Assembly: GCA_028716525.1 (NCBI GenBank) | Contig: JAQUPQ010000014.1 | Span: forward strand, 14,544 to 78,543 | From: Terriglobia bacterium | Lineage (GTDB): Bacteria; Acidobacteriota; Terriglobia; JAIQFV01 | Direction of reading: 5' to 3' | Length of the DNA stretch: 64,000 nucleotides | In this document: positions 1-64,000 of the stretch, piece by piece | How positions within the stretch are numbered: position 1 is the stretch's first letter | Layout: every line of letters begins with the position of its first letter | Notes under the pieces: model-generated | Told to the model about the DNA's origin: nothing | Database searches by the model: none | The model's input: only the letters and a program-made list of their open reading frames with translations | Position numbers and translations under genes: made by a program

Positions 1-394
1 ACAAGTCCGCAGCATAACGCACAAGAAAATTGAATTTTGTCCCGCCGTATTCCACCAAGTAAATGGCTCCGAGAAATCCAATCGGAATGCCTATGGCGGC
101 GGCGATCAAGATAAGTGAGGCTGATCCAACAATGGCGTTGGCGATGCCGCCACCCGATTCACCCACCGGCTTCGGCAGTTGCGTGAAAAAAGCCCAATTT
201 AAGGCGGTGCCGCCGTGCCAAAGCAGATATCCGAGAATGAAGACCAACACCGAGACGGCCAGCAGGGCGCAAAGAACCGTGACCAGAAACACACAAGTGT
301 TTTTGATTCGGCGCCACACCATTCCGGAGTGCGGCTTCTGTCGTCGGGGCAGGGAAGAGCTAGCCAAGGTCGACGGGTCGTTCCGTGTGTTCAT
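1..394 (-). CDS. pstA: Phosphate ABC transporter permease PstA. Only the N-terminal part is in the window; the 3' end lies beyond the window edge.
   Basis: The reverse-complement translation from the ATG at 394 reads MNTRNDPSTL...VLVFILGYLLWHGGTALNWAFFTQLPKPVGESGGGIANAIVGS, which is PstA-like. It sits directly downstream of pstC in the pstSCA order. It is not in the supplied ORF track because it has no stop in the window. Confidence 0.75.
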   Translation of the reverse strand, partial: MNTRNDPSTLASSSLPRRQKPHSGMVWRRIKNTCVFLVTVLCALLAVSVLVFILGYLLWHGGTALNWAFFTQLPKPVGESGGGIANAIVGSASLILIAAAIGIPIGFLGAIYLVEYGGTKFNFLVRYAADL

Positions 395-419
395 AAGGCT
401 TCGTCTTTTAACCTGATCC

Positions 420-1541
420 TCAGACAACTGTGCTCTGCTTTCTGACCGTGGCCCAAATCATCAAGCGCGCCAGGGCGTTGATGATCATGGTGATCACAAA
501 CAGCAACAGGCCGATTTCGATCAACGCATTGAGATAAAGATCGCCAGTGGCTTCTGAAAACTCATTCGCGATGACCGCCGCCATGGAATAGCCTGGCGCA
601 AAAAGCGACGCAGAGATTTGCGGCGTGTTGCCGATGACCATGGTCACGGCCATGGTTTCCCCAAGGGCGCGCGCCAGCGCCAGGAAAATGGATCCAAAGA
701 TTCCCGAGCGCGCATAAACCATGGCCACGTGCCACGTCGTTTCCCATCGGGTGGCCCCCAGTGCCATGGACGCCTCACGTTGCTCGCGAGGCACCGCCAG
801 CAGAACCTCACGCGAAACTGAAATAATGAACGGCAAAACCATCATTGCTAACAGGACGCCGGCCGTCAGCACTCCGACTCCATAATTCGGGCCGGAAAAG
901 AGCGGCAAGAATCCGAGGGCGCCCTTCAACGCCGGCCCACCCACCTCGCGCATGAAAGGGACCAGAACAAAAACTCCGATGACTCCAATAATGACGCTGG
1001 GCACCGCCGCCAACAGTTCGATGATGAAAGTCAATATCGAAGAAAGGCCGCGTGGAGCCAGTTCCGCCAAACAAATGGCGGCCCCCAACCCGATGGGAAC
1101 AGCCAACAACAAGGCAATCGCCGAGGTCACCAGCGTGCCGAATATAAATGTGATGGCGCCGAAATCTTCCGCGACCGGATCCCAGGTGCTGCTGGTGATG
1201 AATTTGAACCCAAATTGACGAATCGAGAGCTGTGAGGCGCGGTAAAGTTCCCAAGCCAATGCCACCGTCAAGATCAAAATGGCTGCAGCCGATAGAAACG
1301 TGATCGATCGGGTCAGAAACTCTCCCCACCGTACCCGGCGGAACCGGGAGAAGGTGCTCCATGGGGTCGGTGCTGTCAGCCGTGGAAACTCATTGCGTTG
1401 GGTTGGGGCTAGGACTTGATTCATCGCAGCACTCTGTTCTTCTGATTCAACAGAAAAATCGGGGCCGAGGTGCGAGCTTCGACCCCAGAGGATGCTCGTA
1501 ATTCTCCTGGAGAGGTAGTTCGGCCACCGAGCATTTTGCAA
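420..1541 (-). CDS. pstC: Phosphate ABC transporter permease PstC.
   Basis: The 373-aa polytopic membrane protein carries the permease EAA-type motif (EASMALGATRWETTWHVAMVYARSGIF). It lies between pstS and pstA. Confidence 0.85.
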   Translation of the reverse strand: MQNARWPNYLSRRITSILWGRSSHLGPDFSVESEEQSAAMNQVLAPTQRNEFPRLTAPTPWSTFSRFRRVRWGEFLTRSITFLSAAAILILTVALAWELYRASQLSIRQFGFKFITSSTWDPVAEDFGAITFIFGTLVTSAIALLLAVPIGLGAAICLAELAPRGLSSILTFIIELLAAVPSVIIGVIGVFVLVPFMREVGGPALKGALGFLPLFSGPNYGVGVLTAGVLLAMMVLPFIISVSREVLLAVPREQREASMALGATRWETTWHVAMVYARSGIFGSIFLALARALGETMAVTMVIGNTPQISASLFAPGYSMAAVIANEFSEATGDLYLNALIEIGLLLFVITMIINALARLMIWATVRKQSTVV

Positions 1542-1561
1542 AACTCTTGAACTTCAACTTC

Positions 1562-2608
1562 TCAAAAGGTTATTTTCGAAACGGCTTTCATTTCCTTGGC
1601 GACCACCGGCTTGGGCAGCGGGGCGTAGGCGAGACTGGTGGTGTATTGCTGTCCCTCCACCATCATCCACTTGAGAAAGTCGACCACAATTCTTCCCTTT
1701 TGCGGGTTGTCGAAATGTTCCGGGATGAGCAGCCAAGTGAAACTGGAAATCGGGTATGCCCCTTTGCCGGGGGCGTTGGTGATAGAAACGCGAAAGTCGG
1801 CCGGCATGTTGGTGGCCGCGCCGGCGGCAGCTTCCGAAACCGATTTCAAATCCGCCTTCACGAAAATCCCCGTGGAGTTTTTGACTCGTCCATAGGGCAC
1901 GTGGTTTTGAATGGCGTAAATCAACTCCACATAACCCATGGCGCCGGGCGTTTGTTTAACCACGCCCATCACGCCCTCGTTGCCTTTGCCTCCGAGTCCC
2001 ACAGGCCAGTTCACGGAAGTCGAATGGCCGACGCGAGATTTCCACTCGGGGCTGACTTTGGAAAGAAAGTCGGTCCAGATGTATGTAGTGCCACTGCCGT
2101 CAGACCGATGGACCACGACAATGTCGGTCCCCGGCAATTTCACTCCGGGGTTGTCGCGAGTGATGGCCGCATCATTCCATTTCGTAATCTTCCCCAAGTA
2201 GATGTTGGCGAGCGTTTCCCCGCTGAAATTTAGCTCTGCGTTAACGCCCGGGATGTTGTAGCTGGGGACGGCGGCGCCGAGAACCGTCGGAAAATGAAGA
2301 ATCGGAATCTTGGATTTCTTTAATTGTTCGTCGGTCATCGGTCCATCACTGGCCCCAAAGTCCACCGTGCGCGAAAGCAGTTGCTGAATGCCGCCCCCGC
2401 TGCCGATAGATTGATAATTGATCTGAATATCGGGATGCTTCTTGTGATATTCGGAAAACCACTTGGAGTAAATCGGGTACGGAAACGTCGCGCCGGCAGC
2501 GTTCAATTGAGTTTGGCCAAATGCCGGAACTGACCCGACGATAAACCCAGCCAACCCCAAAAGAATTCCTGCGATTCTGAGTCTGCTCATTAAATCTCCT
2601 TTTCTCAA
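1562..2608 (-). CDS. pstS: Phosphate-binding periplasmic protein PstS.
   Basis: It has a signal peptide and the PstS-like core (ATFPYPIYSKWFSEY...SGTTYIWTDFLS). It heads the pstSCA operon. Confidence 0.9.
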   Translation of the reverse strand: MRKGDLMSRLRIAGILLGLAGFIVGSVPAFGQTQLNAAGATFPYPIYSKWFSEYHKKHPDIQINYQSIGSGGGIQQLLSRTVDFGASDGPMTDEQLKKSKIPILHFPTVLGAAVPSYNIPGVNAELNFSGETLANIYLGKITKWNDAAITRDNPGVKLPGTDIVVVHRSDGSGTTYIWTDFLSKVSPEWKSRVGHSTSVNWPVGLGGKGNEGVMGVVKQTPGAMGYVELIYAIQNHVPYGRVKNSTGIFVKADLKSVSEAAAGAATNMPADFRVSITNAPGKGAYPISSFTWLLIPEHFDNPQKGRIVVDFLKWMMVEGQQYTTSLAYAPLPKPVVAKEMKAVSKITF

Positions 2609-2631
2609 GGCAAACAGTGTAGCGTCTTCAT

Positions 2632-2670
2632 TGTTACAAGGAGGTTAAGACGCGGTTAAGGATTTGTTAA
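2632..2670 (-). promoter_or_regulatory. Putative Pho box: four hexamers (TGTTAC, GGTTAA, GGTTAA, TGTTAA on the plus strand; TTAACA, TTAACC, TTAACC, GTAACA on the gene strand) at exactly 11-bp spacing. It lies 24-62 bp upstream of the pstS ATG.
   Basis: The direct repeats at 2632, 2643, 2654 and 2665 are read directly from the sequence. The architecture resembles PhoB/PhoP binding arrays. Confidence 0.45.
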
Positions 2671-2699
2671 CTGCCCATTCTCTTTCTAAGACCCCGTGG

Positions 2700-4403
2700 C
2701 TAGTAGTTGAACTGTGTAACGATCATGATCGCGTTCGTGCCCTTCGGGACAACATTGACGATGCCCAGTGGATTTGCCGCCGCCAACGAGGAACTGAACG
2801 TCGCGATCTGACCGGGTGACATGGTGAATTGGTTGTGAACGTAATGCAGGTTCGAGTCGCCCACGGCAATGTCAAAGTGATTGTTGAAGTGATAGCTGAT
2901 GCCGGCAACGGTGCGCGTGAAATCCAGAGGGTTTGTGCCGCTGATATTCGTGTTTGGTTGGAAATAGTGGAACAAACCGAAAAGCCGGAAAGGCGAGCTT
3001 CCCAGCTTGACGTTCCCAAAGAAGGCGAACCCTTGCTGGCGAGTATGGTCTCCATTGAGGAGCCCCTTGGCGAGGGCATCAAAGGTGGCATTGGGGGTCG
3101 GACCAAGACCGAATTCATCCGCCGGCCCGGAACCCGAGAACAGGTTTCCGGTGCTGAAGGCATTCCGTCCTAAATCGTATTCTCCCACGATTTCGTAAGT
3201 CTTGGCGGGACTCTGGTAGTGCGCAAAAAGCGCCAGCCGGTTGAGCGCAATGCTTCTGGTATCGGGCGTCTGGGTGTTGTAGCCATAATCCTCGAACGCC
3301 GTCAGGCCAAAGCCGGTTCGGTCTATTTTTGTCCCAAACGGGTACCAGGTGACACGGGCCATGACTTGCTTCTTGTCGTTGGATTCGATGGCATGGAAGC
3401 TGGCTGTGTTGAAGACACCGATGTCGTAATCCAAGAACTCCTTGCCATTGATCATGACGGGGCCGTGCAGTTTGACGCCCGTGTAGGTGGAGCTGAGGCT
3501 CAGATAATTCCAAGGTACCAAATAGGCGAACCGGAAGCCGCTCAACGCTTCTTCCCAGTCCACCAGCGGGTTTTGTGTTTGCCCGGCCGTGAGTTTGTCT
3601 TTTCCAAACATGTCACTGCCGGAAAACAACGTGTTGAAGTCGACATACGCGTATTTAAGACGAAAACCAAGATTCCCGTTGGAACTGGTGTTGATGGCTG
3701 CACCATTCCCGAAAGCTTGGGCTTTGGATACGTCAACCTGGCGGTAGATGTTCGGGGTAAGGCGGAGTGTCACGGCCTCAGTCGGCGTGTACACGAAGTT
3801 AAGGTAGGTTCGAGTGACATCGAAGGAATTGAAGCCGTCGTTTCCGGGCCCCGGCTGATTGGCTTGGGTAATGAACTGGGGGCCGAATCCCGTCTGCGTG
3901 TAATACGACCAGTCTCCGAAGAAGGTGGCTCCGAGTTGAATTTTCCCATACGCCAGATCGGACAACTTGGGCTCTTTCTTTTGGGAGGGTGAATCTTGAG
4001 AAGCCTCCAAGGCGGATGCCGCCGACGTCCCGGCCAGGGGATTGGTCGCGCCGAAGGCCGGACTCAATGCCCCCGCGGGAGGAAGAACGGGCTTTAGGCT
4101 GGCGACTTGACCCGCGCTCTTCAATCGTAAGATCTCATCCTGCTGCAACTTCAGTTGGGCGCTCATCTGATCCATGGCGCGTTTCAGGTCCTCAATGGTC
4201 TGGGCTTGCTTTTGTAACGCTTCCTCCAGTTGCTGCGACTTTTCATCGGCGGCCGCGGGCGGAGCAGCATTTGACTTCGCCGATTTTCTTTTCATCGCTG
4301 TCTTCTGAGCAGGGGAGTTGTCCGCCGCGAAAGCAGGAAGACTAATCGCCAACACAGCCAGAATTACAATTGTTACTGCCGAGAGGGACAGAGTCTTTCT
4401 CAT
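2700..4403 (-). CDS. Putative phosphate-selective porin (Porin O/P-like outer-membrane beta-barrel) with an N-terminal coiled-coil extension.
   Basis: It has a signal peptide and a Q/E/K-rich coiled coil, followed by alternating beta-strand-like segments and a C-terminal aromatic end (TQFNY). It lies directly upstream of, and in the same orientation as, pstSCA. A Pho-box-like repeat array sits upstream. Confidence 0.5.
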   Translation of the reverse strand: MRKTLSLSAVTIVILAVLAISLPAFAADNSPAQKTAMKRKSAKSNAAPPAAADEKSQQLEEALQKQAQTIEDLKRAMDQMSAQLKLQQDEILRLKSAGQVASLKPVLPPAGALSPAFGATNPLAGTSAASALEASQDSPSQKKEPKLSDLAYGKIQLGATFFGDWSYYTQTGFGPQFITQANQPGPGNDGFNSFDVTRTYLNFVYTPTEAVTLRLTPNIYRQVDVSKAQAFGNGAAINTSSNGNLGFRLKYAYVDFNTLFSGSDMFGKDKLTAGQTQNPLVDWEEALSGFRFAYLVPWNYLSLSSTYTGVKLHGPVMINGKEFLDYDIGVFNTASFHAIESNDKKQVMARVTWYPFGTKIDRTGFGLTAFEDYGYNTQTPDTRSIALNRLALFAHYQSPAKTYEIVGEYDLGRNAFSTGNLFSGSGPADEFGLGPTPNATFDALAKGLLNGDHTRQQGFAFFGNVKLGSSPFRLFGLFHYFQPNTNISGTNPLDFTRTVAGISYHFNNHFDIAVGDSNLHYVHNQFTMSPGQIATFSSSLAAANPLGIVNVVPKGTNAIMIVTQFNY

Positions 4404-4493
4404 CGATTCTCCTTTTGGTCTTCATGAAATTTGTGGACCAGCGCCGTTGCCCGAGTATTTGAGGACGACCCTAATTCTGAAGGTCGGGGCGAT

Positions 4494-4534
4494 GTTAGAT
4501 CGTTCTGTGTTAAAAACGTGTGACAAACTGTTAA
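4494..4534 (-). promoter_or_regulatory. Second Pho-box-like array (TGTTAG, TGTTAA, TGTGAC, TGTTAA at 10-14 bp spacing) about 90-130 bp upstream of the porin gene.
   Basis: The motif family matches that of the pstS upstream array. The spacing is less regular. Confidence 0.3.
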
Positions 4535-4960
4535 AGATTCCATGAAACCCAGGACTGGGCTGAGGATTGTTCGGAGGGGGTCGGTACTGGGACTCGCCTT
4601 AGCAGCGTCAGTCCCGCGGCCTTTAGAGTGATCGGGGAATCGGTTGTGGGCCATCCACTGAAAGGGCAAGACACGCTGTCGTCAGGTGAGGGATGCTTTT
4701 TTCATCGAAGTACGATCCAGCATCGGTGATTCTGCCTTGCGTGGGCCTAGCGCTCGGCATCCCACCGAACCAAGAGGGGAGCAAGATGCTTCCTGCTGGC
4801 AGGAGCGCGATTCGAGTTGATTCCTAGCCAATTCATTCAAAAAAAGCGTGAGGTGAGGAATCCACATCTATCGTGAGAAGAAGCAGGGGCCATGAGGAAA
4901 GCGTCGCGAACTGAACGTGCGTACCCAACCCAACAAATGTCTTGACGAGGTAAATGAAAT

Positions 4961-4978
4961 CGGATATTCAGATATCCG
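4961..4978. promoter_or_regulatory. Putative ArsR operator: the inverted repeat CGGATAT-N4-ATATCCG, ending 2 nt before the arsR ATG. A TTGACG -35-like hexamer lies upstream.
   Basis: The palindrome is read directly. ArsR/SmtB repressors classically autoregulate through an imperfect 12-2-12 type palindrome that overlaps their own promoter. Confidence 0.45.
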
Positions 4979-4979
4979 G

Positions 4980-5384
4980 ATGCTTGAATTCTTTATGAAA
5001 GACATCGTCAAAGTTTTCAAGGCCCTCTCGGATACCACTCGTCTTCGCATTCTCCACCTGCTCGAGCAAACCGGGGAGCTGTGTGTGTGCGATCTCAAAA
5101 CCGTCCTCGAGTGTCCGCAGGCGCGCATCTCCAGGCACTTGGCGATTCTCAAGAATGCGGGCTTTATCGATGACCGGCGCGAGGGGACGTGGGTGCTTTA
5201 TTCCCTGACGAAAGCCAAGGGTCCCATTCAGCCCGTGGTTCGGAAAGCCTTCAAGCAGATCGTGGCTGTTTCTCCGGATTTTGGCGACGACAAGCAGCGC
5301 CTGCGACAGGCCCTGGCGCAAGGGCGATGCAAGACATTTCAAGTCGTCCATCCGCGTGGCCTGTCGAAACCAGCGCCACGATGA
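4980..5384 (+). CDS. arsR: ArsR/SmtB-family metalloregulatory repressor.
   Basis: It has a winged-HTH region and the ELCVCDL metal-binding motif (VFKALSDTTRLRILHLLEQTGELCVCDLKTVLECPQARISRHLAILKNAGFI). The start is taken at the internal ATG 4980 because the operator palindrome sits there. The track ORF begins at 4917. Confidence 0.85.
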   Translation: MLEFFMKDIVKVFKALSDTTRLRILHLLEQTGELCVCDLKTVLECPQARISRHLAILKNAGFIDDRREGTWVLYSLTKAKGPIQPVVRKAFKQIVAVSPDFGDDKQRLRQALAQGRCKTFQVVHPRGLSKPAPR

Positions 5385-5492
5385 CCGAGTGATCCGCAAA
5401 TCACCCGCGTGAATACTTTAAGAAGGGCGGATGGAAATCGCGGTTATGCACAGACAATGAAATCGGAATCAGACGATTTGTCGGAGGAATCC

Positions 5493-6128
5493 ATGCCTAA
5501 GCCCAGGTGGCGCTTGGTGATTGCCTTGGTAATACTGCTAGCGACTATATCCGCTAATTCTGCAGCTCCCGAACAAACGAAGGCTTTCAAAGGCTTCGAG
5601 GTGATTCCTCTGAGAAATGGCCCAAATGAAATTGATATCAATGGAGACGGCTTAAAAGATCTGATCTTTATCGCTTGGCGCGAGAACTACAATGCCCATG
5701 GATTTGACATTATTACTTTCTATCTTCAGGTTAAGAGTGATCATGATATCCAGCCGAAAGAAGAATGGTATCTTGTCCCGTTTTTTGATGAGGGAGGAGT
5801 TCCTGACAAAACCTCTCTCAAGACCGAGATGGGTGCTGATTGCATTCTCTCTGACATCCGCGTGATACGCCCAGTCTCACCCAAGAAGGGTCCTGTTACT
5901 ATTGTTGTTGGTATCCGTGATTTAGGAGAGTCGTATGCCGATGAAGCATCAATTAAATTTCTCGTTTATGAATTGAGGTACACCAAAGAGGGCATTCCAG
6001 GAAAACCGCCTTATTACTTTCAGCAGTCAAAGACCATACCTGGGCAAGAGAAGTACTGCGACATCAATAACGCATTTCAAAGAGAATTGGGACTCGGATG
6101 GTACCGCACCGACAGAAAAAAGGAATAG
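5493..6128 (+). CDS. Hypothetical secreted protein with a single D-x-N-G-D-G-x-x-D calcium-binding-like motif. The gene has a distinctly lower GC content than its neighbours.
   Basis: A GGAGGA ribosome-binding site precedes the ATG at 5493. The N-terminus (MPKPRWRLVIALVILLATISANSAAPEQ) is a signal peptide. Codon usage is AT-rich compared with the neighbours. The track ORF is 5409..6128. Confidence 0.5.
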   Translation: MPKPRWRLVIALVILLATISANSAAPEQTKAFKGFEVIPLRNGPNEIDINGDGLKDLIFIAWRENYNAHGFDIITFYLQVKSDHDIQPKEEWYLVPFFDEGGVPDKTSLKTEMGADCILSDIRVIRPVSPKKGPVTIVVGIRDLGESYADEASIKFLVYELRYTKEGIPGKPPYYFQQSKTIPGQEKYCDINNAFQRELGLGWYRTDRKKE

Positions 6129-6201
6129 GATGGTCTTACCAAACTCAGGGTGCCGCCCATAATCAGTGCTTGCAATCGATTGCAGATAATGTTGACTCCC
6201 G

Positions 6202-7314
6202 GTGACGCCTTCAAAAGATCGAACTCCAATGAATAAGAATTTCACAGGTCAACTGTCATTTCTCGACCGCTATTTGACCGTTTGGATTTTTGCGGCCATG
6301 GTGGCCGGCGTAGCTGGAGGATGGCTGGTTCCCGGGATTGTACCCCTCCTCAATCGATTCAACGTCGGCACCACCTCCATCCCCATCGCCGTGGGTTTGA
6401 TCCTGATGATGTATCCGCCTCTAGCCAAAGTGCGCTACGAAAAGCTGGGCCAAGTATTCCGCAACAAGAAAATTCTGTTGTTGTCGTTGATTCAAAATTG
6501 GATTGTTGGACCGGTGCTTATGTTCGCGCTCGCCATCCTTTTTCTTCACCATTATCCCGATTACATGGCGGGGCTCATCATGATGGGTTTGGCGCGTTGT
6601 ATCGCCATGGTGATTGTATGGAATGAGTTGGCCAAGGGAGATACCGAATACGCCGCCGGCCTGGTGGCCTTTAATTCGGTCTTCCAGGTACTGTTCTATT
6701 CCGTTTACGCGTGGATTTTTGTCACCAAGCTGCCGGAATGGTTCGGCATGCACGGGTCGGTGGTCAACGTCTCCATCCGTGACATTGCCCACAGCGTTTT
6801 TATCTACCTGGGCATACCTTTCGTGGCGGGCATGATCACACGGTTTGGTCTGCTGCGGGCGCGGGGCAAGGAGTGGTACGAGCGGAAATTCATTCCGCAC
6901 ATCAGCCCCGTCACGCTGATCGCGTTGTTGTTCACCATCGTGGTGATGTTTTCGCTGAAGGGCGAGTACATTGTTCGCCTGCCGCTCGACGTGGTGCGCA
7001 TCGCCATTCCGCTCCTCATCTACTTTGTGGTGATGTTTCTGGTCTCGTTTTACATGGGCCACAGGCTGGGCGCGGATTATTCCCAGACGGCCACGCTTTC
7101 GTTTACGGCTGCCAGCAATAACTTTGAGTTGGCAATTGCTGTCGCGGTTTCGGTCTTTGGCATCAATTCCGGCGCAGCTTTTGCAGCCGTCATCGGTCCG
7201 CTCGTCGAGGTGCCGGTTCTGATCAGCTTGGTCAATGTGTCTTTGTATTTTCAGCGGAGGTTCTATCCCGGCGTCGCAGTTCAGCCCGAAGCGGTTTTGG
7301 CAAGCCATACTTAA
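6202..7314 (+). CDS. acr3: Arsenite efflux permease of the ACR3 family.
   Basis: It is a ten-transmembrane-segment protein that begins ...[28 protein letters not shown], which is an ACR3 hallmark. An alternative start is at 6229. Confidence 0.9.
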
Positions 7315-7326
7315 GGAGTCCGATCC

Positions 7327-7737
7327 TTGAAGCAGCGGGTTTTATTTTTATGCACCGGCAACTCGGCGCGGAGCCAGTTGGCTGAAGGGCTGCTCAGACA
7401 CTTGGCGGGCGACCGCTTCGAAGTCTTCAGTGCGGGGACAGTTCCCGTGGGTGTGAATCCCGCTGCCGTTGAAGTCATGAATGAGATCGGGATCGACATC
7501 TCCTCTCAGTGGTCCAAATCGGTGGAGGAATACGCCGGGCAGGACTTTGATGTGGTTTTTACTTTGTGCGACTACGCTCGGGAGACCTGTCCGATTTATT
7601 CCGGTGGAACCAAACAGCTGCATCAGAACTTCGAGGATCCTACCTGGGCGTCTTCTGACGGTCGCCTGGAAGCTTTTCGCCGTGTGCGCGATAAAATTGC
7701 CGAGCGGTTGAAGCAGTTCATTGCTTCCGGACAGTGA
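7327..7737 (+). CDS. arsC: Arsenate reductase ArsC of the LMW-PTP, thioredoxin-coupled type.
   Basis: It carries the CTGNSARSQ P-loop motif (MKQRVLFLCTGNSARSQLAEG...) and is 136 aa long. Confidence 0.9.
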   Translation: MKQRVLFLCTGNSARSQLAEGLLRHLAGDRFEVFSAGTVPVGVNPAAVEVMNEIGIDISSQWSKSVEEYAGQDFDVVFTLCDYARETCPIYSGGTKQLHQNFEDPTWASSDGRLEAFRRVRDKIAERLKQFIASGQ

Positions 7738-7765
7738 GTTCCCGCTGCTCCGAAAATATTATTCT

Positions 7766-8046
7766 GTCGTCCCGCGAAGCGGGACTAGAATCCAATCTCA
7801 ATCTTTTCCCCAGGCTTACGCCTGGGGCTAAAGATCTGGCGTCCTCCTGGCGGAGGACTTGTTGAATGTGGTCCAGCAAAGTTCCTCGAAGACAGTCGAA
7901 AGTCCTTTATTCGAGACGTAAGTCCAGCGTCGGTGGGGTTAGAAATAGATTAGTCCCGCCTTCCGGGACGGTAGACCTTTAGCCCAGCACGTCAGTGCTG
8001 GAGACGGTACGAGGGGAGGGCACCGAGTCCCGCTCCGCGGGACGAC
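7766..8046. repeat. Cluster of GC-rich hairpin modules. These include GTCCCGC-N3-GCGGGAC at both ends, CCCCAGGCTTACGCCTGGGG, GTCCTCCTGGCGGAGGAC and CCAGCACGTCAGTGCTGG.
   Basis: The palindromes are read directly. The same modules recur at 12.6, 22.0, 46.2-46.5 and 49.2-49.4 kb. Confidence 0.6.
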
Positions 8047-8245
8047 AGATACCTTTCGGGAGCAGGTAAGATAATCGTGCGAACAGAAGATGCTTGGATT
8101 TCTTTCGCCACGTCCGGCATGATCCAAAATGAAAACTGCTTGAGGTGAAATCTCCGCAGGGCATAGAATTCACCTGTCGCCAGTCGCGCCTGTGTTGGCC
8201 CCTGATGTTTTATCGACCGGGTGGCACGTGAGGCTTTCAAGTAAA

Positions 8246-8483
8246 CGATCCCATTCCATGAACTGACCAGCGCTGAAAAGGAGCAGAAGGCAGAGATCAT
8301 TACGCGCGTGAGCGCTTGCGCATTGCATCATCGTCTCGCCACGCGCCTGCTCGAGGATGGCTCCGAGACTTGTGCGGTGCAAGAGCTTCTGGGTCACAGG
8401 GATGTGAAGACCACGATCCGGCGCGGCCCAACTCATGCTTTGGATCGGGGAGGCAAGGGCGTGAAGAGTCTCGTGGACACGCT
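8246..8483 (+). pseudogene. C-terminal remnant of a tyrosine recombinase (integrase-like, IntI/Xer type). It is about 78 codons long and has no N-terminal part.
   Basis: The translation ...RVSACALHHRLATRLLEDGSETCAVQELLGHRDVKTTIRRGPTHALDRGGKGVKSLVDTL* matches the conserved HxLRHxFAT...LLGH.DV.TT..YTHV...GG.GV.SPLD box II region. The catalytic Tyr region is degenerate. An in-frame stop sits just upstream at about 8243. Confidence 0.5.
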
Positions 8484-8736
8484 GTGAAGGAAAAGGCGGA
8501 GGGTGTTATGCGGAAACCAAATAAGATGCAGGATCGAAACAGAATTGCCCCTAATCCGTTGACGAAAAAGGGATGCGTCACGTTTTCGATGAGGGTATTA
8601 TCAGGACGGAAAACCGGATAATGGTTTTATCTGGAAACCATATATTTAGAAGTTAGGCCATTGGCGACTTTTCATGAGCGACCAAATCCACAATGCAAAG
8701 AAGTGACGGAATCAACAGTCACGAAAGGAATCCTCT

Positions 8737-9204
8737 ATGAGACTGCTCGTAGTCATCCTAAGTGGCTTGGTGTTGGCAGCTGCTCTTTGTACAGGCGAGG
8801 CTTCCAGCGCATCGAGCGCGGTAGTCAACCCTGTCGAAGAAACCCTTATCCAGATCGAGCACGACTGGGGAAACGCGCTGCTTAAGGCTGATGTAGCTGC
8901 GTGGAGCCGTTATCTGGGCGATGACTGGGTCCTTACGTATTCCGACGGCACGCTCGTAACTAAGCCAATGGCTCTGGCTGATCTTAAGAAGGGAGCGCTC
9001 AAGATCGAGTCTTTCCAGCTCGATGACGTGAAGGTGCGCGTGTACGGCGACGCCGCAGTCGTGACGGGTCAGATTACGGAGAAGAGCAAATTCCAGGACA
9101 AGGACACGAGCGGTGTGCGCCGCTTTACCGACGTGTTCGTGAAGCGCGCCGGCCGCTGGCAGGCTGTCGCCTCGCACGAGAGCGACGTTTCAGCAGCGAA
9201 GTAG
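8737..9204 (+). CDS. Secreted NTF2-like protein (DUF4440/SnoaL-like fold).
   Basis: It has a signal peptide and an NTF2-like pattern (IQIEHDWGNALLKADVAAWSRYLGDDWVLTYSDGTL...VYGDAAVVTGQ...RRFTDVFVKRAGRWQAVASHES). Confidence 0.6.
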   Translation: MRLLVVILSGLVLAAALCTGEASSASSAVVNPVEETLIQIEHDWGNALLKADVAAWSRYLGDDWVLTYSDGTLVTKPMALADLKKGALKIESFQLDDVKVRVYGDAAVVTGQITEKSKFQDKDTSGVRRFTDVFVKRAGRWQAVASHESDVSAAK

Positions 9205-9368
9205 TTGATTTATGTTCCTTGGAGCATGGCCCAACCATCCGGTGGAGCCAACCGTCGCCCCGCATGCACAGGTGACCGAGTCAGTGACCGGTTTGGGGAC
9301 GTCGGTGGCTCACCGGTTTCGTTAGCCCGCCAATAGAACTCGAGAAATCCCGATCAGGGGAAGCCCAT

Positions 9369-9868
9369 ATGAACACCGAACTGAAGAAGCGCGATCTCGT
9401 CGTTACCCGGGTCTTCAACGCTCCGGTCAAGCAGCTATGGAAGGCCTGGAGCGATCCCGAGCTCGTGAGGCGCTGGTGTATATGAATCGCTTCATCGGCA
9501 CGATCTTCTCGTAGGTCCAGGTGTTAAACATGTCTTGACCACCCAAGAATTCCTTTGGCGCGCGCATACAAACAAGAGATGTCCCGCCCTCGCGGAAATC
9601 CATCATGGCAATAGGGCAAGCAAAGCCCACTGGCTACATCCTTCGGTTCGCCGACAAGGACGGCAATCCAATGGACCCCGTCAAGCAGGGATTATCGGCG
9701 GATATCCCAAAGGAAATGCGTCATGAAGTCACTTTCAGGGAACTCGGCAACGATAAGTCGGAAGTTACAGTGACCAAATATGGCTGGACGGTTGGTCCAA
9801 TGATGGAGATGTCCAAAATGGGCTTGGAGCAGTGCCTGGATAAGATGGCTGCGCTCTTTGCCAAATAA
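9369..9868 (+). pseudogene. SRPBCC/AHSA1-family gene disrupted by an internal inversion. The N- and C-terminal thirds are on the plus strand and the middle third is encoded on the minus strand.
   Basis: The plus strand from 9369 reads MNTELKKRDLVVTRVFNAPVKQLWKAWSDPELVRRWC and then stops. The minus strand across about 9487-9630 encodes GFACPIAMMDFREGGTSLVCMRAPKEFLGGQDMFNTWTYEKIVPMKRFIY. The plus strand across 9605-9868 encodes ...YILRFADKDGNPMDPV...VTFRELGNDKSEVTVTKYGWTV...QCLDKMAALFAK. Together these read as one collinear SRPBCC protein if the middle segment is flipped. Confidence 0.65.
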
Positions 9869-10289
9869 TGAACGGTCGGGGACATAGGCAACAAAAGAGT
9901 CTTGGGAGATGGGTTACACTTGATTCTTTTTCTTATGACGCCAGAGGCTGCTGTAAGCATCCTCGCCGACGCCCTGCGCGATGGAGACTTTATCCGCTCC
10001 CACCTTTGAAGGGTGGCTGAAGAACAATCTTGTGGAGTGCGGTCCGCCGCGGCGGAACGCCGCTTTGGATTCTCGCATCGAAAGAGAGCATGGGAAGATG
10101 AGATGACCGAGGCATAGGGGGTGCAATCCTCTTCCAAAGCCCCGACAGGTCGGGGCACTCCAAATTTAAACATCGTTTTCCTAATCTCACCGGGAACGCG
10201 CAAGAGTTGATATATTTCAAGATCGAACTCCGATGAAATCGGAGCGGAGGAGTCAAGCCGCGTCCGATCTTGACGAGTCGGGGGAAGAG

Positions 10290-10570
10290 CAAGGTACGCA
10301 GCGGCGAAAGCACCCGTGCCCGCTCAAGCCCGGCGAATCACCATCAAAGTCATGTCGTCGGCGTCGAAATCCGCGCTGCGGAATTTTGTCCAATCGTCGA
10401 GAATCGTCCGAATCATCAGTGACGGCGCGGCGCTTGAATTCCGTCCAACCAGATCGATCTGCCGTTCCGTTCCGTAAGGACGGCCCGCATCATCTTCCAT
10501 CTCCGTCAGTAAAGAGAATCAGGCCGTCGCCGGGTTGCAGCCTGCCAGGACTTGGTGATGGTCCGAAGAG
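10290..10570 (-). pseudogene. Frameshifted 3' fragment of a PP2C/SpoIIE-type phosphatase gene. It is a paralog of the gene at 11429..12424.
   Basis: The DNA is clearly similar to 11440-11660. The minus-strand frames give ...RLQPGDGLILFTDG, then a frameshift, then LTEMEDDAGRPYGTERQIDLVGRNSSAAP...DDMTLMVIRRA. The N-terminal two-thirds are absent. Confidence 0.6.
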
Positions 10571-10625
10571 CTAAGTTGAGCATTGATGATTTGACGCCTG
10601 GTATGAAAAGTGTTATACTAAAAGT

Positions 10626-10862
10626 ATGAAAACAGCTATCTCCATACCGGACAAAGTTTTTCGTTCTGCGGATTCCCTGGCCAAGCGTCTCGGCGTATCC
10701 CGGAGTAAGTTGTACGCAACCGCCGTAGCCGATTTCTTGTCCAGGTACCAAGGTCGACAAGTAAAGGAACGCCTTGACGCAATATATGGCAAGGAGGAAT
10801 CCACACTCGATTCGGGGCTAGTCAAACTTCAGGTGAAATCTTTTCCGCATGAGGAGTGGTGA
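10626..10862 (+). CDS. Type II antitoxin, partner of the MazF/PemK toxin. It is a small DNA-binding protein.
   Basis: It is 78 aa long (MKTAISIPDKVFRSADSLAKRLGVSRSKLYATAVADFLS...). Its stop overlaps the toxin ATG, as in TGATGG. Confidence 0.6.
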   Translation: MKTAISIPDKVFRSADSLAKRLGVSRSKLYATAVADFLSRYQGRQVKERLDAIYGKEESTLDSGLVKLQVKSFPHEEW

Positions 10863-11200
10863 TGGAAAGAGGCACGGTGTGGTGGGCGGAGCTCCCCGAT
10901 CCCGTTGCATCGGAACCTGGTTTTCGACGTCCCGTTGTGATTGTTTCTTCCGATGTGTTCAATCGGAGTCGCATACGAACTATAGTCGCCGTTGTGATCA
11001 CTTCGAATCTCCGGCTCGCTGAAGCTCCTGGTAACGTGCAGATTGCCGCAGCCGACTCGGGTCTTCCCAAGGATTCTGTGGCAAACATATCGCAGGTTAT
11101 CACCATAGATAAGAGCTTCCTCACCAAACGTTGCGGTCGATTGCCGCCATCGCTTTTGAAGACGCTTGATCAGGGATTGCGGCTGGTTCTGTCTTTGTAA
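10862..11200 (+). CDS. MazF/PemK-family endoribonuclease toxin.
   Basis: The sequence reads MERGTVWWAELPDPVASEPGFRRPVVIVSSDVFNRSRIRTIVAVVITSNLRLAEAPGNVQI...GLPKDSVANISQVITIDKSFL, which is the canonical PemK/MazF pattern. Confidence 0.85.
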   Translation: MERGTVWWAELPDPVASEPGFRRPVVIVSSDVFNRSRIRTIVAVVITSNLRLAEAPGNVQIAAADSGLPKDSVANISQVITIDKSFLTKRCGRLPPSLLKTLDQGLRLVLSL

Positions 11201-11428
11201 AGTCCCAGCAGCCCAGCAACTGTTTGCAGCCGATCCGCCTCGGGGATCCCCCGCAGGGGACGCAAGCGCGCAAGCGCCCGCGCTTCAGCGGGCTGCCGGG
11301 TGGTGCGCCGCGGCTGGAGCGCAACCGATGGGTTTGTTAGTTCCACCACACGTGGCTGGTTCGTTCTTTTTGCCGCCTTCCTGGACTGACACCAAGACTA
11401 TTCCGACGAAGGACCGCCCGTGGGGCTT

Positions 11429-12424
11429 TTACTGGCGACTAGAGGAATCCCCTTTTCTCCGTATTGCCATGAGCGTCATGTCATCGACCTTGAAACCGGG
11501 GCCACGGAATTTTGTCCAATCGTCGAGAATCGTCCTGACCATCACTTGCGGAGCAGCACTGGAATTATTCCGAACCAATTCGATCAACCGTTCAGTTCCG
11601 TAAGGACGGCCCGATTCATCTTCCATTTCCGTAAGGCCGTCGGTGAAAAGGACCAGGCTGTTGCCGGGTTGTAAACGAACGGATTTCTCGAGAAATTTTT
11701 CATTGCAAAAAAGCCCGATCGGCAGACCGGTGGCTTCCAGGGGGATAATGGAATCCCCTTGCACGAGCAGCGCCGGGTGATGGCCGGCGTTACAAAGCTC
11801 AACGGTTCCGGAGCGATGCGCCCGGCCACACACCAGGGTGGCGAAGTGAGTGGGCAGCGTGCTTTCGCAAAAGCCGCGGCTGGCGCGTTCCACTGCCTGA
11901 GTCAGAGGCAAACCCAGCGCGGTGAGTGTGCGCAACATGGCATGAAGTTGGCCCATCAACATGGAAGCAGCCAAGCCCTTGCCTGAAACGTCGCCCAACA
12001 TGAAACTGACGGTATCTTCCGATGAAGTTAGGACGTCGCAATAGTCTCCGCTCACCAAACCGGCCGGGGCATAATGGTGGGCGATTACCCAACCGGCGTG
12101 CTCCACCAAAGGTTTCGGAAGCATTTCCTTTTGAATCTGGGCGGCTAACTGCAAATCTTCTTCCAGATCGTGTTGTTGACCGGGCGTCAAGTGTGCAAGA
12201 CATAACCGCGCCAAAGGATCGGCTAACAAGCGGTCTTTCTCGATGGGTTCGTGACATACATCGCACAGTCCATAATCGCCCTTGTCCATGTGTCCCAAGG
12301 CGTGATCGACGCTCGCCAATAGATCTTGAATTTGCGACATATCCATGGAATTTTTCTGAACGATCTCAAGGCGGCTGCGGCGATCCAGAAGTTCGTTTCG
12401 GAGCATGTCGTTGGGGGTGCTCAT
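11429..12424 (-). CDS. PP2C-type (SpoIIE/RsbU-like) serine phosphatase with an N-terminal Cys-rich zinc-ribbon-like segment.
   Basis: It carries the PP2C motifs (GDYCDVL, GDVSGKGLAASMLMGQL, ELCNAGHHPALL, LVLFTDGLTE). The N-terminus contains CDVCHEP...RLCLAH. Confidence 0.8.
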   Translation of the reverse strand: MSTPNDMLRNELLDRRSRLEIVQKNSMDMSQIQDLLASVDHALGHMDKGDYGLCDVCHEPIEKDRLLADPLARLCLAHLTPGQQHDLEEDLQLAAQIQKEMLPKPLVEHAGWVIAHHYAPAGLVSGDYCDVLTSSEDTVSFMLGDVSGKGLAASMLMGQLHAMLRTLTALGLPLTQAVERASRGFCESTLPTHFATLVCGRAHRSGTVELCNAGHHPALLVQGDSIIPLEATGLPIGLFCNEKFLEKSVRLQPGNSLVLFTDGLTEMEDESGRPYGTERLIELVRNNSSAAPQVMVRTILDDWTKFRGPGFKVDDMTLMAIRRKGDSSSRQ

Positions 12425-12594
12425 GTTTGGTAACTCCTGTCGAAAGCCTGTTTTATTCCTCGGCTGAGTAAAAGTAGAATGTTAAAGGCAATAGTAAAAC
12501 ACTCTCGTTATGCACAAGCTATCATATTGTCCCGGCGTTGTGTCTATCCGACTATTTTACTGAATTTTTTCAGATAAGGGTTCAAGTCTATGTC

Positions 12595-12906
12595 GCTCCC
12601 TGCGGGAGCTCGTTGTTGTAGGGTCGTCAGGGTCCTGAGGCTTACGCCTCAGGCTACGACTATTTCATCCCCCAATGGGGGATTTCATTTTCGTGAAAAT
12701 TTCTAATTGTGCTGAGAAAGAACGCACAGGGATATAAGAATGTTTTATCTTCCGGGGAGGAGATTCAACACAGAGGACATCGAAGTTACACAGTGAATTC
12801 CCCGGTTTTTTCCGAGGCAGTTGCTCATGCCCCGATGGATCGGGGCACCCAGGAGAATGAAAATCGTTCTGGAAGCCGGGATGCTCCGCTTTTTGGAGCA
12901 TCCCGG
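12595..12906. repeat. Cluster of GC-rich hairpin modules: GCTCCCTGCGGGAGC, CCTGAGGCTTACGCCTCAGG, CATCCCCCAATGGGGGAT(TTCAT), CCCCGATGGATCGGGG and CCGGGATGCTCCGCTTTTTGGAGCATCCCGG.
   Basis: The modules are shared nearly verbatim with 46.4-46.55 kb and 49.2-49.3 kb. Confidence 0.6.
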
Positions 12907-13114
12907 ATGTGCCATCGAATGCACGGTTGTAATCTTACAGCCCGCCTTGGCGGACGAAAGAAAACGATCGATGGGGTCATGGTTGTTTTTGGTCCAGCCC
13001 ACCCGGGCTTGAAGAAGGATCACACGCTCTGGCCTTCGTTGTCCGCTTCGTGGGATACTTCTAAAATATCTTGGCGGTCAAGGGCGCGCTCCTGCAATTG
13101 GAACGCGTGAATCC

Positions 13115-13693
13115 TTGTGTAGTGTGGTCTTCTCTGATGGAGACAGTTGGACCGTGCGGAAGGAGGGGACGTCTGTGGAACTCGTTTTGGATCGGTGCAT
13201 TATCCGCAGCTGGCAGTTGACGGATGCGGGATCGGTGGCCAAACAAGCCAATAGTCGCAAGATCTGGCGGAATGTCCGGGATGCGTTTCCATTTCCTTAC
13301 ACCATCGGCAATGCCAAGGAATGGATACGAATAGCACGGGCGGATGTGCCGGAGACCCACTTTGCCATTGAAGTGCATCGCGAAGCGGTGGGCGGTATCG
13401 GCGTCCGATTGAAGGAAGACGTGTATCGCTGCACCGCCGAGATCGGCTATTGGTTGGGAGAATCCTACTGGGGTCAGGGTATCGTCACAGAGGCAGTGCG
13501 CGCCCTCACCGATTTCGCGTTTGCCAACCTTGGCGTATGGCGGGTGTATGCCGACGTGTTTGAATGGAACCCGGCTTCCATGCGGGTGCTCGAAAAAGCC
13601 GGCTACATTTGTGAAGGCCGCCTGCGCAAAAATGTCATCAAAGATGGGCAGGTGATCGACGCCCTTTTGTACGCCAAGGTTCGGGAAAGCTAG
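13115..13693 (+). CDS. GNAT-family N-acetyltransferase (RimJ/RimL-like).
   Basis: It has the acetyl-CoA binding motif region (IGYWLGESYWGQGIVTEAVRALTDFAFANLGVWRVYADVFEWNPASMRVLEKAGYICEGRLR). Confidence 0.75.
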   Translation: MCSVVFSDGDSWTVRKEGTSVELVLDRCIIRSWQLTDAGSVAKQANSRKIWRNVRDAFPFPYTIGNAKEWIRIARADVPETHFAIEVHREAVGGIGVRLKEDVYRCTAEIGYWLGESYWGQGIVTEAVRALTDFAFANLGVWRVYADVFEWNPASMRVLEKAGYICEGRLRKNVIKDGQVIDALLYAKVRES

Positions 13694-14035
13694 GTGAAGA
13701 CCATGTCATTTGAAAAAATCGCAGAGCAGAAGATCCGCGAAGCCATGGAGAACGGGGAATTTGATAATCTTCCGGGGCGGGGCCAACCGTTGGATTTGGA
13801 ATCCTATTTCGCCCTGCCCGAAGATTTGAGGATGGCCTACTCCATTCTCAAGAACGCCAACGTGCTGCCGCCCGAGGTGGAATTGTTGAAGGAAATTAAT
13901 TCCCTGAGAGAAAAATCGGCGAAGTGCCCGGACAAAACCAAGCGTCATGACCTGGAGAAACAGCTGGCGGACCGTCAGTTGAAATTGGATTTGCTGGTCG
14001 AACATTATCGGCGCAAGCAGAGACCTGCCGGCTGA
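13694..14035 (+). CDS. DUF1992 (DnaJ-associated, DNAJC28-like) domain protein.
   Basis: It carries the DUF1992 signature (IAEQKIREAMENGEFDNLPGRGQPLDLESY...EDLRMAYSILKNANVLPPEVELLKEI). The GTG at 13694 abuts the GNAT stop, and an alternative ATG is at 13703. Confidence 0.65.
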   Translation: MKTMSFEKIAEQKIREAMENGEFDNLPGRGQPLDLESYFALPEDLRMAYSILKNANVLPPEVELLKEINSLREKSAKCPDKTKRHDLEKQLADRQLKLDLLVEHYRRKQRPAG

Positions 14036-14100
14036 CGGCGGTCGCGATCTTAAACATCGATACCTGTTTCAAGAAATCACTAAATCGGAGAATTGCATTT

Positions 14101-15069
14101 ATGAAGGCGATTCAAATTAAGAAAACCGGCGGTTCTGAGGTTCTGGAATATGGCGAAGTCAGCAATCCCTTGCCGGGGGCAGGCGAAGCCCTGGTGAAGA
14201 TTGAAGCCATTGGAGTGAATTTTATCGATGTGTACCACCGCACGGGGCTTTATCCGCTGCCCCTGCCTTTTACGCCCGGCTCGGAAGCGGCCGGTCGCGT
14301 GGCCGCCGTCGGACCGGGTGTGACCGAAGTAAAAGAAGGCGACCGCGTGGCTTACGCCATGGCCCGCGGCGCCTATGCGGAATATGCCTGTGTGCCGGTA
14401 AGGCAGCTGGTAACGGTTCCCAATGAAATTGATTCGCGGACCGCCGCGGCCACCATGCTTCAGGGCATGACGGCACATTACCTGTTGAAGTCGACGTATC
14501 CCGTGAAATCAGGCGAGACACTTTTGATTCATGCCGCAGCCGGAGGGGTGGGCTTGCTGGTGTGCCAAATAGGAAAAAAGTTGGGGGCGCGTGTTATTGG
14601 AACCACATCCACGGCGGAGAAAGCCGCCTTGGCGCGTCAAGCCGGCGCCGATGAGGTGATTCTTTACTCCACACAGGATTTTGAATCGGAAGTGAAGCGT
14701 CTTACCGATGGCAAAGGAGTTCAGGTGGTTTATGACTCCGTGGGTCGCGATACCTATCTCAAAAGTCTAAACTGTCTGGCGCCCCGGGGAATGCTGGTGA
14801 TGTTCGGTCAGTCCAGCGGCGCCGTGGGATCGTTCGATCCGCTGCTTCTCTCGCAACATGGTTCCCTGTTTCTGACACGGCCTTCGCTGGCTCATTACAC
14901 CGCCAATGCGGAAGAGTTGCGCTGGCGCGCCGGCGAGCTTTTTGAATGGATCAAATCAGGGGCTCTAAAAATCAGGATCGATCGCACTTATCCGCTGCGC
15001 GATGCCGCTCAGGCCCATCGCGATTTGGAGGCGCGAAAAACTGCGGGGAAGGTGTTGTTGATTCCGTAA
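14101..15069 (+). CDS. qor: NADPH:quinone oxidoreductase (zeta-crystallin/MDR family).
   Basis: The sequence reads MKAIQIKKTGGSEVLEYGEVSNPLPGAGEALVKIEAIGVNFIDVYHRTGLYPLP and includes the Rossmann motif AAAGGVGLLVCQIGK. Confidence 0.8.
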   Translation: MKAIQIKKTGGSEVLEYGEVSNPLPGAGEALVKIEAIGVNFIDVYHRTGLYPLPLPFTPGSEAAGRVAAVGPGVTEVKEGDRVAYAMARGAYAEYACVPVRQLVTVPNEIDSRTAAATMLQGMTAHYLLKSTYPVKSGETLLIHAAAGGVGLLVCQIGKKLGARVIGTTSTAEKAALARQAGADEVILYSTQDFESEVKRLTDGKGVQVVYDSVGRDTYLKSLNCLAPRGMLVMFGQSSGAVGSFDPLLLSQHGSLFLTRPSLAHYTANAEELRWRAGELFEWIKSGALKIRIDRTYPLRDAAQAHRDLEARKTAGKVLLIP

Positions 15070-15201
15070 GGAGTCACCCTCTCTCCATCGGAAGCAAGTG
15101 CCAACGCGAGTAATTCAGGACGATTTTTGATTTGCATTAAGGACGACATGTGAAGGAGCTCTGGTAGCCCCGGCCGTTCTCTAGTGCGGGAATCATAAAA
15201 A

Positions 15202-15261
15202 GGGGACAGACACCTCAAATTCTTCGACGCGCACTGTCGACAGCGGTTGGTGTCTGTCCCC
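15202..15261 (-). terminator. Hairpin with a 13-bp stem (GGGGACAGACACC ... GGTGTCTGTCCCC), immediately downstream of the outer-membrane gene stop and followed by a T-run on the minus strand.
   Basis: The inverted repeat is read directly. It lies between convergent genes (the qor end at 15069 and the outer-membrane gene stop at 15265). The stem sequence is shared with the repeat at 50601-50699. Confidence 0.5.
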
Positions 15262-15264
15262 TTC

Positions 15265-16116
15265 TTAAAAATCAAATCGGCGCCCCACGATCCATTTGAC
15301 CACCCAATGTTCGCTGCTGCCGGTCAGGCCGCGGCCCACTCCAAAATTCAATTCCCAGTCGGGCGAGACGTTGAGGTCCAAGGTCGGAAAAATCAGGTGA
15401 TGCTGATCGTGCAGCGTGTCGAAATGCGCGATGGGACCGGTTTCAGCATAGTATTCAAATCCGGGCGCAATTTTCTTGGTCAGGTTGTAGGAAAGTTTGA
15501 CGCCGGGTTCCATACCGAAGCCGTGATGCGCATCCACTCCGCGAAATGACTTCGTCAGATCGGGGTTCATGGAGAAATACCAGTTGCCGATTCCCTTTTC
15601 GATGATGGGGCGGATTTCCAAAGTAATGGTGTTGGGGTCGAATTGATGCTTATTGAATCCCACCTCCGTGCTGACGCTGAAACGAAAGGGAAGATGCCAT
15701 TCCTCGGGCGCTTTCCAGCGCGGACGCACGCGAGCCCCGGCAAACTTCGGCCCCACGTTCGGCACATAAGGCGCCGTCACCAGATACCCCGCCAGTTCCC
15801 AGTCTTTCGTCAACCCGTGCGTGACTTCCATGGTCGTGTGGAACTGATGGTTGTTGGGAAACAAACCACTCTCAGTGTTTTTTGTTCCCACGGGATAAAA
15901 ATTCATGTGAAGCTCGATCATGGTGTGATGCGGCTCCACGGTGTCGTAGGGATACACTTGAATTTCAAAAAGATCTTGAGCGCAAAGCCGGGAGGTGAAG
16001 GGCAAAAGCAGGAAGATCAATAGGCCTGCAAGGAAACCAAATCGCCTGCGAAATGCAGCAGGCCCCTGAGGGGAGTGAGCTGCGCGACCGGGGAAACCCG
16101 CGACAGTAGGCGCCAA
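15265..16116 (-). CDS. Putative outer-membrane beta-barrel protein (transporter/MetA-pathway-like family).
   Basis: It has a signal peptide and a periodic amphipathic strand pattern, and ends in ...VGRRFDF with an aromatic C-terminus. I recognise no catalytic motif. Confidence 0.45.
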   Translation of the reverse strand: MAPTVAGFPGRAAHSPQGPAAFRRRFGFLAGLLIFLLLPFTSRLCAQDLFEIQVYPYDTVEPHHTMIELHMNFYPVGTKNTESGLFPNNHQFHTTMEVTHGLTKDWELAGYLVTAPYVPNVGPKFAGARVRPRWKAPEEWHLPFRFSVSTEVGFNKHQFDPNTITLEIRPIIEKGIGNWYFSMNPDLTKSFRGVDAHHGFGMEPGVKLSYNLTKKIAPGFEYYAETGPIAHFDTLHDQHHLIFPTLDLNVSPDWELNFGVGRGLTGSSEHWVVKWIVGRRFDF

Positions 16117-16437
16117 AAGTTCCCCTCGATTTATCGTGTTCCGATACTTCAGCAGGAAATCCTCAGATGTGCAAGTGGCCGGGGACAGAAATTACAAGAT
16201 TTTGAAAAAGCGGGTCTGCCTTCTGCCTCGAAAAGAGCAGAGGTTTCTGTCGCCCCTGACGGGGCTGGGCGACAAAATCCTCCACCCACCCCACCCTTGC
16301 TCCACGAAAAGCGTGGAGCTTCGGGCGGGGCTAGATTCTGGTTGGCCCTCCGGGCCTCGAATGGAGCGACCCGGTGATTTTCATGTTCTTGGATGCGACA
16401 GTGGCATATGAGGAACTGCTCCGATAATAGGCGGTGC

Positions 16438-16475
16438 TTTGGTAGCCACCCCGATATATCGGGGTGGCTACCAAA
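16438..16475. repeat. Perfect 38-bp palindrome TTTGGTAGCCACCCCGATATATCGGGGTGGCTACCAAA in the divergent intergenic region between the outer-membrane gene and the first MacB-like gene.
   Basis: It is read directly; the two half-sites are exact reverse complements. It also explains the mirror-image peptide GSHPDISGWLP seen in both-strand ORFs of the track. Confidence 0.55.
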
Positions 16476-16836
16476 TCCTTCCTTTTTCACGATCCTGGGT
16501 GTGACCCGGGCCTACGCCACGCTGGCCTTGAGGAAATTTGTATACTCCGTGAACGATGAATACTCTTTTTCCGAATCTGAAACCCAGAGATTCCGCTAGT
16601 GGACACTTTCGAAAAATGCGCGGGATAGTTTCTTGATGGATCCTCTTTAATTTCAATAGATAACTTAATCTGGAAATGGCGATTCAGTTGCCAGGAAGTG
16701 TAATTGAAAATGTGGGCGGTGGTGTAAGTAAGGCTCGAGTTTGGAATCCAAAATATTTCAGGATCCGATCCCTCATTGCAGGTGAGGGTTGGAATGTTGG
16801 ACTGAAGCATTTCGCTGAGAAAGGTGGAATCAGTCG

Positions 16837-19305
16837 ATGGAGACCATCATTCAGGATGTTCGGCACGGTTTGCGACTCTTGCGGAAAAACCCCAGCTTCA
16901 CGTTGATTGCGATACTGACGCTGGCCTTGGGCATTGGCGCCAACACCGCCATTTTTACGGTGATCAATGCCGTTTTCTTACACCCTCTGGCCATCGAAGA
17001 TCCCTCTCGTGTGGTAGCGGTTTTCACCCACGACACGCACACCGTTCAGGCGGCCAATTTGAATCTCACTCCAAGTTCGCTTCCCAACTATGAGGATTTC
17101 CGCGATCAGAACACGGTTTTTTCGGGTCTCGCTGCTTTTTTCCCCACAGGAGTGCGATGGACGAACAACGGTGCCACAGTCGGTTTGCCCGCCATGATGA
17201 CCTCTGCCAATTATTTCGATGTTCTCGGCCTCAAACCGTTTCGTGGACGGTTTTTCTCAGCCGACGAGGACATCAAGAAAGCGGCCAATGTAGCCGTTCT
17301 CAGTTACAACTTGTGGATAAATAAATTCGGGGCTGATCCCAATCTCATCGGAAAGACCATCACACTAAACAATCTGCCCTTCACGGTGATAGGCGTGGCG
17401 CCGCAGGGATTCAAAAGCACGTTCTCGCTGGTGGGACCCGACTGGGTGTGGATGCCTCTCAGCATGCGCGATCAGCTGTTGACCGGTCCGCTGAAAACCG
17501 AGATGAACAATCGGCGCTTTCGATGGATCAACATTTTTGGCCGTTTGAAGCCCGGCGTCAGCTTGGCCCAGGCCCAGTCTTCCATGAAGATCATCGCGGC
17601 CTCTTTGGAAAAACAATTTCCCAGCTTCAATCAGGGCCGCACGGTGGAGCTCTCCGGCATTTCCGAGGCAGCCATGGGGATCAATCAACGCTCGCAATTT
17701 GTGCAGGCCGGTGTGGTGTTAATGGGAGTCGTGGGGCTGGTCTTGTTGACTGCTTGCGTCACCCTGGCCAATCTGCTGTTGGCGCAATCGGCTCAGCGTG
17801 AAAGAGAAATCAGTGTCCGGACCGCGATGGGCGCCAGCCGTGGCCGCCTTATCCGTCAGTTGCTGGTCGAAAGCATTACCCTGGCGGTATTGGGCGGGGG
17901 GGTCGGACTGTTGGTGGCATACTGGGGACGCAACGCGCTGTGGTCGTTCCGGCCGCCCTTTCTCCAGGCCGCTTCCATTGACTTGAGCTTTGATCCCAAG
18001 GTGCTGACCTTCACGGCGGTCATCTCGGTATTGACAGGAATTATCTTCGGATTGGCGCCGGCGTTAAAACTATCGCGTTCGAATTTGAATGAGATTTTGA
18101 AGCAGGGAGGGCGCAGCGGGTCGCTGGACCTCGGACACAACCGCATGCGGAGCTTGCTGGTGGTTTCCGAAATTGCGCTGGCCACGGTGGCGCTGGTCGG
18201 ATCGGGTCTTTTCATACGCAGCATGCAAGCTGCCCAGAACATGGATTTGGGATTTGACTCCAAGCACATCGGGTTCATGGGCTTGAATCCCGGAATCCAA
18301 AACTATGACCAGCCGCGAGGCGAACAGTTTTATCTCGATGCCATCGCCAAGGCACGGCTTGTTCCCGGAGTTCGAGCGGCCGCCGTTTCGCTGCTGGCCC
18401 CGCTGAATTTGAGTATCGAGTGGACCGTTTTTTCGGAAGGTGTACAACAGAACTCCGACTATCGAGGATCGTTGATTGCTTTCAATGATGTGACCCCTGG
18501 ATATTTCGATACCCTGCGCATTCCTTTCCGAAAGGGAAGAGACTTTACGGAGTTTGACCGGGATCCGGCCACGCCCATCGCCATCATTAACGAGGAAGTG
18601 GCCCGGCAGCTTTGGCCCGGCAAAGAAGCCTTGGGGAAACACTTCACGATTGTCAACCAAACGGCTCTCATCGAGGTGGTCGGCGTGGTCGCCGATTCCA
18701 CGATCGCAGCGATCGGCGAAGATCCGACGCCGATGATTTACCGTCCCATTCAGCAGGCTTACGTGCCGGGTGCCGCGTTGCTGGTGCGAACCGGAGGAGA
18801 TCCCGGAAAAGCATTGGGCGCAGTGCGCGAACAGGTCCAATCGCTCGACCGTCACATGCCGCTGCGAAATACAGGAACGGTGCAGGAAAATATTGAAGCC
18901 GGACTGTGGGCCCCTCGCATGGGTGCCGCGCTGCTCAGTATTTTTGGAGGCCTGGCAATGCTTTTGGCCCTGATTGGCGTGTACGGCGTGATGTCGTACT
19001 CGGTGGTACAGCGAACTCAAGAAATCGGCATCCGCATGGCGCTGGGCGCCAATGCCGCCGATTTGCTGCGGCTGGTCATCGGACAAGGAATGACTTTGGC
19101 AATGGTCGGATTAAGTGTGGGCGTTGTCGTGGCCTTTTCCGCGGCGCGATACATTTCCTCCCTGTTGTTCGGCATCAAGGCCAGTGATCCTGCGACCTAT
19201 GCCAGCGTGGCATTGTTATTTAGCTTGGTGGCTGTTATGGCGTGTTATGTCCCGGCGCGACGAGCGACGAAAGTCGATCCGCTGGTGGCGTTGCGGTATG
19301 AATGA
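16837..19305 (+). CDS. MacB-like ABC transporter permease: an FtsX-family, duplicated-permease protein with a MacB periplasmic core domain.
   Basis: It is 822 aa long. The N-terminal segment reads LRKNPSFTLIAILTLALGIGANTAIFTV. It has two FtsX modules and ends in the C-terminal motif CYVPARRATKVDPLVALRYE. Confidence 0.8.
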   Translation: METIIQDVRHGLRLLRKNPSFTLIAILTLALGIGANTAIFTVINAVFLHPLAIEDPSRVVAVFTHDTHTVQAANLNLTPSSLPNYEDFRDQNTVFSGLAAFFPTGVRWTNNGATVGLPAMMTSANYFDVLGLKPFRGRFFSADEDIKKAANVAVLSYNLWINKFGADPNLIGKTITLNNLPFTVIGVAPQGFKSTFSLVGPDWVWMPLSMRDQLLTGPLKTEMNNRRFRWINIFGRLKPGVSLAQAQSSMKIIAASLEKQFPSFNQGRTVELSGISEAAMGINQRSQFVQAGVVLMGVVGLVLLTACVTLANLLLAQSAQREREISVRTAMGASRGRLIRQLLVESITLAVLGGGVGLLVAYWGRNALWSFRPPFLQAASIDLSFDPKVLTFTAVISVLTGIIFGLAPALKLSRSNLNEILKQGGRSGSLDLGHNRMRSLLVVSEIALATVALVGSGLFIRSMQAAQNMDLGFDSKHIGFMGLNPGIQNYDQPRGEQFYLDAIAKARLVPGVRAAAVSLLAPLNLSIEWTVFSEGVQQNSDYRGSLIAFNDVTPGYFDTLRIPFRKGRDFTEFDRDPATPIAIINEEVARQLWPGKEALGKHFTIVNQTALIEVVGVVADSTIAAIGEDPTPMIYRPIQQAYVPGAALLVRTGGDPGKALGAVREQVQSLDRHMPLRNTGTVQENIEAGLWAPRMGAALLSIFGGLAMLLALIGVYGVMSYSVVQRTQEIGIRMALGANAADLLRLVIGQGMTLAMVGLSVGVVVAFSAARYISSLLFGIKASDPATYASVALLFSLVAVMACYVPARRATKVDPLVALRYE

Positions 19306-19306
19306 A

Positions 19307-19345
19307 AAGTGACAAGTGGCGAGTGACAAGTGGTTAGAAGTGGCC
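19307..19345. repeat. Short array of the motif (A)GTGACAAGTGG, followed by an imperfect hairpin, immediately after the first permease gene.
   Basis: The sequence AAAGTGACAAGTGGCGAGTGACAAGTGGTTAGAAGTGGCC is read directly. The same motif family occurs at 21829-21955 and 22298-22336. Confidence 0.4.
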
Positions 19346-19428
19346 TGCTGGATCTTGGATCCAGATTCTAGCCACTAACCTCTGACTTCTCAAAATCGAT
19401 CACTTCGGTCCAGTCCCCGGAGCAACTC

Positions 19429-21819
19429 ATGAACCCACTTTGGCAAGATTTTCGTTACGGAATTCGGATTCTAATCAAGTCGCCGGGCTTCCTGGCCATT
19501 GCAGTGTTTACGTTGGCCTTGGGCATTGGCGCCAACACCGCCTTATTTAGTGTCCTCAACACCTATTTGTTCCACTCGTTGCCTTATCCACGGTCTGACA
19601 GGTTGGTCCAAGTGTACCGGACCTCTCCGTTTTCACAAAGTTGGCCGCATTCGGCGGCGAACTTCTTGGATTTGAGCACAAAAAATAGTGTGCTTGAGGA
19701 AATGGCGGCGCTTCATTGGACGCAGCCTACACTGATCGAAAAAGGGGAATATGCGGAAAGCCTGAAAGGCTTAGAAGTCTCGGCTGGTTTTTTTCCGACC
19801 TTCGGTGTTCAGCCGGAGTTGGGACGCGTATTCACTCCCGAAGAAGATCGCCCCGGCCCGAACCTGGTGGCCGTTCTGAGTCATCGGTTCTGGCAACACC
19901 GATTCGGAGGCGATCCCAACATATTGGGAAGGATGCTTAAGCTGGATGGGGGGAGTGTGAAGGTGATCGGAGTGATGCCGCCGCAATTCGAGCAACCCCT
20001 TCTGTTTGGCAATGTGGATGTGTGGCGGCCGATTGATTTCAGCGCTGAGCGTCGGCAGAATCGCCACAATAATTATTTGAGTGCCATTGGACGATTGAAG
20101 CCGGGCGTGACGGTGGAGCAGGCCCAGGATTCCATGGTCAGGCTGTTCGCCGGGATTGCCAGCGCCAATTCCTCCAATCAAGGTGAGAGTCTCCGGCTCC
20201 AACCGTTGCAGCGATCCATGTCGGATGATCTCGGGCGCACCGTCATGTGGTACAGCTTCGGCCTCTCCGGATTCTTGCTGCTGATTGCTTGCGCCAATCT
20301 GGCCAATCTTCAGCTCGTGCGTTTGTCGGCGCGAACTCGTGAATATGGCGTGCGGGCGGCCTTGGGAGCGGGAAGGTTCCGTCTGGTGCGTCAATGTCTT
20401 ATCGAAAACCTGATTGTCGCGACTCTCGGCGGCGGGCTCAGTCTGTTAATTGCGGAATGGGGTGTTTCGTTTATCAGCCTGCGTCTATTCAGCGAGCTTC
20501 CGGGTGCTCAGATCGTGCTCGATTATCGCGTCTTTGGTTTCGCGATGCTGTGTTCGATGGTGACCGGCTTGATGTTCGGGACTGTACCCGCCTGGTTGTC
20601 GACCCGTCTCGACCTGAATCAGGTGTTAAAAGAGAATCTGCGCGGAGCGATCTCGGTTTCACACCATCGTTTGCGTCACGCGCTCATCATTGGCGAAGTG
20701 GCTTTGGCGTTGATCCTACTGGCGGGTGGGGGCTTGTTTCTGCGAGGTTTGCAACAATTTACCCAACACGATGCCGGCTGGCAAGTGGATGGCTTGTTGA
20801 CGGCACAAATCGGAATGCCCAAGGACACGAGTTTTTATCGGCAGCTCGAAGATCGGCTCCGCGCGATTCCGGGTGTCAAGCACGTGGCCCTTTCTGTTTC
20901 CTTGCCGGTTTGGGGATTCAACAGCAGCGGTGGGGGCAGGGCCGATGGACAACCGGAACCGAGACCCGGGCAATGGCCGGAGATTTTTTACGAGCCGGTA
21001 AGCCCAAGCTACTTTGAAACACTGGGAGTTCGCCTGATCGCCGGCCGTACCTTTAATGAATCGGATACCGCCAATAACGTGCCTGTTCTCATAGTCAACG
21101 AAAGGCTGGCGCGCCTTTTCTGGCCGCACGAAAGCGCCATCGGCAAACGTATCATGCCCCAGGGGGATACGAATTGGTGGGAAATCATCGGGGTCGTGAA
21201 CGACATGAGATTTCCAAGCCACATAGAAAAATCCTACACCGATCTTGAAGCCTTCCTACTCCTGGCGCAAGCTCCATTACATCAAGTCAACATCTTTCTG
21301 CGAACGTCTGTTCCTCCTGAGACCCTGGCCAATCAATTGCGTGGCGCAGTAGCGGCCCTCGACCCCAACCAGCCAGTTCAGCAAATTCGCACCGTGCGGA
21401 GTTGGGTTGATTTGGGACTCGGCAACATAACGCTTCTCGGCGCATTGCTCGGAGCCTTTGCGGTCCTCGGATTAGTGTTGGCTGCGGTGGGAATTTACGG
21501 GGTGATTTCCTATGCGGTGGCCCAACGGACCAATGAAATTGGGATTCGGATGGCACTGGGTGCGCCGCCAGGCATCTTGTTATGGCTGATTCTTAGCAAG
21601 GGGGCCCGCTTGGTCTTGTGGGGAACAGCGCTCGGTTATGGAGGCGCGTACGTTGTGGCGCGCTTGTTAATGGCAACTATTCCTACATTGCCGACACGAG
21701 ATCCACTGGCGCTGGCGGGAATCACCTTCGCCCTATTTGCCGTGGCCCTACTCGCTTGCTATCTCCCGGCGCGACGCGCCACCAAGGTTGATCCGATGGT
21801 GGCGCTGAGATATGAGTAG
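19429..21819 (+). CDS. MacB-like ABC transporter permease (FtsX-family duplicated permease), a tandem paralog of the upstream gene.
   Basis: It is 796 aa long. It starts MNPLWQDFRYGIRILIKSPGFLAIAVFTLALGIGANTALFSV and ends CYLPARRATKVDPMVALRYE. Confidence 0.8.
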   Translation: MNPLWQDFRYGIRILIKSPGFLAIAVFTLALGIGANTALFSVLNTYLFHSLPYPRSDRLVQVYRTSPFSQSWPHSAANFLDLSTKNSVLEEMAALHWTQPTLIEKGEYAESLKGLEVSAGFFPTFGVQPELGRVFTPEEDRPGPNLVAVLSHRFWQHRFGGDPNILGRMLKLDGGSVKVIGVMPPQFEQPLLFGNVDVWRPIDFSAERRQNRHNNYLSAIGRLKPGVTVEQAQDSMVRLFAGIASANSSNQGESLRLQPLQRSMSDDLGRTVMWYSFGLSGFLLLIACANLANLQLVRLSARTREYGVRAALGAGRFRLVRQCLIENLIVATLGGGLSLLIAEWGVSFISLRLFSELPGAQIVLDYRVFGFAMLCSMVTGLMFGTVPAWLSTRLDLNQVLKENLRGAISVSHHRLRHALIIGEVALALILLAGGGLFLRGLQQFTQHDAGWQVDGLLTAQIGMPKDTSFYRQLEDRLRAIPGVKHVALSVSLPVWGFNSSGGGRADGQPEPRPGQWPEIFYEPVSPSYFETLGVRLIAGRTFNESDTANNVPVLIVNERLARLFWPHESAIGKRIMPQGDTNWWEIIGVVNDMRFPSHIEKSYTDLEAFLLLAQAPLHQVNIFLRTSVPPETLANQLRGAVAALDPNQPVQQIRTVRSWVDLGLGNITLLGALLGAFAVLGLVLAAVGIYGVISYAVAQRTNEIGIRMALGAPPGILLWLILSKGARLVLWGTALGYGGAYVVARLLMATIPTLPTRDPLALAGITFALFAVALLACYLPARRATKVDPMVALRYE

Positions 21820-21828
21820 CAGGGGGCA

Positions 21829-22336
21829 GTGACAAGTGGTGAGTGAAGAGGAACCAGTGACGAGTGTGGAGTGACAAGTGACGAGAGAATAGTGATTAGT
21901 GGTTAGTGACCAGTGACAAGAGAACAGTGATCAGTGGTTAGTGACAAGTGGTTAGAGGCAGTTCTTCATGCGCCGATGGCTCGGGGACCCGAGAGCATGA
22001 AAATGATGAGGACCGATTCGGTTAGGCCCGGAGGGCCGGTTTGAGGGTAGCCCGCCCGCAGGGCGGGGCATTTCCCATCGCGAGGCGGAAATCATGCTGT
22101 GCAGGACGAATTTTGAATTTCGGTTTGCAAACACCGCAGCCGAGTCCCGATACGTCGGGACGAAGGCTGCGCTACCCAAACGACCACGGTTCCCCATTTT
22201 CGGAGCAGTGGTAATCGAACTTGGGCCAGAATGTTTTCATGCATCTGACGGATTTTTTCTTCTTCGCCCCGCAGCTCCATTCAGGTGGTTGAATTCTCTC
22301 GTCACTGGTCACTAACCACTGGTCACTAATCACTGC
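21829..22336. repeat. Composite MITE-like element. A left array of about 127 bp of GTGACAAGTG/TTAGTGACCAGTG motifs faces an inverted right array (GTCACTGGTCACTAACCACTGGTCACTAA). Between them lie about 340 bp containing hairpin modules of the dispersed repeat family.
   Basis: The arrays at 21829-21955 and 22298-22336 are read directly in opposite orientation. The internal hairpins (e.g. GCCCGCCCGCAGGGCGGGGC, and TTCTTCATGC...GCATGAAAA) are shared with 46.46-46.5 kb. The right end abuts the ROK gene stop. Confidence 0.4.
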
Positions 22337-23295
22337 ATGCTAAGAGCGGCAGCGCCGGCAATGCCGGCATCGGTTCCATATTTTGCTTTCACCAAAGGAA
22401 TCTCAGTGCACCGCGGATTGATGGACCACTGCGGCAATTGTTCTTGAATGCGTTTGAAGAATTCGCTCATTAACTCGCCTACGCCGCCTCCAACAACGAT
22501 GACATCCGGTTCCAGGATATCAATAACATTGCCGAGCCAAACGGTAAGCAGATCGGCACTTTCCTCCAAAACCTCTTTGGCCAAATCGTCCCCGCGGTGA
22601 AATGCGGCGCCGACATGTTCGGTGGTGATTTGGTCAACGCGCCCGGAAGCGAGCTCGATCAGCGTCTTTGCCCTGGGGTCCGATATTGCAATCTTGGATC
22701 GGGCTCTTGCCGCAATGGCGGGGCCGGAAGCCAGCGCTTCGATGCATCCTCGCTTTCCACAACCGCATTGGGGCCCGCGAAAGTCGATCGAAAGATGCCC
22801 GGCTTCTACGGCATTTCCGGTTCGCCCGCGATAAATTCGTTTTCCAAGAACAAGGCCCGTCCCGATGCCGGTTCCGATCGTGGCATAAAAGATATTTTGA
22901 TAATTTTGTCCTGCCCCCCAAATAGCCTCGGCCAGCGCCGCCGCATTGGCATCGTTATCGATCTTAGCCGTGATTCCAAAGGAACGTTGAATCTCCGCGG
23001 CCAAGGGAAAATTTCTCCAGCAAGGAAGGTTGGGCGGATTCACCACGACCCCTGTGTTTTGATCCAAAGGACCCGGAGAGCACACTCCAATCCCGTGGAG
23101 TTGGTCCCGGGCCGCAGGGTGGGCTTTGAAGACGGCCTCGATAGCTTCCCTGACGGAGGAAAAACCCTGAGCTGCAGTTCCAGTCACATTCATCAATGCT
23201 GCGGTTCGGAACAGGATTTTTCCGTTGGGGTCTATCAACCCCGCAGCCACTTTCGTGCCGCCAATGTCCACACCCAAAAATGCTTTTTCCGACAT
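22330..23295 (-). CDS. ROK-family sugar kinase (glucokinase/N-acetylhexosamine kinase-like).
   Basis: It has the N-terminal ATP-binding motif LGVDIGGTKVAAGL and the ROK zinc motif CGCGKRGCIEALASG. Confidence 0.8.
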   Translation of the reverse strand: MSEKAFLGVDIGGTKVAAGLIDPNGKILFRTAALMNVTGTAAQGFSSVREAIEAVFKAHPAARDQLHGIGVCSPGPLDQNTGVVVNPPNLPCWRNFPLAAEIQRSFGITAKIDNDANAAALAEAIWGAGQNYQNIFYATIGTGIGTGLVLGKRIYRGRTGNAVEAGHLSIDFRGPQCGCGKRGCIEALASGPAIAARARSKIAISDPRAKTLIELASGRVDQITTEHVGAAFHRGDDLAKEVLEESADLLTVWLGNVIDILEPDVIVVGGGVGELMSEFFKRIQEQLPQWSINPRCTEIPLVKAKYGTDAGIAGAAALSMQ

Positions 23296-23362
23296 GAAAT
23301 TAATTGGGAATTGAGGTCAAATAACTTCGCCAAGAAGAAAACCGAGTCATTCGACGACTAGA

Positions 23363-24691
23363 TCAACTGATTTTCATTCGCCGTTGCATTTCCTCCAGCG
23401 ACACGCCCTTCGTTTCCGGAAAGACAAACAAAACGACGAAGAATTGAACCACCATCATGAACGAGAAGAACATAAACGGATAAGCGCCCGACGAAGCCGC
23501 CATTGCCGGAAACGTCCAGGAGATGATGGCGTTCATAATCCAATGGGAAAAACTTCCGAGGCTTTGCCCCCGGGCTCGCACTCGATTGGGAAAGACTTCG
23601 CTCAGATATACCCAAATCACGGCGCCCTGAGAGAACGCAAAGGAGGCAATGAAACCCACCAACAACCACACCAGAAGATTTTCGTGTTGTTTCGTAAAAA
23701 AAATCGCCGAGACACCCGCCAGGCTGACTGCCATGCCGACGGAGCCGATGAGCAAAAGTGTTTTTCGTCCAATCTTGTCAATGACGGCCATGGCCAGGAT
23801 CGTGAACAGGAGATTGGTGGCTCCAATGGCCACCGCCTGGAGATCGCCCGACATCTTGCTGAACCCGGCGTGCTCAAAAATGTCATTCAAATAGTAAAGG
23901 ATGGCATTGATGCCCGAGAGTTGATTGAGAAGCGCCAGAGAAACCGCCAACAGGATCGGGAAAGCATACTTCCGGGAAAGCAAAGCTTCCTGCCCGTGAC
24001 CATGTTCCAGATCGATCGATTCCACGATGGCTTGAAGCTCCCGTTCAGAGCTTTCGGGTAAAGTGCGATTCAAAACCTCCCGCGCCTCTTCGATTCTCCC
24101 TCTGCCCACCAGCCAACGCGGACTTCGAGGTATGGCAAAGAGCCAGACTAAAAACAGGGCGGCCGGGACGGCCGAAATTCCGAGTTTCCAGCGCCATTCC
24201 AAGGATCCGAGCCCCATTAAACCGATGACATAATTCGAAAAGTAAGCCAGCAGAATTCCAGCTACGATGTTGAATTGAAAGAACCCCACCAACCGACCAC
24301 GCCACTTGGCCGGAGCGATTTCAGCAATGTACATCGGCCCAAGCACGGAGGAGCCGCCGATTCCGAGTCCTCCGATGAAGCGGAAGAAAACCACGGCCGG
24401 CCAATTCCACGCGAAGGCGCAACCCAACGCCGAGGCCAGATAAAGGACAGCCATCACCCGCAAACTGTCGCGCCGACCAAAACGATCTCCCGGGATGCCC
24501 GCAAAAAGAGACCCTATCACTGTGCCCCAGAGTGCGGCTGCGACCGTCAAACCCAACATGCCGGGCGAAAGGTCGTATATGAACGTGAGAGCGTGCGTGG
24601 TTCCGGAGATCACCGCCGTATCGAACCCAAACAACAATCCGCCCAATCCTGCCACCACCGTGCTTTTAATCAGAAAAGCGTTGGGTTTCAC
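23363..24691 (-). CDS. MFS sugar porter (sugar:H+ symporter family).
   Basis: It has twelve transmembrane segments, GRR motifs (PGDRFGRRDSLRV) and the sugar-porter motif PETKGVSLEEMQ. Confidence 0.8.
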   Translation of the reverse strand: MKPNAFLIKSTVVAGLGGLLFGFDTAVISGTTHALTFIYDLSPGMLGLTVAAALWGTVIGSLFAGIPGDRFGRRDSLRVMAVLYLASALGCAFAWNWPAVVFFRFIGGLGIGGSSVLGPMYIAEIAPAKWRGRLVGFFQFNIVAGILLAYFSNYVIGLMGLGSLEWRWKLGISAVPAALFLVWLFAIPRSPRWLVGRGRIEEAREVLNRTLPESSERELQAIVESIDLEHGHGQEALLSRKYAFPILLAVSLALLNQLSGINAILYYLNDIFEHAGFSKMSGDLQAVAIGATNLLFTILAMAVIDKIGRKTLLLIGSVGMAVSLAGVSAIFFTKQHENLLVWLLVGFIASFAFSQGAVIWVYLSEVFPNRVRARGQSLGSFSHWIMNAIISWTFPAMAASSGAYPFMFFSFMMVVQFFVVLFVFPETKGVSLEEMQRRMKIS

Positions 24692-24757
24692 TCGGGAGTC
24701 CTTTCGTGATTCCGATTGTGAAAGTACTGTGCAGAAATTTGGCTCGACGTGAAATCT

Positions 24758-27700
24758 CTATTTTGCAGTTCGGGTCAAGGTGTCAAACAAGGGTTGAACG
24801 GGATGCACTTCGTCGCCCTCATTGGAAACGGTCATGGCCAGGATTCGGATCTTGTCATTATAGGGCAAGGTCACTGTCTTGGCATTCGCGGGAACAGCGA
24901 GATCGTATGCAAAAAGATAAACATACGCGTACGGCTCGTTGGCGCCGTCGGCGGTGTGATGGTGAGTGGCAAACCAAGCGACCGGCGCAGGCTTGACGAA
25001 CCCGGGCGTCAGCCCGGCAAATTCTTGTGTGGTGCGGGGACGCTCCAAGCGATCTCGGAGGTCTTCGAGTTGTGCGACGCGATGAGTGTCTCCTCGAGCG
25101 GTGGCTTGCTTCAAAGCCTCCTCCACTTGGGCTTCGCGCTGTTTGAGCCGGGACGCTTGCTCTTCGGTCAAGGGCGGCGCTGGAATGGTTTTCCAAATCC
25201 GGTTGTCCCACTGTCCTATGAAACCTTGCCAATCTTGAATCGTGACGCCCACCTGTTTTTGGCCGAAAAGGAAAGAAGCTTCTTGATCTCCTTCCGCGGA
25301 AGCGGCCAGAATAAATAAATGGGTGGTCTTTCCAGCGGGAAATGGAATTGTTTGGCCTTTTGCGATCAAAGCGTCGGGGACGGATGTGGCGGGAGCGGCG
25401 AGTTGAAAGTGGATGTCGCCGTAAGCAATATCCGTAGGCAACTGTTCAGCCGGCAAAGCGCGGCCGACGGAATCGAAGCCCGGCGCGGATTTTGAGCCGT
25501 CGGCGCTGGCCGCGGCCAGATCATAAGTCAGTTTAATCGAGTGCCACTCGGGCGCAGCCGTCATGGTGCGAGGAGACTCCAGCTTCAAGGCAAACGTCCG
25601 CGGCTGATAAGGTCCAAACGGAGTCACCAGTGCGCCGTTTGAAACGGTAGCCGGCCCTACGGCCTCTTCAGCACCATTCACTTCGCGGGCTGAGATGATC
25701 GGAGCGGAAAAAGCAACGCGGACATCGGGCTGCGGCTCGCCTCCCATTTCCACCATTCGAACGATGATTTCCTTGCCGGCTTCCGCTCTCTTCAATGCGA
25801 GGACGCGAATGCGTTCATTGTTCACCTTGATCAGCGAAAACTCCTTGCCCAAAAATCCGGTGTGCTTGGGACTTTCAAAAGCAATCAAAGGTTGATTCAG
25901 ACGGTAGGCCTCCCAATCGGTTTGGGCGGCCCGGTAATCACCGCCATGTGAAGCCAGGCCGTAAGTCATTTCATGATGACCCCAATCTTGAGTCGCTTGA
26001 TCACTGTAATATTGGCCGTTCCCGGTTCCGATTCCGGGCGTGCGGAGCAAGGTCAACTGCAGTGTGTTGTCGGAGGGTTTGTCGGATCCATTCTTGCAAT
26101 CGGAAAGAATCGTTACGCCGAACGAACCGGATCGATCGGTGAGATCGAACCATTGATGAGAAGGGAATTCGAACATCTTCTCATCGTCGTTGTGGCGCCG
26201 GATAGTTCCAATATCCCAGTTGTAGGTCGCCAAAGCATTCGTTGCCACCAGGGGAAACACGGCTTTCAAATTGCTGGCGCCGGTTTTCCAGTCGATGGTG
26301 TTTACAAACTCCAAACGATTGCCGGCGTCGCCCTCGGACAGACGAATGATTTGAATAAATTTCGACCCCTCCGCTTCGCGCTCCACGCGGATGGCGATAC
26401 GGGCGGCGCCGTTCTCAACAATCTGAGTTCTTGCCGGTCCACCGACGTAAGCGCGGGGCGGCTTCTGCTGGTCTGCCCAATCCATATTCCAGGCCGGCCA
26501 GTCCACGGGTCTGTCGAGCTTGAAGGCCAGGCGGATCGGCGCCGATAGAATCTCTCTCTTGAGATTCTTATCGAAAATGCTCGAGACATCGCCCTGGCCA
26601 TCCAATTTCACCAGATAACGGGCATTCTCGAGTGAAGATTCAGTGACCCGGAGGTGCGAAGGTGCAGGCGATTCGGCGCTCTGAACGTCGAAAACAGAAA
26701 AACCTACGGAAGGAACTTTCGCAAGAAACAGAACTTTCCCGGCCGACACCTGCGACGGAACCTCTTTTCCATCCGGTCCCACCACTCGAACGGCTTTGGG
26801 CATTCCTTGAGGGAAAGAGATGTGCGCTTCGACAACATCCTGTCTTTCAATGTTCAACGGATTGAGAACCACGATGGCGATTCCGGGCCCTTCCGTGTTG
26901 AGAGAAGACGCCGCAGAATTCACGCCGCTCCTCAATACGGTGGCGAACTGATTCATCGCCAGGACTTGATCGTTCCATGAGTATTCATAGGCTTTGGGGA
27001 TACTGGTGCCGGGAATGATGTCGTGAAACTGGCCGCCCATCACCAAGGTCCAGGCATGATTGAGCCGCTCCAACGGATACGCCCGACCCGTCAGCCAGGA
27101 AGCTGCCACAGACGCTTCCTCGGCGGCATCCGCAAGCAATTCATTCTTGCGATTCCAGCGTTTCATATAGGCTTCCGAGGTCAGCGAACCCGCGGAGTGT
27201 TCCGTTAATTCGAGATCGCCCTTGTAACGCGGCATTCGAGTTGTTTGGTCCGGACGGATGTCGAGAAACATTTGTTCGGCAGTCGACTGGATGATATGGA
27301 GTGGGCCGTCTCCCACCAGGACGGGCGAGCCCGGTGGTGGGGGTTCTTCGAGCAGCCGTGAAAAGTCCAGGCGCTGACGCGGTGGAGGCAGCACCGTTTT
27401 GCTTTTGGTGAGAATCGCTTCCATCATTTTCACCGACGATTCCCGGGGCGCGCCGCCGATGTCGCCCGTGCCGTAATATCGATAATCCACAAACAGGCCG
27501 CTGGCTTCGCCATCCTTCTGAACCCGCTTGGGCCAGTCGATGGGATTATTTCGAGCGTTGGAATCGGTTGGCGGCGGAGGGCTCTTACTGATATCTTCCG
27601 TGATGTCGCCCGAGTAATCGGTGGCATTCAACGCCGCGATCACGCCCCGACCATCCGGTCCGTCCCAAATTCCTACATTGAAAGGAATTCCAACAGGAGT

Positions 27701-28303
27701 GTCTTCCGGCGAGTCCGGTCCTCCCACCCGTGTTCCCGAATGCCAGCTCAGTTTTTGGGTTGAGAAACCTTTGATTCCGGCGTGCGCCAAAATGCTGGGC
27801 AGAGACGCTGGAAATCCGAAGCAATCCGGCAGCATGTATTCCGCGCTGGTCTTGCCGAAGTCATGACGAAAGTATTCCTTGCCGTAAAGAATTTGCCGGA
27901 TGATGGATTCTGCCGAGGGATTGTTGACGTCGTTTTCTTCCATGGAAGAACCGGAAGGGAACCAGCGTCCTGCGGCGACATAATGCTGCAGCCGGGCGTA
28001 GTCGGCGGGGTAATATTCCTTCATCAGGCGATAACGGTTGGCGCCGCTGAAATTGAAAATGTAGTGAGGATATTTTTCGAACAGCGCAAAGTTGTCGTGC
28101 AGGGTCTTCGGTAGAAACTCACGAATGACCTGGGGATAATCCCATCGCCATTGAGTGTCCAGGTGCGCGTAGGGGACAACATAGAGCGTGGGCTGTCGCC
28201 TGAAATCGGGTGTGCGGGACGCCGCTGTTTGGCCCCACACAATTTGCGAAGAGAGCCCCAATAGGAAGAGCCAAATCGTGATTAGCCTGAATGATCGAAG
28301 CAT
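24758..28303 (-). CDS. Glycoside hydrolase family 38 alpha-mannosidase-like enzyme. It is secreted and carries a long C-terminal extension.
   Basis: It has the GH38 N-terminal catalytic pattern (YVVPYAHLDTQWRWDY, GRWFPSGSSMEENDVN, IIRQILYGKEYFRHDFG, YMLPDCFGFPASLPSILAHAGIKGFSTQKLSWH). The start is set at the ATG 28303, which has a GGAGTG ribosome-binding site and a signal peptide. The track ORF extends to 28519. Confidence 0.8.
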   Translation of the reverse strand: MLRSFRLITIWLFLLGLSSQIVWGQTAASRTPDFRRQPTLYVVPYAHLDTQWRWDYPQVIREFLPKTLHDNFALFEKYPHYIFNFSGANRYRLMKEYYPADYARLQHYVAAGRWFPSGSSMEENDVNNPSAESIIRQILYGKEYFRHDFGKTSAEYMLPDCFGFPASLPSILAHAGIKGFSTQKLSWHSGTRVGGPDSPEDTPVGIPFNVGIWDGPDGRGVIAALNATDYSGDITEDISKSPPPPTDSNARNNPIDWPKRVQKDGEASGLFVDYRYYGTGDIGGAPRESSVKMMEAILTKSKTVLPPPRQRLDFSRLLEEPPPPGSPVLVGDGPLHIIQSTAEQMFLDIRPDQTTRMPRYKGDLELTEHSAGSLTSEAYMKRWNRKNELLADAAEEASVAASWLTGRAYPLERLNHAWTLVMGGQFHDIIPGTSIPKAYEYSWNDQVLAMNQFATVLRSGVNSAASSLNTEGPGIAIVVLNPLNIERQDVVEAHISFPQGMPKAVRVVGPDGKEVPSQVSAGKVLFLAKVPSVGFSVFDVQSAESPAPSHLRVTESSLENARYLVKLDGQGDVSSIFDKNLKREILSAPIRLAFKLDRPVDWPAWNMDWADQQKPPRAYVGGPARTQIVENGAARIAIRVEREAEGSKFIQIIRLSEGDAGNRLEFVNTIDWKTGASNLKAVFPLVATNALATYNWDIGTIRRHNDDEKMFEFPSHQWFDLTDRSGSFGVTILSDCKNGSDKPSDNTLQLTLLRTPGIGTGNGQYYSDQATQDWGHHEMTYGLASHGGDYRAAQTDWEAYRLNQPLIAFESPKHTGFLGKEFSLIKVNNERIRVLALKRAEAGKEIIVRMVEMGGEPQPDVRVAFSAPIISAREVNGAEEAVGPATVSNGALVTPFGPYQPRTFALKLESPRTMTAAPEWHSIKLTYDLAAASADGSKSAPGFDSVGRALPAEQLPTDIAYGDIHFQLAAPATSVPDALIAKGQTIPFPAGKTTHLFILAASAEGDQEASFLFGQKQVGVTIQDWQGFIGQWDNRIWKTIPAPPLTEEQASRLKQREAQVEEALKQATARGDTHRVAQLEDLRDRLERPRTTQEFAGLTPGFVKPAPVAWFATHHHTADGANEPYAYVYLFAYDLAVPANAKTVTLPYNDKIRILAMTVSNEGDEVHPVQPLFDTLTRTAK

Positions 28304-28574
28304 GATCGTCACTCCATGGAAGAAGCCGGGAATGGAACTGCGGGTCAGAATTTCAAAGGATGCCGGCAAATACGAAGGGAAAATTACCGCGGCCGAATTG
28401 CAACGTTTCGCCGGATCTCGAACAGAGAATTTCGCTCGCGACATTGAAGCATAGTTCATCGGCCTACGCCAAGGACATCCTAATAATGATTCCATCTTCT
28501 TGACGGGAAGGAGGGCCACCTTGAATCATACGTGGTGACACTGAACTCTCCACGATCCTCCCTCCTCGATCAGC

Positions 28575-30338
28575 TCAGTGTTCTGCTACCGGCAGGGTGA
28601 AGGAAAATCGCGAGCCTTCCCCAAGGTGGCTCTCGATGTTCAATTTTCCCTCGTGGGCTTCGACGATGTGTTTGACGATGGCGAGACCGAGGCCGGTGCC
28701 CCCCAGTTCCCGGGAGCGGGCCTTGTCAACCCGGTAAAAGCGTTCCCCCAACCGGGGCAGGTCGGTGGAGGGGATGCCAATTCCATGATCGACCACCGCG
28801 ACCTGAACCGCACGGTCGATCTTTCTTAATTCTATTTCAATGCGGCCCCCGGGGCGAGAGAACTTGACGGCGTTGTCGAGCAGATTCAAGAGGACCTGAT
28901 GGATGGCGTCGGGATCGCATTCCACCGGGAGTGATGAAACCGTGGGTTGATAACGCACTGTGACGGCACTGGGTCGCGCCACACCGTCCACGGCGATGAC
29001 GGCATCCGTGATGATGCGGTTCAAATCCTGCAGCGATTTCTTGAACGGATACTTTCCGGCTTCGATGGTGGACAGGGTCAACAAATCCCCCGTCAGTTTT
29101 CCCAGGCGCTCGGCCTGCAGGCGAATCCGCTCCAGGAAGTCTCCGCGCCGTTCCAAATCGTTCACGGCGCCTTCCGCCAGGGTCTCCGCATAACCTTGAA
29201 TGGTGGCCAGCGGCGTGCGCATTTCATGGGAGACATTGGCGATAAAATCTTTTCGCACCCGTTCGAGGCGTTCGAGCTCCGTGGTATCGTAAAACACGGC
29301 GATCCATAGAGCGGAGCGTCCCTCCTTCTTTCCCACGGGCACCAGCGTGACTTGAAAAAATCTTTCAGGAGTGTCGTGGAGCGCCAGGCTGGTCGTGGCC
29401 GAGGATTGAGACTCAAAAGTCTTGTCAATGAAGGCTTGCAATTCCGCGTGACGAATCACCTCAAACCAGGGTTTTCCGACGGCAGTGGGAAAGCGACGGT
29501 TGAAGAGTGCATTGAAGATCCGGTTGGTGAGGACGATGTTTTTGTCTCGATCAAGGACCAGTACACCTTCGGAGGTGTTGTCCAGAATTGTTGAAAGCTT
29601 GGCGCGCTCGGCATCCAGGGATTGAAACAAGGTATAAAGTTGATCGGCCGTGGAGTTCAAAGACTGAGCCAGCACATTCAGTTCATCATGACCGCGGAGG
29701 GTGATGTGTTGCTGGAAATTTCCCGAAGCAATCGATTCCGAGAACTTCCGAAGAGCGTCAATTCGGGAGGCCAGGGATCGTGAGAGCAGATATCCGATGA
29801 GGGCTGCCAGGAGGAACGCCAGCAGCGAAGAAATCCAAATGCGCCGCCGGATGACCTGAATCTGTTGTTGCAGGTCGGAGAGTGGATACGCCAGTCGCAG
29901 GGCGCCGAAGATCCGGCCGTCGGATTCCAGCGGGATGGCCACATACAGAAAGTTGATGTGAAGCGTGTGGCTGAAGCGAATCGAACGGCCCACGCGCCCC
30001 TGCAGCGCCTCGATAAATTCCGGTCGCGCGGCATGGTTTTCCATCTCTGCAGGATTGGCGTTGGTGTCTTCCAGAACCACGCCATGCGGCTCGATCCAGG
30101 TAATCCGGGCGTTCGCGGGAACGTGGGCCGCGAGCACTTTGCGTTGTGTTTCCCCCAAAGGGACATCGGGTTGGATATCGAGGGCCAGCAACTCGGCCCG
30201 CTCTTCCAGTCCCTTGGCGATTTGGTCGGTCTGCCGTTTTTCCACATCCCGCGTGAGATAAAAATCCAGTACACCCAGCAGGACAAAAATCAGCGCCAGG
30301 TAGGTGAGCAGGATTTTTATGAAGAGTCGGTTTTTCAT
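28575..30338 (-). CDS. Sensor histidine kinase (PhoR-like: transmembrane segment, HAMP, PAS, HisKA, HATPase).
   Basis: It has the H-box [16 protein letters not shown], the N-box LLDNAVKFS and the G-boxes DHGIGIP...[14 protein letters not shown]. Confidence 0.85.
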
Positions 30339-30434
30339 CGATCGATCTGTGGGGATGCGATGAATTGTCGCCGGCCGGGAGATCGGCTCTGTGCGAACAA
30401 AAGTAAAATGGTGGTTCGAAATCGGCTCAAATTT

Positions 30435-31133
30435 TCAATCGGATGTGAGAGGGGATTCGAATTTGTATCCAAATCCTCGCACGGTTTTCAAAAAGGCCGG
30501 TTTTTCCGAGTCCCGTTCAATTTTCTCTCGAAGCCGCCGGATATGAACATCGACAGTGCGCGGCGTGACAAACGCTTCCGTGCCCCAGACCGAATCCAGC
30601 AACTGATTGCGGCTGAACACGCGGTTAGGATGCGAGAGAAAATACTCGAGCAACTTGAACTCGGTGGCGCTCAGTTTGACCTCGCGGTTCTCCACCCGCA
30701 CGGAACATTCGTCGCGATTCAATAGGATCGGCCCATGACTGACAATGGAGGCCGGTTCGGCTTCGGTGCGTCTGACATGTGCGCGCACACGGGCCACCAG
30801 CTCGCGGGGTGAGAACGGTTTGGTCATGTAGTCGTCCGCTCCCAGTTCCAGGCCCAAGACTTTGTCCACTTCCTCCCCTTTGGCGGTCAGAAAAAGGATG
30901 GGGAGCGACTGGAATTCTTTTTCCTTCCGTATGTCCCGGCACAATTCGAATCCGTCTTGGTCGGGAAGCATGACGTCGAGAATGAGAAGCGCGGGCTTCA
31001 GTTGTCGGAGGAGCATAAGAAGGTGATGGCCGCGATCGCGCGTGTGAACTTCAAATCCGCTCTTTTGAAGATTGTATTCCACCAGGTCCGCAATGTTGCG
31101 GTCATCTTCAATCACCAGGATACGTCTCGGCAT
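30435..31133 (-). CDS. OmpR/PhoB-family response regulator.
   Basis: It has a REC domain (MPRRILVIEDDRNIADL...LDVMLPDQDGFELCRDIR...LTAKGEEVDKV) and a winged-helix Trans_reg_C region (FKLLEYFLSHPNRVFSRNQLLDSVWG...VDVHIRRLREKIE). The start is set at ATG 31133. The 336-aa track ORF to 31445 would overlap the divergent GH57 gene. Confidence 0.85.
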   Translation of the reverse strand: MPRRILVIEDDRNIADLVEYNLQKSGFEVHTRDRGHHLLMLLRQLKPALLILDVMLPDQDGFELCRDIRKEKEFQSLPILFLTAKGEEVDKVLGLELGADDYMTKPFSPRELVARVRAHVRRTEAEPASIVSHGPILLNRDECSVRVENREVKLSATEFKLLEYFLSHPNRVFSRNQLLDSVWGTEAFVTPRTVDVHIRRLREKIERDSEKPAFLKTVRGFGYKFESPLTSD

Positions 31134-31367
31134 GGCGCGAATTATATCAGAAGCGGTCACCGGGGAAAGGTTTGGGGACGGAGGGCTATGCCGCGGTTCC
31201 CCGGCGTTTTTGTGGGGCCCACCCCTCGAAACCGCGCCGGAGAAGGCAGGGCGGAATGGGCGCGGCGCCACAATCCGTTGATGCCGTCCTGAAAGCCGGT
31301 TAAATTTACTTTTGAGAATTGGACGAATTCCGGTGTAAGCTTTCGACATCGAAACTCCCAATGAGTT

Positions 31368-33077
31368 TTGGGTCAACCCATGAGTGACTTTTTCGGATCG
31401 TTTGTTCTGGTATTGCATTCCCATCTGCCGTACGTGTTGCATCATGACCGCATGGATGAGGACTGGTTGATGGAAGCGGCGGCAGAAACCTATATTCCCC
31501 TTTTGAACGCCCTCTACAACCTGGTGGGCGAGGGCATTTCGCCGAAGATTACGATCGGGCTTTCCCCGATATTGGCCGAACAGCTACGCCATCCGCATTT
31601 CAGGAACGAGTTCAAGAAATACTGCGACATGAAGATTGAATACGCCGAGCACGACCGATCCGGTTTTGCACATCAGGATCCTCACATGGAATGGCTGGCT
31701 GAGATGTGGGCGGATTTCTATCGCGGAGTGAAGAAGGAATTTCAAGAGAAATTCTTCGAGGATCTGGTGGGATCGTTTCGATGGCTTCAAGACCAAGGTC
31801 ATGTGGAGATCATCACCTGCGGGGCGACGCACGGATACTTCCCGATGCTGGGAAACGACGTCTCGATTCAAGCGCAAGTCAAGATGGCCACCCGCAGTTA
31901 TGGGGAAATGTTCGGCCATGGTCCGCGCGGTATCTGGCTGCCGGAGTGCGGCTATCGGCCCGCCGGAAGATGGCCGAATCCCTTGCCCCACCGTTCCTGG
32001 GAAACTCCCCAGAATCGCAAAGGGGTGGACGAGTTTCTCAGTGAGAACGATCTGGAGTTCTTTATCGTCGATCATCATCAGACCATGAAGGCGGCGCCGG
32101 CGAATTTGAACAAATCGCCCATGGAAACCTATTTTTTGAGCGCCGCTCAGATTCCCAAGAAACCGGTGACGGTCTTTTCGCGCGACATCGAGCTGTCGCG
32201 GCAGGTCTGGGAGCACGATGTGGGATACCCGGGCGATTCGGTGTACTTGGATTTTCATAAACGTCATGCCGAAGGAAAACATCGTTATTGGAAAATCACC
32301 CACGCCAAGCTCGATATGCAATATAAACACAAGTACTATCCCGACGACGCCTTCCGTCAACGCGTCCAGGAACACGCCGGCAATTACAAGTGGCGCATCA
32401 AAGAGGCTCTCAAAAATCATTATGATCAAACCGGGAAGCCCACCTTGATCATGACGGCCTTTGATGCCGAACTGTTCGGTCATTGGTGGTTCGAGGGTCC
32501 GACCTTTTTATACTATCTGTTGAAATGGATTTCTTTCGATCCGGAGATCCGGACTGAAACCTGCAGCCAATACCTTGACCGCCAGCCGGCGTACGATTAC
32601 ATTCATTTGCCGGAATCTTCGTGGGGGAGCCATTACGACAGCAGCACCTGGAATAATCCCCAGGTGTACTGGGCCTGGGATCGGATCTATTCCGCGGAAC
32701 ATGAAATTCAGGATTTGGCGCGGCGTTATGCCCATTTGATGTGGGATGAACCCTTCCGGAGGATTGTTCGACAAACGATTCGCGAATTGATGATGCTGGA
32801 GGCTTCGGATTGGGAATTCATGATCACCAACTGCTCGACACGGGATCACGCCGAGCGCCGCGTTGTCGAACATCACGAAGACTTCAAGCGGTTGCTCTCG
32901 ATGGCTTGGCGTTGGGCCGCGGGCCAGGGCGGGAATATCAGCCAGGAGGAGTGGCAATTTCTATCCGCCGCGGAGTGGCGCAACGGCGGCGTGTTTCATG
33001 AGCCGGAGTTGTGGTGGTATGAAAAGCTGGAAGTTCCATCCCCTCGTAATGGACACGGCACCGGAATTTCAGACTGA
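31368..33077 (+). CDS. GH57-family 1,4-alpha-glucan branching-enzyme-like protein (GH57 N-terminal domain plus DUF1957).
   Basis: The N-terminus reads FVLVLHSHLPYVLHHDRMDEDWLMEAAAETYIPLLNAL, which is a GH57 His-Ser-His pattern. Confidence 0.7.
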   Translation: MGQPMSDFFGSFVLVLHSHLPYVLHHDRMDEDWLMEAAAETYIPLLNALYNLVGEGISPKITIGLSPILAEQLRHPHFRNEFKKYCDMKIEYAEHDRSGFAHQDPHMEWLAEMWADFYRGVKKEFQEKFFEDLVGSFRWLQDQGHVEIITCGATHGYFPMLGNDVSIQAQVKMATRSYGEMFGHGPRGIWLPECGYRPAGRWPNPLPHRSWETPQNRKGVDEFLSENDLEFFIVDHHQTMKAAPANLNKSPMETYFLSAAQIPKKPVTVFSRDIELSRQVWEHDVGYPGDSVYLDFHKRHAEGKHRYWKITHAKLDMQYKHKYYPDDAFRQRVQEHAGNYKWRIKEALKNHYDQTGKPTLIMTAFDAELFGHWWFEGPTFLYYLLKWISFDPEIRTETCSQYLDRQPAYDYIHLPESSWGSHYDSSTWNNPQVYWAWDRIYSAEHEIQDLARRYAHLMWDEPFRRIVRQTIRELMMLEASDWEFMITNCSTRDHAERRVVEHHEDFKRLLSMAWRWAAGQGGNISQEEWQFLSAAEWRNGGVFHEPELWWYEKLEVPSPRNGHGTGISD

Positions 33078-33079
33078 GC

Positions 33080-33883
33080 GTGGAATCAAAACGGACCCGG
33101 GCATTTCCGTCCAACAGAATGACACAGCAAACCCGAGAAGCGGAAACATCGATCTCCGAGCCGCCAGGTGCGGCGAAGAAGAACCTTCAATTTGAAGACA
33201 CGCCGCGGTCCTGGTCGCGGTGGCAACGTTTCCAAATCCAGCTGGCGGCCCACCTGGGTTACTGGCTGGTTTACTGCATTGGGCGGACACTGCGGTTTGA
33301 ATCACGTGGTGACGAGAATCTGGAAGGAATTTACAAAAGCGGTCATCGCGCCATTTTCACGTTCTGGCACAATCGCATTTTTGGGGCCACGTGGTACTGG
33401 CGGCGGCGCGGTATTGTCGTCATGACTTCTCAGAATTTTGACGGCGAGTATATTGCCCGTTTTATCGAGATGCATGGGTACGGGGCCGCACGGGGATCCA
33501 GCTCTCGCGGCGGAATGAAGGCTTTGATCGAAATGGCCAAATGTTTGAAGAAGGGAATTGATGTGGCCTTCACCATCGATGGCCCGCGAGGCCCTCGGTA
33601 TCAAGCCAAGGTGGGCCCCGTGCTGTTGGCGCGCAAGACCGGCGATGCCATTTTCTGCTTTCATATCTCCTACCAGAATAAATGGGTGCTGCGCAACAGC
33701 TGGGATCAATTTCAAATTCCCAAACCGTTCTCGAGGGCCCTCGTCATTAAAGCCCCCGCCATCTACGTGGATGCGGATGCCGATGAGGCCACGGTTCAGG
33801 CCAAACATGTAGAAATGCAGCGTCTTCTGGATCGCATTCGCGAGGAAGGCGATTCCTATTGGAAACAGAAAGCGGGCTCATGA
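33080..33883 (+). CDS. DUF374 / lysophospholipid-acyltransferase-superfamily protein.
   Basis: It carries FTFWHNRIFGATWYW...GAARGSSSRGG...VAFTIDGPRGPRYQAKVGPVLLARKTG. The start lies 3 nt after the GH57 stop. Confidence 0.65.
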   Translation: MESKRTRAFPSNRMTQQTREAETSISEPPGAAKKNLQFEDTPRSWSRWQRFQIQLAAHLGYWLVYCIGRTLRFESRGDENLEGIYKSGHRAIFTFWHNRIFGATWYWRRRGIVVMTSQNFDGEYIARFIEMHGYGAARGSSSRGGMKALIEMAKCLKKGIDVAFTIDGPRGPRYQAKVGPVLLARKTGDAIFCFHISYQNKWVLRNSWDQFQIPKPFSRALVIKAPAIYVDADADEATVQAKHVEMQRLLDRIREEGDSYWKQKAGS

Positions 33884-36100
33884 AGGCGGGGTTTGAGCAT
33901 GCGGTTTGTTTTCGAAGAGCCGGCTGACTCGGAGTGTGACCTTGGATTGAAACGGCTCGCTCGAGGAACAGATCCAGTGGGGGAGGATGGATGAGCCTTG
34001 ATAAACGGCTTCGAAGCCTTCCTCGGATTGTGTGACCGTCTGGAGCGGCGTGATCCACCAGGTACATGGAGAAGCTGCTCGGATCTCGATTCTCACCTCC
34101 TGATATTCATCCACAAGAACCAGTGAGTCGCAGGGCCCTAGACTTCCTTGCCAATCCAGCGGATAGCGTGTTCCTTGCGCCTCCAGGTAGCGATCCGGTT
34201 CATCCGGAGCCATCAAGTTGAAAACCATTTCCACTCCCACGGCGGCTGTTTCAGCGGTCTTGTCACCGCGGGACAACTTGAAATCACAAGCAATCTCGGG
34301 GACTTCAGGCTGCGGCAACCCTATGTGAAAATCCTTTTGCACCGACCACTGCGGGGTCTCGAGCCCGAATTTCAATTCCGAAGAAGTAAGCCAACGAGGC
34401 CGAATGTCGCCGGAACCCGCCGTCTGGTTTTTCGCGGCCCGTGAGCTTGCATTCCATCGATATTCACCGGCCGCGATCTCCGGATCCGCTTGGAGTTCAT
34501 TGCGCCTGAAATCTTCGAAGGCCTTTGCCGGATGAAAAACCAGGAGGCGAAAAGAATGGCGCAAGAAAGAATCGTAGACCAGCCATTGACGAAGATGAGC
34601 TTCTTTCGCCGCGGTTCGCTCATGGATGGTTTGAACGGATGCGGCGGGCGCCGTGTCAGGCGATAGTTCCTCCGGCACGCGGTCGTGATAGCTTTCGGGA
34701 CGGCGGGCTATGGAGTTGATGACATCCAAGGCGCATGGCTTGAAATCCAGGTAAGCAAGCGTGGCGCCATCCTGGGGAGCCAGCAGGGCAGAAAACGGGG
34801 GCGTGGAAATATGGATTTGAGTGGTGGAATTGCATTCGAAATCGGTGCACTCCATCCCCTGCGATGTCTGGCCCGAAAGACTCAGCTCCATTTCATCTGC
34901 GAACGAATCCGCCAAACTTAGGTTGCGTTGGGCTGAATGGCGGAGATGCGGGGCATACAGGCCTCCAAAGACACCATGCCAGTATGCATCGTTGGCTTGA
35001 GCGCGGAGGAGGTGGTCGTGCGCCAAATTCCACAAAACCCGGGATTCATTTCCGGCCCGAGAAGCACGCCGCTCGAGATCTAAAAGACGATCGGAAGTTC
35101 GGAGCATTCGCTTGTGCAACAGATTGGCCTCGGGATACCGGGCCAGAAAATTTCTGAAGAAACCCCCGCGAAGAAAAGCCCGGACAACCGCCCCCTGAGG
35201 GGAACGCTGCGCTATTTCCTTTGCCTGTTCAAAATCTTTTTGTCGTTCTGACGGGAGCACCCATTCCATCATCTCGTCATAGGATGTGGTGGGTAAATAC
35301 ACGCGGTCCAGAGGGCGATGTGTACTGAGATATTCCGCCGCGGGCAGCACTTCAATCCAGTCGTGATTTTGTTCCAGTGTTTTGAAGAATCGTTCGAGCC
35401 AGCGATTTTGATACACATGCTCGAAGGTGTGCGGCCACAAGCCGAATTTTTCCAGATCGTCGGCCATGGCGATCAAACGGTTCGGCCCTTGGGAGGCAAC
35501 GGCACGGAGATAATCAATCGTTTCGGCCGGCTCACGAAATGGAATGATGTAGCGCAGCCGTTTGCTGCCGGGAATGACAGCGATTGAATCGCCCAGATTT
35601 TCCGTGAGGTAGTATCCGTGCAGGTCGTCCGGCGACAGACCGGCTGCCAGGAAATGGGAATCGTCGACACAGACATATTGAAAACCGCCTTTCGCCAACG
35701 TGGTGGGCAGTTGAGGTTCCCACACGCGCTCCGCCAGCCAAAATCCTCGAGGGGCGACGCCGAACCGGTTTTTCAAATAGTCCTTCATCCTCGCCATCTG
35801 CGCCTGGGCGTCATGTTGAGAGATCATGGGAAGGATCGGCTCAAAAAATCCGCCCCCCAAAAGCTCCATCTGATTTCTTTGGATCAGTGTGTTCAATCTC
35901 TGGAAATACTCGGGTTGATGATGATCCAACCACTCAAGCAAGCCGCCCGAGAAATGCATGGACAGCCGGATCTGGGGATGCTGTTCCAAGCATTGCAGGA
36001 AGGGTAAATAGGATTTTCGATAAGCTCGTTCGAAAACCGAATTGAAGTTCCCAACGGGTTGATGAGCGTGGATGATGAGCGCCAGATAAATCTTATTCAT
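33878..36100 (-). CDS. GH57-family alpha-glucan hydrolase/4-alpha-glucanotransferase-like enzyme.
   Basis: The sequence reads MNKIYLALIIHAHQPVGNFNSVFERAYRKSYLPFLQ...WLAERVWEP, which carries the GH57 HQP and E...WEP signatures. Confidence 0.75.
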   Translation of the reverse strand: MNKIYLALIIHAHQPVGNFNSVFERAYRKSYLPFLQCLEQHPQIRLSMHFSGGLLEWLDHHQPEYFQRLNTLIQRNQMELLGGGFFEPILPMISQHDAQAQMARMKDYLKNRFGVAPRGFWLAERVWEPQLPTTLAKGGFQYVCVDDSHFLAAGLSPDDLHGYYLTENLGDSIAVIPGSKRLRYIIPFREPAETIDYLRAVASQGPNRLIAMADDLEKFGLWPHTFEHVYQNRWLERFFKTLEQNHDWIEVLPAAEYLSTHRPLDRVYLPTTSYDEMMEWVLPSERQKDFEQAKEIAQRSPQGAVVRAFLRGGFFRNFLARYPEANLLHKRMLRTSDRLLDLERRASRAGNESRVLWNLAHDHLLRAQANDAYWHGVFGGLYAPHLRHSAQRNLSLADSFADEMELSLSGQTSQGMECTDFECNSTTQIHISTPPFSALLAPQDGATLAYLDFKPCALDVINSIARRPESYHDRVPEELSPDTAPAASVQTIHERTAAKEAHLRQWLVYDSFLRHSFRLLVFHPAKAFEDFRRNELQADPEIAAGEYRWNASSRAAKNQTAGSGDIRPRWLTSSELKFGLETPQWSVQKDFHIGLPQPEVPEIACDFKLSRGDKTAETAAVGVEMVFNLMAPDEPDRYLEAQGTRYPLDWQGSLGPCDSLVLVDEYQEVRIEIRAASPCTWWITPLQTVTQSEEGFEAVYQGSSILPHWICSSSEPFQSKVTLRVSRLFENKPHAQTPPS

Positions 36101-37272
36101 ACTTGCGAAACCACCTCAAACGTCGGAGACCACACCCCAAGCGTGCCCTATGGAGGCCGCTTAGCCGGTCAGATACCGCGCGTGTCATCCGTGCGTCCGA
36201 TGCATTCCAACTCATGCTGCTTTCCGAGGACAAATTATCATCCCGGAAGGGAAATGACCAGTCCGAGCCTTTTGTATCCCGCCAGTGATTAGCGGGCTTC
36301 GATCATTCGTGAAAAAATCTGCGGAGAAAGATGCTCCCGCAAAAAAAAGAGGGAGAACAGGGGCGCCATTTCCTTTTGAACTCGTGCTGTTTTGTGATGC
36401 CACTTTGAAATAAAAAATCTTTGAGGCGTTTACGTAAGGTTCTGGATTGAAGCCCATTTCCAATTGAAAATCTAATGAGGAGTAAGCAGCCGTGCAATGT
36501 ATTCCAATTTTTGTACATCTGCATACAAGATTCAATATGCACATCCGGGTCTTTCAATCAACCACGATGGTATCGATTTTTCAACACGATGCGAGTGAGA
36601 CGGCGAAATTTTGCAGAATGAACTCGAGGCGTCTTAGGGGACTTGATATGAGAATGTGGTGAGAAAGATCCTTCGAGGATTACGCGCATGAATGGAAATC
36701 GCACATTTCCAAGGCCTTCATTAGGAATCCTTGATCGGAATGGAAATTGCTACGTTCTTTCTCAGAGACATTCTCAACTGGGGATTTGTACTGTTTGTCT
36801 GGGTTAGAGCTAGCGACGGTGTTTTGAGTCAAATAAAGTAGTTCATTTGTGTCCGAATGATTCCCGTATGGGGAGAGCCAAATTCTGAGGCTCAGCATTG
36901 GCCTTTTGATTTTGGTCGAAGAAGAGGGTTTGACCCCGCGGGATTGAAGTTCTCCTTTGAGCGGGAGGAGGCGCCGCACCGCCGATCCAACATCCTCGAT
37001 TTCATTCCTAGATTTTCATTTTGATTTGAAACGAGGCGCGGTTCCTTTCTCTCATTCTGTTTCACTGAGACTTAATTTCAGATGTTCAGGCCTGCAAATT
37101 GTAATTCCTTCACGGGCAGAGAGGAGGCCAAGGCAATCCTGTTGTGTTTCAAAGACAGGCAACTGAGACACTTTATTAGAAGCGGAAAGTAGGCGAGCAG
37201 CAAATTGAAGGTGATTCAAGCTGCCTTGGCCTAAATCCAAGAACTGAAACTTCTGACAGGGAGGTTCTAAAA

Positions 37273-40200
37273 ATGAAATTATCTAGGTTCCCGAGGAACA
37301 TGATTTATCTCGGATTGTTTCTAGTCCTTATCTTCGGGCTATCCACCAGCACTCTCTGGGCACAAGGAGCCGGAACCGGTGAACTCTCGGGTGTGGTATT
37401 CGACCCGAGTGGAGCCGTTGTACCCGGCGCCAAATTGCAACTGACGAACAGTGCAACCGGAGCCGTGCGTACGACAGAATCAACGGTGGCTGGCACTTAT
37501 CATTTTGTTGCGTTGCCGGTTGTGGGAACTTACAGCTTGAAAGTCGAAATGGCGGGATTCAAGACCGCGGTTTTCGGAGACATCGTCATCACAGTCGGTA
37601 GTGCCTTCACAAAAGACGTACATTTGGAAGTGGGAGCCACGACCCAGGTTGTGGAGGTGACGGCCGGGTCGGAGCTTATCCAACCGACCGAGTCTTCGCT
37701 TTCCACATTAGTGGATCGGCGCATTTGGGAGAACATGCCTCTGGAAGTTCGCAACCAGAATGTGTTCATCAACCTGGCGCCGGGGGTCGTGCCGGATGAG
37801 CAGGCGGGCAGCACGCGCGGCGCGGCGGTAAACGGCGCCCGCGGCGGCACCGGTAATTACCTGGTGGAAGGCACCGATAACTATGAGCAAGGCCAGGGGG
37901 GTCGCGGCCAACTGGGTGATGGTCCCGGGGGTGCATCCACCAGCATCTCGCCGGATGCCATTGGAGAGTACCGCATCATCACGAACAGCTTTGATGCCCA
38001 ATATGGCAAGGCGGGTGGATTCGTTACCGACACGGTACTGCGATCCGGCACGAATCAGTGGCATGGTTCGCTGTTTGAGTACAATCGCATTCAAGCCTTG
38101 GCGGCCAACGACTTCTTTTCCAATGCCAACGGAATCCAAGACCGGCTGGTCCGCAATCAATTTGGCGGGTCCATCGGCGGACCCATTTGGAAGGACAAAA
38201 CCTTCTTCTTTTATTCCATGGAGTATCACCGGTTGCGTCAGGGCTCGACGATTCACGCCGTCAATACCACTCAGCAATACCTGGACTGGGTAAAAAGCGG
38301 CGGATTGAAGACCTGGGCAGAAACCAGCCCGAATGGGATTTGCATGCAGTATATCGGGAGTACCTGCCCCGGCGCCTTCGCGCAATCGGCGACGCTTGGA
38401 CCCATTTTCTCCAAACTGATGGCATCTCAGAACTTTCCTTTGGCGACCACCGGGTTCAGCAATGAAGGCCAGGGATTTTACACCGGTGGCTTGATCTACC
38501 CCGTGCCGGTGTACGGTGATGTTTTTCTTTCGGATCCCTTCCATATGAATGAGTATAGGATTTCTGCGAAGGTCGATCACCGGTTCAGTGATAAAGATCA
38601 GATCTCGGCGTTTTACCTGAACCAAGCCGCTCAATCGGGCGATCCGTATGGCGGTGGTGGAGCGACGATCGGTCCGTCCTACTTGAACGATGGCCGCGGG
38701 GTCAACCTGGGATTGACCTGGACCCACACCTTTAGTCCTGCCTTGCTTAATAATTTTAAGGTGGCCTACCTGAGGCACCGCTCCGATTTTCCGCAGGCGC
38801 CTGGAACCGCGGGTCTGCCGCAGATTGTCACCTGGTATGACCCCATCTCCGTTGGATTCGGAATGTATGCCGGGTTGCCTCAGTTTTTCACGGAGAACCA
38901 ATTCCAGTACCAGGAAAGCCTTTCGTTTATTCGCGGCAAGCACAGCTTCAAGGTGGGCGGCGAGTTTCGGCGGATCCGCAATGGCTCCAGCTTCTACAAC
39001 GACACCTTTGGGTCGTTTTATCCCTACGGCGTAGAGGATCTGGTGACCGACTTGGCGTTTACGGACAATGCCGATAAAGCCATTCTTGGAAAATTTGCCA
39101 ACGGTTCGGTGTATTACAGCAGTGCGGCCGTGAATTCTGCGACCGGCACGCTCCCGGATCCCTACCGTGGGTTCCGCGCCAATGAATTGGCGGCTTATTT
39201 CCAGGATGATTGGCGCGTCACGCCGCGGTTGACGATCAATTGGGGTATGCGTTGGGAGTACTTTGGACCTCCGCATAACTTCCGCCCCAACATTGATTCC
39301 AATTTTTATTTTGGGAATCCCGTGACACCCGTTGCCACCACCTCCCAGAATCCCTTCTTCCCGAGGAACAACCCGTTTTATGCCACAGTAGCCACGGGGA
39401 CGTTCCAGGTGCGGAACAATGAAATCTGGAACAAAGACACCAACAACTTCGGGCCGCGCTTTGGATTCGCCTTTGATGTATTCGGCGATCAGAAAGTCAT
39501 CTTGCGCGCCGGGTCGGGGATCATGTACGACCGCATTTACAACAACGTGTTCGAAAATATTCGTTTTAATCCGCCCTACTTTTCGGACAACCAGATTGGC
39601 GCTGCTGTGAACGGCATTCCGGTGGGGGCGCTGTCCGCTCCCGGCCTGTACACCGTTCCCTTCACGTCCACGGGCGCGTTCTTTAGTGGCGGCCTGGCGC
39701 CGGTTCCCAACCCACGGCATATGGACCAGAATACGGTCACACCCTATTATGAACAGTTCCACTTGGGCATTCAGTGGGAGTTCATGAAGGGCTTCATGTT
39801 GGAGACCGGTTATGTGGGCACCATGGGCCACAAGCTGGTCGGCCTGGTCGACATCAACACATTCGATGGCCGAACGGCGTCGGGATATCCGGGAACCCGG
39901 AGCACCGCACGCATCAACACCAAAGTCGGCGCAGACAATTATCGCGCCAACCTCTTCAACTCCAATTACCACAGCTGGCAGACCACGGTGCGGAAGAACT
40001 ACTCCAGTGGGTTGGGCTTCAACATGAACTACACCTGGTCCAAGGCGTTGGATCAAATGAGCGATCTCTTTAACAATCGCAGTGCGGCTCATCCCACCGA
40101 CAACATGAACATGAGGGTGGACTACGGCCCGGCAGACTTCAACATGAAACACCGGTTTGTCGGAACCGTGGGTTACGACATCCCCTTGTTCAAGAACAAC

Positions 40201-40692
40201 CGGTTTGCCGGAGGGTGGGGGATCAACACCATTGTCTCGCTGCAAAGTGGCGTTCCCTTTTCGCCTTATAGCAGCTCCAGCAGTTACGATGTGAATAAAG
40301 ACGGATATGCCACGGACCGCATCGTGTTCGCCGGCACAGGTTCGGGGATGGATTCCCGGACCGGCGGCAACCCGGCTGACCATTATTTCAGCGGGACGAA
40401 CTGGAAGCGCTACGTTTGCCCGGCTTCCGTCAATGGAGGACTTTGGTGCAATGCCCCCATTGGACGCAATTCCATGACCGGCCCCGGCTTCAAGAACATT
40501 GACTTCAATGTCACGAAGAAGTTCAAAATTACGGAGCGTGTGGCGGTGTCGGTGCAAGGGAACTTTTTCAATCTCTTCAACCACCCGAACTTCCGACTGC
40601 CCAACGGCAATCAGACTTCCGCTGATTTTGGACGATCTACGAGTGATTACGGCCCGAGGGTTACGCAACTCGCAATTCGCCTGGATTTTTAA
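37273..40692 (+). CDS. TonB-dependent-receptor-like outer-membrane protein with an N-terminal carboxypeptidase-regulatory-like (CarbopepD_reg) domain.
   Basis: It is 1139 aa long. It has a signal peptide and a CarbopepD_reg-like segment (GVVFDPSGAVVPGAKLQLTN...GTYSLKVEMAGFKT), followed by plug and barrel regions, and it ends in ...LAIRLDF. Confidence 0.7.
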   Translation: MKLSRFPRNMIYLGLFLVLIFGLSTSTLWAQGAGTGELSGVVFDPSGAVVPGAKLQLTNSATGAVRTTESTVAGTYHFVALPVVGTYSLKVEMAGFKTAVFGDIVITVGSAFTKDVHLEVGATTQVVEVTAGSELIQPTESSLSTLVDRRIWENMPLEVRNQNVFINLAPGVVPDEQAGSTRGAAVNGARGGTGNYLVEGTDNYEQGQGGRGQLGDGPGGASTSISPDAIGEYRIITNSFDAQYGKAGGFVTDTVLRSGTNQWHGSLFEYNRIQALAANDFFSNANGIQDRLVRNQFGGSIGGPIWKDKTFFFYSMEYHRLRQGSTIHAVNTTQQYLDWVKSGGLKTWAETSPNGICMQYIGSTCPGAFAQSATLGPIFSKLMASQNFPLATTGFSNEGQGFYTGGLIYPVPVYGDVFLSDPFHMNEYRISAKVDHRFSDKDQISAFYLNQAAQSGDPYGGGGATIGPSYLNDGRGVNLGLTWTHTFSPALLNNFKVAYLRHRSDFPQAPGTAGLPQIVTWYDPISVGFGMYAGLPQFFTENQFQYQESLSFIRGKHSFKVGGEFRRIRNGSSFYNDTFGSFYPYGVEDLVTDLAFTDNADKAILGKFANGSVYYSSAAVNSATGTLPDPYRGFRANELAAYFQDDWRVTPRLTINWGMRWEYFGPPHNFRPNIDSNFYFGNPVTPVATTSQNPFFPRNNPFYATVATGTFQVRNNEIWNKDTNNFGPRFGFAFDVFGDQKVILRAGSGIMYDRIYNNVFENIRFNPPYFSDNQIGAAVNGIPVGALSAPGLYTVPFTSTGAFFSGGLAPVPNPRHMDQNTVTPYYEQFHLGIQWEFMKGFMLETGYVGTMGHKLVGLVDINTFDGRTASGYPGTRSTARINTKVGADNYRANLFNSNYHSWQTTVRKNYSSGLGFNMNYTWSKALDQMSDLFNNRSAAHPTDNMNMRVDYGPADFNMKHRFVGTVGYDIPLFKNNRFAGGWGINTIVSLQSGVPFSPYSSSSSYDVNKDGYATDRIVFAGTGSGMDSRTGGNPADHYFSGTNWKRYVCPASVNGGLWCNAPIGRNSMTGPGFKNIDFNVTKKFKITERVAVSVQGNFFNLFNHPNFRLPNGNQTSADFGRSTSDYGPRVTQLAIRLDF

Positions 40693-40712
40693 GAGTTGAT
40701 CGGGTTCTTTCG

Positions 40713-40748
40713 AATCCCGCTCTGCTTCGGCAGGGCGGGATTTTTTTT
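40713..40748 (+). terminator. Rho-independent terminator: a 12-bp stem with a CTTCGG loop followed by T8.
   Basis: The sequence AATCCCGCTCTG-CTTCGG-CAGGGCGGGATT followed by TTTTTTTT is read directly, 20 nt after the receptor gene stop. Confidence 0.75.
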
Positions 40749-41648
40749 GAGGTTTGCTGCGTCGGCAAAACGCCGTCAAGCGGGTCTGGCCAGTCTGCGC
40801 TTGCGTCCGCCGGGGTTCGCTTGCGTCCCCCAGGTCTTTGGGGGATTGGCGGATTCGCTCTATTCAGCCGTTGTGCAATTCCAGTGAGCGTGTATCTTTT
40901 GGCGTTTTTTTGGATGCTGGCCAGTCTTCTGCCTGCCGCTTGACTCTTGTGGGTCCTTTTCGCGGATATTGAAAGTGAATATTCAGCCAAAACCAGGATT
41001 TCCAAAAGTAATATTTTGTCTCTGAATGGATACAAGTTTTCATATATTCGCACCCTTGGGAATAGGTCTCATTATCGTGAATGTTTTTCCCACAGAAGGA
41101 AGCATGAATAATAGAAACGCAAAAATCGCCCTAAGCAGTTGATAAAAAAATACTTAATTTGTCATAAATTTTGAGAGTTGGCGGCCACAGATAAACTCAT
41201 TCTCCATTCCATTAAAGGACACCTTTGGCATTCGAAGTGCCACTCCCTTATCGAACATTTTGGTTGCAGCGACCTGGATCGACCCTTGCCAGTTAGTGCG
41301 AATTGATTTGAACGCGATAGGTTGCAGATGGGGGCGTTTGAGGCTGTGTCGTGCGGGGGCGAAATTTTTCAGGAAGGCAGGCTGAATCTCTCATTCCGGG
41401 TTTAAGGCTGATCCCGCTCTCAGGAAATCAGGACAGATAGAACCACTCAGAAGTCGACACGCAGTGAAAAATCCAGTTCGGAATCAGAAATTCTGTCGAT
41501 TGCACGGACTTCCAAGATTCTCTTCAAATGCGGCTTCATTCCAAAACTTTTCTCGGTTTTTTGAGTGCGACTTGCGGGTCTGTCCACAGGATGCACTCAT
41601 TTCAGTTGACACGTACCAACCATTACATAAATCGATAGGAGGAAACAT

Positions 41649-44600
41649 ATGAATTATCGGAGGTACCAATCACACTGGTTGGCTTGGGGTTTCGCCCTGG
41701 CGCTCCTGATCGTGGTGTTGGCGAGCATCGGATTTGCTCAAGACATCATGACCAAGGGAAACATCAGTGGCACGGTGGTGGACGCAAGCGGTGCAGTTGT
41801 TCCCAAAGCTTCAGTGACCGCGACAGGTGACATCGACAAGCGGACTGCGACCACCGACGAATACGGACGATTCGATTTTACGAGTCTGTTGCCGGGCAGC
41901 TACACGGTGAAAGCCGAAATGACCGGCTTCAAAACCGTATCCGCCTTGAATGTAACCGTCTTTGTCGGAAAAACTTCCACCTTAAAACTCACGCTTGAAG
42001 TCGGCAACGTTTCCCAAGTGGTCGAGGTTCAAGCGGGGGCCGAGACGGTGGATCTTTCCAGCACGGCAGTGTCCTCGAACTTGAACGACCAATTGTATGA
42101 GAACCTGCCGTTGCAGCGGACCGTCAGCAGCTTGTTTTATCTGGCTCCCGGTGTGACCGACGGTTTGGGCGGCGGCCGGGCCAACCCCTCAGTGTCGGGT
42201 GCCTCGGCGCTCGATAACCTCTACGTGGCCGACGGTGTGAATATCACCGACTCCGCTTTTGGCGGATTCGGAGTGTTCTCACGTTCCTACGGCTCCTTGG
42301 GTGTTGGAATCACGACGTCCTACGTCCAGGAAGTTCAAGTCAAGACCGGCGGGTTTGAGCCGCAATATGGACAATCCGAAGGCGGCATTGTCAACATCAT
42401 CACCAAGTCCGGAACCGATCAGTATCATGGAGAGGTATTCGGATTCTTCCAACCGAAATCATTCGAAGCCACTCGCTTCCAGCGTGATGATTTCGCTGTG
42501 AACAAGGTTGGGGAATTCCTCCATCCGGAAAACTATGACATGGGTGTGGATGCAGGTGGACCGGTGCCGGGAACAGGCAAGCGCGTATTCTTCTTTGGAT
42601 CATTCAATCCTTCCCTTCAGCGGAGTATTGTCCAGGGAGCGGCAGGATCGGGAATTTTGACCCTCCTCGGGCAGACTGCCCAAGTCGCCTATTCCAAGAA
42701 TTACGCGGCAAAAATCGATGCCAATATTGCCACCGGACATCAGGTGAACTTCTCGATATTCGGCGATCCCACTTCAACCAACCTGGCGCCGTGGAGGTCA
42801 TTGAATATTGACAACCTGACAGCCGACAGCGTTCTGAATTACGGCACCCGCAATATGGCATGGCGCTATACCGGGACTCTCTCATCGACTTGGACGGTCA
42901 GCAGCTCTTTTAGCTGGGGACATAACACATTCGATGAGAGTGGATTCGCCAACTTCAACCAGATTGTCGACCGCACGCAAGCAGCGCGGGGTAACTTCAC
43001 GGCCATCGGTTTGGGATTTATTGAACCGACCCAAGGGGATACCTATCGACTGACGGGCGACACCCAGAAGATATTTAATTTCCTGGGGACGCATACCATT
43101 GCGCTGGGCTACAACTATCAGCGTGCCTACTACTCCGGACTTCGTGATCGTAGCGGGCCGCATTACACGGTGCCGGCCGGCAATGCTGATGGAAGCTACA
43201 AGATTCCGTCCTTCGCGGCGGGACAACCCCTGAATGCCTCATGGTCGCTTCGTCTGGCCAGTTCATCTTGCACCCTGTGCCCGTTGCTGAACGTGCCAGG
43301 TGTGGGTGTGACTCCTGTCTACCTGCGGCAAGACCGTGGGGAATTTGGAACCCCTGTGTTTAACACCCGGTCGAATTACCACACCATGTATTGGCAAGAT
43401 ACGTGGCGGGTAAATCGATTTGTGTCAGTTCTGGCCGGCTATCGGTGGGAACAGGAGGAACTGGTTGGGTCTCCGTTCACTTCGGGTGGATTCAACCACT
43501 ATACATTTACAGACAACTGGTCTCCTCGCTTTGGAGTGACCATCGATCCGTTGGGCCACGGGAAGACGAAAATATTTTACAACTTCGGTCGATTCACCGA
43601 ATATTTCCCGTTGGATGCGGCGGAACGATCTCTTTCCACAGAGCTTGATTTCATCGGGGGACGTTTTGCTCCGGCCTATACGGTTATCGGAGGGCAACGC
43701 GTCGCTACTCTGAACCAGTTTGGAACAGTAACTCCGGTCGTCGATGCTGCGCATTTGTTGAATTTCGCGGCGGGTGGCACTGGATCCGGCATTGGAATTT
43801 CTGCACAGTCGGTTTCCAATCCAATCAATCCCGGCACCAAGTTGGGATTCGCACAGGAGCATATGATTGGATTTGAGCAACAGTTGCCGCACGGCTTTGT
43901 TCTGTCGGCGCGTTACATTGACCGGCGGTTGAAGCGCATCATCGAAGACGCCTCCCTTGATCCCATTGAAGACTATGTGTACCTGGGAGCTTTTGGCCAG
44001 ACCTACTTTATCGGAAACGTCAACTCCAAGCTCGACGTGGGAACCAACCCCATCGAGTTTACTTTCCCGGTGGGCGGTACGGTGCCCAAACAGTGCACCG
44101 ATCCTTCCTTGGTGGGCCAGGCCTTTGACCGGAACAATAATTCACTCGGCATGTTCTGTTTTGCTCCGCTGGGTGTGAATGGAAAGCCGGCGGGTTCTCA
44201 GATCCCGGATGGTGTCCCGGATGGATATGTAGATCCGGTGCATCTCTACAAAGCGGTTGAAATTGAAATGAACAAGCGGTTCTCAAACAACTGGCAGTTG
44301 TTGGCGAATTGGAGAATTGCTACCCTCCGTGGCAACTACGAGGGGCACCTCCGCAACGACAACGGCCAAACCGACCCGGGCATCAGCTCCTTGTTCGATT
44401 TCACACCGGGCGATTTCGGCCTGCTGGGTGATCAATTCGCCGTAGGCCCGCTCAACACGGACCGCCGCCATGTCGTGAATATCTATGCCAATTATGGCCT
44501 GACGGACAACGTGTTGTCGGATCGATGGAAGTTCTTCAACGGGCTGAACCTCGGTGTCGGGTTCCACATCGAGTCCGGTTTGCCGATGAGCAACTTGGCT

Positions 44601-44894
44601 GCGCATCCGGGTTACCTGAATGCCGGCGAAGTTCCCTTGGGCGGCCGTGGCTCGTTAGGTCGAACTCCCACCGATTTCCGACTGGATTTGCATGCGGATT
44701 ATCCGTTTAAGATTTCCGAACGTCTCAAGGCGACCATCATTGGAGACGTTTTCAATGTCACCAACTCGCAGACTTTGAGACTGATCAACCAGTTCAGTGA
44801 AAGCACCTTCCAGCAACCCAATCCGGATTTCAAGCAACCGACATCTTGGTACAATCCGATTTCGTTCCGCTTAGGTGTAAAACTGAGCTTCTAA
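41649..44894 (+). CDS. TonB-dependent-receptor-like outer-membrane protein with an N-terminal CarbopepD_reg domain, a paralog of 37273..40692.
   Basis: It is 1081 aa long. It has a signal peptide and the segment GTVVDASGAVVPKASVTATG...GSYTVKAEMTGFKT, and it ends in ...FRLGVKLSF. Confidence 0.7.
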   Translation: MNYRRYQSHWLAWGFALALLIVVLASIGFAQDIMTKGNISGTVVDASGAVVPKASVTATGDIDKRTATTDEYGRFDFTSLLPGSYTVKAEMTGFKTVSALNVTVFVGKTSTLKLTLEVGNVSQVVEVQAGAETVDLSSTAVSSNLNDQLYENLPLQRTVSSLFYLAPGVTDGLGGGRANPSVSGASALDNLYVADGVNITDSAFGGFGVFSRSYGSLGVGITTSYVQEVQVKTGGFEPQYGQSEGGIVNIITKSGTDQYHGEVFGFFQPKSFEATRFQRDDFAVNKVGEFLHPENYDMGVDAGGPVPGTGKRVFFFGSFNPSLQRSIVQGAAGSGILTLLGQTAQVAYSKNYAAKIDANIATGHQVNFSIFGDPTSTNLAPWRSLNIDNLTADSVLNYGTRNMAWRYTGTLSSTWTVSSSFSWGHNTFDESGFANFNQIVDRTQAARGNFTAIGLGFIEPTQGDTYRLTGDTQKIFNFLGTHTIALGYNYQRAYYSGLRDRSGPHYTVPAGNADGSYKIPSFAAGQPLNASWSLRLASSSCTLCPLLNVPGVGVTPVYLRQDRGEFGTPVFNTRSNYHTMYWQDTWRVNRFVSVLAGYRWEQEELVGSPFTSGGFNHYTFTDNWSPRFGVTIDPLGHGKTKIFYNFGRFTEYFPLDAAERSLSTELDFIGGRFAPAYTVIGGQRVATLNQFGTVTPVVDAAHLLNFAAGGTGSGIGISAQSVSNPINPGTKLGFAQEHMIGFEQQLPHGFVLSARYIDRRLKRIIEDASLDPIEDYVYLGAFGQTYFIGNVNSKLDVGTNPIEFTFPVGGTVPKQCTDPSLVGQAFDRNNNSLGMFCFAPLGVNGKPAGSQIPDGVPDGYVDPVHLYKAVEIEMNKRFSNNWQLLANWRIATLRGNYEGHLRNDNGQTDPGISSLFDFTPGDFGLLGDQFAVGPLNTDRRHVVNIYANYGLTDNVLSDRWKFFNGLNLGVGFHIESGLPMSNLAAHPGYLNAGEVPLGGRGSLGRTPTDFRLDLHADYPFKISERLKATIIGDVFNVTNSQTLRLINQFSESTFQQPNPDFKQPTSWYNPISFRLGVKLSF

Positions 44895-44917
44895 TTCGGT
44901 ATTGCAGACTTGAATTG

Positions 44918-44960
44918 AAGAGGGAGGAGACGGTTTCCTCCCTCTTATTTTTTTATTTTT
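44918..44960 (+). terminator. Rho-independent terminator (an 11-bp stem, AAGAGGGAGGA/TCCTCCCTCTT, plus a T-run).
   Basis: It is read directly, 24 nt after the stop of the second receptor gene. Confidence 0.75.
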
Positions 44961-45043
44961 GCCGATGATTAAGATGAGGCATAATGACGGCTGAGGTTGC
45001 ATGCAGCCCGCCGAAAAGAAAGATTGAATCCTTGGAGGTTGGA

Positions 45044-46054
45044 ATGAAATCCGGTGTTTCAAAGGTAATTTTTATCGCCATCTATATTTTAGGTTTTGGG
45101 TTAACACGGCTTTATGCCATTCAGGATCAAGCACGTCCCCCTATGATGCCCACGTCCATTCATGGACAAGTGCGCTTTTCCGAAGGTCAAATTCGGGCGG
45201 AGTATGTTTTGGTCCGTCTGGAACCCGTATCCGGTGGCATGACCGAAGAAACACGAACAGACCGTACGGGAAAATTTGATTTTTCAAACATTGGACAAGC
45301 CATCTATCGCGTTACAGCAACTTATCCGGGTTATATCCCTGCCACCCAGGAAGTAAATCTCGTGACGACTTTTACGGAGTACGTCCAGTTGACTCTCTTT
45401 CCGGAGAAGAAAGTAACGAAGCCGGTGAATAAGGCCGGCACTGAACTGTTGCTGGATGCAAAAGTCTCCAAAGAAGCGCGTGACGAATATGACAAAGGTC
45501 GCGAGGAATTGTCCAAAGGCTCCGAGCCCGGGAAAGGAATCGCTCATTTGGAAAAGGCCGTACAAATTGATCCCAATTTCCTGGAAGCGCAAGTTTTCCT
45601 GGGAACTTCTTATATTGACGCGCATGAGCTCGACAAAGCTCAAAAAGCCTTGCAAAAGGCATTGACCATCAATCCCAAAACCCCCTTGGCGTTGCTGGCA
45701 CTGGGAGAAGTGTATCGGGAAAAGAAGAATTTTCAGGAAGCGGAGAAGAATCTGACGGAGGGATTGAAACTTGACGATAACTCCTGGCAGGGACACTTTA
45801 CTTTGGGGAAGTTGTACTGGGATACGGGCAATACTCCCAAAGCCGGAGCGGAGATCGGCCGGACTCTGCAACTGAAACCGGATTACCCCGATGCTTATTT
45901 GATCGCCGGGAATATCTTTCTGAAAGCCAATCGCGCGCCTGAAGCCCTTCGAATGTTCAATGAATATTTGCGACTGGATCCCAAAGGAAAATTTGCCGAA
46001 CCCACGCGCCAATCCGTCGAGAAACTCAAGAAGGTCATGGCCGCACAAAAGTAG
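45044..46054 (+). CDS. Secreted or membrane-anchored protein with a CarbopepD_reg-like N-domain and TPR repeats.
   Basis: The N-terminal hydrophobic segment is followed by IHGQVRFSEGQIRAEYVLVRLEP...YRVTATYPGYIP. TPR-like helices then follow (AHLEKAVQIDPNFLEAQVFLGTSY..., ALLALGEVYREKKNFQEAEKNL...). Confidence 0.6.
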   Translation: MKSGVSKVIFIAIYILGFGLTRLYAIQDQARPPMMPTSIHGQVRFSEGQIRAEYVLVRLEPVSGGMTEETRTDRTGKFDFSNIGQAIYRVTATYPGYIPATQEVNLVTTFTEYVQLTLFPEKKVTKPVNKAGTELLLDAKVSKEARDEYDKGREELSKGSEPGKGIAHLEKAVQIDPNFLEAQVFLGTSYIDAHELDKAQKALQKALTINPKTPLALLALGEVYREKKNFQEAEKNLTEGLKLDDNSWQGHFTLGKLYWDTGNTPKAGAEIGRTLQLKPDYPDAYLIAGNIFLKANRAPEALRMFNEYLRLDPKGKFAEPTRQSVEKLKKVMAAQK

Positions 46055-46172
46055 TCTTGCCGTTGGGAGTGCGCTGAGGAAAAAATCAAATCAGCCCTGA
46101 TTCATGGGGCGACAAAAACCTCACAATCTCTGATTCGGCTGATCATCCTGTGTTTTTGGAAGTGCATCTGCC

Positions 46173-46548
46173 GTCCCGCAGTGCGGGACTCATCCCACCC
46201 CCTTCCGTTCTTTCCCGGCACTCACGTGCCGGGCTAAAGATCTAACGTCCGTCTTCGACGGACTATGTGAAGCTGATTTCTTGTTTTGTTTTTCCCCGCG
46301 AAGGACTAGCCCACGGATTCATTGACCCGCCGGGATTTCATGAAGGAAGTCCCGATGTACCTCATCGGGACGATAGATTTTTAGCCCCAGGCGTGAGCCT
46401 GGGGTATTGGAAGGAACGCGGTTTCAGTCCCGCTCTGCGGGACGGCAGACCGGCATTTTCGGAGCAGTTCTTCATGCAGCGTGGTCGCACCCAGTAGCAT
46501 GAAAATCGTTCTGGTAGCCGGGATGCTCCGCTTTTTGGAACATCCCGG
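46173..46548. repeat. Cluster of GC-rich hairpin modules from the same dispersed family: GTCCCGCAGTGCGGGAC, CCCGGCACTCACGTGCCGGG, GGCTAAAGATCTAACGTCC, CCCGATGTACCTCATCGGG, CCCCAGGCGTGAGCCTGGGG, GTCCCGCTCTGCGGGAC and CCGGGATGCTCCGCTTTTTGGAACATCCCGG.
   Basis: Modules are shared with 7.77-8.05 kb, 12.6-12.9 kb, 22.0 kb and 49.2-49.4 kb. This one contains a near-verbatim 65-bp match to 12848-12915. Confidence 0.6.
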
Positions 46549-46687
46549 ATGTGCGATCGACTCGGATTACCGCGAGGTCCGGCCCCGATGAATCGGGCGA
46601 TGCAAAAGTGAGGAAGTCATTTGCCGTTGAGCAGGGACGGCGAGGGGAGATCCAGACTAGCGATATGATAATGGACGGCCGGTAAAA

Positions 46688-46869
46688 AATTCCAAAGTCC
46701 AAAGGCCAAAATCCAAATAAAATCCAAATTCCAAAATTCAAACGGCCGAGTTCCGGAGGATCGCTTCGTCGGAGTCGCTTTTCTTGGAATTTGAAATTTA
46801 GGACCTGGAACTTACCTGAAATTTGGGTGTTGGAGCTTGGATTTTATTTGGATTTTGGACTTTGGAATT
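46688..46869. repeat. Long imperfect inverted repeat built from TCCAAA-rich arms of about 55 bp each, with a 60-bp centre. It begins 33 bp downstream of the GGDEF gene stop.
   Basis: The left arm is AATTCCAAAGTCCAAAGGCCAAAATCCAAATAAAATCCAAATTCCAAAATTCAAA. The right arm ...TTGGATTTTATTTGGATTTTGGACTTTGGAATT is its reverse complement apart from a 7-bp indel. Confidence 0.55.
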
Positions 46870-46901
46870 TACTCGCTGTCCGTCCCAAAATTTCGCCCAT
46901 T

Positions 46902-48497
46902 CTATTTCACTGCCAGAGTCGGAAAGACTCGGTTTCTTCCCGCCTGTTTGGCTGCATACAGGGCTTCGTCGGCGACACGAATTAGATCCACAGGGGACCG
47001 CGCGTCGTCGGGGTATGTTGAGACTCCCAGGCTGACGGTGGTGTGCAACGTGCCCTGTTTGTTGTAGTCCGAATAGTCGCGGTCCTGGATTCGACGCCGC
47101 AGTTTCTCGCCCACCGCCAAGGCATCGGGTTTTGAAACGTTCAAGAGAATCACGCTGAATTCCTCGCCCCCGTAGCGGGCCACAATGTCGATAGCCCGCA
47201 ACGATTCGGTCAACAGTTGGGACGTCTGCTTGAGAATCTCGTCGCCGTTCTGGTGTCCATGCAGATCGTTGACGGACTTGAAATGATCCAGGTCGATCAT
47301 GATAAACGAGCAGACATAGCCCAAACGTCCGGCCCGATGCAGTTCAATTTCAAGCTGCTCCATCAAAAAGCGATGGTTGTAGAGTCCTGTGAGGCCGTCA
47401 CGGTTGGCGCGGTCATGGATCTCGTCGACCCAGCGGGCATTGGCCAGCGCAATCGAGGCGTAATCCGCGACCGCCATCAGGACGCGTTCATCATTTTCAC
47501 TAAAGGCCTGCGGCCGATCACTCTGCACATCCAGGACGCCGAACACTTCCCCTTGCCGCCTCAAGGGAAGCGCCAGTTCCGACGCGATGGGATGCTCTGA
47601 AATCAGTTCTCCTGTCACATAGCGGGAATCCTTTTCCACGTCTGCCACATTGGCAATTTTGCCGTGAGTAGCGGTCCACACGGAAATGCCGGGACCGGTC
47701 AAGGAGAGCCGTATGGAGGGAGTCGCCTCGCGCGGACCGAATCCTTTTTGGGCCCGCATCACCAGCTCCTGGGAGGCCGGTTCCACCGTCCACAAAGAAC
47801 AATTGAGATAGCCAAATTTTTCCTGAATGATGGAGAGGATTTGATCCACTAATTTATCCACCACCAGAGTGGAGACCAGGGTCTTACCCATCTCCTGCAA
47901 AGCCGACACCTCTTTCATGGTGCTGATATGCCGTTCGCGCTGACGCTTGGTGCGTTCCATGACCAGACATGAGAAAACCATGACGAGGAAAAAGACCGTG
48001 ACGCGCACACCCTCGGCTTGAGTGTCGATTGGTTCCGTACCGTGTTGAGCTTCGTGGAGCAGGAGAGTCAAGTAAGAGATTACGAATAGAGAACTCATGA
48101 CGAGTCCGTCGCGCAGACCGACGAGGCTGACCATGAAAACAAAGGGCAGAAAAATGACGGTAAAGAGCAGACCTTGAGCCTGGTTGCCTGAAATGTGCAA
48201 GAAGTACGTCAACCACAGGATCGAGGTGAACACCGGTGTGTAGATGAAATGCGGGTCAAATGTCAGCTTCTCATCCCAGCGGAGCTGGAGCAGAAGAAGG
48301 AGGAAGAAAGTGTTGGCCAGGAAATAAATGGTGCATGAGATGATTTGGTTGGTGCGGACGGTGCTCAGATCCAGTCTTTGACACAGCCACAGCAACCCGA
48401 TCGCCAGCAGGTATCCCACAGCCGCCAACAGCACGCCGCGGCGCTTGGTTCGGCGACGGGTTTCAGATTGCAATTCGGTTTGTGAAGAAGGTGTCAT
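46902..48497 (-). CDS. Membrane-anchored GAF-GGDEF diguanylate cyclase.
   Basis: It has N-terminal transmembrane helices and a GAF-like segment, followed by a GGDEF domain with an intact RYGGEEF active site and an RxxD I-site-like motif. Confidence 0.85.
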   Translation of the reverse strand: MTPSSQTELQSETRRRTKRRGVLLAAVGYLLAIGLLWLCQRLDLSTVRTNQIISCTIYFLANTFFLLLLLQLRWDEKLTFDPHFIYTPVFTSILWLTYFLHISGNQAQGLLFTVIFLPFVFMVSLVGLRDGLVMSSLFVISYLTLLLHEAQHGTEPIDTQAEGVRVTVFFLVMVFSCLVMERTKRQRERHISTMKEVSALQEMGKTLVSTLVVDKLVDQILSIIQEKFGYLNCSLWTVEPASQELVMRAQKGFGPREATPSIRLSLTGPGISVWTATHGKIANVADVEKDSRYVTGELISEHPIASELALPLRRQGEVFGVLDVQSDRPQAFSENDERVLMAVADYASIALANARWVDEIHDRANRDGLTGLYNHRFLMEQLEIELHRAGRLGYVCSFIMIDLDHFKSVNDLHGHQNGDEILKQTSQLLTESLRAIDIVARYGGEEFSVILLNVSKPDALAVGEKLRRRIQDRDYSDYNKQGTLHTTVSLGVSTYPDDARSPVDLIRVADEALYAAKQAGRNRVFPTLAVK

Positions 48498-49218
48498 CGC
48501 GGATCAGCGAGAACCGCAGGGCCGGAAGCGCCCCAGATTTGACAATAAAGCCGCAGAGGCCGCCAGTCTACCATGTTTAAAGTTGGACGTGAACGGTTTT
48601 ACCTGAAATGGGGGATTCCCATGGTCCGTGAACCACACGACGGATCGGGACAGCCCCGCCATGATCTTGATCCCGTATAAGAATCTCCGCTGGGCATGTT
48701 CGACGGTATTCTTCAAATGCCCGAAAAAATAAAGCCCGCCGGAGTCTATCCGGCGGGCCGGGGAATTTATGTGTCTATCTCAATCGGATGGATTGGACAG
48801 GCTGTCGCTTCCCTTTGCGAGACAGCCTTGATCTAACGGCGGCCACCACAGCGCCGGAAGATACAAGACCTGCGATTACCCAAAAAAATGTCATTGAAAC
48901 AACCTCTTGTCTTTCTCAAATGTGGTCGGAGTTTGTACTGGTAGGGGGAACCGTCCGAGACCCGCCCGCGCGAACTCATAACCCAATAAAATGCTATCAC
49001 TTCTTCGGGGTTTCTCAAAAAAGATTTTTTGAGGAAGGTCCTTATTCCGTTTGCCCGGATGCGGGCCCGTCGCCGAAATTACGCAGAGAACGACGTGTCT
49101 AATTTCGGGGCATTATGTGGCGCGGGGATTTTCAATCTGCTCCGTCGAAGCGTATCCATGTTGGGATCCAGGTTTATGCCGCTCCCGTTGGGAGCTGGTC
49201 GTTCGCGCGGATCAGTGA

Positions 49219-49446
49219 CCTGAGGCTTGCGCCTCAGGCTACTGGTATGCCATCCCCCCATGGGGGATTTCATCTTCGTGAAAATTGTTCATACCGCAAC
49301 CCGGGACCCCGCAAAGCTGCGGCATGAAAATTCGAAAATGCAACGGAAGCCCATCCAACGTCCCTGAAGGGGACGAATTCAACAGCCCAGTCTCCCGCGG
49401 GGGACTGGGTATGGAATCGGCACCACGTTCTAACCCTGAAGGGGTT
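49219..49446. repeat. Cluster of GC-rich hairpin modules: CCTGAGGCTTGCGCCTCAGG, CATCCCCCCATGGGGGATTTCAT-CTTCGTGAAAAT, CGTCCCTGAAGGGGACG, CCCAGTCTCCCGCGGGGGACTGGG and AACCCTGAAGGGGTT.
   Basis: The first about 70 bp are about 90% identical to 12634-12705. Confidence 0.6.
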
Positions 49447-49654
49447 GTGTAAGAGGTCTTCCATTGGCTCACGCCCGATCTTATCCGCCGAAGGGCAGCA
49501 GACCCCTTGGGGCTGTTTTCAGGGAAAGGGCCTACAATCCCCCGCGGCGGATCGTGGCTACCAAAGCACCACGTTTATCTTCGGGAAGGGCGGACAATGT
49601 GGCTTCGACCCCCAGCCCCACCCTTGCAATCCGCCCTTTCCTGTGAAACCATAA

Positions 49655-50590
49655 TTGCAGTATTGCTCGCAAGCGGTGATAACTTTTGAGATGGCGCTGG
49701 ATGAGGTGAAGATCACGAAGAAGAAAGGTTCATTCCTGCAAACTCTATGGCGGAGTTCCGACTCCGGGACTGAGAACGCTTCGTCGGACGCGCCGGCGGC
49801 AAGCAGCAGTGTTTCTCTTTCAGAAGCGGAGTTGTTCAGCCAGTTGCCCCAGGCCGTGCCGGCTTCGTTATTCTTGAATCGTTGGACTCCGGAAGAGCTG
49901 CGAAAAGAACTTGAAAGTTCCGGCCTGTTGTCATCCATTCGAAAGAAGGGATTTCATCATCTGCGGATCGACACTCAGCATGTGGATCCGGACGAACATC
50001 GGCTGCTGGTTTTTGAAGACGACGCGGGCGGATCTTTGAAGCTTTCGGAATTTCGTTTTGAGTTGACACGAAGAGAAATGCCCAAGATGGAAGGCTTCAA
50101 TCCCACCCGCAGTTTCTTCAACGTGCTGAACATCAATTGGGTGTTGTTGCAAAACCCGCGACAGAACTTCACGGCGGATCGCCCTCAATTGCCCGGACAG
50201 GAGCATCCCGGCTTGGGATTGGGTTGGAAAAGCCAACAGTTTCTGGAACGATTAGGCGCCGGTCTGGGCTGTGACGGATTGGAAAATCACCCCCAGTATT
50301 TTCATAACGCCGTGTTTTATTGCAACCGTTACTTCTTTGTGGATCCGGTTCGGCAGGGTGTTTTGTTGGCGATGATGCGTGATTTGGAAGAGACCCCAAT
50401 GAACGTGGCGTCCCGGGCCATTACGGAAGGCAAACTGATGGACAAGATCAGAAACGCGCCCGTCATGTGGGAGGCCGGGTCCATGCTGTGCCCCCTGACT
50501 CGAAGCCTCAAGAAGTTTTTTGATACGCGGGCCTATAAGAAGTTGCGGCAGGAAGCCATCGAGTCTCATCATTTTGGTCTTTCGCTTTAG
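49655..50590 (+). CDS. Hypothetical protein with no domain I can recognise.
   Basis: It is a 311-aa ORF in GC-typical coding sequence, in the same orientation as the downstream TPR-ABC genes. An alternative start is at 49691 (MALDEVKITKKKG...). Confidence 0.4.
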   Translation: MQYCSQAVITFEMALDEVKITKKKGSFLQTLWRSSDSGTENASSDAPAASSSVSLSEAELFSQLPQAVPASLFLNRWTPEELRKELESSGLLSSIRKKGFHHLRIDTQHVDPDEHRLLVFEDDAGGSLKLSEFRFELTRREMPKMEGFNPTRSFFNVLNINWVLLQNPRQNFTADRPQLPGQEHPGLGLGWKSQQFLERLGAGLGCDGLENHPQYFHNAVFYCNRYFFVDPVRQGVLLAMMRDLEETPMNVASRAITEGKLMDKIRNAPVMWEAGSMLCPLTRSLKKFFDTRAYKKLRQEAIESHHFGLSL

Positions 50591-50600
50591 CAGTTGTTGT

Positions 50601-50699
50601 GGGGACAGACACCTCACGCTCAGGATGCTTTGGGACTGGGGACAGACACCTCATGCTCAGGATGCTTGGAAATTGTCGTGCCGTTGATGTCTGTCCCCA
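50601..50699. repeat. Tandem direct repeat: two copies of GGGGACAGACACCTCA(C/T)GCTCAGGATGCTT at a 37-bp period, plus an inverted copy of the core (GATGTCTGTCCCC).
   Basis: It is read directly. The core GGGGACAGACACC is identical to the stem of the hairpin at 15202-15261. Confidence 0.5.
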
Positions 50700-50804
50700 G
50701 TCTCGGAATAGGCGCCTTGATTTTTGGTTTTCATCGGTTCAAAATCCATCGCACGGCCCGGAAGATTTTCGCGAATTGATCTTCACCCACAGGAGGCATT
50801 GATC

Positions 50805-51941
50805 ATGTTTTCGAAAAAGCATGCTGTGGTGATGCTTTGGCTTTTGATTTCGAGCATCGTGGTGTGGTGTCAAACTCCTCCCTCCACTCCACCCATGATT
50901 ATGGCAAACTCGCCCGAGGACAAAGCCCTGCGAGTGATTGAATCGGAGACCGACGCGGCCAAACGCGTGACGCTCCTGGATCAGTTTGTGAAAGACTTTC
51001 CGGCCATGGCATACGCCGTGGAGGTGAACGAGCTCTATACATTTGCTTATCAGTCCCTGAAGGATAATGCCAAGGTGGTGGACCACGCCGAGCGGGCTGT
51101 GGCCATGAAATCCAACGATATCGATGTCTATCCCGTGCTCATCAACACCTTGTTGGACATGCGCAACCAGCCGGAAAAGGCCTATGACTATGCCCAACGG
51201 TATCAAAAATTAGTGCAGGGATCCGATTGGAGTCCCGCGGGTCGCACGATCAGCGCAGACGAGCGGGCGCGCATCCAGGGCGACGCCAAAAGTCTTTTGG
51301 ACGCAGCTCACCTGCAGAAGGAATACAACGATCTGCAAAAAGCATATGCTGAAACCGATCCCGATCAAAAAATCTCTCTTTTGGAAGCGTTTGTGAAAAC
51401 CTTTCCGGATTCCAAACAGGTGTGCAGCGCCTTCACCATGTTGGCCGTAGGCTATCTTCAAAAGCGCGATGTGTCGAAAGCTGCTTCCAACGCTCAAGAC
51501 TGTTTGAAGGCGGAACCCGACAACATCGAGATGGTGGTATTGCTGGCCGATCTTCAGGTGGAGGACAAAACCAAGGCGGCTGAGACGGCGGGATTGGTGA
51601 AGAAGGCGGTGGAGTTGTCCGACGCCTTGGATTCCCAACCTGTTCCCGACGGGCAGACCGAAGCAGATTGGACCAAACGTAAGAATTACATGCGCGGCAC
51701 AGCCCACGGTTTGCGTGGTTACATCGATTTGAAGGTCGGTCTTTATTCCAAGGGACTGCCCGATTTGCAACTGGCTTACAAACTGCTCGGAAACGACTCA
51801 GCAACCTTGTATCGGCTGGGTTTTTGCCTGGCGAAACTGCATCGCAACAAGGAAGCGGAAACGTATCTGACTCAGGCCGCCGGCATGCCGGGCGCATACC
51901 AATTGGCGGCCAAACGCGCGCTGACTCAGTTGGAACGATGA
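50805..51941 (+). CDS. Secreted TPR-like (alpha-helical repeat) protein.
   Basis: An AGGAGG ribosome-binding site lies 8 nt upstream of the ATG at 50805. It has a signal peptide (MFSKKHAVVMLWLLISSIVVWCQ). The body is helical-repeat-rich. The track ORF starts at 50724. Confidence 0.5.
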   Translation: MFSKKHAVVMLWLLISSIVVWCQTPPSTPPMIMANSPEDKALRVIESETDAAKRVTLLDQFVKDFPAMAYAVEVNELYTFAYQSLKDNAKVVDHAERAVAMKSNDIDVYPVLINTLLDMRNQPEKAYDYAQRYQKLVQGSDWSPAGRTISADERARIQGDAKSLLDAAHLQKEYNDLQKAYAETDPDQKISLLEAFVKTFPDSKQVCSAFTMLAVGYLQKRDVSKAASNAQDCLKAEPDNIEMVVLLADLQVEDKTKAAETAGLVKKAVELSDALDSQPVPDGQTEADWTKRKNYMRGTAHGLRGYIDLKVGLYSKGLPDLQLAYKLLGNDSATLYRLGFCLAKLHRNKEAETYLTQAAGMPGAYQLAAKRALTQLER

Positions 51942-52112
51942 GTGGGGCGCGTCTCTCGGTATCTTCCCCAAGAGAATGTCTTGACATCACGGTGATAAGC
52001 CCTATTATTCGGAGCGATTTTCTTATCACGGCCTGCCGCCCCCGGGCGGTTTTTCTTTGTGCGCCTGCGGAAGGCAAAAGCAAAGGGGTTCTTCTTAATA
52101 TCGGATGAACAC

Positions 52113-53093
52113 ATGCCAGCCATTCTGGAAGTCAAGAATCTAAGAAAGATCTTTTCCATCAATGCCGGCCGTTGGAGGGGTAAATCCGCCGGACCCAAGA
52201 CGGTAACGGCCGTCGACGGATTGAGTTTTGCCGTTGAGGAGGGGTCCATTTTCGGTTTACTGGGACCCAACGGGGCGGGGAAGACCACCACTATCGGGAT
52301 TGTAACCACGCGCATTATTCCGACGGAGGGAACCGCCCTGGTCAATTCCATTGATGTGGTGCGCGATCCCATCCGCGCCAAGCAAATCATCGCGGTGGTT
52401 CCTCAAAAGATGAATTTGGATCGCAGCCTCAAGGTCCGCGAGAATCTGACTTTTCATGCCGCCTATTTCGGGGTTCCGCGAAAGATCCGCGAGGAACGAG
52501 CCGATGAACTTTTGGAATGGCTGCAGCTCAAAGACCGCGGCAACGATCGCGTCGACCGCCTTTCCGGAGGCATGACCCAGCGCATCATGATCGCCCGTGC
52601 CTTGATGCATGATCCCAAGATTTTGTTTTTGGATGAAGCCACGGTGGGCCTGGACCCGCAGTCGCGTCTCCTGATTTGGGAAAAAATCAAAGAGCTCAAC
52701 AAGAAGGGGCTGACCATTATTTTGACCACGCACTACATGGAAGAGGCCGACGAACTGTGCCAAACCCTCGCCGTCATCGATCACGGCAAGATCATTGCCA
52801 TGGATACGCCTGAAAATCTGAAGAAACTCATTCCGGGCGGCGAGGTGATCGAAATGCACATGGCTTCGAACACCCGGCAATTGCTGGAAACTTTGAACGG
52901 CATCCCGGAGATTCAGCGGGTCGAGCCGCTGGAGGGTATGATCCGGCTGTACATAACTCCCGGCTCGAAACTGCTGACCCGATTGGTGTCGATCGTCGAG
53001 GATCATGGCTGCGAGTTGCTGGATGTCAAGATTTCTCATCCCACGCTTGAAAACGTATTTATTTTTCTTACGGGCAAAGGACTGCGCGAATGA
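52113..53093 (+). CDS. ABC transporter ATP-binding protein (ABC-2/DrrA-like).
   Basis: It has Walker A (GPNGAGKTT), signature (LSGGMTQR), Walker B (ILFLDEAT) and the H-loop. Confidence 0.85.
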   Translation: MPAILEVKNLRKIFSINAGRWRGKSAGPKTVTAVDGLSFAVEEGSIFGLLGPNGAGKTTTIGIVTTRIIPTEGTALVNSIDVVRDPIRAKQIIAVVPQKMNLDRSLKVRENLTFHAAYFGVPRKIREERADELLEWLQLKDRGNDRVDRLSGGMTQRIMIARALMHDPKILFLDEATVGLDPQSRLLIWEKIKELNKKGLTIILTTHYMEEADELCQTLAVIDHGKIIAMDTPENLKKLIPGGEVIEMHMASNTRQLLETLNGIPEIQRVEPLEGMIRLYITPGSKLLTRLVSIVEDHGCELLDVKISHPTLENVFIFLTGKGLRE

Positions 53094-53860
53094 ATCTGAA
53101 AACCTTTCTGGCGCTGATGCAGCGCGACACGGTGGTGGCGATTCGTGACTTGATCTCGTTCCTGGTCCGGACGCTGGTCCAACCCATGTTTCTACTGTTT
53201 ATTTTCGGCAACGTCATGATGCGCATGAGCCTGGTGACCGGGGGATTCAAAGAGATTCTGGTGCCGGGTGTCACGGCGCTCACCATGTTGTTTGCCGGCA
53301 TGCAGGCGGTCACGCTGCCGTTGGTGTTGGACCTCGGCTACACCAAAGAGATTGAAGACCGCTTGCTTTCGCCCATCGGGGTCCGTTACCTGGCCCTGGA
53401 AAAAATTGTGATGGGCACTCTGCATTCTATTTTCTCAGGTCTGCTGGTGATTCCGTTGGCCAAGGTGATGCTGCACGGCGGGGTCAGCCTGAGCTGGCAT
53501 CAATGGGAATTCACGCTCTTTTTGGCGCTTCTGATCGGTTTGGTGTCTTCGGCGCTGGGACTGACGCTGGGGACCTATATCAAACCGGAGAAAATCGGTT
53601 TGATGTTTTCACTCATCATCGCGCCGCTCATATTTTTTGGATGCACTTATTATCCTTGGGAAGCCCTTTACCGTATTCCCTGGATGCAACGTCTGGTGCT
53701 GATTAATCCCCTGGTGTACATGGCCGAAGCGTTGCGTTCGGCGATCACACCCTCAGTTCCCCACATGTCTCTTCGCTGGATTCTCTCAGGCTTGGTGGTC
53801 AGCTTGATTCTCTTCACCTGGCTGGGAATGAAAGGCTTTCGCAGTCGTGTGATCGATTGA
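53090..53860 (+). CDS. ABC-2-type transporter permease.
   Basis: It is a six-transmembrane-segment protein. Its start overlaps the ATPase stop, as in ATGA. Confidence 0.75.
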   Translation: MNLKTFLALMQRDTVVAIRDLISFLVRTLVQPMFLLFIFGNVMMRMSLVTGGFKEILVPGVTALTMLFAGMQAVTLPLVLDLGYTKEIEDRLLSPIGVRYLALEKIVMGTLHSIFSGLLVIPLAKVMLHGGVSLSWHQWEFTLFLALLIGLVSSALGLTLGTYIKPEKIGLMFSLIIAPLIFFGCTYYPWEALYRIPWMQRLVLINPLVYMAEALRSAITPSVPHMSLRWILSGLVVSLILFTWLGMKGFRSRVID

Positions 53861-53957
53861 TTGTCTGCGGAAGATGCATGGGAAATGTAAACGGATAATG
53901 CCGGTCGAACTGAAGGCTGCCGGCCGAGGAATTCAAGCTCACCACAGGTAATTCACC

Positions 53958-54359
53958 ATGTCGACCTTCAAAAATTTCCGCACCCTCGCCTTGAAAATGA
54001 CCGGTGCGATTGAGAGCGCCCATATGGGGCATCCTGACTTTCGAGTGGGCGGGAGGATTTTTGCCACCCTTCATGCAGACCTAAAATGGGGCATGGTCAA
54101 GCTGACTCCCGACCAACAACAGACCTTTGTTCGTGAAAATGCTAAGGCTTTTTCGCCGGAAAAAGGAGCATGGGGACGGTCGGGGTGCACCCGCGTGCGG
54201 CTGGAGTCCGTTGACGAAGACACTCTCGGGGAAGCCATGACGCTGGCCTGGCAGAACATAGTCAAGAAAGCGGTCGTTCACCGACCCGATTCTTCACGCC
54301 AGCCGCCATCGATCCCATCTTCTCGCCAGCGTCGGACTGGACTGAAGAAGCCTCGTTAA
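53958..54359 (+). CDS. MmcQ/YjbR-family protein (predicted DNA-binding).
   Basis: The sequence MSTFKNFRTLALKMTGAIESAHMGHPDFRVGGRIFATLHAD...GWVRL-type pattern matches the YjbR family. Confidence 0.55.
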   Translation: MSTFKNFRTLALKMTGAIESAHMGHPDFRVGGRIFATLHADLKWGMVKLTPDQQQTFVRENAKAFSPEKGAWGRSGCTRVRLESVDEDTLGEAMTLAWQNIVKKAVVHRPDSSRQPPSIPSSRQRRTGLKKPR

Positions 54360-54388
54360 CACCATCCCCTCAAAGTGTCAGTCACACA

Positions 54389-54558
54389 TCAAACAAGGGT
54401 AGTGACTCATTTTGAATGGGGTGGCGCACACATGCGCTCCAGGCATGTGTGCGGAGTCCCCCTTGTTGATGTACGCACGCATCGTCCGCCACGGCGGCCG
54501 ATGTATGCGCCACCCAGAGGTGAAAAAGAATTCAAAATGAGTCACTACCCAAACAAGC
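54389..54558. mobile_element. Miniature inverted-repeat element (about 150 bp) with 19-20 bp terminal inverted repeats, flanked by an 8-bp direct repeat CAAACAAG (a putative target-site duplication).
   Basis: The left end is CAAACAAG|GGTAGTGACTCATTTTGAA and the right end is TTCAAAATGAGTCACTACC|CAAACAAG. The interior carries nested palindromes (GCGCACACATGCGC...GCATGTGTGCG) and has no coding capacity. Confidence 0.55.
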
Positions 54559-54981
54559 AATCGATTTTCAGGTACACTCTTTTAATCTGTCATGTCGTTA
54601 CACGGGTGAGGTCATTGACCGGTTATTTTTACTGTGCTAGCATGCGGGTGTTCTTCTATCTTACACACAACGAGATGGTTGGCGAAGGGAATGCCGGTTT
54701 CAGGGTGATCATCCCCTAGCGTCGTGGCAGCAGCACGAACAGCAATTCGATAGTGCCACGGGGATGATTTTTCAAGTGGCTTTGAAGATTATTACCGCCA
54801 AGCATCTCTGCAGGCGCAACGCAGGGCGCGATATTGCCTCGAGGCGCCAATTCTGGTGCTTCACGTTTACTACAACGTCCCCGCGGTCTACAACCTGGAA
54901 TCAATAAGAAAATTCACCACAGAAGAACGGGCGTCGGAGCCGGCTGCGGATCTGCCGTGAGCGAAGGTGAGGAATCATGCT

Positions 54982-55110
54982 TAACATCGGCACGAAGCTG
55001 GGACCGTACGTGATTGAGCTGTTTTGGCGGCGTCCGAGCCGCCAGGCGAAATTCCCCGTGAGGAGATCAGGTGGTGGCTCGGCGAAGGTGAGGAATTATG
55101 CTTAACATCG
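54982..55110 (+). other. Decoy upstream ORF of 42 codons. It is created by a 58-bp duplication of the kinase ribosome-binding site, ATG and first 16 codons. Its TAA stop overlaps the authentic kinase start (ATGCTTAA).
   Basis: Copy 1 (54962-55019) and copy 2 (55082-55139) differ at 4 of 58 positions. The upstream ORF encodes [42 protein letters not shown]. Confidence 0.4.
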
Positions 55111-57827
55111 GCACAAAACTCGGACCGTACGTGATTGAGTCATCTCTGGGCGCCGGCGGGATGGGGGAAGTCTATCGCGCCCGCGATACGCGACTGGATC
55201 GTACCGTCGCCATAAAGGTTCTGCCCGACCACCTGGCGGCGACCCCGGAATTGCGCCAGCGCTTTGAGCGCGAAGCCCGGTCCATCTCGGCACTCAATCA
55301 TGCCCACATCTGCGTTCTACACGATGTGGGCTCTCAAGACGGCATGGATTTCCTGGTCATGGAGTACCTCGAAGGAGAAACACTGGCCACACGACTGGCT
55401 AAGGGAGCCTTGCCCCTCGAACAGGCGTTAAAGATTGGCATCGATATTGCCGACGCACTGGACAAAGCCCATCGCGCCGGCATCACCCATCGCGATTTGA
55501 AGCCGGGTAACATCATGCTCACCAAGAGCGGAGCAAAACTTTTGGATTTTGGCTTGGCCAAATCTGCCGTCATGAGGACAGGGACATCGGGGACAGCACC
55601 GCTGCTGAGCGCTGCCCTGACGATGACTTCGCCGAGCCCGCAGGTCTCTCCTTTGACTACGGCCGGAACGATTGTGGGCACTATTCAGTACATGTCGCCG
55701 GAGCAAATCGAAGGCAAAGAGGCGGATGGCCGCAGCGATATTTTTGCCTTGGGAGTTGTGCTTTACGAGATGGCCACCGGCAAGCGCGCCTTTGAGGGAA
55801 AGTCACAGATCTCGGTGGCCTCTGCCATTTTAGAAAAAGATCCGGAGCCGATCAGCAGTTCTCAGCCTTCGGCGCCGCCGGCTTTGGATCGCGTCGTACA
55901 AACCTGTTTGGCCAAAGATCCCGATGAGCGCTTTCAAACAGCCCACGATCTGAAATTGCAATTGAGTTGGATTACGGAAGGAGGTCCGGCTTCCGGTGCT
56001 GCACAACCGGTGAGGCTCGACTGGCCGGTGCGGCGTAAGGCTCTTTGGGCTGGAGGCGCCTTGGTGGTTGTTCTATTGGCTGCATTCGGCGGGACCTTTC
56101 TCGTGCCCAAACCGAATGCCCCCACGGTCCGGGCGATCATTGAGCCGCCCGAAAATCTGACCATCGACTCCACGGGTGATTACAGCGGCCCGCCGGTTCT
56201 TTCGCCTCAGGGCGACAAAATCGTCTTCTGTGCCCACGGACGTAACAGTCCCAAGGAGTTGTGGGTGAGGTCTATGAACAGCTTCTCCAGCCAGCGACTG
56301 GAGGGTACGGAGGGCGCCTACGACCCGTTTTGGTCACCCGACGGAAGTTCCATCGGGTTCTTCAACAACGGCAAACTCGATCGCATTCCGGTGAACGGCG
56401 GCCCCGTAACGGTGGTGACCGACGCGCCCAACGCCCGAGGCGGGACCTGGGGCCCCGGCGATGTTATTTTGATGGCACCGGACATCCAAGGGCCCATCTT
56501 CCGAGTGGGTGCGGATGGCGGCAAACCGACCGCCGTGACGCAATTGGATGTCAGCAAGCATACGACACATCGATGGCCGACTCTCTTGCCGGACGGCAAG
56601 CATTTCCTTTATCTGGCCACAAATCATAATGGAGGCAAGCTGGAAGAGAACGGCATCTATTTTGCTTCGCTGGATGGAAAAGAAAACCGCTTGCTTGTGG
56701 CTACCGATGGAGACGGGGAATATGCTTCCGGCTACCTGCTGTTTCATTCCGGAACAGAGTTGATGGCCCAGCCATTCGACCCCGGCTCCGGCAAACTCTC
56801 CGGCGAACCCTCGCCATTGGTCGGAAGGATTCGCCAGGATTCCGGCGTGTGGCGTACGTTATTTACAGTTTCGCAGAACGGCCTGCTTATTTACGAACCC
56901 GGCGCCGCTGAAACAGCGGGATCACAATTGGTCTGGTTTGACCGCAACGGTAAGCAGTTGGGTCAAGTCGGGGAACGGGGATCGTACATGGATCCTCGTC
57001 TTTCACCCGACGGCAAGCGTTTGGCCGTGAGCTTCGGCGATCCGCAACGCGAGATATGGATTTTCGGCCTGGATCGCGGAACAAAAACTCGTCTGACGTT
57101 CAGTCAAGCGGCGAGCGGGACCAAGGTGGAGCCGGCCTGGTCGCCCGACGGCAGGACCGTTGCTTATTCAACCTCTCTCTCATCGCCCGGGGGCAACAAT
57201 ACGGCGATTGTCAGCAAGGCTGCCAGCGGCAACGGTGGTGAAGAAATTCTGGAAGAACGGCGGGGGAACTCCTTGAGCGGATATCGCTACCCGTCCTGGT
57301 CGCCGAATGGACAATACTTCGTCTACGTGGTCTCGAACGGACCCAGCGGAGCCGCGATTTACGCGAAGCCGACCAGCGGGAACGGCCAACCCATTGAGGT
57401 CGTGCGGCCCACTGCGCCCCAAGCCAACATTGGTTTTTATCGCATCTCACCGAACAACCGCTGGGTCGCCTACACCTCCGATGAATCGGGACGCACCGAA
57501 GTGTATATCGCACCCTTCCCGCATGGTGACGGCAAGTGGCAGGTCTCGACGACAGGCGCGGACTTTGCGGCTTGGCGCGGGGATGGTAAGGAAATCTACT
57601 TCAATACCAATGCGGACGAATATACAGCATGCTCCATCACGGAGCAAGGAAGCGATCTCGAAATCGGGACACCCCAGGTGCTTTTCGCAGCCAACACCTC
57701 GGCTTTGGGCGTCGGATATGACGTGACGTCCGACGGCAAGCGCTTTCTCGTCAATCTTGCCGGCGATGAGACTTCTCCACCGCTGCATCTGGTCGTGAAT
57801 TGGCCCGGCGATTTGAAAAGGAAGTAG
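55098..57827 (+). CDS. Ser/Thr protein kinase with a C-terminal TolB-like (PD40/WD40-like) beta-propeller sensor domain.
   Basis: It has Hanks kinase motifs ([34 protein letters not shown]) and a transmembrane segment, followed by repeated SPDG/WSPDG PD40 motifs. Confidence 0.85.
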
Positions 57828-57935
57828 GTCTCATTGGAGGAGAAGGGCACAGCCGCAGAAAATTGAAATCTTTTTTGTATTTCGGGATCCATTTGATGCC
57901 GTTTGATTCTGAAGAATCCATTTAAGGAGATTTTT

Positions 57936-59891
57936 ATGATCCGGAGACGATATCCCCTTTCTTTGTTTTTAGTGGTCCTGTTCCTCCTGGCGACCGCGAC
58001 ATCATTGATTCTGGCTTCACCCACCATCCAGCTCACGGTAGACACGACTCAAGCCCCGGAACGAATTATCCGCACCCACGAGATCATTCCCGTGAAGTCC
58101 GGCCCGCTGACGTTGTTTTACCCCAAGTGGATTCCCGGTGAGCATGAGCCTTCCGGCCCGATCGCCAATGTGGCCGGGTTGAAATTCACTGCCCATGGAA
58201 AGAACATTCCCTGGAATCGGGATTTGCTGGATGTCTTTACCTTCCACGTGGAGGTTCCGGAGGGAGTCAGTACTCTCGACATCGAGTTTCAATATCTTGA
58301 GCCCGGCGGTCGGGGCGGGCAATACACGTCCGGAACGTCGGCAACCCACAACCTGGTGGATTTGAGTTGGAATCAGAATCTGCTCTATCTCGCCGGGGTA
58401 CCCGCGCAAGATCAAATGTTTCATGCCACGTTGGTGCTGCCGGCCGGATGGAAATTTGGAACCGCCCTGCCCGTCGAAAATCAAACCGGGAGCCGCATCA
58501 CATTCCAATCGGTGGAGCTGAATCGCCTGGTGGATTCACCGGTCATCGCCGGGAAGTTTTATCGCGCCATTGACATAACGCCTCCAGGCGAATCGATTCA
58601 CCACGAGATTGATCTGGTAGCCGACAGCGCCGAGGCCCTCGAGATGACTCCGCAGGTCGAAGATGGGTTGAAAAACCTGGTGGCGGAAACAGGCAAGCTG
58701 TTCGGTGCCCGGCATTATCGCGATTATCACTTTCTCCTGACCCTAAGCGACTTCGTGGCTCATTTTGGTCTGGAGCATCACGAATCAAATGACAGCCGCG
58801 TGGGCGAACGCACATTGATCGGCCCGAATGCCTCGCGCCAGGTGGGACCGCTGCTGGCGCATGAGTTCACACATTCTTGGAATGGCAAGTTTCGACGCCC
58901 CGCAGACTTGAGCACGCCGTATTACGAAGTTCCCGAGAAGACCGACATGCTCTGGGTGTACGAAGGATTCACGGATTTCTTTGGAAATGTCCTGGCCGCG
59001 CGGAGCGGGCTGTGGACCGAAGAAGATTATCATCGATACATCGCTGGAGTGGCGGCGTCACTAGGACCGGGCCGTCCCGGACGCACTTGGCGAGCCTTGC
59101 AGGACACCGATGTGGCTGTTCCCGGAATGTTTGGTCAGGGCGGATGGATGAATTGGCGCCGCGGGACCGACTACTATCCGGAAGGTGATCTGATCTGGCT
59201 GCAGGCGGCCACCATCATCGATCGTGTAACTCACGGCCAGAAGTCCATTGACGATTTTTGCAAGCTGTTTTACGGCGGGCCGAATGAGGGGCCGCAATTG
59301 AAGCCCTATACCTTTGAACAGTTGGTGGAAACTTTGAACCAGGTCGCGCCGTACGACTGGGCCAAGCTCCTTCACGAACGTCTCGACTCGACCGCCCCGG
59401 AAGCACCCATCGAAGGTTTGGAAGCCAGCGGATGGAAAGTGATCTACAACGATAAGCCCACCGAGGAACCCCGGCCGCGTATTACCGGCGGTGTAATCGA
59501 ACCCTATTCCATTGGCCTGACCGTTTCGCCGGCAGGTGACGTGATCGATTCCACTTGGGACGGACCGGCTTTCAATGGGGGTGTGACTCCCGGCATGAAA
59601 ATCCTGGGAGTAAACGGACGTCTTTATAACCCGGATCGTCTGAAACTCGCCATCAAGGAAAGCGCCAAGAGCGCCAAGCCCATTGAACTGCTGGTGGGGG
59701 ACAACAGTGACTACAAGATCTGCACCGTGAATTACCACGGCGGGGAGCGCTATCCTCATCTTGAACGCATCGAAGGCACTCCGGAATATCTTGACTCCAA
59801 TGTGCTGAAAGCCCGGGTCCCCCATATCGAGGCGAAACCATCTCCCGGGGACAAAGAAAAACGTTCACGCGTGACAGGGACAGAGAAATGA
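57936..59891 (+). CDS. Secreted M61-family glycyl aminopeptidase with a C-terminal PDZ domain.
   Basis: An AAGGAGA ribosome-binding site precedes the ATG at 57936. It has a signal peptide, the HEFTHSWNGKFRRP zinc motif and a PDZ-like segment (GLTVSPAGDVID...VTPGMKILGVNGRLY). The track ORF starts at 57903. Confidence 0.7.
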   Translation: MIRRRYPLSLFLVVLFLLATATSLILASPTIQLTVDTTQAPERIIRTHEIIPVKSGPLTLFYPKWIPGEHEPSGPIANVAGLKFTAHGKNIPWNRDLLDVFTFHVEVPEGVSTLDIEFQYLEPGGRGGQYTSGTSATHNLVDLSWNQNLLYLAGVPAQDQMFHATLVLPAGWKFGTALPVENQTGSRITFQSVELNRLVDSPVIAGKFYRAIDITPPGESIHHEIDLVADSAEALEMTPQVEDGLKNLVAETGKLFGARHYRDYHFLLTLSDFVAHFGLEHHESNDSRVGERTLIGPNASRQVGPLLAHEFTHSWNGKFRRPADLSTPYYEVPEKTDMLWVYEGFTDFFGNVLAARSGLWTEEDYHRYIAGVAASLGPGRPGRTWRALQDTDVAVPGMFGQGGWMNWRRGTDYYPEGDLIWLQAATIIDRVTHGQKSIDDFCKLFYGGPNEGPQLKPYTFEQLVETLNQVAPYDWAKLLHERLDSTAPEAPIEGLEASGWKVIYNDKPTEEPRPRITGGVIEPYSIGLTVSPAGDVIDSTWDGPAFNGGVTPGMKILGVNGRLYNPDRLKLAIKESAKSAKPIELLVGDNSDYKICTVNYHGGERYPHLERIEGTPEYLDSNVLKARVPHIEAKPSPGDKEKRSRVTGTEK

Positions 59892-59956
59892 GCCGGTAGC
59901 ACCGCCCATTTTGGAGGCTGGCGCCACACCCGAACCGCAGGCGCAGGAGAAAAATT

Positions 59957-62650
59957 GTGCTGAACATTGGAACCCGATTCGGACCCTATGAGATTGAATC
60001 TGCATTGGGCGCGGGCGGCATGGGGGAGGTCTATCGTGCGCGCGACACACGGTTGGACCGTACCGTAGCGATCAAGGTCCTGCCGTCACATCTGTCGCTT
60101 AATGCCGAATTGAAACAGCGGTTCGAGCGTGAAGCCAAGGTTATTTCCCAACTCAACCACCCCAACATCTGCACTCTGTATGACGTTGGGCACGATTCGG
60201 CCAGCGACACCGATTATCTGGTGATGGAATTCCTCGATGGCGAGACGCTTGCCGAGCGTCTCCGCACAGGCTTGATTCCGCCCGATCAGGTGGTGAAGAT
60301 CGGCTGCGAAATTGCCGACGCGCTGGAGAAAGCGCATCGCGCAGGAATTGTTCATCGCGACCTCAAGCCCGGCAATGTGATCCTAACCAAGACCGGCGCC
60401 AAGTTGCTTGATTTCGGTTTGGCCAAACCGGCATCGATGAGCGCCGTTTCAACGAGTGGTTCAGCGCCTCTGCTCTCGGCCGCCATGACGGTGACGTCGC
60501 CCAATCCGCAGGCGTCGCCCCTCACGTCGGCCGGCGTGCTCGTGGGGACCATCCAATACATGTCCCCGGAGCAGTTGCAGGGAATCGAAGCGGACGCACG
60601 CAGCGACATTTTCAGCTTCGGCTCCGTGCTTTACGAAATGACAACAGGGAAGAGGGCGTTTGAAGGCAAGAGCGCAATCTCGGTGGCCAGTTCAATCCTG
60701 GAGAGAGAGCCGGAGCCCATCACCGCACGGGCGCCCCTGACCCCGCCGGCGCTGGCGCACGTGATTAATACCTGTCTAGCCAAGGACCCGGAGGAACGCT
60801 TTCAAACGGCGCACGATGTCAAGGTGCAACTGAAGTGGATCGCGGAGGTAGGATCGGCGGCGGTGGGATTGCCGACGGTGAAGTCGGTACAGCGGCGACG
60901 CCGGGAATGGCTGGCCTGGGGAATGGCAGCTCTGCTGGCAATCGTGGGTGTCGCCGTTGGCTGGTGGTTGCATGCTCCCATCCCTCCGGAAGTGCTGCGG
61001 TCGAACTTGGAGCTGCCGGCCAACGAGCAGGTGGCGGGGGTTGACAGCTCATTGGCATTTTCTCCGGACGGCCGTAAGCTGGCGCTGACCCTCACGGGAT
61101 CGGACGGCAACTCCAAAATCTGGATCCGCTCGTTGGATAGTCTGACGACCAACGCGCTGACCGGCACGGAAGGCGGAACTTACCCCACCTGGTCACCCGA
61201 TGGGCGTTTCCTTGCGTTCTTCGCCGATCACAAATTGAAAAAGATTGACGTGGCTGGAAGCACGGTCCAGACCCTCTGCGATGCAGACGACGGGAGGGGT
61301 ATCGCGTGGGGCCGGAACGGGACCCTTGTGTTTGCGCCGGGACCGTTCACCGGACTGTTCACAGTTTCATCTGCCGGAGGAAGTCCGAGTGAGCTCACCC
61401 ATCCTGCGGCCAGCGGAGAAACGCATCGCCTGCCGCAACTCTTGCCGGACGACGAACATGTCTTGTTCTTCAGTGGATCGCTCAGCGGAAAAGCCAACGC
61501 CATTTTGGTCTTATCGCTGAAGACTCGACAGACCACTGAAGTTCTCAAGCCGGCGGAGAGCGGGCCGCGCTATGTTGCGCCTGGGTATCTGGTGTTTTTG
61601 AAAGAGCAGAATCTTATGGCTCAACCTTTCGACGTCAAGCGGTTAAAGCTGACAGGCGAGGCCGTCCCCATCGCCGAACAGGTTCAGTATACAAACTTCC
61701 GCTGGACCGGAGGTTACACCATTTCCGATACCGGTCTGTTGGCATACAGAAGGCAGGGAACCGCAGGAGTGTATCAGCTGACTTGGATGGACATGGACGG
61801 CAAAGAGTTGGGCAAGGTAGGAGAACCCATTTCCGTTGCCGGAATAACTCTTTCGCCCGACGCCAAACATGCCATCTTGATGCGACCGGAAACCGGCGGG
61901 CATGGCTCTATAAAACTGTGGATATATGATTTGCAGAATGGCGTAATGAGTCGGTTCACGTTCAGTAACGGAGACGATCAAAGCCCCGTGTGGTCGCCGG
62001 ACGGAAAGCAGGTGGTCTATTCCGCGAATCGCGGGCAAGGATTCGGCATTTATGTTAAGGCGGCCAGTGGCAGTTCTTCAGAGCAATTGCTGTATCGAGC
62101 CGACGACCTGATCCTTCCGACGAGCTGGTCACCGGACGGCAAGCTATTGGCGTTCGACAGCGTGGGAGGTCAAAACAAAAATGGTGCGCTCTGGATCCTT
62201 CCCATGACGGGAGAGCAAAAGCCTTACCGCTTGCATCCGACGACAGAGAATAACGAGCGGACCGGTTTCTTTTCCCACGACGGTAAATGGTTTTGCTACG
62301 AGTCGGATGAATCGGGGCGAAACGAGGTTTATGTTGTCCCTTTCCCGGGGCCGGGAGGCAAGTGGCAGATCACTCAGGGTGGCGGCACAGGGAGATGGCT
62401 GGGGAGCGACCAAATCTTGTGGGTGACAGCGGAGCAGCGGGCGATGGCAACTAGTGTGAAGGCCAAAGGCGCAGACTTGGAGATTGGTTCGGCGCGGCCT
62501 TTGTTCGGGGGCAAGCCATTACCCCAAACGGCGGGCGCCGATTTCACACAGGATGGCAAGCGCATTTTGACTGGGTTGCAGGTGGTAGAACATGCCGCTA
62601 ACCCATCGCTGATTTTGGTGGACCACTGGACTGCGGAATTAAGAAAGTAG
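59957..62650 (+). CDS. Ser/Thr protein kinase with a C-terminal TolB-like beta-propeller, a paralog of 55098..57827. It uses a GTG start.
   Basis: It starts [43 protein letters not shown]... and has [11 protein letters not shown]. The C-terminal region carries PD40 repeats (WSPDGRFLAF, WSPDGKQVVYS, WSPDGKLLAF). Confidence 0.85.
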   Translation: MLNIGTRFGPYEIESALGAGGMGEVYRARDTRLDRTVAIKVLPSHLSLNAELKQRFEREAKVISQLNHPNICTLYDVGHDSASDTDYLVMEFLDGETLAERLRTGLIPPDQVVKIGCEIADALEKAHRAGIVHRDLKPGNVILTKTGAKLLDFGLAKPASMSAVSTSGSAPLLSAAMTVTSPNPQASPLTSAGVLVGTIQYMSPEQLQGIEADARSDIFSFGSVLYEMTTGKRAFEGKSAISVASSILEREPEPITARAPLTPPALAHVINTCLAKDPEERFQTAHDVKVQLKWIAEVGSAAVGLPTVKSVQRRRREWLAWGMAALLAIVGVAVGWWLHAPIPPEVLRSNLELPANEQVAGVDSSLAFSPDGRKLALTLTGSDGNSKIWIRSLDSLTTNALTGTEGGTYPTWSPDGRFLAFFADHKLKKIDVAGSTVQTLCDADDGRGIAWGRNGTLVFAPGPFTGLFTVSSAGGSPSELTHPAASGETHRLPQLLPDDEHVLFFSGSLSGKANAILVLSLKTRQTTEVLKPAESGPRYVAPGYLVFLKEQNLMAQPFDVKRLKLTGEAVPIAEQVQYTNFRWTGGYTISDTGLLAYRRQGTAGVYQLTWMDMDGKELGKVGEPISVAGITLSPDAKHAILMRPETGGHGSIKLWIYDLQNGVMSRFTFSNGDDQSPVWSPDGKQVVYSANRGQGFGIYVKAASGSSSEQLLYRADDLILPTSWSPDGKLLAFDSVGGQNKNGALWILPMTGEQKPYRLHPTTENNERTGFFSHDGKWFCYESDESGRNEVYVVPFPGPGGKWQITQGGGTGRWLGSDQILWVTAEQRAMATSVKAKGADLEIGSARPLFGGKPLPQTAGADFTQDGKRILTGLQVVEHAANPSLILVDHWTAELRK

Positions 62651-62721
62651 ATTCGCTGGCGTTCGCCTTGAGGGATTGGGGCAGGGCCATTCTGAAGCCG
62701 GCGACCGATCGACGATAGACA

Positions 62722-64000
62722 ATGGTTAACATCGGGACAAACCTTGGTTCTTACGAAATCCTCGGACCGATTGGGTCAGGCGGGATGGGCGAAGTGTATC
62801 GTGCGCGCGACTCGAAGCTCAATCGCGACGTGGCGCTGAAATTTCTTCCCGAAACTTTTGTCGCTGACGCCGAACGATTGGGACGTTTTGAACGCGAAGC
62901 GCGAGTTCTGGCCTCACTGAACCATGCCAACATCGCCTCAATTTATGGAGTTGAAGACTCCACTCGCAATAAGGCACTGGTGATGGAGCTCGTGGAAGGG
63001 CCAACGCTCGCAGATCGCATCGCCAAAGGACCGATTCCTATCGACGAAGTGCTGCCAATCGCCAAACAGATTTGCGAAGGTTTGGAATATGCGCATGAGC
63101 GCGGGGTGGTGCATCGCGATTTGAAACCCGCCAATATCAAAATCAGCATCGACGGCGTAGTGAAAATTCTGGACTTTGGATTGGCCAAGGCCTTGGAAGA
63201 AAACGTTGCTTCCAGTGATCCCTCCACTTCGCCGACGCTGAGTCACTTGGCGACGCAGGCTGGAATCATTTTGGGAACCGCCGCGTATATGGCGCCGGAG
63301 CAAGCGAAAGGAAGGCCGGTCGATCGACGGTCCGACATTTGGGCTTTCGGTTGTGTGTTGTACGAAATGCTCACAGGCAAGCCGATGTTCACCGGCGAGA
63401 CCGTTACCGATGTTCTTGCGGCTGTCGTTCGCGCCGAGCCGGAATGGCCGCTGCTTCCCCCAAACACACCGGATGGGATTCATCGTCTTTTGAGGCGTTG
63501 CTTGCAGAAAGAGGCGAAGCAGCGATTACAGGCTATCGGTGACGCCCGTTTAGTCCTCGAAGAAGCTGCTTCTGGTGCGCCTGAGGACCGTTTCCAGGTC
63601 GTCCCTGGCCCTACCGGTGCGTCCTCTGCACGGTCGTGGGTGGTTGCCGGCGCCTTACTTCTCGCTTTTGCGGGGATGGCAGGAGGTGCGCTCTTGTGGT
63701 GGCGTTCACCGCAACCCCTTAATCTGGAAGTCAGTATCCTGCCTCCCGAGAAAACCCGCTTTACTTTGATGAGCGACGATGCGTCAGGTCCGGTCGCGCT
63801 TTCGCCAGACGGAAAACAAATCGCGTTCGTTGCCTCAGACGACAAGAGCAACGGCCGGATCTACATACGCTCTCTTGATCACAAAGAGGCCAACCCCGTG
63901 CCGGGAACGGAAGGAGCGACCTATCCGTTCTGGTCAGCGGATGGGAAATCACTCGGCTTTTTCAGCGGAGGCAAACTGCGGCGTGTCGCTGTGAGTGGTG
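62722..64000 (+). CDS. Ser/Thr protein kinase, third paralog. It is partial and continues past the window end.
   Basis: It starts [43 protein letters not shown] and has HRDLKPANIKI and DFGLAK. The reading frame is open to position 64000. It is not in the track because it has no stop in the window. Confidence 0.8.
   Translation, partial: MVNIGTNLGSYEILGPIGSGGMGEVYRARDSKLNRDVALKFLPETFVADAERLGRFEREARVLASLNHANIASIYGVEDSTRNKALVMELVEGPTLADRIAKGPIPIDEVLPIAKQICEGLEYAHERGVVHRDLKPANIKISIDGVVKILDFGLAKALEENVASSDPSTSPTLSHLATQAGIILGTAAYMAPEQAKGRPVDRRSDIWAFGCVLYEMLTGKPMFTGETVTDVLAAVVRAEPEWPLLPPNTPDGIHRLLRRCLQKEAKQRLQAIGDARLVLEEAASGAPEDRFQVVPGPTGASSARSWVVAGALLLAFAGMAGGALLWWRSPQPLNLEVSILPPEKTRFTLMSDDASGPVALSPDGKQIAFVASDDKSNGRIYIRSLDHKEANPVPGTEGATYPFWSADGKSLGFFSGGKLRRVAVSG

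Follow-up and report, generated by a model that had tools for sequence, protein, structure and literature searches.

Which signals precede the phosphate uptake genes of Acidobacteriota, and which protein would read them? The question is raised by a locus of a Terriglobia bacterium in which short repeats stand before both pstS and the adjacent gene for an outer-membrane porin. The Acidobacteriota rank with the most abundant bacteria in soil, where phosphorus is frequently limiting. Among the papers searched, none deals with a Pho box of Acidobacteriota, and such boxes seem to be unreported for the phylum.

We analysed the locus within a window of 64,000 nucleotides, a term used here for the whole stretch of DNA. 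With a probability that we put near 80%, both arrays are PHO boxes, i.e. predicted tandem sites in the same orientation for the phosphorylated PhoB/PhoP-type (OmpR-family) response regulator of a phosphate-starvation two-component system. A preliminary description had proposed PhoB/PhoP-type direct repeats before both genes; conservation, orientation and context all speak strongly for this proposal.

Two phased arrays at the pst–porin locus

The genes pstS, pstC and porin all lie on the minus strand (Table 1). Both pst gene products score above the NCBIfam equivalog cut-offs, PstS reaching 408.6 bits against TIGR00975 (cut-off 205) in addition to a match with PF12849. Among the approximately 40 other genes of the window, none is phosphate-related and none is preceded by a comparable array. 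Rfam gave no match between positions 2400 and 5100; the intergenic regions are therefore free of known riboswitches or leaders.

Table 1. Coordinates of the features discussed, numbered from the first nucleotide of the window.
Feature	Position	Strand	Remarks
pstA	~394 to 1	-	follows pstC and leaves the window; gene calls from the identical contig L001
pstC, permease	420..1430	-	TIGR02138 PstC, 287.6 bits (cut-off 196)
pstS, phosphate ABC transporter substrate-binding protein	1562..2590	-	342 aa; ATG at 2590
pstS Shine-Dalgarno sequence AAGGAG	2601-2596	-	
Candidate -10 hexamer TACACT, pstS promoter	2616..2621	-	10 nt downstream of the last unit; predicted
pstS Pho-box array	2632..2670	-	four units in exact 11-bp phase
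pstS array unit TTAACA	2670-2665	-	
pstS array unit TTAACC	2659-2654	-	
pstS array unit TTAACC	2648-2643	-	
pstS array unit GTAACA	2637-2632	-	
Outer-membrane porin	2700..4403	-	567 aa
Candidate -10 hexamer TAACAT, porin promoter	4492..4497	-	10 nt downstream of the last in-phase unit
Porin Pho-box array	4508..4536	-	three in-phase units (8-mers); spacings 10 and 11 bp
Porin array 8-mer CTTTAACA	4536-4529	-	
Porin array 8-mer TTGTCACA	4526-4519	-	
Porin array 8-mer TTTTAACA	4515-4508	-	
Sensor histidine kinase, candidate PhoR	28575..30338	-	HAMP-PAS-HisKA-HATPase (Pfam)
OmpR/PhoB-family response regulator, candidate cognate regulator	30435..31133	-	232 aa; putative assignment

Before pstS, four hexamers of the plus strand (TGTTAC at 2632, GGTTAA at 2643, GGTTAA at 2654, TGTTAA at 2665) follow one another at exactly 11 bp, as first described. 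As the genes are encoded by the minus strand, the array has to be read as its reverse complement, with TTAACA, TTAACC and GTAACA as units, and in gene orientation it runs TTAACA-N5-TTAACC-N5-TTAACC-N5-GTAACA (2670 to 2632). TGTTAA, originally put forward as the box, is thus taken from the wrong strand; the extended unit of the gene strand is YT[G/T]TAAC[A/C]. Compared with four units of TTAAC[AC] at period 11, the array scores 23 of 24, the top of 500 shuffles being 20. It is also the sole match in the 64-kb window to TTAAC-N6-TTAAC-N6-TTAAC with at most one mismatch, for which dinucleotide-preserving shuffles predict 0 occurrences.

The array upstream of porin is less regular. Its plus-strand hexamers are TGTTAG (4493), TGTTAA (4508), TGTGAC (4519) and TGTTAA (4529), spaced by 15, 11 and 10 bp, and the gene-orientation array is TTAACA-N4-GTCACA-N5-TTAACA (4534 to 4508), which departs from the pstS pattern by the unit GTCACA and by one spacing of 10 instead of 11 bp. 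Under a strict 11-bp period the score of 17 falls inside the shuffle range, no better than chance, and this model was therefore replaced by one allowing 10-12 bp. With a weight matrix derived from other genomes only, the three in-phase units reach 31.1 bits, the same as the pstS site, while the third-ranked site of the window reaches 7.9 bits and the highest of 200 shuffles 23.8. The pattern TTAACM-N4-6-KTMACM-N4-6-KTAACM, picked with both sites already known, matches only these two arrays in the window, with 0 matches expected. The fourth hexamer scores 4.1 bits and, being weak and 15 bp away from its neighbor, lies outside the phased array. Hence, of the looser four-part array noted initially on the porin side, the three in-phase units stand and TGTTAG drops out.

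Two side results concern the same DNA. A generic repeat finder, unable to resolve short cores with variable spacers, missed the arrays and reported chance pairs only. The hairpin at 2652-2674 resembles a terminator but was rejected as one: the palindromic GTTAAC cores give rise to it, it is on the antisense strand, and the gene strand shows no U-tract.

Conservation in relatives and the candidate regulator

The comparison with relatives covers 80 porin-homolog loci, i.e. 1.39 Mb with both strands counted, and pstS adjoins porin in 36 of them. The strict dimer [GT]TAAC[AC]-N5-[GT]TAAC[AC] was counted 54 times, where base-equiprobable arithmetic predicts about 1.3, although these counts are not independent events because the loci are phylogenetically related. 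Without exception the copies are on the gene strand, and 53 of them are located upstream of pstS, pstC or porin. A distance of at most 300 bp from pstS or porin is kept by 42 copies; of the remaining 12, 11 precede pstC or a pstS truncated by the end of the locus. Arrays of two to four units in exact 11-bp phase number 38, and three-unit arrays with at most one mismatch are confined to the porin-pstS interval. At the homologous position upstream of pstS, four-unit arrays are found in eight relatives (L020, L022, L023, L026, L028, L032, L036, L049). Similarly, arrays like those of the window precede porin in at least eight relatives (L020, L022, L023, L032, L036, L046, L049, L050), scored with a matrix derived from the very loci under study.

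A scan of metagenomes for four-unit arrays returned mostly perfect 11-bp tandem satellites. About 19 usable non-satellite arrays were present among the matches listed, so that these serve as anecdotes and not as an enrichment test. Among the matches listed, non-satellite arrays outside the lineage lie upstream of PstS-type binding proteins and of a PstB-like ATPase; others occur near TonB receptors and amtB.

Which protein would bind the arrays? The window encodes a candidate pair of response regulator and histidine kinase, 26 kb from the arrays and with no array upstream of its own genes. The top NCBIfam match of the regulator is PhoB (TIGR02154), its 262.5 bits staying under the cut-off of 296.2. 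The kinase is likewise under the cut-offs of PnpS (373 bits, cut-off 400) and phoR_proteo (302 bits, cut-off 334), and its highest match is WalK. Homologs of the regulator (52-56% identity) are found directly upstream of the porin-pst cluster and co-oriented with it in several relatives, and homologs of the kinase (37-42% identity) lie upstream of the cluster in 12 relatives and on the opposite strand in L014. We infer from these relationships that the response regulator of the window may be the cognate regulator of both arrays.

A sub-threshold PhoB score and a WalK-like kinase would also suit binding by another OmpR-family regulator (GlnR-like, WalR-like or an unknown paralog) in place of the phosphate-starvation regulator. 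We consider this unlikely: PhoB is nevertheless the top family match, homologous regulator-kinase pairs are physically joined to the pst cluster in relatives, and the dimers stand almost without exception before pst genes or pst-linked porin, and in gene orientation throughout. OmpR-family regulators share the 11-bp hexamer grammar, and the reverse complement TGTTAA/TGTTAC-N5 is compatible with the WalR consensus TGTWAH-N5-TGTWAH; against this, WalRK is known as a cell-wall system of Firmicutes, and GlnR boxes come from actinobacteria. A further argument for a different regulator comes from two high-GC metagenome contigs, L135 and L200, in which identical four-unit [GT]TAAC[AC] patterns occur upstream of the ammonium transporter gene amtB.

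Relation to known Pho boxes and proposed promoter geometry

The array before pstS combines direct repeats at 11-bp periodicity with a compatible core, and it recurs in fixed orientation before pstS in relatives, as is characteristic of PHO boxes. Comparison by eye with published consensus strings shows that TTAACA equals TT(A/T/C)ACA, that cTTAACCg fits PyTTAAPyPy and that CTGTAAC and CTTTAAC fit NTKTMAY. Since the unit agrees with three published forms, it represents a known element in a variant of this lineage and does not call for a new consensus class.

A close parallel is the PHO box of Bacillus subtilis PhoP, described as four TT(A/T/C)ACA-like hexamers with 11-bp periodicity (Eder et al. 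1999, cited in PMC11870197). Shared features are the hexamer core (TTAACA being exact), the 5-bp spacer, the 11-bp period, the four units at pstS, the location on the coding strand of the gene predicted to be activated and, probably, the position in place of a -35 element. Unlike those of B. subtilis, the acidobacterial units favor G or T at position 1 (in relatives, GTAACA outnumbers TTAACA about twofold), permit C at position 6 and carry an additional conserved YT flank on the 5′ side. Moreover, the acidobacterial host is a diderm of another phylum, whose sites are predicted from sequence.

In Synechocystis, the SphR Pho box consists of 8-bp PyTTAAPyPy(T/A) repeats 3 nt apart (PMC4195498). 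The window sequences cTTAACCg, cTTAACCt and tTTAACAg fit PyTTAAPyPy nearly exactly, and the 11-bp period, the tri- to tetrameric repeats and the location upstream of pstS are alike. However, SphR arrays are placed 61-182 nt ahead of the transcription start whereas those of the window appear to abut the -10 region, and PyTTAA disallows GTAAC, which makes up half of the units in relatives.

The Escherichia coli PhoB box comprises two 11-bp direct repeats with the core CTGTCAT (PMC11870197, PMC8601176); a degenerate PHO-box code NTKTMAY and a position around the -35 region have been given (PMC8601176). Common to both systems are direct repeats with an 11-bp period, probably around -35 in the acidobacterial arrays as well, and the fit to NTKTMAY. 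The acidobacterial core is TAAC and not TCAT, and usually three to four units are present instead of two. In register (CTGTAACA vs CTGTCATA) only 2 of 8 positions differ, and the unit stands closer to the E. coli box than the preliminary description suggested. A scan for E. coli-type boxes upstream of porin homologs gave weak support, with 13 of 14 positions matched by GTGTCATACAACTGTCAC, 82 bp upstream of the start of a gammaproteobacterial homolog (L006), and 12 of 14 in L062. Lastly, the Streptomyces PhoP box is built from 11-nt direct repeat units (DRus), two to eight per operator (PMC2275107). The 11-nt unit logic, the varying number of units (2-4 in acidobacterial arrays) and the division into core and extension are similar. 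Its core, of the GTTCACC type, is a different sequence.

The arrays also have a conserved relation to a downstream element. A TAnnnT profile emerges from 38 unique arrays of relatives, in which position 10 past the last unit is T/C in 34, position 11 A in 29 and position 15 T in 27, and this element lies 9-10 nt beyond the last unit in all array classes. TACACT and TAACAT of the window are accordingly placed and could be the -10 elements of the predicted pstS and porin promoters; TAACAT has the same geometry as its pstS counterpart and agrees with the TAnnnT profile of relatives. It overlaps TGTTAG (4493-4498), so that the fourth porin hexamer is probably a -10 element rather than a repeat. 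If so, the porin transcript would have a 5′ UTR of about 80 nt. A sigma-70 scan of both intergenic regions found no full -35/-10 promoter, and at TACACT the -35 consensus is absent. This is compatible with activator-dependent promoters, but is not proof of them.

We propose the following mechanism on the basis of this geometry. One winged-helix domain would bind each 11-bp unit YT[G/T]TAAC[A/C]nnn, all on a single helix face, and head-to-tail dimers would assemble on the four pstS units and the three porin units. The array would take the place of the -35 element, with the TAnnnT hexamer 10 nt downstream serving as -10. Under phosphate limitation, the bound regulator may then recruit RNA polymerase and turn on two promoters, those of porin and of pstSCA(B). 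Nothing new is implied for the mechanism, as the grammar is that known for PhoB, PhoP and SphR.

A different geometry is conceivable in which the last pstS unit and its flanks, TGTAACAAT (2638-2630), form an extended -10 resembling TGnTATAAT. In that case regulator sites would be limited to the upstream units, or the protein would be a repressor or dual regulator occluding the -10. As in the window, AT comes directly after the last unit in each of the nine four-unit pstS arrays from relatives, and TTAACA/TTAACC, 18 bp upstream, is similar to the -35 hexamer TTGACA. We regard this as quite improbable, because PHO boxes are published as lying around the -35 region (PMC8601176) and because the downstream TAnnnT is kept even in two-unit arrays that lack AT after the last unit. 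The porin array has no such feature.

The idea that the repeats reflect chance or the composition of TTAA-rich intergenic DNA, or else recurring alternative-sigma (ECF-type 'GTAAC') promoter elements, can draw on the palindromic GTTAAC, on the higher AT content of intergenic DNA, on the AAC of ECF -35 elements and on the strict-11 score of the porin array taken alone, but is very hard to reconcile with a dinucleotide-shuffle expectation of 0 at both sites, with a matrix score from other genomes well above the shuffle maximum, with position and orientation kept across many genomes and with the fact that sigma promoter elements do not come as two to four phased copies.

With both arrays thus read as PHO boxes, the unit YT[G/T]TAAC[A/C] in 11-bp phase, followed after 9-10 nt by a TAnnnT -10, would if validated make the Pho regulon predictable from the many genomes of uncultured Acidobacteriota. 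It would also point to a porin family that lacks annotation as a candidate channel for phosphate starvation.

The porin and its family

The porin gene product comprises a signal peptide, a coiled coil (residues ~52-96), a disordered linker and a β-barrel (~155-567) ending in ...QFNY. It belongs to a family characterized by an N-terminal coiled coil and lacking any Pfam domain, with over 700 homologs among Acidobacteriota, Binataceae and some Proteobacteria. OprP and OprO of Pseudomonas (PDB 2o4v) are Pho-regulated porins selective for phosphate and pyrophosphate, forming trimeric barrels of 16 strands with an arginine ladder and a lysine cluster along the pore, and DcaP (6eus) is a coiled-coil porin. 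Sequence similarity to Porin_O_P or to any solved porin was not detectable: PF07396 gave no match even at E <= 10, NCBIfam gave no porin match and a profile of 28 homologs retrieved coiled-coil matches only from the PDB sequences. Membership in the OprP/OprO family (PF07396) is ruled out on this evidence. The predicted fold appears to be that of a generic 16-strand porin, matching OprP no better than the general porins PorB and Omp32.

The preliminary description had called the protein an OprP-like phosphate porin of the Pho regulon. Its regulatory half is made probable by the Pho-box arrays upstream in the window and in relatives, while its OprP affiliation is not, and the porin is probably a functional analogue of OprP and not a family member. 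Phosphate specificity does not extend to the whole family. Unlike OprP/OprO, many members are not pst-linked; P0007 and P0079, for instance, have efflux and TonB-like genes as neighbors, and motif scores upstream of porin are low at L003 and L031, the loci that encode them. Tentatively, and with somewhat less than even confidence, we suggest that the pst-linked members preceded by Pho boxes constitute the phosphate-starvation outer-membrane channel of Acidobacteriota, an independently evolved counterpart of OprP/PhoE, which together with the YT[G/T]TAAC[A/C] box would provide the first Pho regulon model of the phylum. Within the barrel, nine Arg/Lys residues are invariant across the 28 homologs: R198, R214, R221, R248, K250, R291, K345, R350 and R389.

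Two arrays and their proposed promoters

The porin, pstS, pstC and pstA genes follow one another in this order on the minus strand (see the table). On the gene strand, the 109-bp spacer between porin and pstS reads ...gcag TTAACA aatcc TTAACC gcgtc TTAACC tcctt GTAACA atgaagacgc TACACT gtttgccttgagaaAAGGAGatttaATG. The four plus-strand hexamers start at 2632, 2643, 2654 and 2665, just as the preliminary description had placed them, and lie far above shuffle expectation. The four-unit match is 23/24 compared with a maximum of 20 over 500 shuffles, and TTAAC-N6-TTAAC-N6-TTAAC with at most one mismatch finds this site alone in 64 kb (0 expected from dinucleotide-preserving shuffles).

In the same orientation, the DNA ahead of the porin gene is ct TTAACA gttt GTCACA cgttt TTAACA cagaacgatc TAACAT c... 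The first three hexamers are spaced by 10 and 11 bp, and under a strict 11-bp model the array scores within chance. With a weight matrix derived from other genomes only and permitting 10-12 bp spacing, it reaches 31.1 bits, as does the pstS site; the runner-up in the window has 7.9 bits and the best of 200 shuffles 23.8. A flexible three-unit pattern, picked after the sites had been seen, matches these two sites only (0 expected). Since the scores exceed the shuffles and no match is expected by chance, both arrays are real, and they are the sole such arrays in the window. A weak two-unit match at 12476-12499 (minus strand, TTTTACTA...CTTTAACA, 13.3 bits) precedes a SpoIIE-phosphatase/DksA-zinc-finger gene (11429-12424) by about 50 bp; this match is probably due to chance because it falls under the shuffle mean for two-unit sites.

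A -35/-10 sigma-70 promoter was not found in either intergenic region. When the stretches downstream of the last unit were aligned (38 unique sequences from relatives), position 10 was T/C in 34/38, position 11 was A in 29/38 and position 15 was T in 27/38, which suggests a TAnnnT -10 signature starting 9 nt past the array. Of the four porin repeats described earlier, three phased units stand, whereas the fourth (TGTTAG at 4493, gene strand CTAACA), 15 bp beyond the third, is more likely a -10 element, as TAACAT fits this signature at 10 nt. For pstS, a less likely alternative reading takes TGTAACAAT (2638-2630) as an extended -10; the TAnnnT reading places the candidate -10 hexamer at TACACT. 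The refined promoter model proposed here is new. It would follow the classical arrangement, with the PHO box around the -35 region and the -10 element below (PMC8601176).

Positions of genes and candidate promoter elements
Feature	Position	Strand	Remark
pstA	runs off window start	minus	
pstC	about 1430 to 420	minus	NCBIfam equivalog TIGR02138, 287.6 bits (cut-off 196)
pstS	2590 to 1562	minus	NCBIfam equivalog TIGR00975, 408.6 bits (cut-off 205)
Candidate pstS -10, TACACT	2621-2616	minus	10 nt past last in-phase unit
Porin (567-aa outer-membrane protein)	4403 to 2700	minus	
Candidate porin -10, TAACAT	4497-4492	minus	10 nt past last in-phase unit
arsR / CarG-like / ACR3 / LMW-phosphatase operon	4995-7737	plus	divergent from porin-pst operon
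LMW-phosphatase, ArsC-type	7327-7737	plus	member of arsR operon
HAMP-PAS histidine kinase	30338 to 28575	minus	PnpS and PhoR matches, both just below NCBIfam cut-off
OmpR-family response regulator	31133 to 30435	minus	best NCBIfam match PhoB, 262.5 bits (below cut-off 296.2)

Conservation and identity of the repeats

The comparison set comprised 80 loci homologous to the porin locus (1.39 Mb counting both strands), the closest being an Acidobacteriota MAG (L002). With the porin homologs mostly from Acidobacteriota as well, an acidobacterial origin of the window is very probable. In 36/80 loci pstS adjoins the porin gene on the same strand, directly before or after it. The strict dimer [GT]TAAC[AC]-N5-[GT]TAAC[AC] occurs 54 times where simple base-probability arithmetic predicts about 1.3, although these counts, like those of the arrays, are not independent events because the loci are kin to each other. 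All 54 dimers lie on the gene strand and 42 precede pstS or porin by at most 300 bp; 11 of the other 12 precede pstC or a pstS truncated by the locus end. Three-unit arrays with at most one mismatch occur in eight places, every one between porin and pstS, with TTAACA-N5-GTAACA-N5-TTAACA-N5-GTAACA as a recurrent form. The 38 arrays in exact 11-bp phase (14 of two units, nine of three, 15 of four) yield the unit consensus YT[G/T]TAAC[A/C]nnn, a new, phylum-specific consensus; no description of a Pho box in Acidobacteria was found in the literature searched. Elsewhere, Pho-box-like arrays lie downstream of porin before a small, functionally unassigned lipoprotein-like ORF in Binataceae (L072:5696, L073:5781), and another precedes a Trans_reg_C-like ORF (L054:622), which may reflect phoB autoregulation.

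Published boxes include two 11-bp direct repeats with the core CTGTCAT in E. coli (PMC11870197), 8-bp PyTTAAPyPy(T/A) repeats of Synechocystis SphR with 3-nt separation, often as tetramers (PMC4195498), and a variable number of 11-nt units for Streptomyces PhoP (PMC2275107). The window's TTAACA matches the B. subtilis hexamer exactly, cTTAACCg fits the cyanobacterial 8-mer and CTGTAACA fits the degenerate code NTKTMAY (PMC8601176). In register, CTGTAACA and the E. coli CTGTCATA differ at two positions; the contrast with known boxes had been overstated because the array was read on the non-coding strand.

When metagenomes were scanned for the four-unit pattern, the matches listed were mostly 11-bp satellites. 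The non-satellite arrays among them precede PstS-type binding proteins (L105, L122, L139), a PstB-like ATPase (L085), TonB-dependent receptors (L101, L109; also L141 and L178, assigned by N-terminal sequence and size, not Pfam-scanned), an SBP_bac_1 protein (L181) and ammonium transporters (L135 by Pfam, L200 by N-terminal sequence). The last two arrays (L135:314-352, L200:2437-2475; four [GT]TAAC[AC] units, high-GC contigs) resemble boxes of the GlnR type; they show nitrogen regulators using the same repeat grammar. Because such arrays also precede non-pst genes, the hexamer grammar is common to OmpR-family regulators, and it is pst context and conservation that identify the window arrays as Pho boxes. 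Orientation, phase, significance and conservation upstream of pst and porin genes uphold the Pho-box interpretation first proposed, and PHO boxes at both promoters, an ordinary kind of element, are well supported. The new points are confined to the consensus, the promoter model and the flagging of the porin family described below.

The porin family and the likely regulator

The porin starts with a signal peptide, followed by a coiled coil (about residues 52-96), a disordered linker and a beta-barrel with ...QFNY at its end. Its N-terminal coiled coil and linker (residues 52-150) stand ahead of the barrel as in the Acinetobacter porin DcaP. At least 747 homologs, nearly all unannotated, are found mostly in Acidobacteriota (Terriglobales, Acidobacteriaceae, 'Acidiferrales', Bryobacteraceae). 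Database names such as 'SlyX', 'TolA-binding protein' and 'H-NS' are misnomers caused by the coiled coil. The family carries no Pfam domain: Pfam and NCBIfam searches with the porin matched no family, Porin_O_P included, and a 28-sequence profile matched no solved porin by sequence. 'OprP-like' is acceptable as functional analogy, not as family membership.

Arrays precede the porin gene in the window and at least eight relatives among the 80 loci, a tally that is partly circular as the same loci supplied the matrix; one gammaproteobacterial homolog has an E. coli-type box (13/14 match). Together with the pstS adjacency in 36/80 loci, this contextual evidence suggests a role in phosphate starvation, and we flag the unannotated family as a candidate phosphate-starvation channel. 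Phosphate specificity of the whole family is rejected, since some members lack pst genes nearby and two (L003, L031), beside efflux pumps or TonB-like proteins, have low motif scores upstream.

The regulator-kinase pair (28575-31133) lies 26 kb from the pst operon; its kinase is PhoR/PnpS/WalK-like. In 12 relatives, co-oriented kinase homologs (37-42% identity) immediately precede the porin-pst cluster, in 7/12 alongside a regulator homolog (e.g. L015, L018, L022, L024, L030, L034; 52-56% identity over full-length matches). Given these attachments and the PhoB/PhoR-type matches, the pair may reasonably be assigned as the Pho two-component system. The weight-matrix scan found no Pho-box array upstream of it in the window; an extended -10-like TGATATAAT near the start codon precedes it.

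Neighbouring genes

Arsenate enters cells via phosphate transporters, which makes the ars operon beside the porin-pst operon notable. A candidate ArsR operator, the perfect palindrome CGGATAT-tcag-ATATCCG (4961-4978), precedes the arsR start by 17 bp. The roughly 420 bp (4537-4960) that separate the arsR promoter from the porin Pho box are apparently non-coding, with short, dubious ORFs only and no Rfam match. MacB/FtsX-type permeases, giant CarboxypepD_reg + OMP_b-brl_4 outer-membrane proteins and Ser/Thr kinase-PD40 proteins each occur as a tandem paralog pair (within 16837-21819, 37273-44894 and 55098-62650), the two kinase-PD40 proteins lying on either side of an M61 peptidase. Genes of this kind are typical of Acidobacteriota and bear no relation to the Pho boxes.

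What the first reader, a model, noticed from the sequence alone, without database searches (positions are those of the whole stretch)
5493..6128. Low-GC gene for a secreted unknown protein inserted inside the ars operon
A 211-aa secreted protein is encoded between arsR and the ACR3 permease. Its sequence is visibly AT-richer (roughly mid-40s % GC against about 60% around it). It has one D-x-N-G-D-G-x-x-D calcium-binding-like motif and no homology I recognise. The compositional contrast suggests horizontal acquisition. Its position implies co-regulation by ArsR, so it may be an uncharacterised periplasmic arsenic or metalloid-related factor.
Basis: partly seen in the sequence, partly recalled or inferred. 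Interest (0 to 1): 0.5.

Follow-up and report, generated by a model that had tools for sequence, protein, structure and literature searches.

The report
CarG-like gene cassette stuck in ars operon
The AT-rich gene between arsR and the arsenite pump encodes an exported protein of the small CarG family (known from self-protection in carbapenem-producing bacteria); it most likely arrived as a mobile integron gene cassette and now rides in the arsenic operon, and nothing ties its family to arsenic.

Summary
ORF 5493-6128 (+) encodes a 211-aa protein with an N-terminal signal peptide, between arsR (4995-5384) and acr3 (6229-7314). Its GC is 44.8%, but the surroundings are about 54%, not 60%. Its GC3 is 0.46 (z = -4.6).

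The gene looks like an insertion:
- The closest ars operon (L089) has arsR, a 71-bp spacer, acr3 and arsC with no such gene.
- Only one other contig (L084, 84% nt identity) shares the arrangement. There dN/dS is 0.2.
- None of 86 other family loci carries ars genes.
- Relatives at 38-44% identity are true integron cassettes, in attC arrays and in one case next to an integron integrase.
- Close relatives in five different contexts share a 5' boundary at GTTAYGC, and most share an inverse core GCATAAC after the stop codon.

The window copy keeps the 5' boundary (5443-5449) but only a decayed 3' site.

Best reading: a fossil gene cassette fixed at a secondary site and probably transcribed from the ArsR-controlled promoter. 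Its product is a periplasmic CarG-type protein of unknown target. An arsenic-specific role is unsupported. This is a new member of a known kind, of modest interest.

The parts
4961..4978 (.). Perfect palindrome CGGATATTCAGATATCCG, 17 nt upstream of the arsR ATG. It is a candidate ArsR operator, and a TTGACG -35-like hexamer lies just upstream.
   Evidence: It is unique in the window. The surrounding 25-nt block is 100% conserved in L084, while sequence further upstream diverges. Its function is inferred.
4995..5384 (+). arsR, 129 aa, with the ELCVCDL As(III)-binding motif. The ATG at 4995 is the likely true start, not the GTG at 4917.
   Evidence: Pfam HTH_5 1e-15 and NCBIfam NF033788 97 bits. 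The orthologues in L084 and L089 are called as 129 aa.
5443..5449 (+). Core-site-like GTTATGC, the proposed left boundary of the inserted cassette (crossover G|TT).
   Evidence: Similarity between the window/L084, L085 and L086 copies, which sit in different genomic contexts, begins at this GTT (alignment A7). The same heptamer precedes the gene in L096. GC drops from 54% to 45% here.
5444..5492 (+). 49-nt 5' untranslated region carried with the gene, including the conserved block TTATGCACAGACAATGAAAT and the Shine-Dalgarno GGAGGA (5483-5488).
5493..6128 (+). CDS for a 211-aa CarG-like (PF21955) exported protein. The signal peptide spans roughly residues 1-24 (nt 5493-5564), followed by a beta-sandwich domain from residue 35 to 199.
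5634..5660 (+). D48-I-N-G-D-G-L-K-D56, an FG-GAP/EF-hand-like acidic loop.
   Evidence: It aligns with DINQDGLKD of CarG. D48, D52, G53 and D56 are invariant in the close clade. A DxNxDGxxD-like pattern is present in only 59 of 176 family members.
6146..6197 (+). Decayed 3' recombination-site remnant. CCATAAT (6157-6163) aligns with the inverse core GCATAAC of L084, L035, L087, L095 and L096. GTTGACT (6191-6197) is a possible right junction.
   Evidence: Alignment A8 and flank listings. The stretch does not fold like an attC (z = +0.4 and +0.05), so the right boundary is uncertain.
6229..7314 (+). acr3 arsenite efflux permease, 361 aa from the ATG at 6229.
   Evidence: TIGR00832 467 bits. Identical to P0029, named by NCBI as an ACR3 family arsenite efflux transporter.
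7327..7737 (+). arsC, a thioredoxin-type (LMWP) arsenate reductase.
   Evidence: Pfam LMWPc 77 bits. It matches TIGR02691 at 132 bits, which is below that model's cut-off of 174.
8287..8484 (+). Dead C-terminal fragment of an integron integrase, about 550 bp downstream of arsC.
   Evidence: TIGR02249 50 bits, profile positions 251-315 of 315. It is 51% identical to the last 65 aa of the true IntI of L042. The R of the H-x-x-R box and the catalytic Tyr are lost. A link to the insertion is conjecture.

Best explanation
What it is. The ORF is a real gene under purifying selection. It encodes an exported beta-sandwich protein of about 185 aa when mature, belonging to the CarG family (Pfam PF21955).

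How it got there (inferred from comparative anatomy). The gene was a promoterless integron gene cassette from a donor lineage of about 45% GC. An integron-integrase-type recombination at a GTT secondary site placed it into the spacer of about 70-100 bp between arsR and acr3, in a narrow acidobacterial lineage. Its 3' attC then decayed, which fixed it in place.

How it is expressed (inferred from position). It has no detectable promoter or terminator of its own, so it is read from the ArsR-repressed promoter upstream of arsR. Its product would therefore be made and exported when arsenite derepresses the operon.

What the protein does (inferred by homology only). It probably acts as CarG is thought to act, as a non-enzymatic periplasmic binding or shielding protein. 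Such a protein would protect an envelope target, for example peptidoglycan synthesis, from a toxic small molecule or protein.

On this reading it is a passenger in the ars operon, not a component of arsenic chemistry.
For: Identity
- Pfam PF21955 at 48 bits against a cut-off of 28.
- PDB CarG 4O7J E = 1.2e-9.

Real gene
- dN/dS is 0.205 against the L084 orthologue; arsR gives 0.112.
- There is a strong RBS.
- A profile search finds 631 cluster representatives with a conserved polar core.

Insertion
- L089, the closest ACR3 (87% aa), has arsR, a 71-bp spacer, acr3 and arsC.
- L090-L093 also lack the gene.
- GC steps 54% / 45% / 53% at the proposed boundaries. GC3 z = -4.6.
- Close relatives keep 44-47% GC in hosts of 43-57% GC.

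Cassette nature
- In L042 the gene follows an integron integrase (TIGR02249, 454 bits). It is flanked by GTTAGGC, then GCCTAAC, a 131-bp attC and GTTAGGC.
- L041, L044, L046, L047, L049 and L050 have canonical attC sites directly after the gene and a core site before it (control rate 2.3%).
- Those contigs carry up to 10 attC sites in 5 kb.
- L086 (72% identity) has a well-folding attC, z = -4.9, and a second attC after the next ORF.
- The 5' boundary GTTAYGC is shared by the window/L084, L085, L086 and L096.
- The inverse core GCATAAC follows the stop codon in L084, L035, L087, L095 and L096.

Precedent: single cassettes fixed at secondary sites (PMC11213556, PMC10127599).

Expression: no terminator-like site in either spacer, and only one chance-level sigma-70-like match, at 6136-6163 downstream of the gene.

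Not arsenic-specific: ars genes occur in none of the 88 other family loci except L084.
Against: - The window copy has no foldable attC. The 3' junction is ambiguous and the core site deviates from GTTRRRY at one position.
- The cassette origin of this particular copy therefore rests on comparison with relatives. The attC scans were home-made, not IntegronFinder or HattCI.
- Among the close clade only L086 has a convincing attC. My guessed L095 and L096 sites fold poorly.
- Co-transcription was not measured, and acidobacterial promoters are not covered by the sigma-70 scan.
- The biochemical role is extrapolated from CarG at 25% identity. CarG's own mechanism is unresolved, and I could not read the structure paper.
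- The arrangement arsR, gene, acr3 has survived about 16% nucleotide divergence under purifying selection. This is compatible with a benefit in the arsenic context.
- A second clade of the family sits under a metal-responsive ECF sigma/NrsF pair.
Confidence: 0.6

Rival explanations
1. The protein is a true accessory component of arsenic resistance: a periplasmic protein that binds or buffers arsenite or arsenate, or protects a periplasmic target from it. On this view it was selected for its position in the ars operon.
For: - It sits inside the operon on the same strand, with no terminator in the spacers.
- The arrangement is kept in L084 at 84% nt identity, with dN/dS 0.2.
- The protein is exported, so it would act in the compartment where arsenic enters the cell.
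Against: - Only 2 of 90 family loci are ars-linked.
- Relatives at 58-74% identity sit next to unrelated genes.
- The nearest ars operons lack the gene.
- There is no Cys-rich As(III) site. The only two conserved cysteines co-occur in 164 sequences and are co-absent in 7, out of 174, as a disulfide pair would.
- No known ars accessory gene family resembles it (own knowledge).
Confidence: 0.12
2. CarG-like proteins are general periplasmic stress protectants that are repeatedly recruited under metal(loid)- or thiol-stress regulators. The ars position would be one instance and the ECF sigma/NrsF position in Rhodanobacteraceae another.
For: - In 13 Luteibacter/Dyella-type loci the gene directly follows an NrsF anti-sigma gene on the same strand. 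In L004, the one checked, an ECF sigma gene precedes nrsF and the gap to the CarG-like gene is 41 bp.
- Sigma-F/NrsF mediates the chromium and cadmium response in Caulobacter (PMC3511200).
- The window and L084 place the gene under ArsR.
Against: - These are two lineage-specific associations, each probably a single event, among about 20 different context types.
- Most loci show no regulator or metal gene.
- Integron cassettes land wherever recombination allows.
- The function of NrsF systems in Rhodanobacteraceae is unknown.
Confidence: 0.13
3. The gene is an ancestral member of this operon type that was lost in relatives, so it is not an insertion.
For: The 3' recombination site cannot be demonstrated in the window. 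Two genomes share the arrangement.
Against: - GC3 is 4.6 sd below the host genes, and the GC steps coincide with the proposed boundaries.
- Homologues at 62-74% identity in unrelated contexts share the same 5' UTR from GTTAYGC onwards.
- The empty site L089 has an ordinary 71-bp spacer.
Confidence: 0.05
4. The gene is a decaying passenger with no current function.
For: The cassette is immobilised, and the family has no known role outside carbapenem producers.
Against: - The frame is intact.
- dN/dS is 0.2 at dS 0.38 against L084.
- All family-invariant residues are retained.
- The RBS is conserved.
Confidence: 0.1

Closest known systems
CarG (PDB 4O7J) of Pectobacterium carotovorum / Serratia sp. 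ATCC 39006, with its homologue CpmJ of Sodalis and Cronobacter; Pfam PF21955 CarG-like
   Same: - Same Pfam family.
- Shared residues N42, G43, N45, the DxNxDGxxD loop, N65, H69, D116, D121, R123, R142, G170, P172 and Y188.
- A single-domain protein of about 200 aa, with an export signal in this protein.
- Also occurs as an orphan gene. The Cronobacter plasmid CpmJ lies next to the omptin gene cpa, with no car genes nearby.
   Different: - Only 25% identity.
- This clade has its own signature, WRENYNAHG plus the Cys117-Cys189 pair, which CarG lacks.
- No carbapenem biosynthesis genes were seen among the genes around it; a CarF partner was not searched for.
- CarG acts together with CarF in self-resistance to the carbapenem (PMC11778176). 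No such phenotype can be assumed here.
Single integron gene cassettes fixed at secondary sites, for example dfrA14 inside strA in sul2-strA-strB plasmids and aadB in RSF1010
   Same: - One promoterless ORF with a short 5' UTR, inserted at a GTT/GNT site inside an existing operon and expressed from the host operon's promoter (PMC11213556, PMC10127599).
- Relatives of this gene are true cassettes in attC arrays.
   Different: - The documented cases keep an intact attC and lie on clinical plasmids.
- Here the attC is degenerate, the host is an environmental acidobacterial chromosome, and the cargo is not an antibiotic-resistance gene of known function.
- The responsible integrase is not identified. 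Only a dead intI fragment lies nearby.
Accessory genes of ars operons (arsD, arsA, arsH, arsM, arsP, arsI and others)
   Same: It lies between arsR and the efflux permease on the same strand, so it is probably arsenite-inducible.
   Different: - It is not homologous to any of them. Pfam gave only CarG-like and NCBIfam gave no hit.
- It is not conserved across ars operons.
- The family is not ars-linked elsewhere.
FG-GAP / integrin-type Ca2+-binding blades, and the periplasmic immunity protein XAC2610
   Same: - It has a DxNxDGxxD acidic loop.
   Different: - There is a single loop, not a propeller.
- The loop is absent from two thirds of the family.

Membership tests
Pfam PF21955 CarG-like | Score above the curated gathering threshold over the full profile | tested here: met
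   48 bits against a cut-off of 28, E = 1.8e-12, profile positions 1-143 of 144. All 28 homologues carry PF21955.
Pfam PF21955 CarG-like | CarG beta-sandwich fold | tested here: met
   [not shown]
Pfam PF21955 CarG-like | Export to the periplasm (N-terminal signal peptide) | tested here: inconclusive
   Judged by eye, the N-terminus has a typical basic, hydrophobic and small-residue layout. Hydrophobic N-termini are seen in all 28 aligned homologues, and some have lipobox-like L-x-x-C. No SignalP-type tool and no experiment were available. The co-varying Cys pair is consistent with an oxidising compartment.
CarG proper (carbapenem self-resistance) | Encoded in a car/cpm carbapenem biosynthesis cluster next to carF | tested here: not met
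   The neighbours are arsR, acr3, arsC, an unclassified 567-aa outer-membrane-like protein and a DUF4440 protein. No car genes were seen. No CarF sequence was available, so CarF itself was not searched for.
CarG proper (carbapenem self-resistance) | Confers resistance to 1-carbapen-2-em-3-carboxylic acid | not testable with these tools
   This needs an MIC assay.
Integron gene cassette | 5' boundary at a G|TTRRRY core site where similarity to copies in other contexts begins | tested here: met
   GTTATGC at 5443-5449 has one deviation from RRR. Alignment A7 shows conservation starting at GTT across the window/L084, L085 and L086. The same holds for L096.
Integron gene cassette | 3' attC site (R''-L''...L'-R', a foldable imperfect palindrome) | tested here: not met
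   The window stretch 6126-6205 folds no better than shuffles (z = +0.4). Only a degenerate inverse core, CCATAAT, remains. The feature is met in relatives: L041, L042, L044, L046, L047, L049, L050 and L086 (z = -4.9).
Integron gene cassette | Single promoterless ORF with a short 5' UTR | tested here: met
   One ORF, a 49-nt leader, and no sigma-70-like promoter in 5385-5492. The scan does not cover non-sigma-70 promoters.
Integron gene cassette | Located in an array next to attI/intI | tested here: not met
   It lies inside an ars operon. A relaxed scan of the whole window found no array of similar attC sites (this scan is noisy). Only a dead intI C-terminal fragment is present, at 8287-8484. 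It is therefore filed as a former cassette at a secondary site, not as part of an integron.
ars operon component | Co-directional with arsR and the arsenite pump, with no intervening terminator | tested here: met
ars operon component | Recurrent association with ars genes across genomes | tested here: not met
   Only L084 shares it. None of 33 genome loci and 50 metagenome loci has ars genes, nor do L085-L088, L095 or L096 by their called genes and neighbour scans. The five closest ACR3 loci examined lack the gene.
Ca2+-binding DxDxDG-type loop | The D-x-[DN]-x-[DN]-G-x-x-D sequence pattern | tested here: met
   Residues 48-56 read DINGDGLKD, the same loop as in CarG. Only 59 of 176 family members have it.
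Ca2+-binding DxDxDG-type loop | Actual Ca2+ binding | not testable with these tools
   This needs metal analysis or a crystal structure.

The most novel reading that the evidence does not exclude
CarG-like proteins may form a mobile, cassette-borne family of periplasmic protectants that different bacteria have wired to metal(loid)-stress sensors: ArsR in this acidobacterium, and an ECF sigma/NrsF pair in Luteibacter and Dyella. On that reading the window shows a new periplasmic arm of arsenic defence. It would have been acquired by integron-type capture directly into the operon.
Probability: 0.12. Interest if true: 0.6.

Novelty: new member of a known kind. Interest (0 to 1): 0.35.

Why it matters
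- It turns an 'unknown secreted protein' into a member of a defined, structurally characterised but mechanistically unsolved family. That family is rare: 631 representatives among 1.84 billion protein clusters.
- It shows that this family travels as integron gene cassettes in soil and wetland bacteria.
- The locus is a clean natural example of a cassette fixed at a secondary site inside a chromosomal stress operon of an environmental bacterium. Such events are documented mostly on clinical plasmids.
- It gives a convenient handle for studying CarG-like function. If the operon logic holds, the protein should be inducible by arsenite.
- It does not by itself reveal new arsenic biology.

Tried and rejected
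- Arsenic link through neighbours. The methyltransferases downstream of the gene in L036 and L085 looked like possible ArsM. They score as trans-aconitate methyltransferase-like (275 bits) and only about 30 bits to ArsM models, so this was rejected.
- Conserved partner gene, such as a CarF-like protein. All-against-all clustering of ORFs in 33 genome loci, plus Pfam counts on 79 upstream and 67 downstream neighbours, found no family-wide partner. Only lineage-specific neighbours appeared: NrsF, LysR, MASE1 and NUDIX.
- Flanking direct or inverted repeats, or a target-site duplication, around the insert. Nothing exceeded chance.
- attC in the window. A strict scan, a relaxed scan and direct folding were all negative. 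A still more relaxed scan, requiring only that the two core sites be complementary, was too noisy to use: 40 hits per 100 kb of shuffled sequence.
- A repeated 12-mer, AATGAAATCGGA, at the arsR operator and in the gene's leader, considered as a second operator. The second site is not conserved in L084, so it was left as a curiosity.
- Plasmid or phage carriage of close relatives. Only distant Cronobacter, Pantoea and Duffyella CpmJ genes on plasmids (25-28% identity) and nothing in phages.
- A first metagenome scan using close-clade patterns found nothing. The second scan, using WR[ED]N[YF]NAH, worked.
- The Foldseek afdb50 library was unavailable.
- The CarG structure paper (Tichy et al. 2014) is not held, so statements on CarG's mechanism rest on secondary citations.
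- A covariance model of attC was considered. It was dropped because the six available sites align poorly across types.
Full report
**1. The observation**

The window holds an ORF at exactly 5493-6128 on the + strand. It has an ATG start, a TAG stop and 211 codons, and a GGAGGA Shine-Dalgarno at 5483-5488. The product is identical to a protein predicted in public records of an Acidobacteriia (Terriglobia) MAG, on an 83-kb contig (P0001).

Upstream is an ArsR/SmtB repressor with the ELCVCDL arsenite-binding motif (Pfam HTH_5; NCBIfam NF033788, 97 bits). Downstream are an ACR3 arsenite permease (TIGR00832, 467 bits) and a low-molecular-weight-phosphatase-type ArsC. All four genes are co-directional.

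The N-terminus MPKPRWRLVIALVILLATISANSAAP looks like a Sec signal peptide. This was judged by eye, because no predictor was available. All 28 aligned homologues have a comparable N-terminus.

The composition figures are:
- GC is 44.8%, against a window mean of 54.3% (sd 3.0 for windows of the same length). That is the lowest 1.1%.
- GC3 is 0.46, against 0.64 +/- 0.04 for 29 ORFs of at least 180 aa, z = -4.6. It is the lowest of all long ORFs.
arsR, acr3 and arsC are 53-58% GC.
- The motif D48-I-N-G-D-G-L-K-D56 is present.

**2. What the protein is**

It is not an orphan.
- Pfam PF21955 (CarG-like) matches at 48 bits against a gathering cut-off of 28, over positions 1-143 of the 144-position profile.
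- A sequence search of the PDB finds CarG, entry 4O7J, at E = 1.2e-9, with the acidic loop aligned to DINQDGLKD of CarG.
- An AlphaFold2 model built on 28 homologues is confident (pLDDT 88.2, pTM 0.81). It shows an N-terminal helix of low confidence, the signal peptide, followed by an all-beta domain.

A profile search of 1.84 billion cluster representatives finds just 631 relatives at E <= 1e-3 and 436 at E <= 1e-10. Nearly all are single-domain proteins of about 200 aa. The family is therefore rare.

Across 176 members, the nearly invariant positions are G43, R63, N65, N67, A68, H69, G114-A115-D116, D121, R123, R142, F156, G170, P172, D190, A194 and E198. CarG shares about half of them.

- The DxNxDGxxD-like loop is present in only 59 of 176 members, so it does not define the family.
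- Cys117 and Cys189 are present together in 164 sequences, absent together in 7 (CarG among them), and discordant in 3. Most members have exactly two cysteines in the mature part. That is the behaviour of a structural disulfide in an exported protein, not of a thiol site for arsenite.

What is known of CarG is limited. CarF and CarG give the carbapenem producers Serratia and Pectobacterium intrinsic resistance to their own antibiotic (PMC11778176). [quoted passage not shown] 2014). The primary structure paper is not held.

**3. Is the gene real?**

Yes. A metagenomic contig, L084 (Logan SRR15058747, 1,568 bp), carries the same arrangement: arsR at 87% aa identity, the gene at 82% aa, then the start of acr3. 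Nucleotide identity is 84% over 1,380 bp.

Between the two copies dN/dS is 0.205 for the gene, with dS 0.38. For arsR it is 0.112. The gene is under purifying selection. In L084 it is again AT-rich, 46% against 56% for arsR.

**4. Is it part of arsenic biology?**

I collected 33 loci from species-representative genomes, 50 from metagenomes and 7 by exact protein look-up.
- tblastn with the window's ArsR, ACR3 and ArsC finds ars genes next to a family member only in L084.
- Relatives at 58-74% identity sit in other contexts. These include a lipid-A/ICMT-type methyltransferase (L034, L088) and a trans-aconitate-methyltransferase-like gene that is not ArsM (L036, L085).
- Further contexts are an esterase and CoA-ligase genes (L035, L087), unknown small ORFs (L086), and a position between a group II intron reverse transcriptase and an IS110 transposase (L037).
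- No neighbour family is shared across the family. The commonest are lineage-specific: NrsF (tblastn then finds it directly upstream in 13 Luteibacter/Dyella-type loci), LysR in Ralstonia, MASE1 and NUDIX.

Conversely, the closest ACR3 relative (L089, 87% aa) has arsR (129 aa, the same type), a 71-bp spacer, acr3 and arsC, with nothing in between. Four Sulfotelmatobacter-type loci have arsR-arsM-arsC-acr3, again without the gene.

The ars association is therefore confined to one narrow lineage.

**5. How it got there**

Three lines of evidence point to an integron gene cassette.

(a) More distant relatives (38-44% identity) are textbook cassettes.
- In L042 the gene follows a full-length integron integrase (TIGR02249, 454 bits against a cut-off of 265).
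- It is bounded by GTTAGGC on the left. On the right is an attC of 131 bp running from GCCTAAC to GTTAGGC, with a long imperfect stem.
- L041, L044, L046, L047, L049 and L050 show the same layout. The same scan hits 2.3% of random 330-bp segments.
- These contigs are cassette arrays. L046 has 9 attC sites in 5 kb, L047 has 10, L050 has 8 and L042 has 4.

(b) The close clade keeps cassette-type boundaries.
- L086 (72% identity) has a 78-nt attC, GCGTAAC...GTTATGC, that folds far better than shuffles (z = -4.9). A second site follows the next ORF.
- Similarity between the window/L084, L085 and L086 begins exactly at GTTA[T/C]GC, 46-52 nt upstream of the start codon. Nothing is conserved to the left of it (alignment A7). 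L096 has the same heptamer.
- Directly after the stop codon, L084, L035, L087, L095 and L096 carry GCATAAC. This is the exact complement of GTTATGC, which is the inverse-core/core relationship. L086 has GCGTAAC.

(c) Composition.
- All close relatives are 44-47% GC. In L034, L086, L035, L087, L095 and L096 the flanks are also 43-48% GC, so the gene is 'at home' there.
- In the window, L084, L036 and L085 the flanks are 53-57% GC.
- In the window, GC steps from 54% (left spacer 5385-5443) to 45% (5444-6190) and back to 53% (6191-6228).

The window copy keeps the left core site (5443-5449). On the right, the inverse core has decayed to CCATAAT (6157-6163), and the stretch does not fold (z = +0.4 and +0.05). 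The right junction, possibly GTTGACT at 6191-6197, is uncertain.

Subtracting the insert leaves about 95 bp of host spacer, comparable with the 71 bp of the empty site. Insertion of single cassettes at GTT/GNT secondary sites, with expression from the host operon's promoter, is documented. Examples are dfrA14 in strA and aadB in RSF1010 (PMC11213556, PMC10127599).

A dead C-terminal fragment of an integron integrase lies about 550 bp past arsC, at 8287-8484. It is 51% identical to the end of the L042 IntI, and its catalytic residues are lost. It shows integron activity in this genome's past. A link to this particular insertion is conjecture.

**6. Expression**

No terminator-like site lies in either spacer. 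The only sigma-70-like match in them is a 9-of-12 match at 6136-6163, downstream of the gene and at the level chance gives.

A perfect palindrome, CGGATATTCAGATATCCG (4961-4978), lies 17 nt upstream of the arsR ATG. It is unique in the window, and its 25-nt block is perfectly conserved in L084 while flanking sequence diverges. It is a good candidate for the ArsR operator.

Cassettes are generally promoterless. Read-through from the ArsR-controlled promoter is therefore the most likely mode of expression. This is inferred, not shown.

**7. Mechanism and verdict**

Shown:
- family and fold membership;
- purifying selection;
- foreign composition;
- an empty site in the nearest related operon;
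- cassette status of relatives;
- a shared 5' boundary.

Inferred:
- capture at a secondary site;
- arsenite-inducible co-transcription;
- a periplasmic CarG-type protective binding role.

Not supported: a specific arsenic function.

One observation keeps a more interesting reading alive. In 13 Luteibacter/Dyella-type loci the gene directly follows an NrsF anti-sigma gene on the same strand. In L004, the one checked, an ECF sigma gene precedes nrsF and the gap to the CarG-like gene is 41 bp. Sigma-F/NrsF controls the chromium and cadmium response in Caulobacter (PMC3511200). Two lineages thus place a CarG-like gene under a metal(loid)-responsive regulator. Each association is probably a single event among some twenty context types, so I give the 'metal-stress periplasmic protectant' idea about 12%.

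**8. Novelty**

The protein family, the ars operon and cassette capture at secondary sites are all known. The new elements are that CarG-like genes circulate as integron cassettes in environmental bacteria, and that one has become fixed inside an ars operon. I rate this a new member of a known kind, with interest 0.35.

Noticed in passing
window 4961-4978 (with the -35-like TTGACG at about 4943): A perfect 18-nt palindrome, CGGATATTCAGATATCCG, lies 17 nt upstream of the arsR ATG at 4995. It is unique in the window, and its 25-nt block is 100% conserved in L084. It is a likely ArsR operator. It also implies that arsR starts at ATG 4995 (129 aa), not at GTG 4917.
   Followed up: partly
window 4953-4964 and 5456-5467: The 12-mer AATGAAATCGGA occurs exactly twice in 64 kb: once abutting the arsR operator and once in the leader of the CarG-like gene. 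The second copy is not conserved in L084, so its meaning is unclear.
   Followed up: partly
window 8287-8484 (+): A dead C-terminal fragment of an integron integrase (TIGR02249, 50 bits; 51% identical to the last 65 aa of the L042 IntI). The arginine of the H-x-x-R box and the catalytic Tyr are lost, and no upstream part of the gene remains.
   Followed up: yes
window 7763-8049: Nested inverted repeats lie directly after arsC. The 24-nt arms at 7763-7786 and 8026-8049 are 96% complementary, and a further copy lies at 7951-7975. Each contains a GTCCCGCGAAGCGGGAC-type hairpin. This looks like a MITE- or REP-like element. A related hairpin unit at 7807-7830 recurs at 12633-12656.
   Followed up: no
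L004, L008, L009, L055-L057, L059, L060, L062, L066, L078, L079 (Luteibacter/Dyella-type loci): The CarG-like gene directly follows an NrsF anti-sigma gene on the same strand. In L004, the one checked, an ECF sigma gene precedes nrsF, and a DUF692 (MbnB/ChrH) gene and a second NrsF paralogue lie nearby. Sigma-F/NrsF is the Cr/Cd-responsive system of Caulobacter.
   Followed up: partly
L046, L047, L050, L042: These soil and rhizosphere metagenome contigs are dense integron cassette arrays, with 8-10 near-identical attC sites of about 90-140 bp in about 5 kb. In L042 the integron integrase is on the same strand as the cassettes, with its 3' end abutting the first one.
   Followed up: partly
L037 41-1606 and 3538-4482: A 61%-identical CarG-like gene lies between a group II intron reverse transcriptase and an IS110-family transposase. 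This is another mobile context.
   Followed up: no
window 2700-4403 (-): A 567-aa protein with a signal peptide, an Ala/Gln-rich coiled-coil-like N-terminal part and a beta-rich C-terminal part ending in F-N-Y, which looks like an outer-membrane porin. It has no significant Pfam or NCBIfam hit. It is transcribed divergently from the ars operon.
   Followed up: no
window 12300-12750, 16487-16810, 36200-36700, 40850-41050, 44984-46054: Further low-GC islands (42-49% GC). Some hold short ORFs with low GC3. The 356-aa ORF at 44984-46054 (GC3 0.52) is the next most atypical long ORF.
   Followed up: no
window 10334-10509 and 11460-11635: A 176-nt direct repeat at 78% identity, followed by a second repeated stretch of 35 nt. 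This may reflect paralogous gene segments.
   Followed up: no
L094 (Cronobacter sakazakii plasmid NZ_CP098775.1, record 25869-26411): The annotated 'CpmJ protein', a CarG homologue, is an orphan next to the omptin protease gene cpa on pESA3-type virulence plasmids. No carbapenem biosynthesis genes are nearby. It was found on 29 Cronobacter plasmids.
   Followed up: partly

Follow-up and report, generated by a model that had tools for sequence, protein, structure and literature searches.

Intergenic hairpin clusters in a Terriglobia genome as probable REP-like DNA repeats associated with an IS200-like Y1 transposase family

The Acido-Lenti-1 motif (Rfam RF01687) was described in Acidobacteria and Lentisphaerae, where it sometimes lies near group II introns, and it was rated "probably" RNA because of the covariation of its helices (Weinberg et al. 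2010, PMC2864571). The REP and BIME repeats that accompany RAYT transposases in REPtrons and REPINs are short palindromes, rich in GC and lying outside genes, each with an unpaired foot of conserved sequence (PMC2817692, PMC3333891, PMC3116915), and REPs are known targets for insertion sequences (IS) (PMC1525189). Among the Y1 transposases, the text of Quentin 2018 (PMC6006769), leaving aside its figures, describes class 3 proteins (YV..EQ) as IS/REPtron intermediates with a CnGA foot and up to ~600 hairpins in Solibacter, while subclass 1.2, which carries the motif Y---Q--HH, is reported there without terminal structures and mostly from cyanobacteria or Bacteroidetes. Likewise, the text of Di Nocera 2013 (PMC3733652) describes Acidobacteria Y1 genes, termed TIRYT or "TIRtrons", with long, partly double-palindromic inverted repeats, and these flanking repeats can form repeat families. 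Acido-Lenti-1 is not named in the text of either paper, and our literature search, which covered texts rather than figures, found no paper tying Acido-Lenti-1 to a Y1 transposase.

We analysed a 64-kb stretch of DNA from a Terriglobia (Acidobacteriota) MAG, referred to here as the window, in which an initial annotation had listed six short palindromic modules at five sites. The only sequences identical to the window (100%) were short Logan contigs that come from its own sample, SRR22315506, and ~7 kb of additional flank was recovered beyond its ends. Scans of the window found no tRNA or tmRNA genes and no Rfam matches at gathering score, and local composition showed no anomaly (GC 50-59%). Nothing in this composition supports the suggestion in the initial annotation that the clusters bracket accessory genes. 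All five sites and all six modules were located where the initial annotation had placed them, and self-blastn recovered the two near-identities it had pointed out, namely 12845-12918 against 46487-46560 (93% over 74 nt) and 12634-12701 against 49219-49286 (88% over 68 nt). Self-blastn also returned the inverted 24-nt matches 7763-7786/8026-8049 and 46167-46190/46426-46449, each 23/24.

Since GC-rich genomes contain many short palindromes, the clusters could in principle consist of GC-rich terminator hairpins that have no relation to each other and are similar only through chance or base composition, and two of the eight unit calls given below are weak (21.7 and 13.6 bits). However, perfect GTCC...GGAC hairpins numbered nine in the window compared to 0.8 +/- 0.8 in shuffles, while the linker motif GGCTAAARRTCTNNCGTCC occurred 4 times and the terminal motif TCTGYCGTCCCGC-N3-GCGGGACT 5 times, compared to 0 for each in 100 dinucleotide shuffles. 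The three hairpins of each unit also keep a fixed order and spacing, and other genomes contain hundreds of copies of the unit. The shuffles and the alignment across the family thus refute chance resemblance, to which we assign a vanishingly small probability, and the hairpin clusters can be taken as real and non-random.

The modules had been described as combined in different orders, but a four-way alignment revealed that their order is fixed within a unit that itself occurs in both orientations. Four of the six listed modules, GTCCCGC..GCGGGAC, CCCCAGGC..GCCTGGGG, GGCTAAAGATCT..CGTCC, and CATCCCCC..GGGGGAT, are consecutive parts of this one three-hairpin unit, and the other two form a separate second repeat. 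The unit spans ~95-100 nt and consists of a TCTGYC-hairpin B', 20-24 nt, hairpin A (loop TNAM), a GGCTA linker, and hairpin B. Eight units were observed in the 64 kb, arranged as three inverted dimers and two solo units, with plus/minus dimer outer spans of 195, 191, and 191 nt according to a rebuilt covariance search described below (model R1). A hairpin cluster is indeed present in the span flagged by the initial annotation (7766-8046), although its true extent is a single bounded 287-nt element at 7763-8049. This composite and the one at 46167-46449 each comprise two inverted half-elements, in which TCTGYC-GTCCCGC-N3-GCGGGAC-T (B') is followed by a 22-24 nt spacer, hairpin A, GGCTAAAGATCT-NN, and hairpin B (CGTCC...GGACT). 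Hairpin A in the window composites has a variable 7-8-bp stem and the loop TNAC, and its stems vary between halves by compensatory change (CCCCAGGC/GCCTGGGG compared to CCNGCAC/GTGCNGG). Subfamily II (12.6 and 49.2 kb) has the same architecture, with B' as GCTCCC-N3-GGGAGC, A as CCTGAGGC-TTAC-GCCTCAGG, and B as CATCCCCC..GGGGGAT. Identity among composites is 58-66% (62-64% for 7763-8049 compared to 46167-46449); between half-elements it is 67-74% in subfamily I and 77% in subfamily II. All window units lie outside the available gene calls, several of them just past stop codons. The features are as follows:

7327-7737: ArsC-like protein gene, stop codon 26 nt before 7763; the next homologue of the protein beyond its own MAG is 69% identical.
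7763-8049, no single strand: composite I-a, 287 nt, two three-hairpin halves tail-to-tail; 24-nt terminal inverted repeats; DNA fold -73 kcal/mol, z -6.9.
7763-7786, plus strand: outer B' and foot, TCTGTC-GTCCCGC-GAA-GCGGGAC-T, forming the left terminal repeat; 22 nt separate its end from hairpin A, as across the family.
7808-7859, plus strand: Acido-Lenti-1-like unit, A CCCCAGGC-TTAC-GCCTGGGG, linker GGCTAAAGATCTGG, B; RF01687 31.7 bits, R1 32.8.
7952-8002, minus strand: Acido-Lenti-1-like inverted partner with the differing A stem CCAGCAC/GTGCTGG; RF01687 33.3 bits, R1 33.4.
8026-8049, minus strand: outer B', right terminal repeat; self-blastn, hairpin and motif search.
12590-12610, plus strand: outer B', subfamily II, ATGTC-GCTCCC-TGC-GGGAGC-T; ends 25 nt before hairpin A.
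12634-12684, plus strand: subfamily II unit, CCTGAGGC-TTAC-GCCTCAGG, CTAC linker, hairpin CATCCCCC-AA-TGGGGGAT; RF01687 30.4 bits, R1 30.7.
22024-22067, minus strand: degenerate Acido-Lenti-1-like unit; R1 21.7 bits, E 8e-4.
22144-22161, minus strand: B'-type hairpin on its own, GTCCCGA-TACG-TCGGGAC; atypically spaced, at 77 nt from the unit.
46167-46449, no single strand: composite I-b, 283 nt, architecture as in I-a, opposite overall orientation; self-blastn and four-way alignment.
46167-46190, plus strand: outer B', left terminal repeat; self-blastn, hairpin and motif search.
46214-46264, plus strand: Acido-Lenti-1-like unit; RF01687 33.0 bits, R1 33.5.
46348-46404, minus strand: Acido-Lenti-1-like unit; RF01687 31.9 bits, R1 33.3.
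46426-46449, minus strand: outer B', right terminal repeat; self-blastn, hairpin and motif search.
49176-49196, plus strand: outer B', subfamily II, ATGCC-GCTCCC-GTT-GGGAGC-T; sequence, folding.
49219-49269, plus strand: subfamily II Acido-Lenti-1-like unit; R1 28.9 bits, E 1e-5.
49359-49409, minus strand: weak degenerate inverted partner unit; R1 13.6 bits, E 0.08; outer span 49219-49409, 191 nt.

The two remaining modules, TTCTTCATGC...GCATGAAAATCGTTCTGG and CCGGGATGCTCC...GGAGCATCCCGG, belong to the second repeat (modules f and d), which is separate from the Acido-Lenti-1-like unit and always lies 13-132 nt from one:

12817-12906, plus strand: module f (12817-12872) and module d hairpin (12876-12906); 93% identical to 46487-46560; fold z -4.3.
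21958-22004, plus strand: module f without module d; weak fold, z -0.8.
46464-46548, plus strand: module f (46464-46514) and module d (46518-46548); self-blastn.

Modules f and d had no match in Rfam, even at lax thresholds, and none in the other loci (160 fetched).

When the window was scanned against Rfam by E-value, RF01687 aligned end to end (positions 1-46 of 46) at 7808, 7952, 12634, 46214, and 46348, with scores of 30.4-33.3 bits. The gathering score of 37 bits was not reached by any window copy, chiefly owing to a longer hairpin B and one additional base in the linker; copies in related loci scored 37.5-59 bits with RF01687. A second model, R1, was built anew from the seed of Weinberg et al. 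2010 (46 non-redundant sequences) and used in a search without filters. R1 found eight units in the window, seven of them at E < 1e-3, adding 49219, 22024, and 49359 to the RF01687 set; the unit at 49359-49409 was accepted on the sole ground that its geometry matches that of the other two dimers. The units resemble RF01687 in hairpin A (8 bp, 4-nt loop), GGCUA, the ~12-nt linker, and hairpin B ending in ACU, as well as in their occurrence in Acidobacteria, often in clusters. They differ in that a third hairpin, absent from the model, lies upstream in the real unit: B' was perfect in 199/229 units compared to 69/229 in a same-size downstream control, and it ended 20-24 nt before hairpin A in 145 of those 199 units. 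B' is therefore a general part of the unit, which has three hairpins and, at ~95-100 nt, is longer than the Rfam model. Judged by these alignments, the window units are to be regarded as diverged members of the known family Acido-Lenti-1.

The modules are not confined to the window. An exact scan for the terminal motif in one genome per species returned 77 loci, mostly from Acidobacteriaceae and Korobacteraceae MAGs with some from Verrucomicrobiota, and the few actinomycete matches were coding-sequence coincidences. R1 found 143 units in 552 kb of these 77 loci. Conservation in relatives, whose absence the initial annotation had named as refuting its reading, thus holds for the core modules of the unit, but not for the two modules outside Acido-Lenti-1, which were absent from the 160 fetched loci. 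The window's subfamily and composite form were found in one MAG only, CAZIDA01 (loci L030, L042, and L077), and a metagenome DNA scan for the subfamily linker pattern gave 0 matches. Dimers in other Acidobacteriaceae MAGs are ~200 nt long and head-to-head, with B' inside, whereas the window dimers are tail-to-tail. In two MAGs, an IS5/IS1182-like IS is inserted exactly in the loop of hairpin A. The truncation of one unit exactly at this loop (locus L060) was considered as a cleavage site but rejected: an IS5/IS1182-like IS has inserted in the loop there with a TGAA duplication, and the unit breaks off at its junction.

Five MAGs also retain a full unit in the orthologous nuoI-nuoJ spacer. It lies antisense to the operon and shows compensatory stem changes, and the spacer outside the unit is unalignable among those MAGs. 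This retention suggests selection or continual conversion and not merely selfish spread. It resembles the long vertical persistence reported for REPINs, and it may leave room for a host role of the unit.

Covariation in the stems is strong. Among ~230 related copies, the stem cells were paired in 98.9% and 98.3% of cases, with 180 and 334 double changes compared to 32 and 78 in shuffles, and alignment A3, which includes six window copies and is model-fitted and hence leans towards structure, had compensatory changes in 12/13 pairs with 98.9% of cells paired. Such covariation in both helices, together with the conservation of the unpaired loop TNAM and GGCUA across phyla and the retention of one unit at an orthologous operon spacer, would suit the Rfam label, according to which the unit encodes all or part of a small structured RNA acting in trans or in cis and any transposase link is secondary. 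In the helices of functional RNAs, G·U is normally tolerated and A·C is not; for an RNA transcribed from the modelled strand G·U would be expected to lie far above A·C. The observed stem pairs were:

A3: Watson-Crick 1284, G·U 7, A·C 8.
A6: Watson-Crick 1401, G·U 4, A·C 15.
Published seed: Watson-Crick 563, G·U 6, A·C 23.

G·U therefore makes up ~0.3-1% of stem cells and shows no excess over A·C on the Rfam strand (7:8, 4:15, and 6:23), which speaks against a strand-specific RNA. Units were oriented with the neighbouring gene in 31 cases and opposite to it in 37, i.e. without bias (crude gene calls), and the nuo copy is antisense to its operon. Since units occur as inverted pairs, any transcript would carry one sense and one antisense copy, and in relatives the units are placed in inverted orientation and at fixed distances around a transposase gene. 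Taken together, the Watson-Crick-only stems, the lack of orientation bias, and the inverted pairs favour a DNA-level palindrome over a strand-specific RNA, and we consider the RNA gene improbable; in contrast with the sRNA label of RF01687, the data favour a DNA repeat tied to a transposase. A terminator or 3'-UTR role was rejected as well, since units were found in all intergenic types with no preference for convergent or co-directional gene ends (109 units, crude gene calls), no orientation bias was seen, and no T-run follows the window hairpins.

The association with a transposase was observed in relatives of the window. Three of the 124 ORFs adjoining units matched Pfam Y1_Tnp, and tblastn located Y1 homologues in L077, L062, L004/L045, L060, and L036. 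The gene has ~145-150 codons, and its product is an IS200-like HUH/Y1 single-strand-DNA transposase. As a reciprocal test, we fetched 80 metagenome loci by Y1 protein similarity alone and then searched them with R1. A unit lay <=250 nt upstream of the Y1 gene in 53/68 loci (51 on the minus strand, median 60 nt) and <=250 nt downstream in 54/71 loci (52 on the plus strand, median 58 nt), and both flanks carried a unit in 40/59 of the loci chosen by Y1 protein. In nine loci, both flanks were confirmed by Rfam's own RF01687 model at gathering score. Each flank reads, outward from the gene, B', spacer, A, linker, B. In L077, from the closest relative MAG, the Y1 gene (4304-4753) lies between composites at 3962-4295 and 4823-5178, which share their TCTGYCGTCCCGC ends and CTAAAGATCT linker with the window composites. 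No Y1 homologue was detected in the 64-kb window (tblastn, best E 0.75), and the ~7 kb of recovered flank contained neither units nor Y1 genes. With no transposase gene in the window, its copies are either relics or would need an enzyme whose gene lies elsewhere.

The Y1 proteins carry the HUH motif and Y---Q--HH, and they scored 64.4 and 59.7 bits with NCBIfam NF033573 (IS200/IS605, cutoff 55) compared to 24.2 and 18.3 bits with the RAYT model NF047646 (cutoff 80), which they fail. The nearest solved structure is IS608 TnpA, with which the HUH motif and the catalytic Tyr aligned, so the enzyme looks catalytically intact. In one MAG, the Y1 element is present in at least 3 copies of 92-99.7% identity, and such near-identical multi-copy elements indicate that the system is apparently still active in some lineages.

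In function, the system would resemble REP/BIME with RAYT, or REPIN-RAYT. The units are GC-rich palindromes outside genes, eight of them in the 64 kb. Where REPs have a conserved GTAG (or CGTC) tetranucleotide, the unpaired foot of hairpin A, on the complementary strand, reads GTAG in the 3 units at 12634, 49219, and 22024, TTAG in 4, and ACAG in 1. Copies in alternating orientation are shared with REP/BIME clusters (the three plus/minus dimers of the window). As in REPtrons and REPIN-RAYT systems, a Y1 HUH gene is flanked by inverted repeat copies, which was seen in relatives (the 40/59 loci) and not in the window, and whole doublets flank the Y1 gene in L077. Heterodimers with different stems, long vertical persistence, and IS insertion into the palindrome are further traits shared with REPINs. 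In contrast with REP/RAYT systems, there are three hairpins over ~100 nt instead of one, with doublets of 190-290 nt; the Y1 protein is IS200-like (Y---Q--HH) and fails the RAYT model, whereas RAYT/TnpA-REP proteins are class 2 (Y---NP); and the Y1 gene can be multi-copy in one genome. Since the RAYT model fails, REP/RAYT is best used here as an analogy and not as a statement of membership. With this qualification, the REP/BIME- or MITE-like intergenic reading given in the initial annotation is borne out for the Acido-Lenti-1-like unit by its alternating dimers and by the inverted flanks of the Y1 gene in relatives, but the REP-like explanation does not account for modules f and d.

Other known systems match less completely. 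IS200/IS605 elements provide the closest solved relative of the transposase (IS608 TnpA; PDB 2a6m, 2vhg) and are similar in their ~660-700 nt element, subterminal hairpins, and lack of target-site duplication. However, they have two different hairpins on one strand, whereas here the same three-hairpin module is inverted at both ends, and because its ends are inverted repeats this is not a canonical IS200/IS605 element. Bacterial MITEs (Correia/NEMIS, ERIC, RUP) are likewise non-coding, intergenic, and highly structured, and the 283-287 nt length and 24-nt terminal inverted repeats of the composites would fit them. The composites are nevertheless not typical MITEs, because they lack a target-site duplication and their copies are only ~63% identical; moreover, their conservation is structural and not sequence-wide, and the enzyme is a Y1 HUH and not a DDE transposase. 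The TIRYT genes share the Acidobacteria setting and long, partly double-palindromic inverted repeats, but going by the text of Quentin 2018 (PMC6006769) they apparently fall in subclass 2.1 (class 2, Y---NP; a placement that we inferred), and the motif does not fit. Class 3, as that text describes it, was set aside in turn, since a CCGA foot occurs at two hairpins only and the proteins differ from it in their Y motif. Both were set apart by descriptions in the texts and not by the repeat sequences in the figures, so some overlap is possible. The Y1 proteins do carry the Y---Q--HH signature of subclass 1.2, but terminal structures are present here, unlike in the account of that subclass in the same text (PMC6006769).

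We think it probable that the clusters are DNA repeats of the REP/REPIN-like, non-autonomous kind that belong to a Y1 (HUH) transposase system, and they are most likely best read as ordinary REP/MITE-like mobile-DNA remnants, not as a new kind of element. We infer that the Y1 enzyme acts on the hairpins, and that the window copies were mobile and arrived by transposition. Exposure of single strands, as at a replication fork, could let the perfect palindromes fold; the Y1 enzyme would then recognise the hairpins together with their conserved positions outside the stems (the TCTGYC foot, the loop TNAM, GGCTA, and the ACT tail), and by cutting and rejoining DNA it could bring units and dimers that lack the gene into intergenic DNA, by copying or by rearrangement. 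Five composites were inspected for flanking direct repeats and none has one; the lack of a target-site duplication is expected of Y1 elements. With composites 62-64% and half-elements 67-77% identical, the window copies are old.

Roles in mRNA stabilisation, termination, and protein binding or supercoiling have been proposed for E. coli REPs. The units could accordingly be host-domesticated structures (mRNA 3'-end stabilisers, terminators, or protein-binding/supercoiling sites) that are selected and no longer mobilised, with a transposon origin of historical interest only. The nuoI-nuoJ unit, retained with compensatory changes in a spacer that is otherwise unalignable, is consistent with this possibility, as are the low identity among window copies, whose conservation is limited to structural positions, and the intergenic location of all window units, several right after stop codons (7763 is 26 nt past the ArsC stop). 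However, the 109 units with crude gene calls showed neither orientation bias nor a preference for convergent or co-directional gene ends, the window hairpins lack T-runs, and the near-identical multi-copy Y1 elements of one MAG point to a system still active in some lineages. We regard domestication as unlikely, if somewhat less so than an RNA gene, and it overlaps with the explanation of the clusters as mobile repeats rather than excluding it.

If the clusters are REP-like repeats, the five structured intergenic regions of the window are most likely repeat DNA of an ordinary kind and neither new genes nor regulatory RNAs, and in annotation they should be masked or labelled as repeats. They also call for caution, since covariation alone cannot separate RNA genes from DNA palindromes maintained by HUH enzymes. 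The analysis offers a concrete origin for an Rfam family that has lacked a known function since its description in 2010, and a Y1 group with the motif of a subclass reported, in the text of Quentin 2018, as lacking terminal structures is now paired with a candidate DNA substrate. On a broader proposal we are evenly divided: the Acido-Lenti-1 "sRNA" would be not an RNA gene but two-thirds of the three-hairpin DNA end-module of a phylum-spanning IS200-like Y1 family (Y---Q--HH), an IS/REPtron intermediate whose gene-less dimers would colonise intergenic regions in Acidobacteriota and other phyla, be retained at orthologous sites, and serve as targets for other ISs. Pairing the Y1 group with this candidate substrate makes a REP-like system outside Proteobacteria testable in vitro with defined oligonucleotides.

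Five MAGs have retained the whole three-hairpin unit at an orthologous site, the nuoI-nuoJ spacer, where it lay antisense to the operon. The stems of these units carried compensatory changes, and the spacer around them could not be aligned among the five MAGs. Their positions in the loci fetched from relatives were:

L010, 702-751: complete unit, antisense to operon
L031, 6312-6361: complete unit, antisense to operon
L076, 6926-6975: complete unit, antisense to operon
L027, 2054-2103: complete unit, antisense to operon
L019, 7009-7058: complete unit, antisense to operon

Elsewhere among the relatives, units were located 260-600 nt upstream of the starts of six ORFs encoding a single protein family (40-57% identity). 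This family had no significant match in Pfam or NCBIfam, the sole match in that search being a sub-threshold zinc-finger at the N-terminus. These ORFs may lie next to units because all six represent a single orthologous locus, or the association may be genuine.

L013, 1065-1928 (-): unit-adjoining ORF
L060, 2869-3711 (+): unit-adjoining ORF
L050, 4332-5147 (+): unit-adjoining ORF
L034, 1266-1934 (-): unit-adjoining ORF
L067, 2869-3552 (+): unit-adjoining ORF
L054, 5206-6150 (+): unit-adjoining ORF

Within the window, every copy of the second repeat family, which comprises modules f and d, lay 13-132 nt from a unit, and two of these copies (12845-12918 and 46487-46560) were 93% identical. The f/d family matched neither Rfam nor any of the 160 fetched loci. 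The positions of this family and of other repeats in the window were:

12817-12906, 21958-22004 and 46464-46548: f/d family
19304-19338, 21824-21956 and 22294-22320 (inverted): tandem heptads of the AGTGACA/AGTGGTT type
46690-46870: AT-rich long inverted repeat (~180 nt), downstream of the GGDEF gene
16438-16475: perfect 38-nt palindrome, TTTGGTAGCCACCCCGATATATCGGGGTGGCTACCAAA, upstream of the first permease gene
50600-50630 and 50637-50667: pair of 31-nt direct repeats with 97% identity, upstream of the ORF at 50724
54961-55018 and 55082-55139: 58-nt duplicate (93%), covering the RBS and 5' end of a Ser/Thr kinase gene

The heptads begin directly 3' of the stop codons of the two MacB/FtsX-type permease genes, and in other MAGs of Acidobacteria the nuoI-nuoJ spacer is flanked by similar heptads (CTGACTA/AGCAATT). 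The long inverted repeat is composed of TCCAAA-like repeats and folds as DNA at -42 kcal/mol (z -6.2). The 38-nt palindrome may be an operator or terminator. Three paralogous Ser/Thr kinase genes are located at 55098, 59957 and ~62700. In addition, positions 10334-10509 and 11460-11635 are 78% identical over 176 nt; the latter falls in the 3' part of a SpoIIE-type phosphatase gene (11429-12424), a match that suggests that the former is a gene fragment within the poorly coding 9.3-11.4 kb region.

An IS5/IS1182-like DDE insertion sequence with inverted ends GAGSCTGTTACGAAAC had inserted exactly into the 4-nt loop of a unit's hairpin A, with the loop TGAA duplicated, one copy on each side of the element. 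In another MAG, a second copy (85% identical) occupied the same position in the hairpin A loop.

L065, 3285-4802: IS5/IS1182-like element (Pfam DUF772 and DDE_Tnp_1)
L060, up to 1522: IS5/IS1182-like element

REPs of Proteobacteria are known targets of insertion sequences, and the units behave in the same way here, with the IS5/IS1182-like element in the loop of hairpin A.
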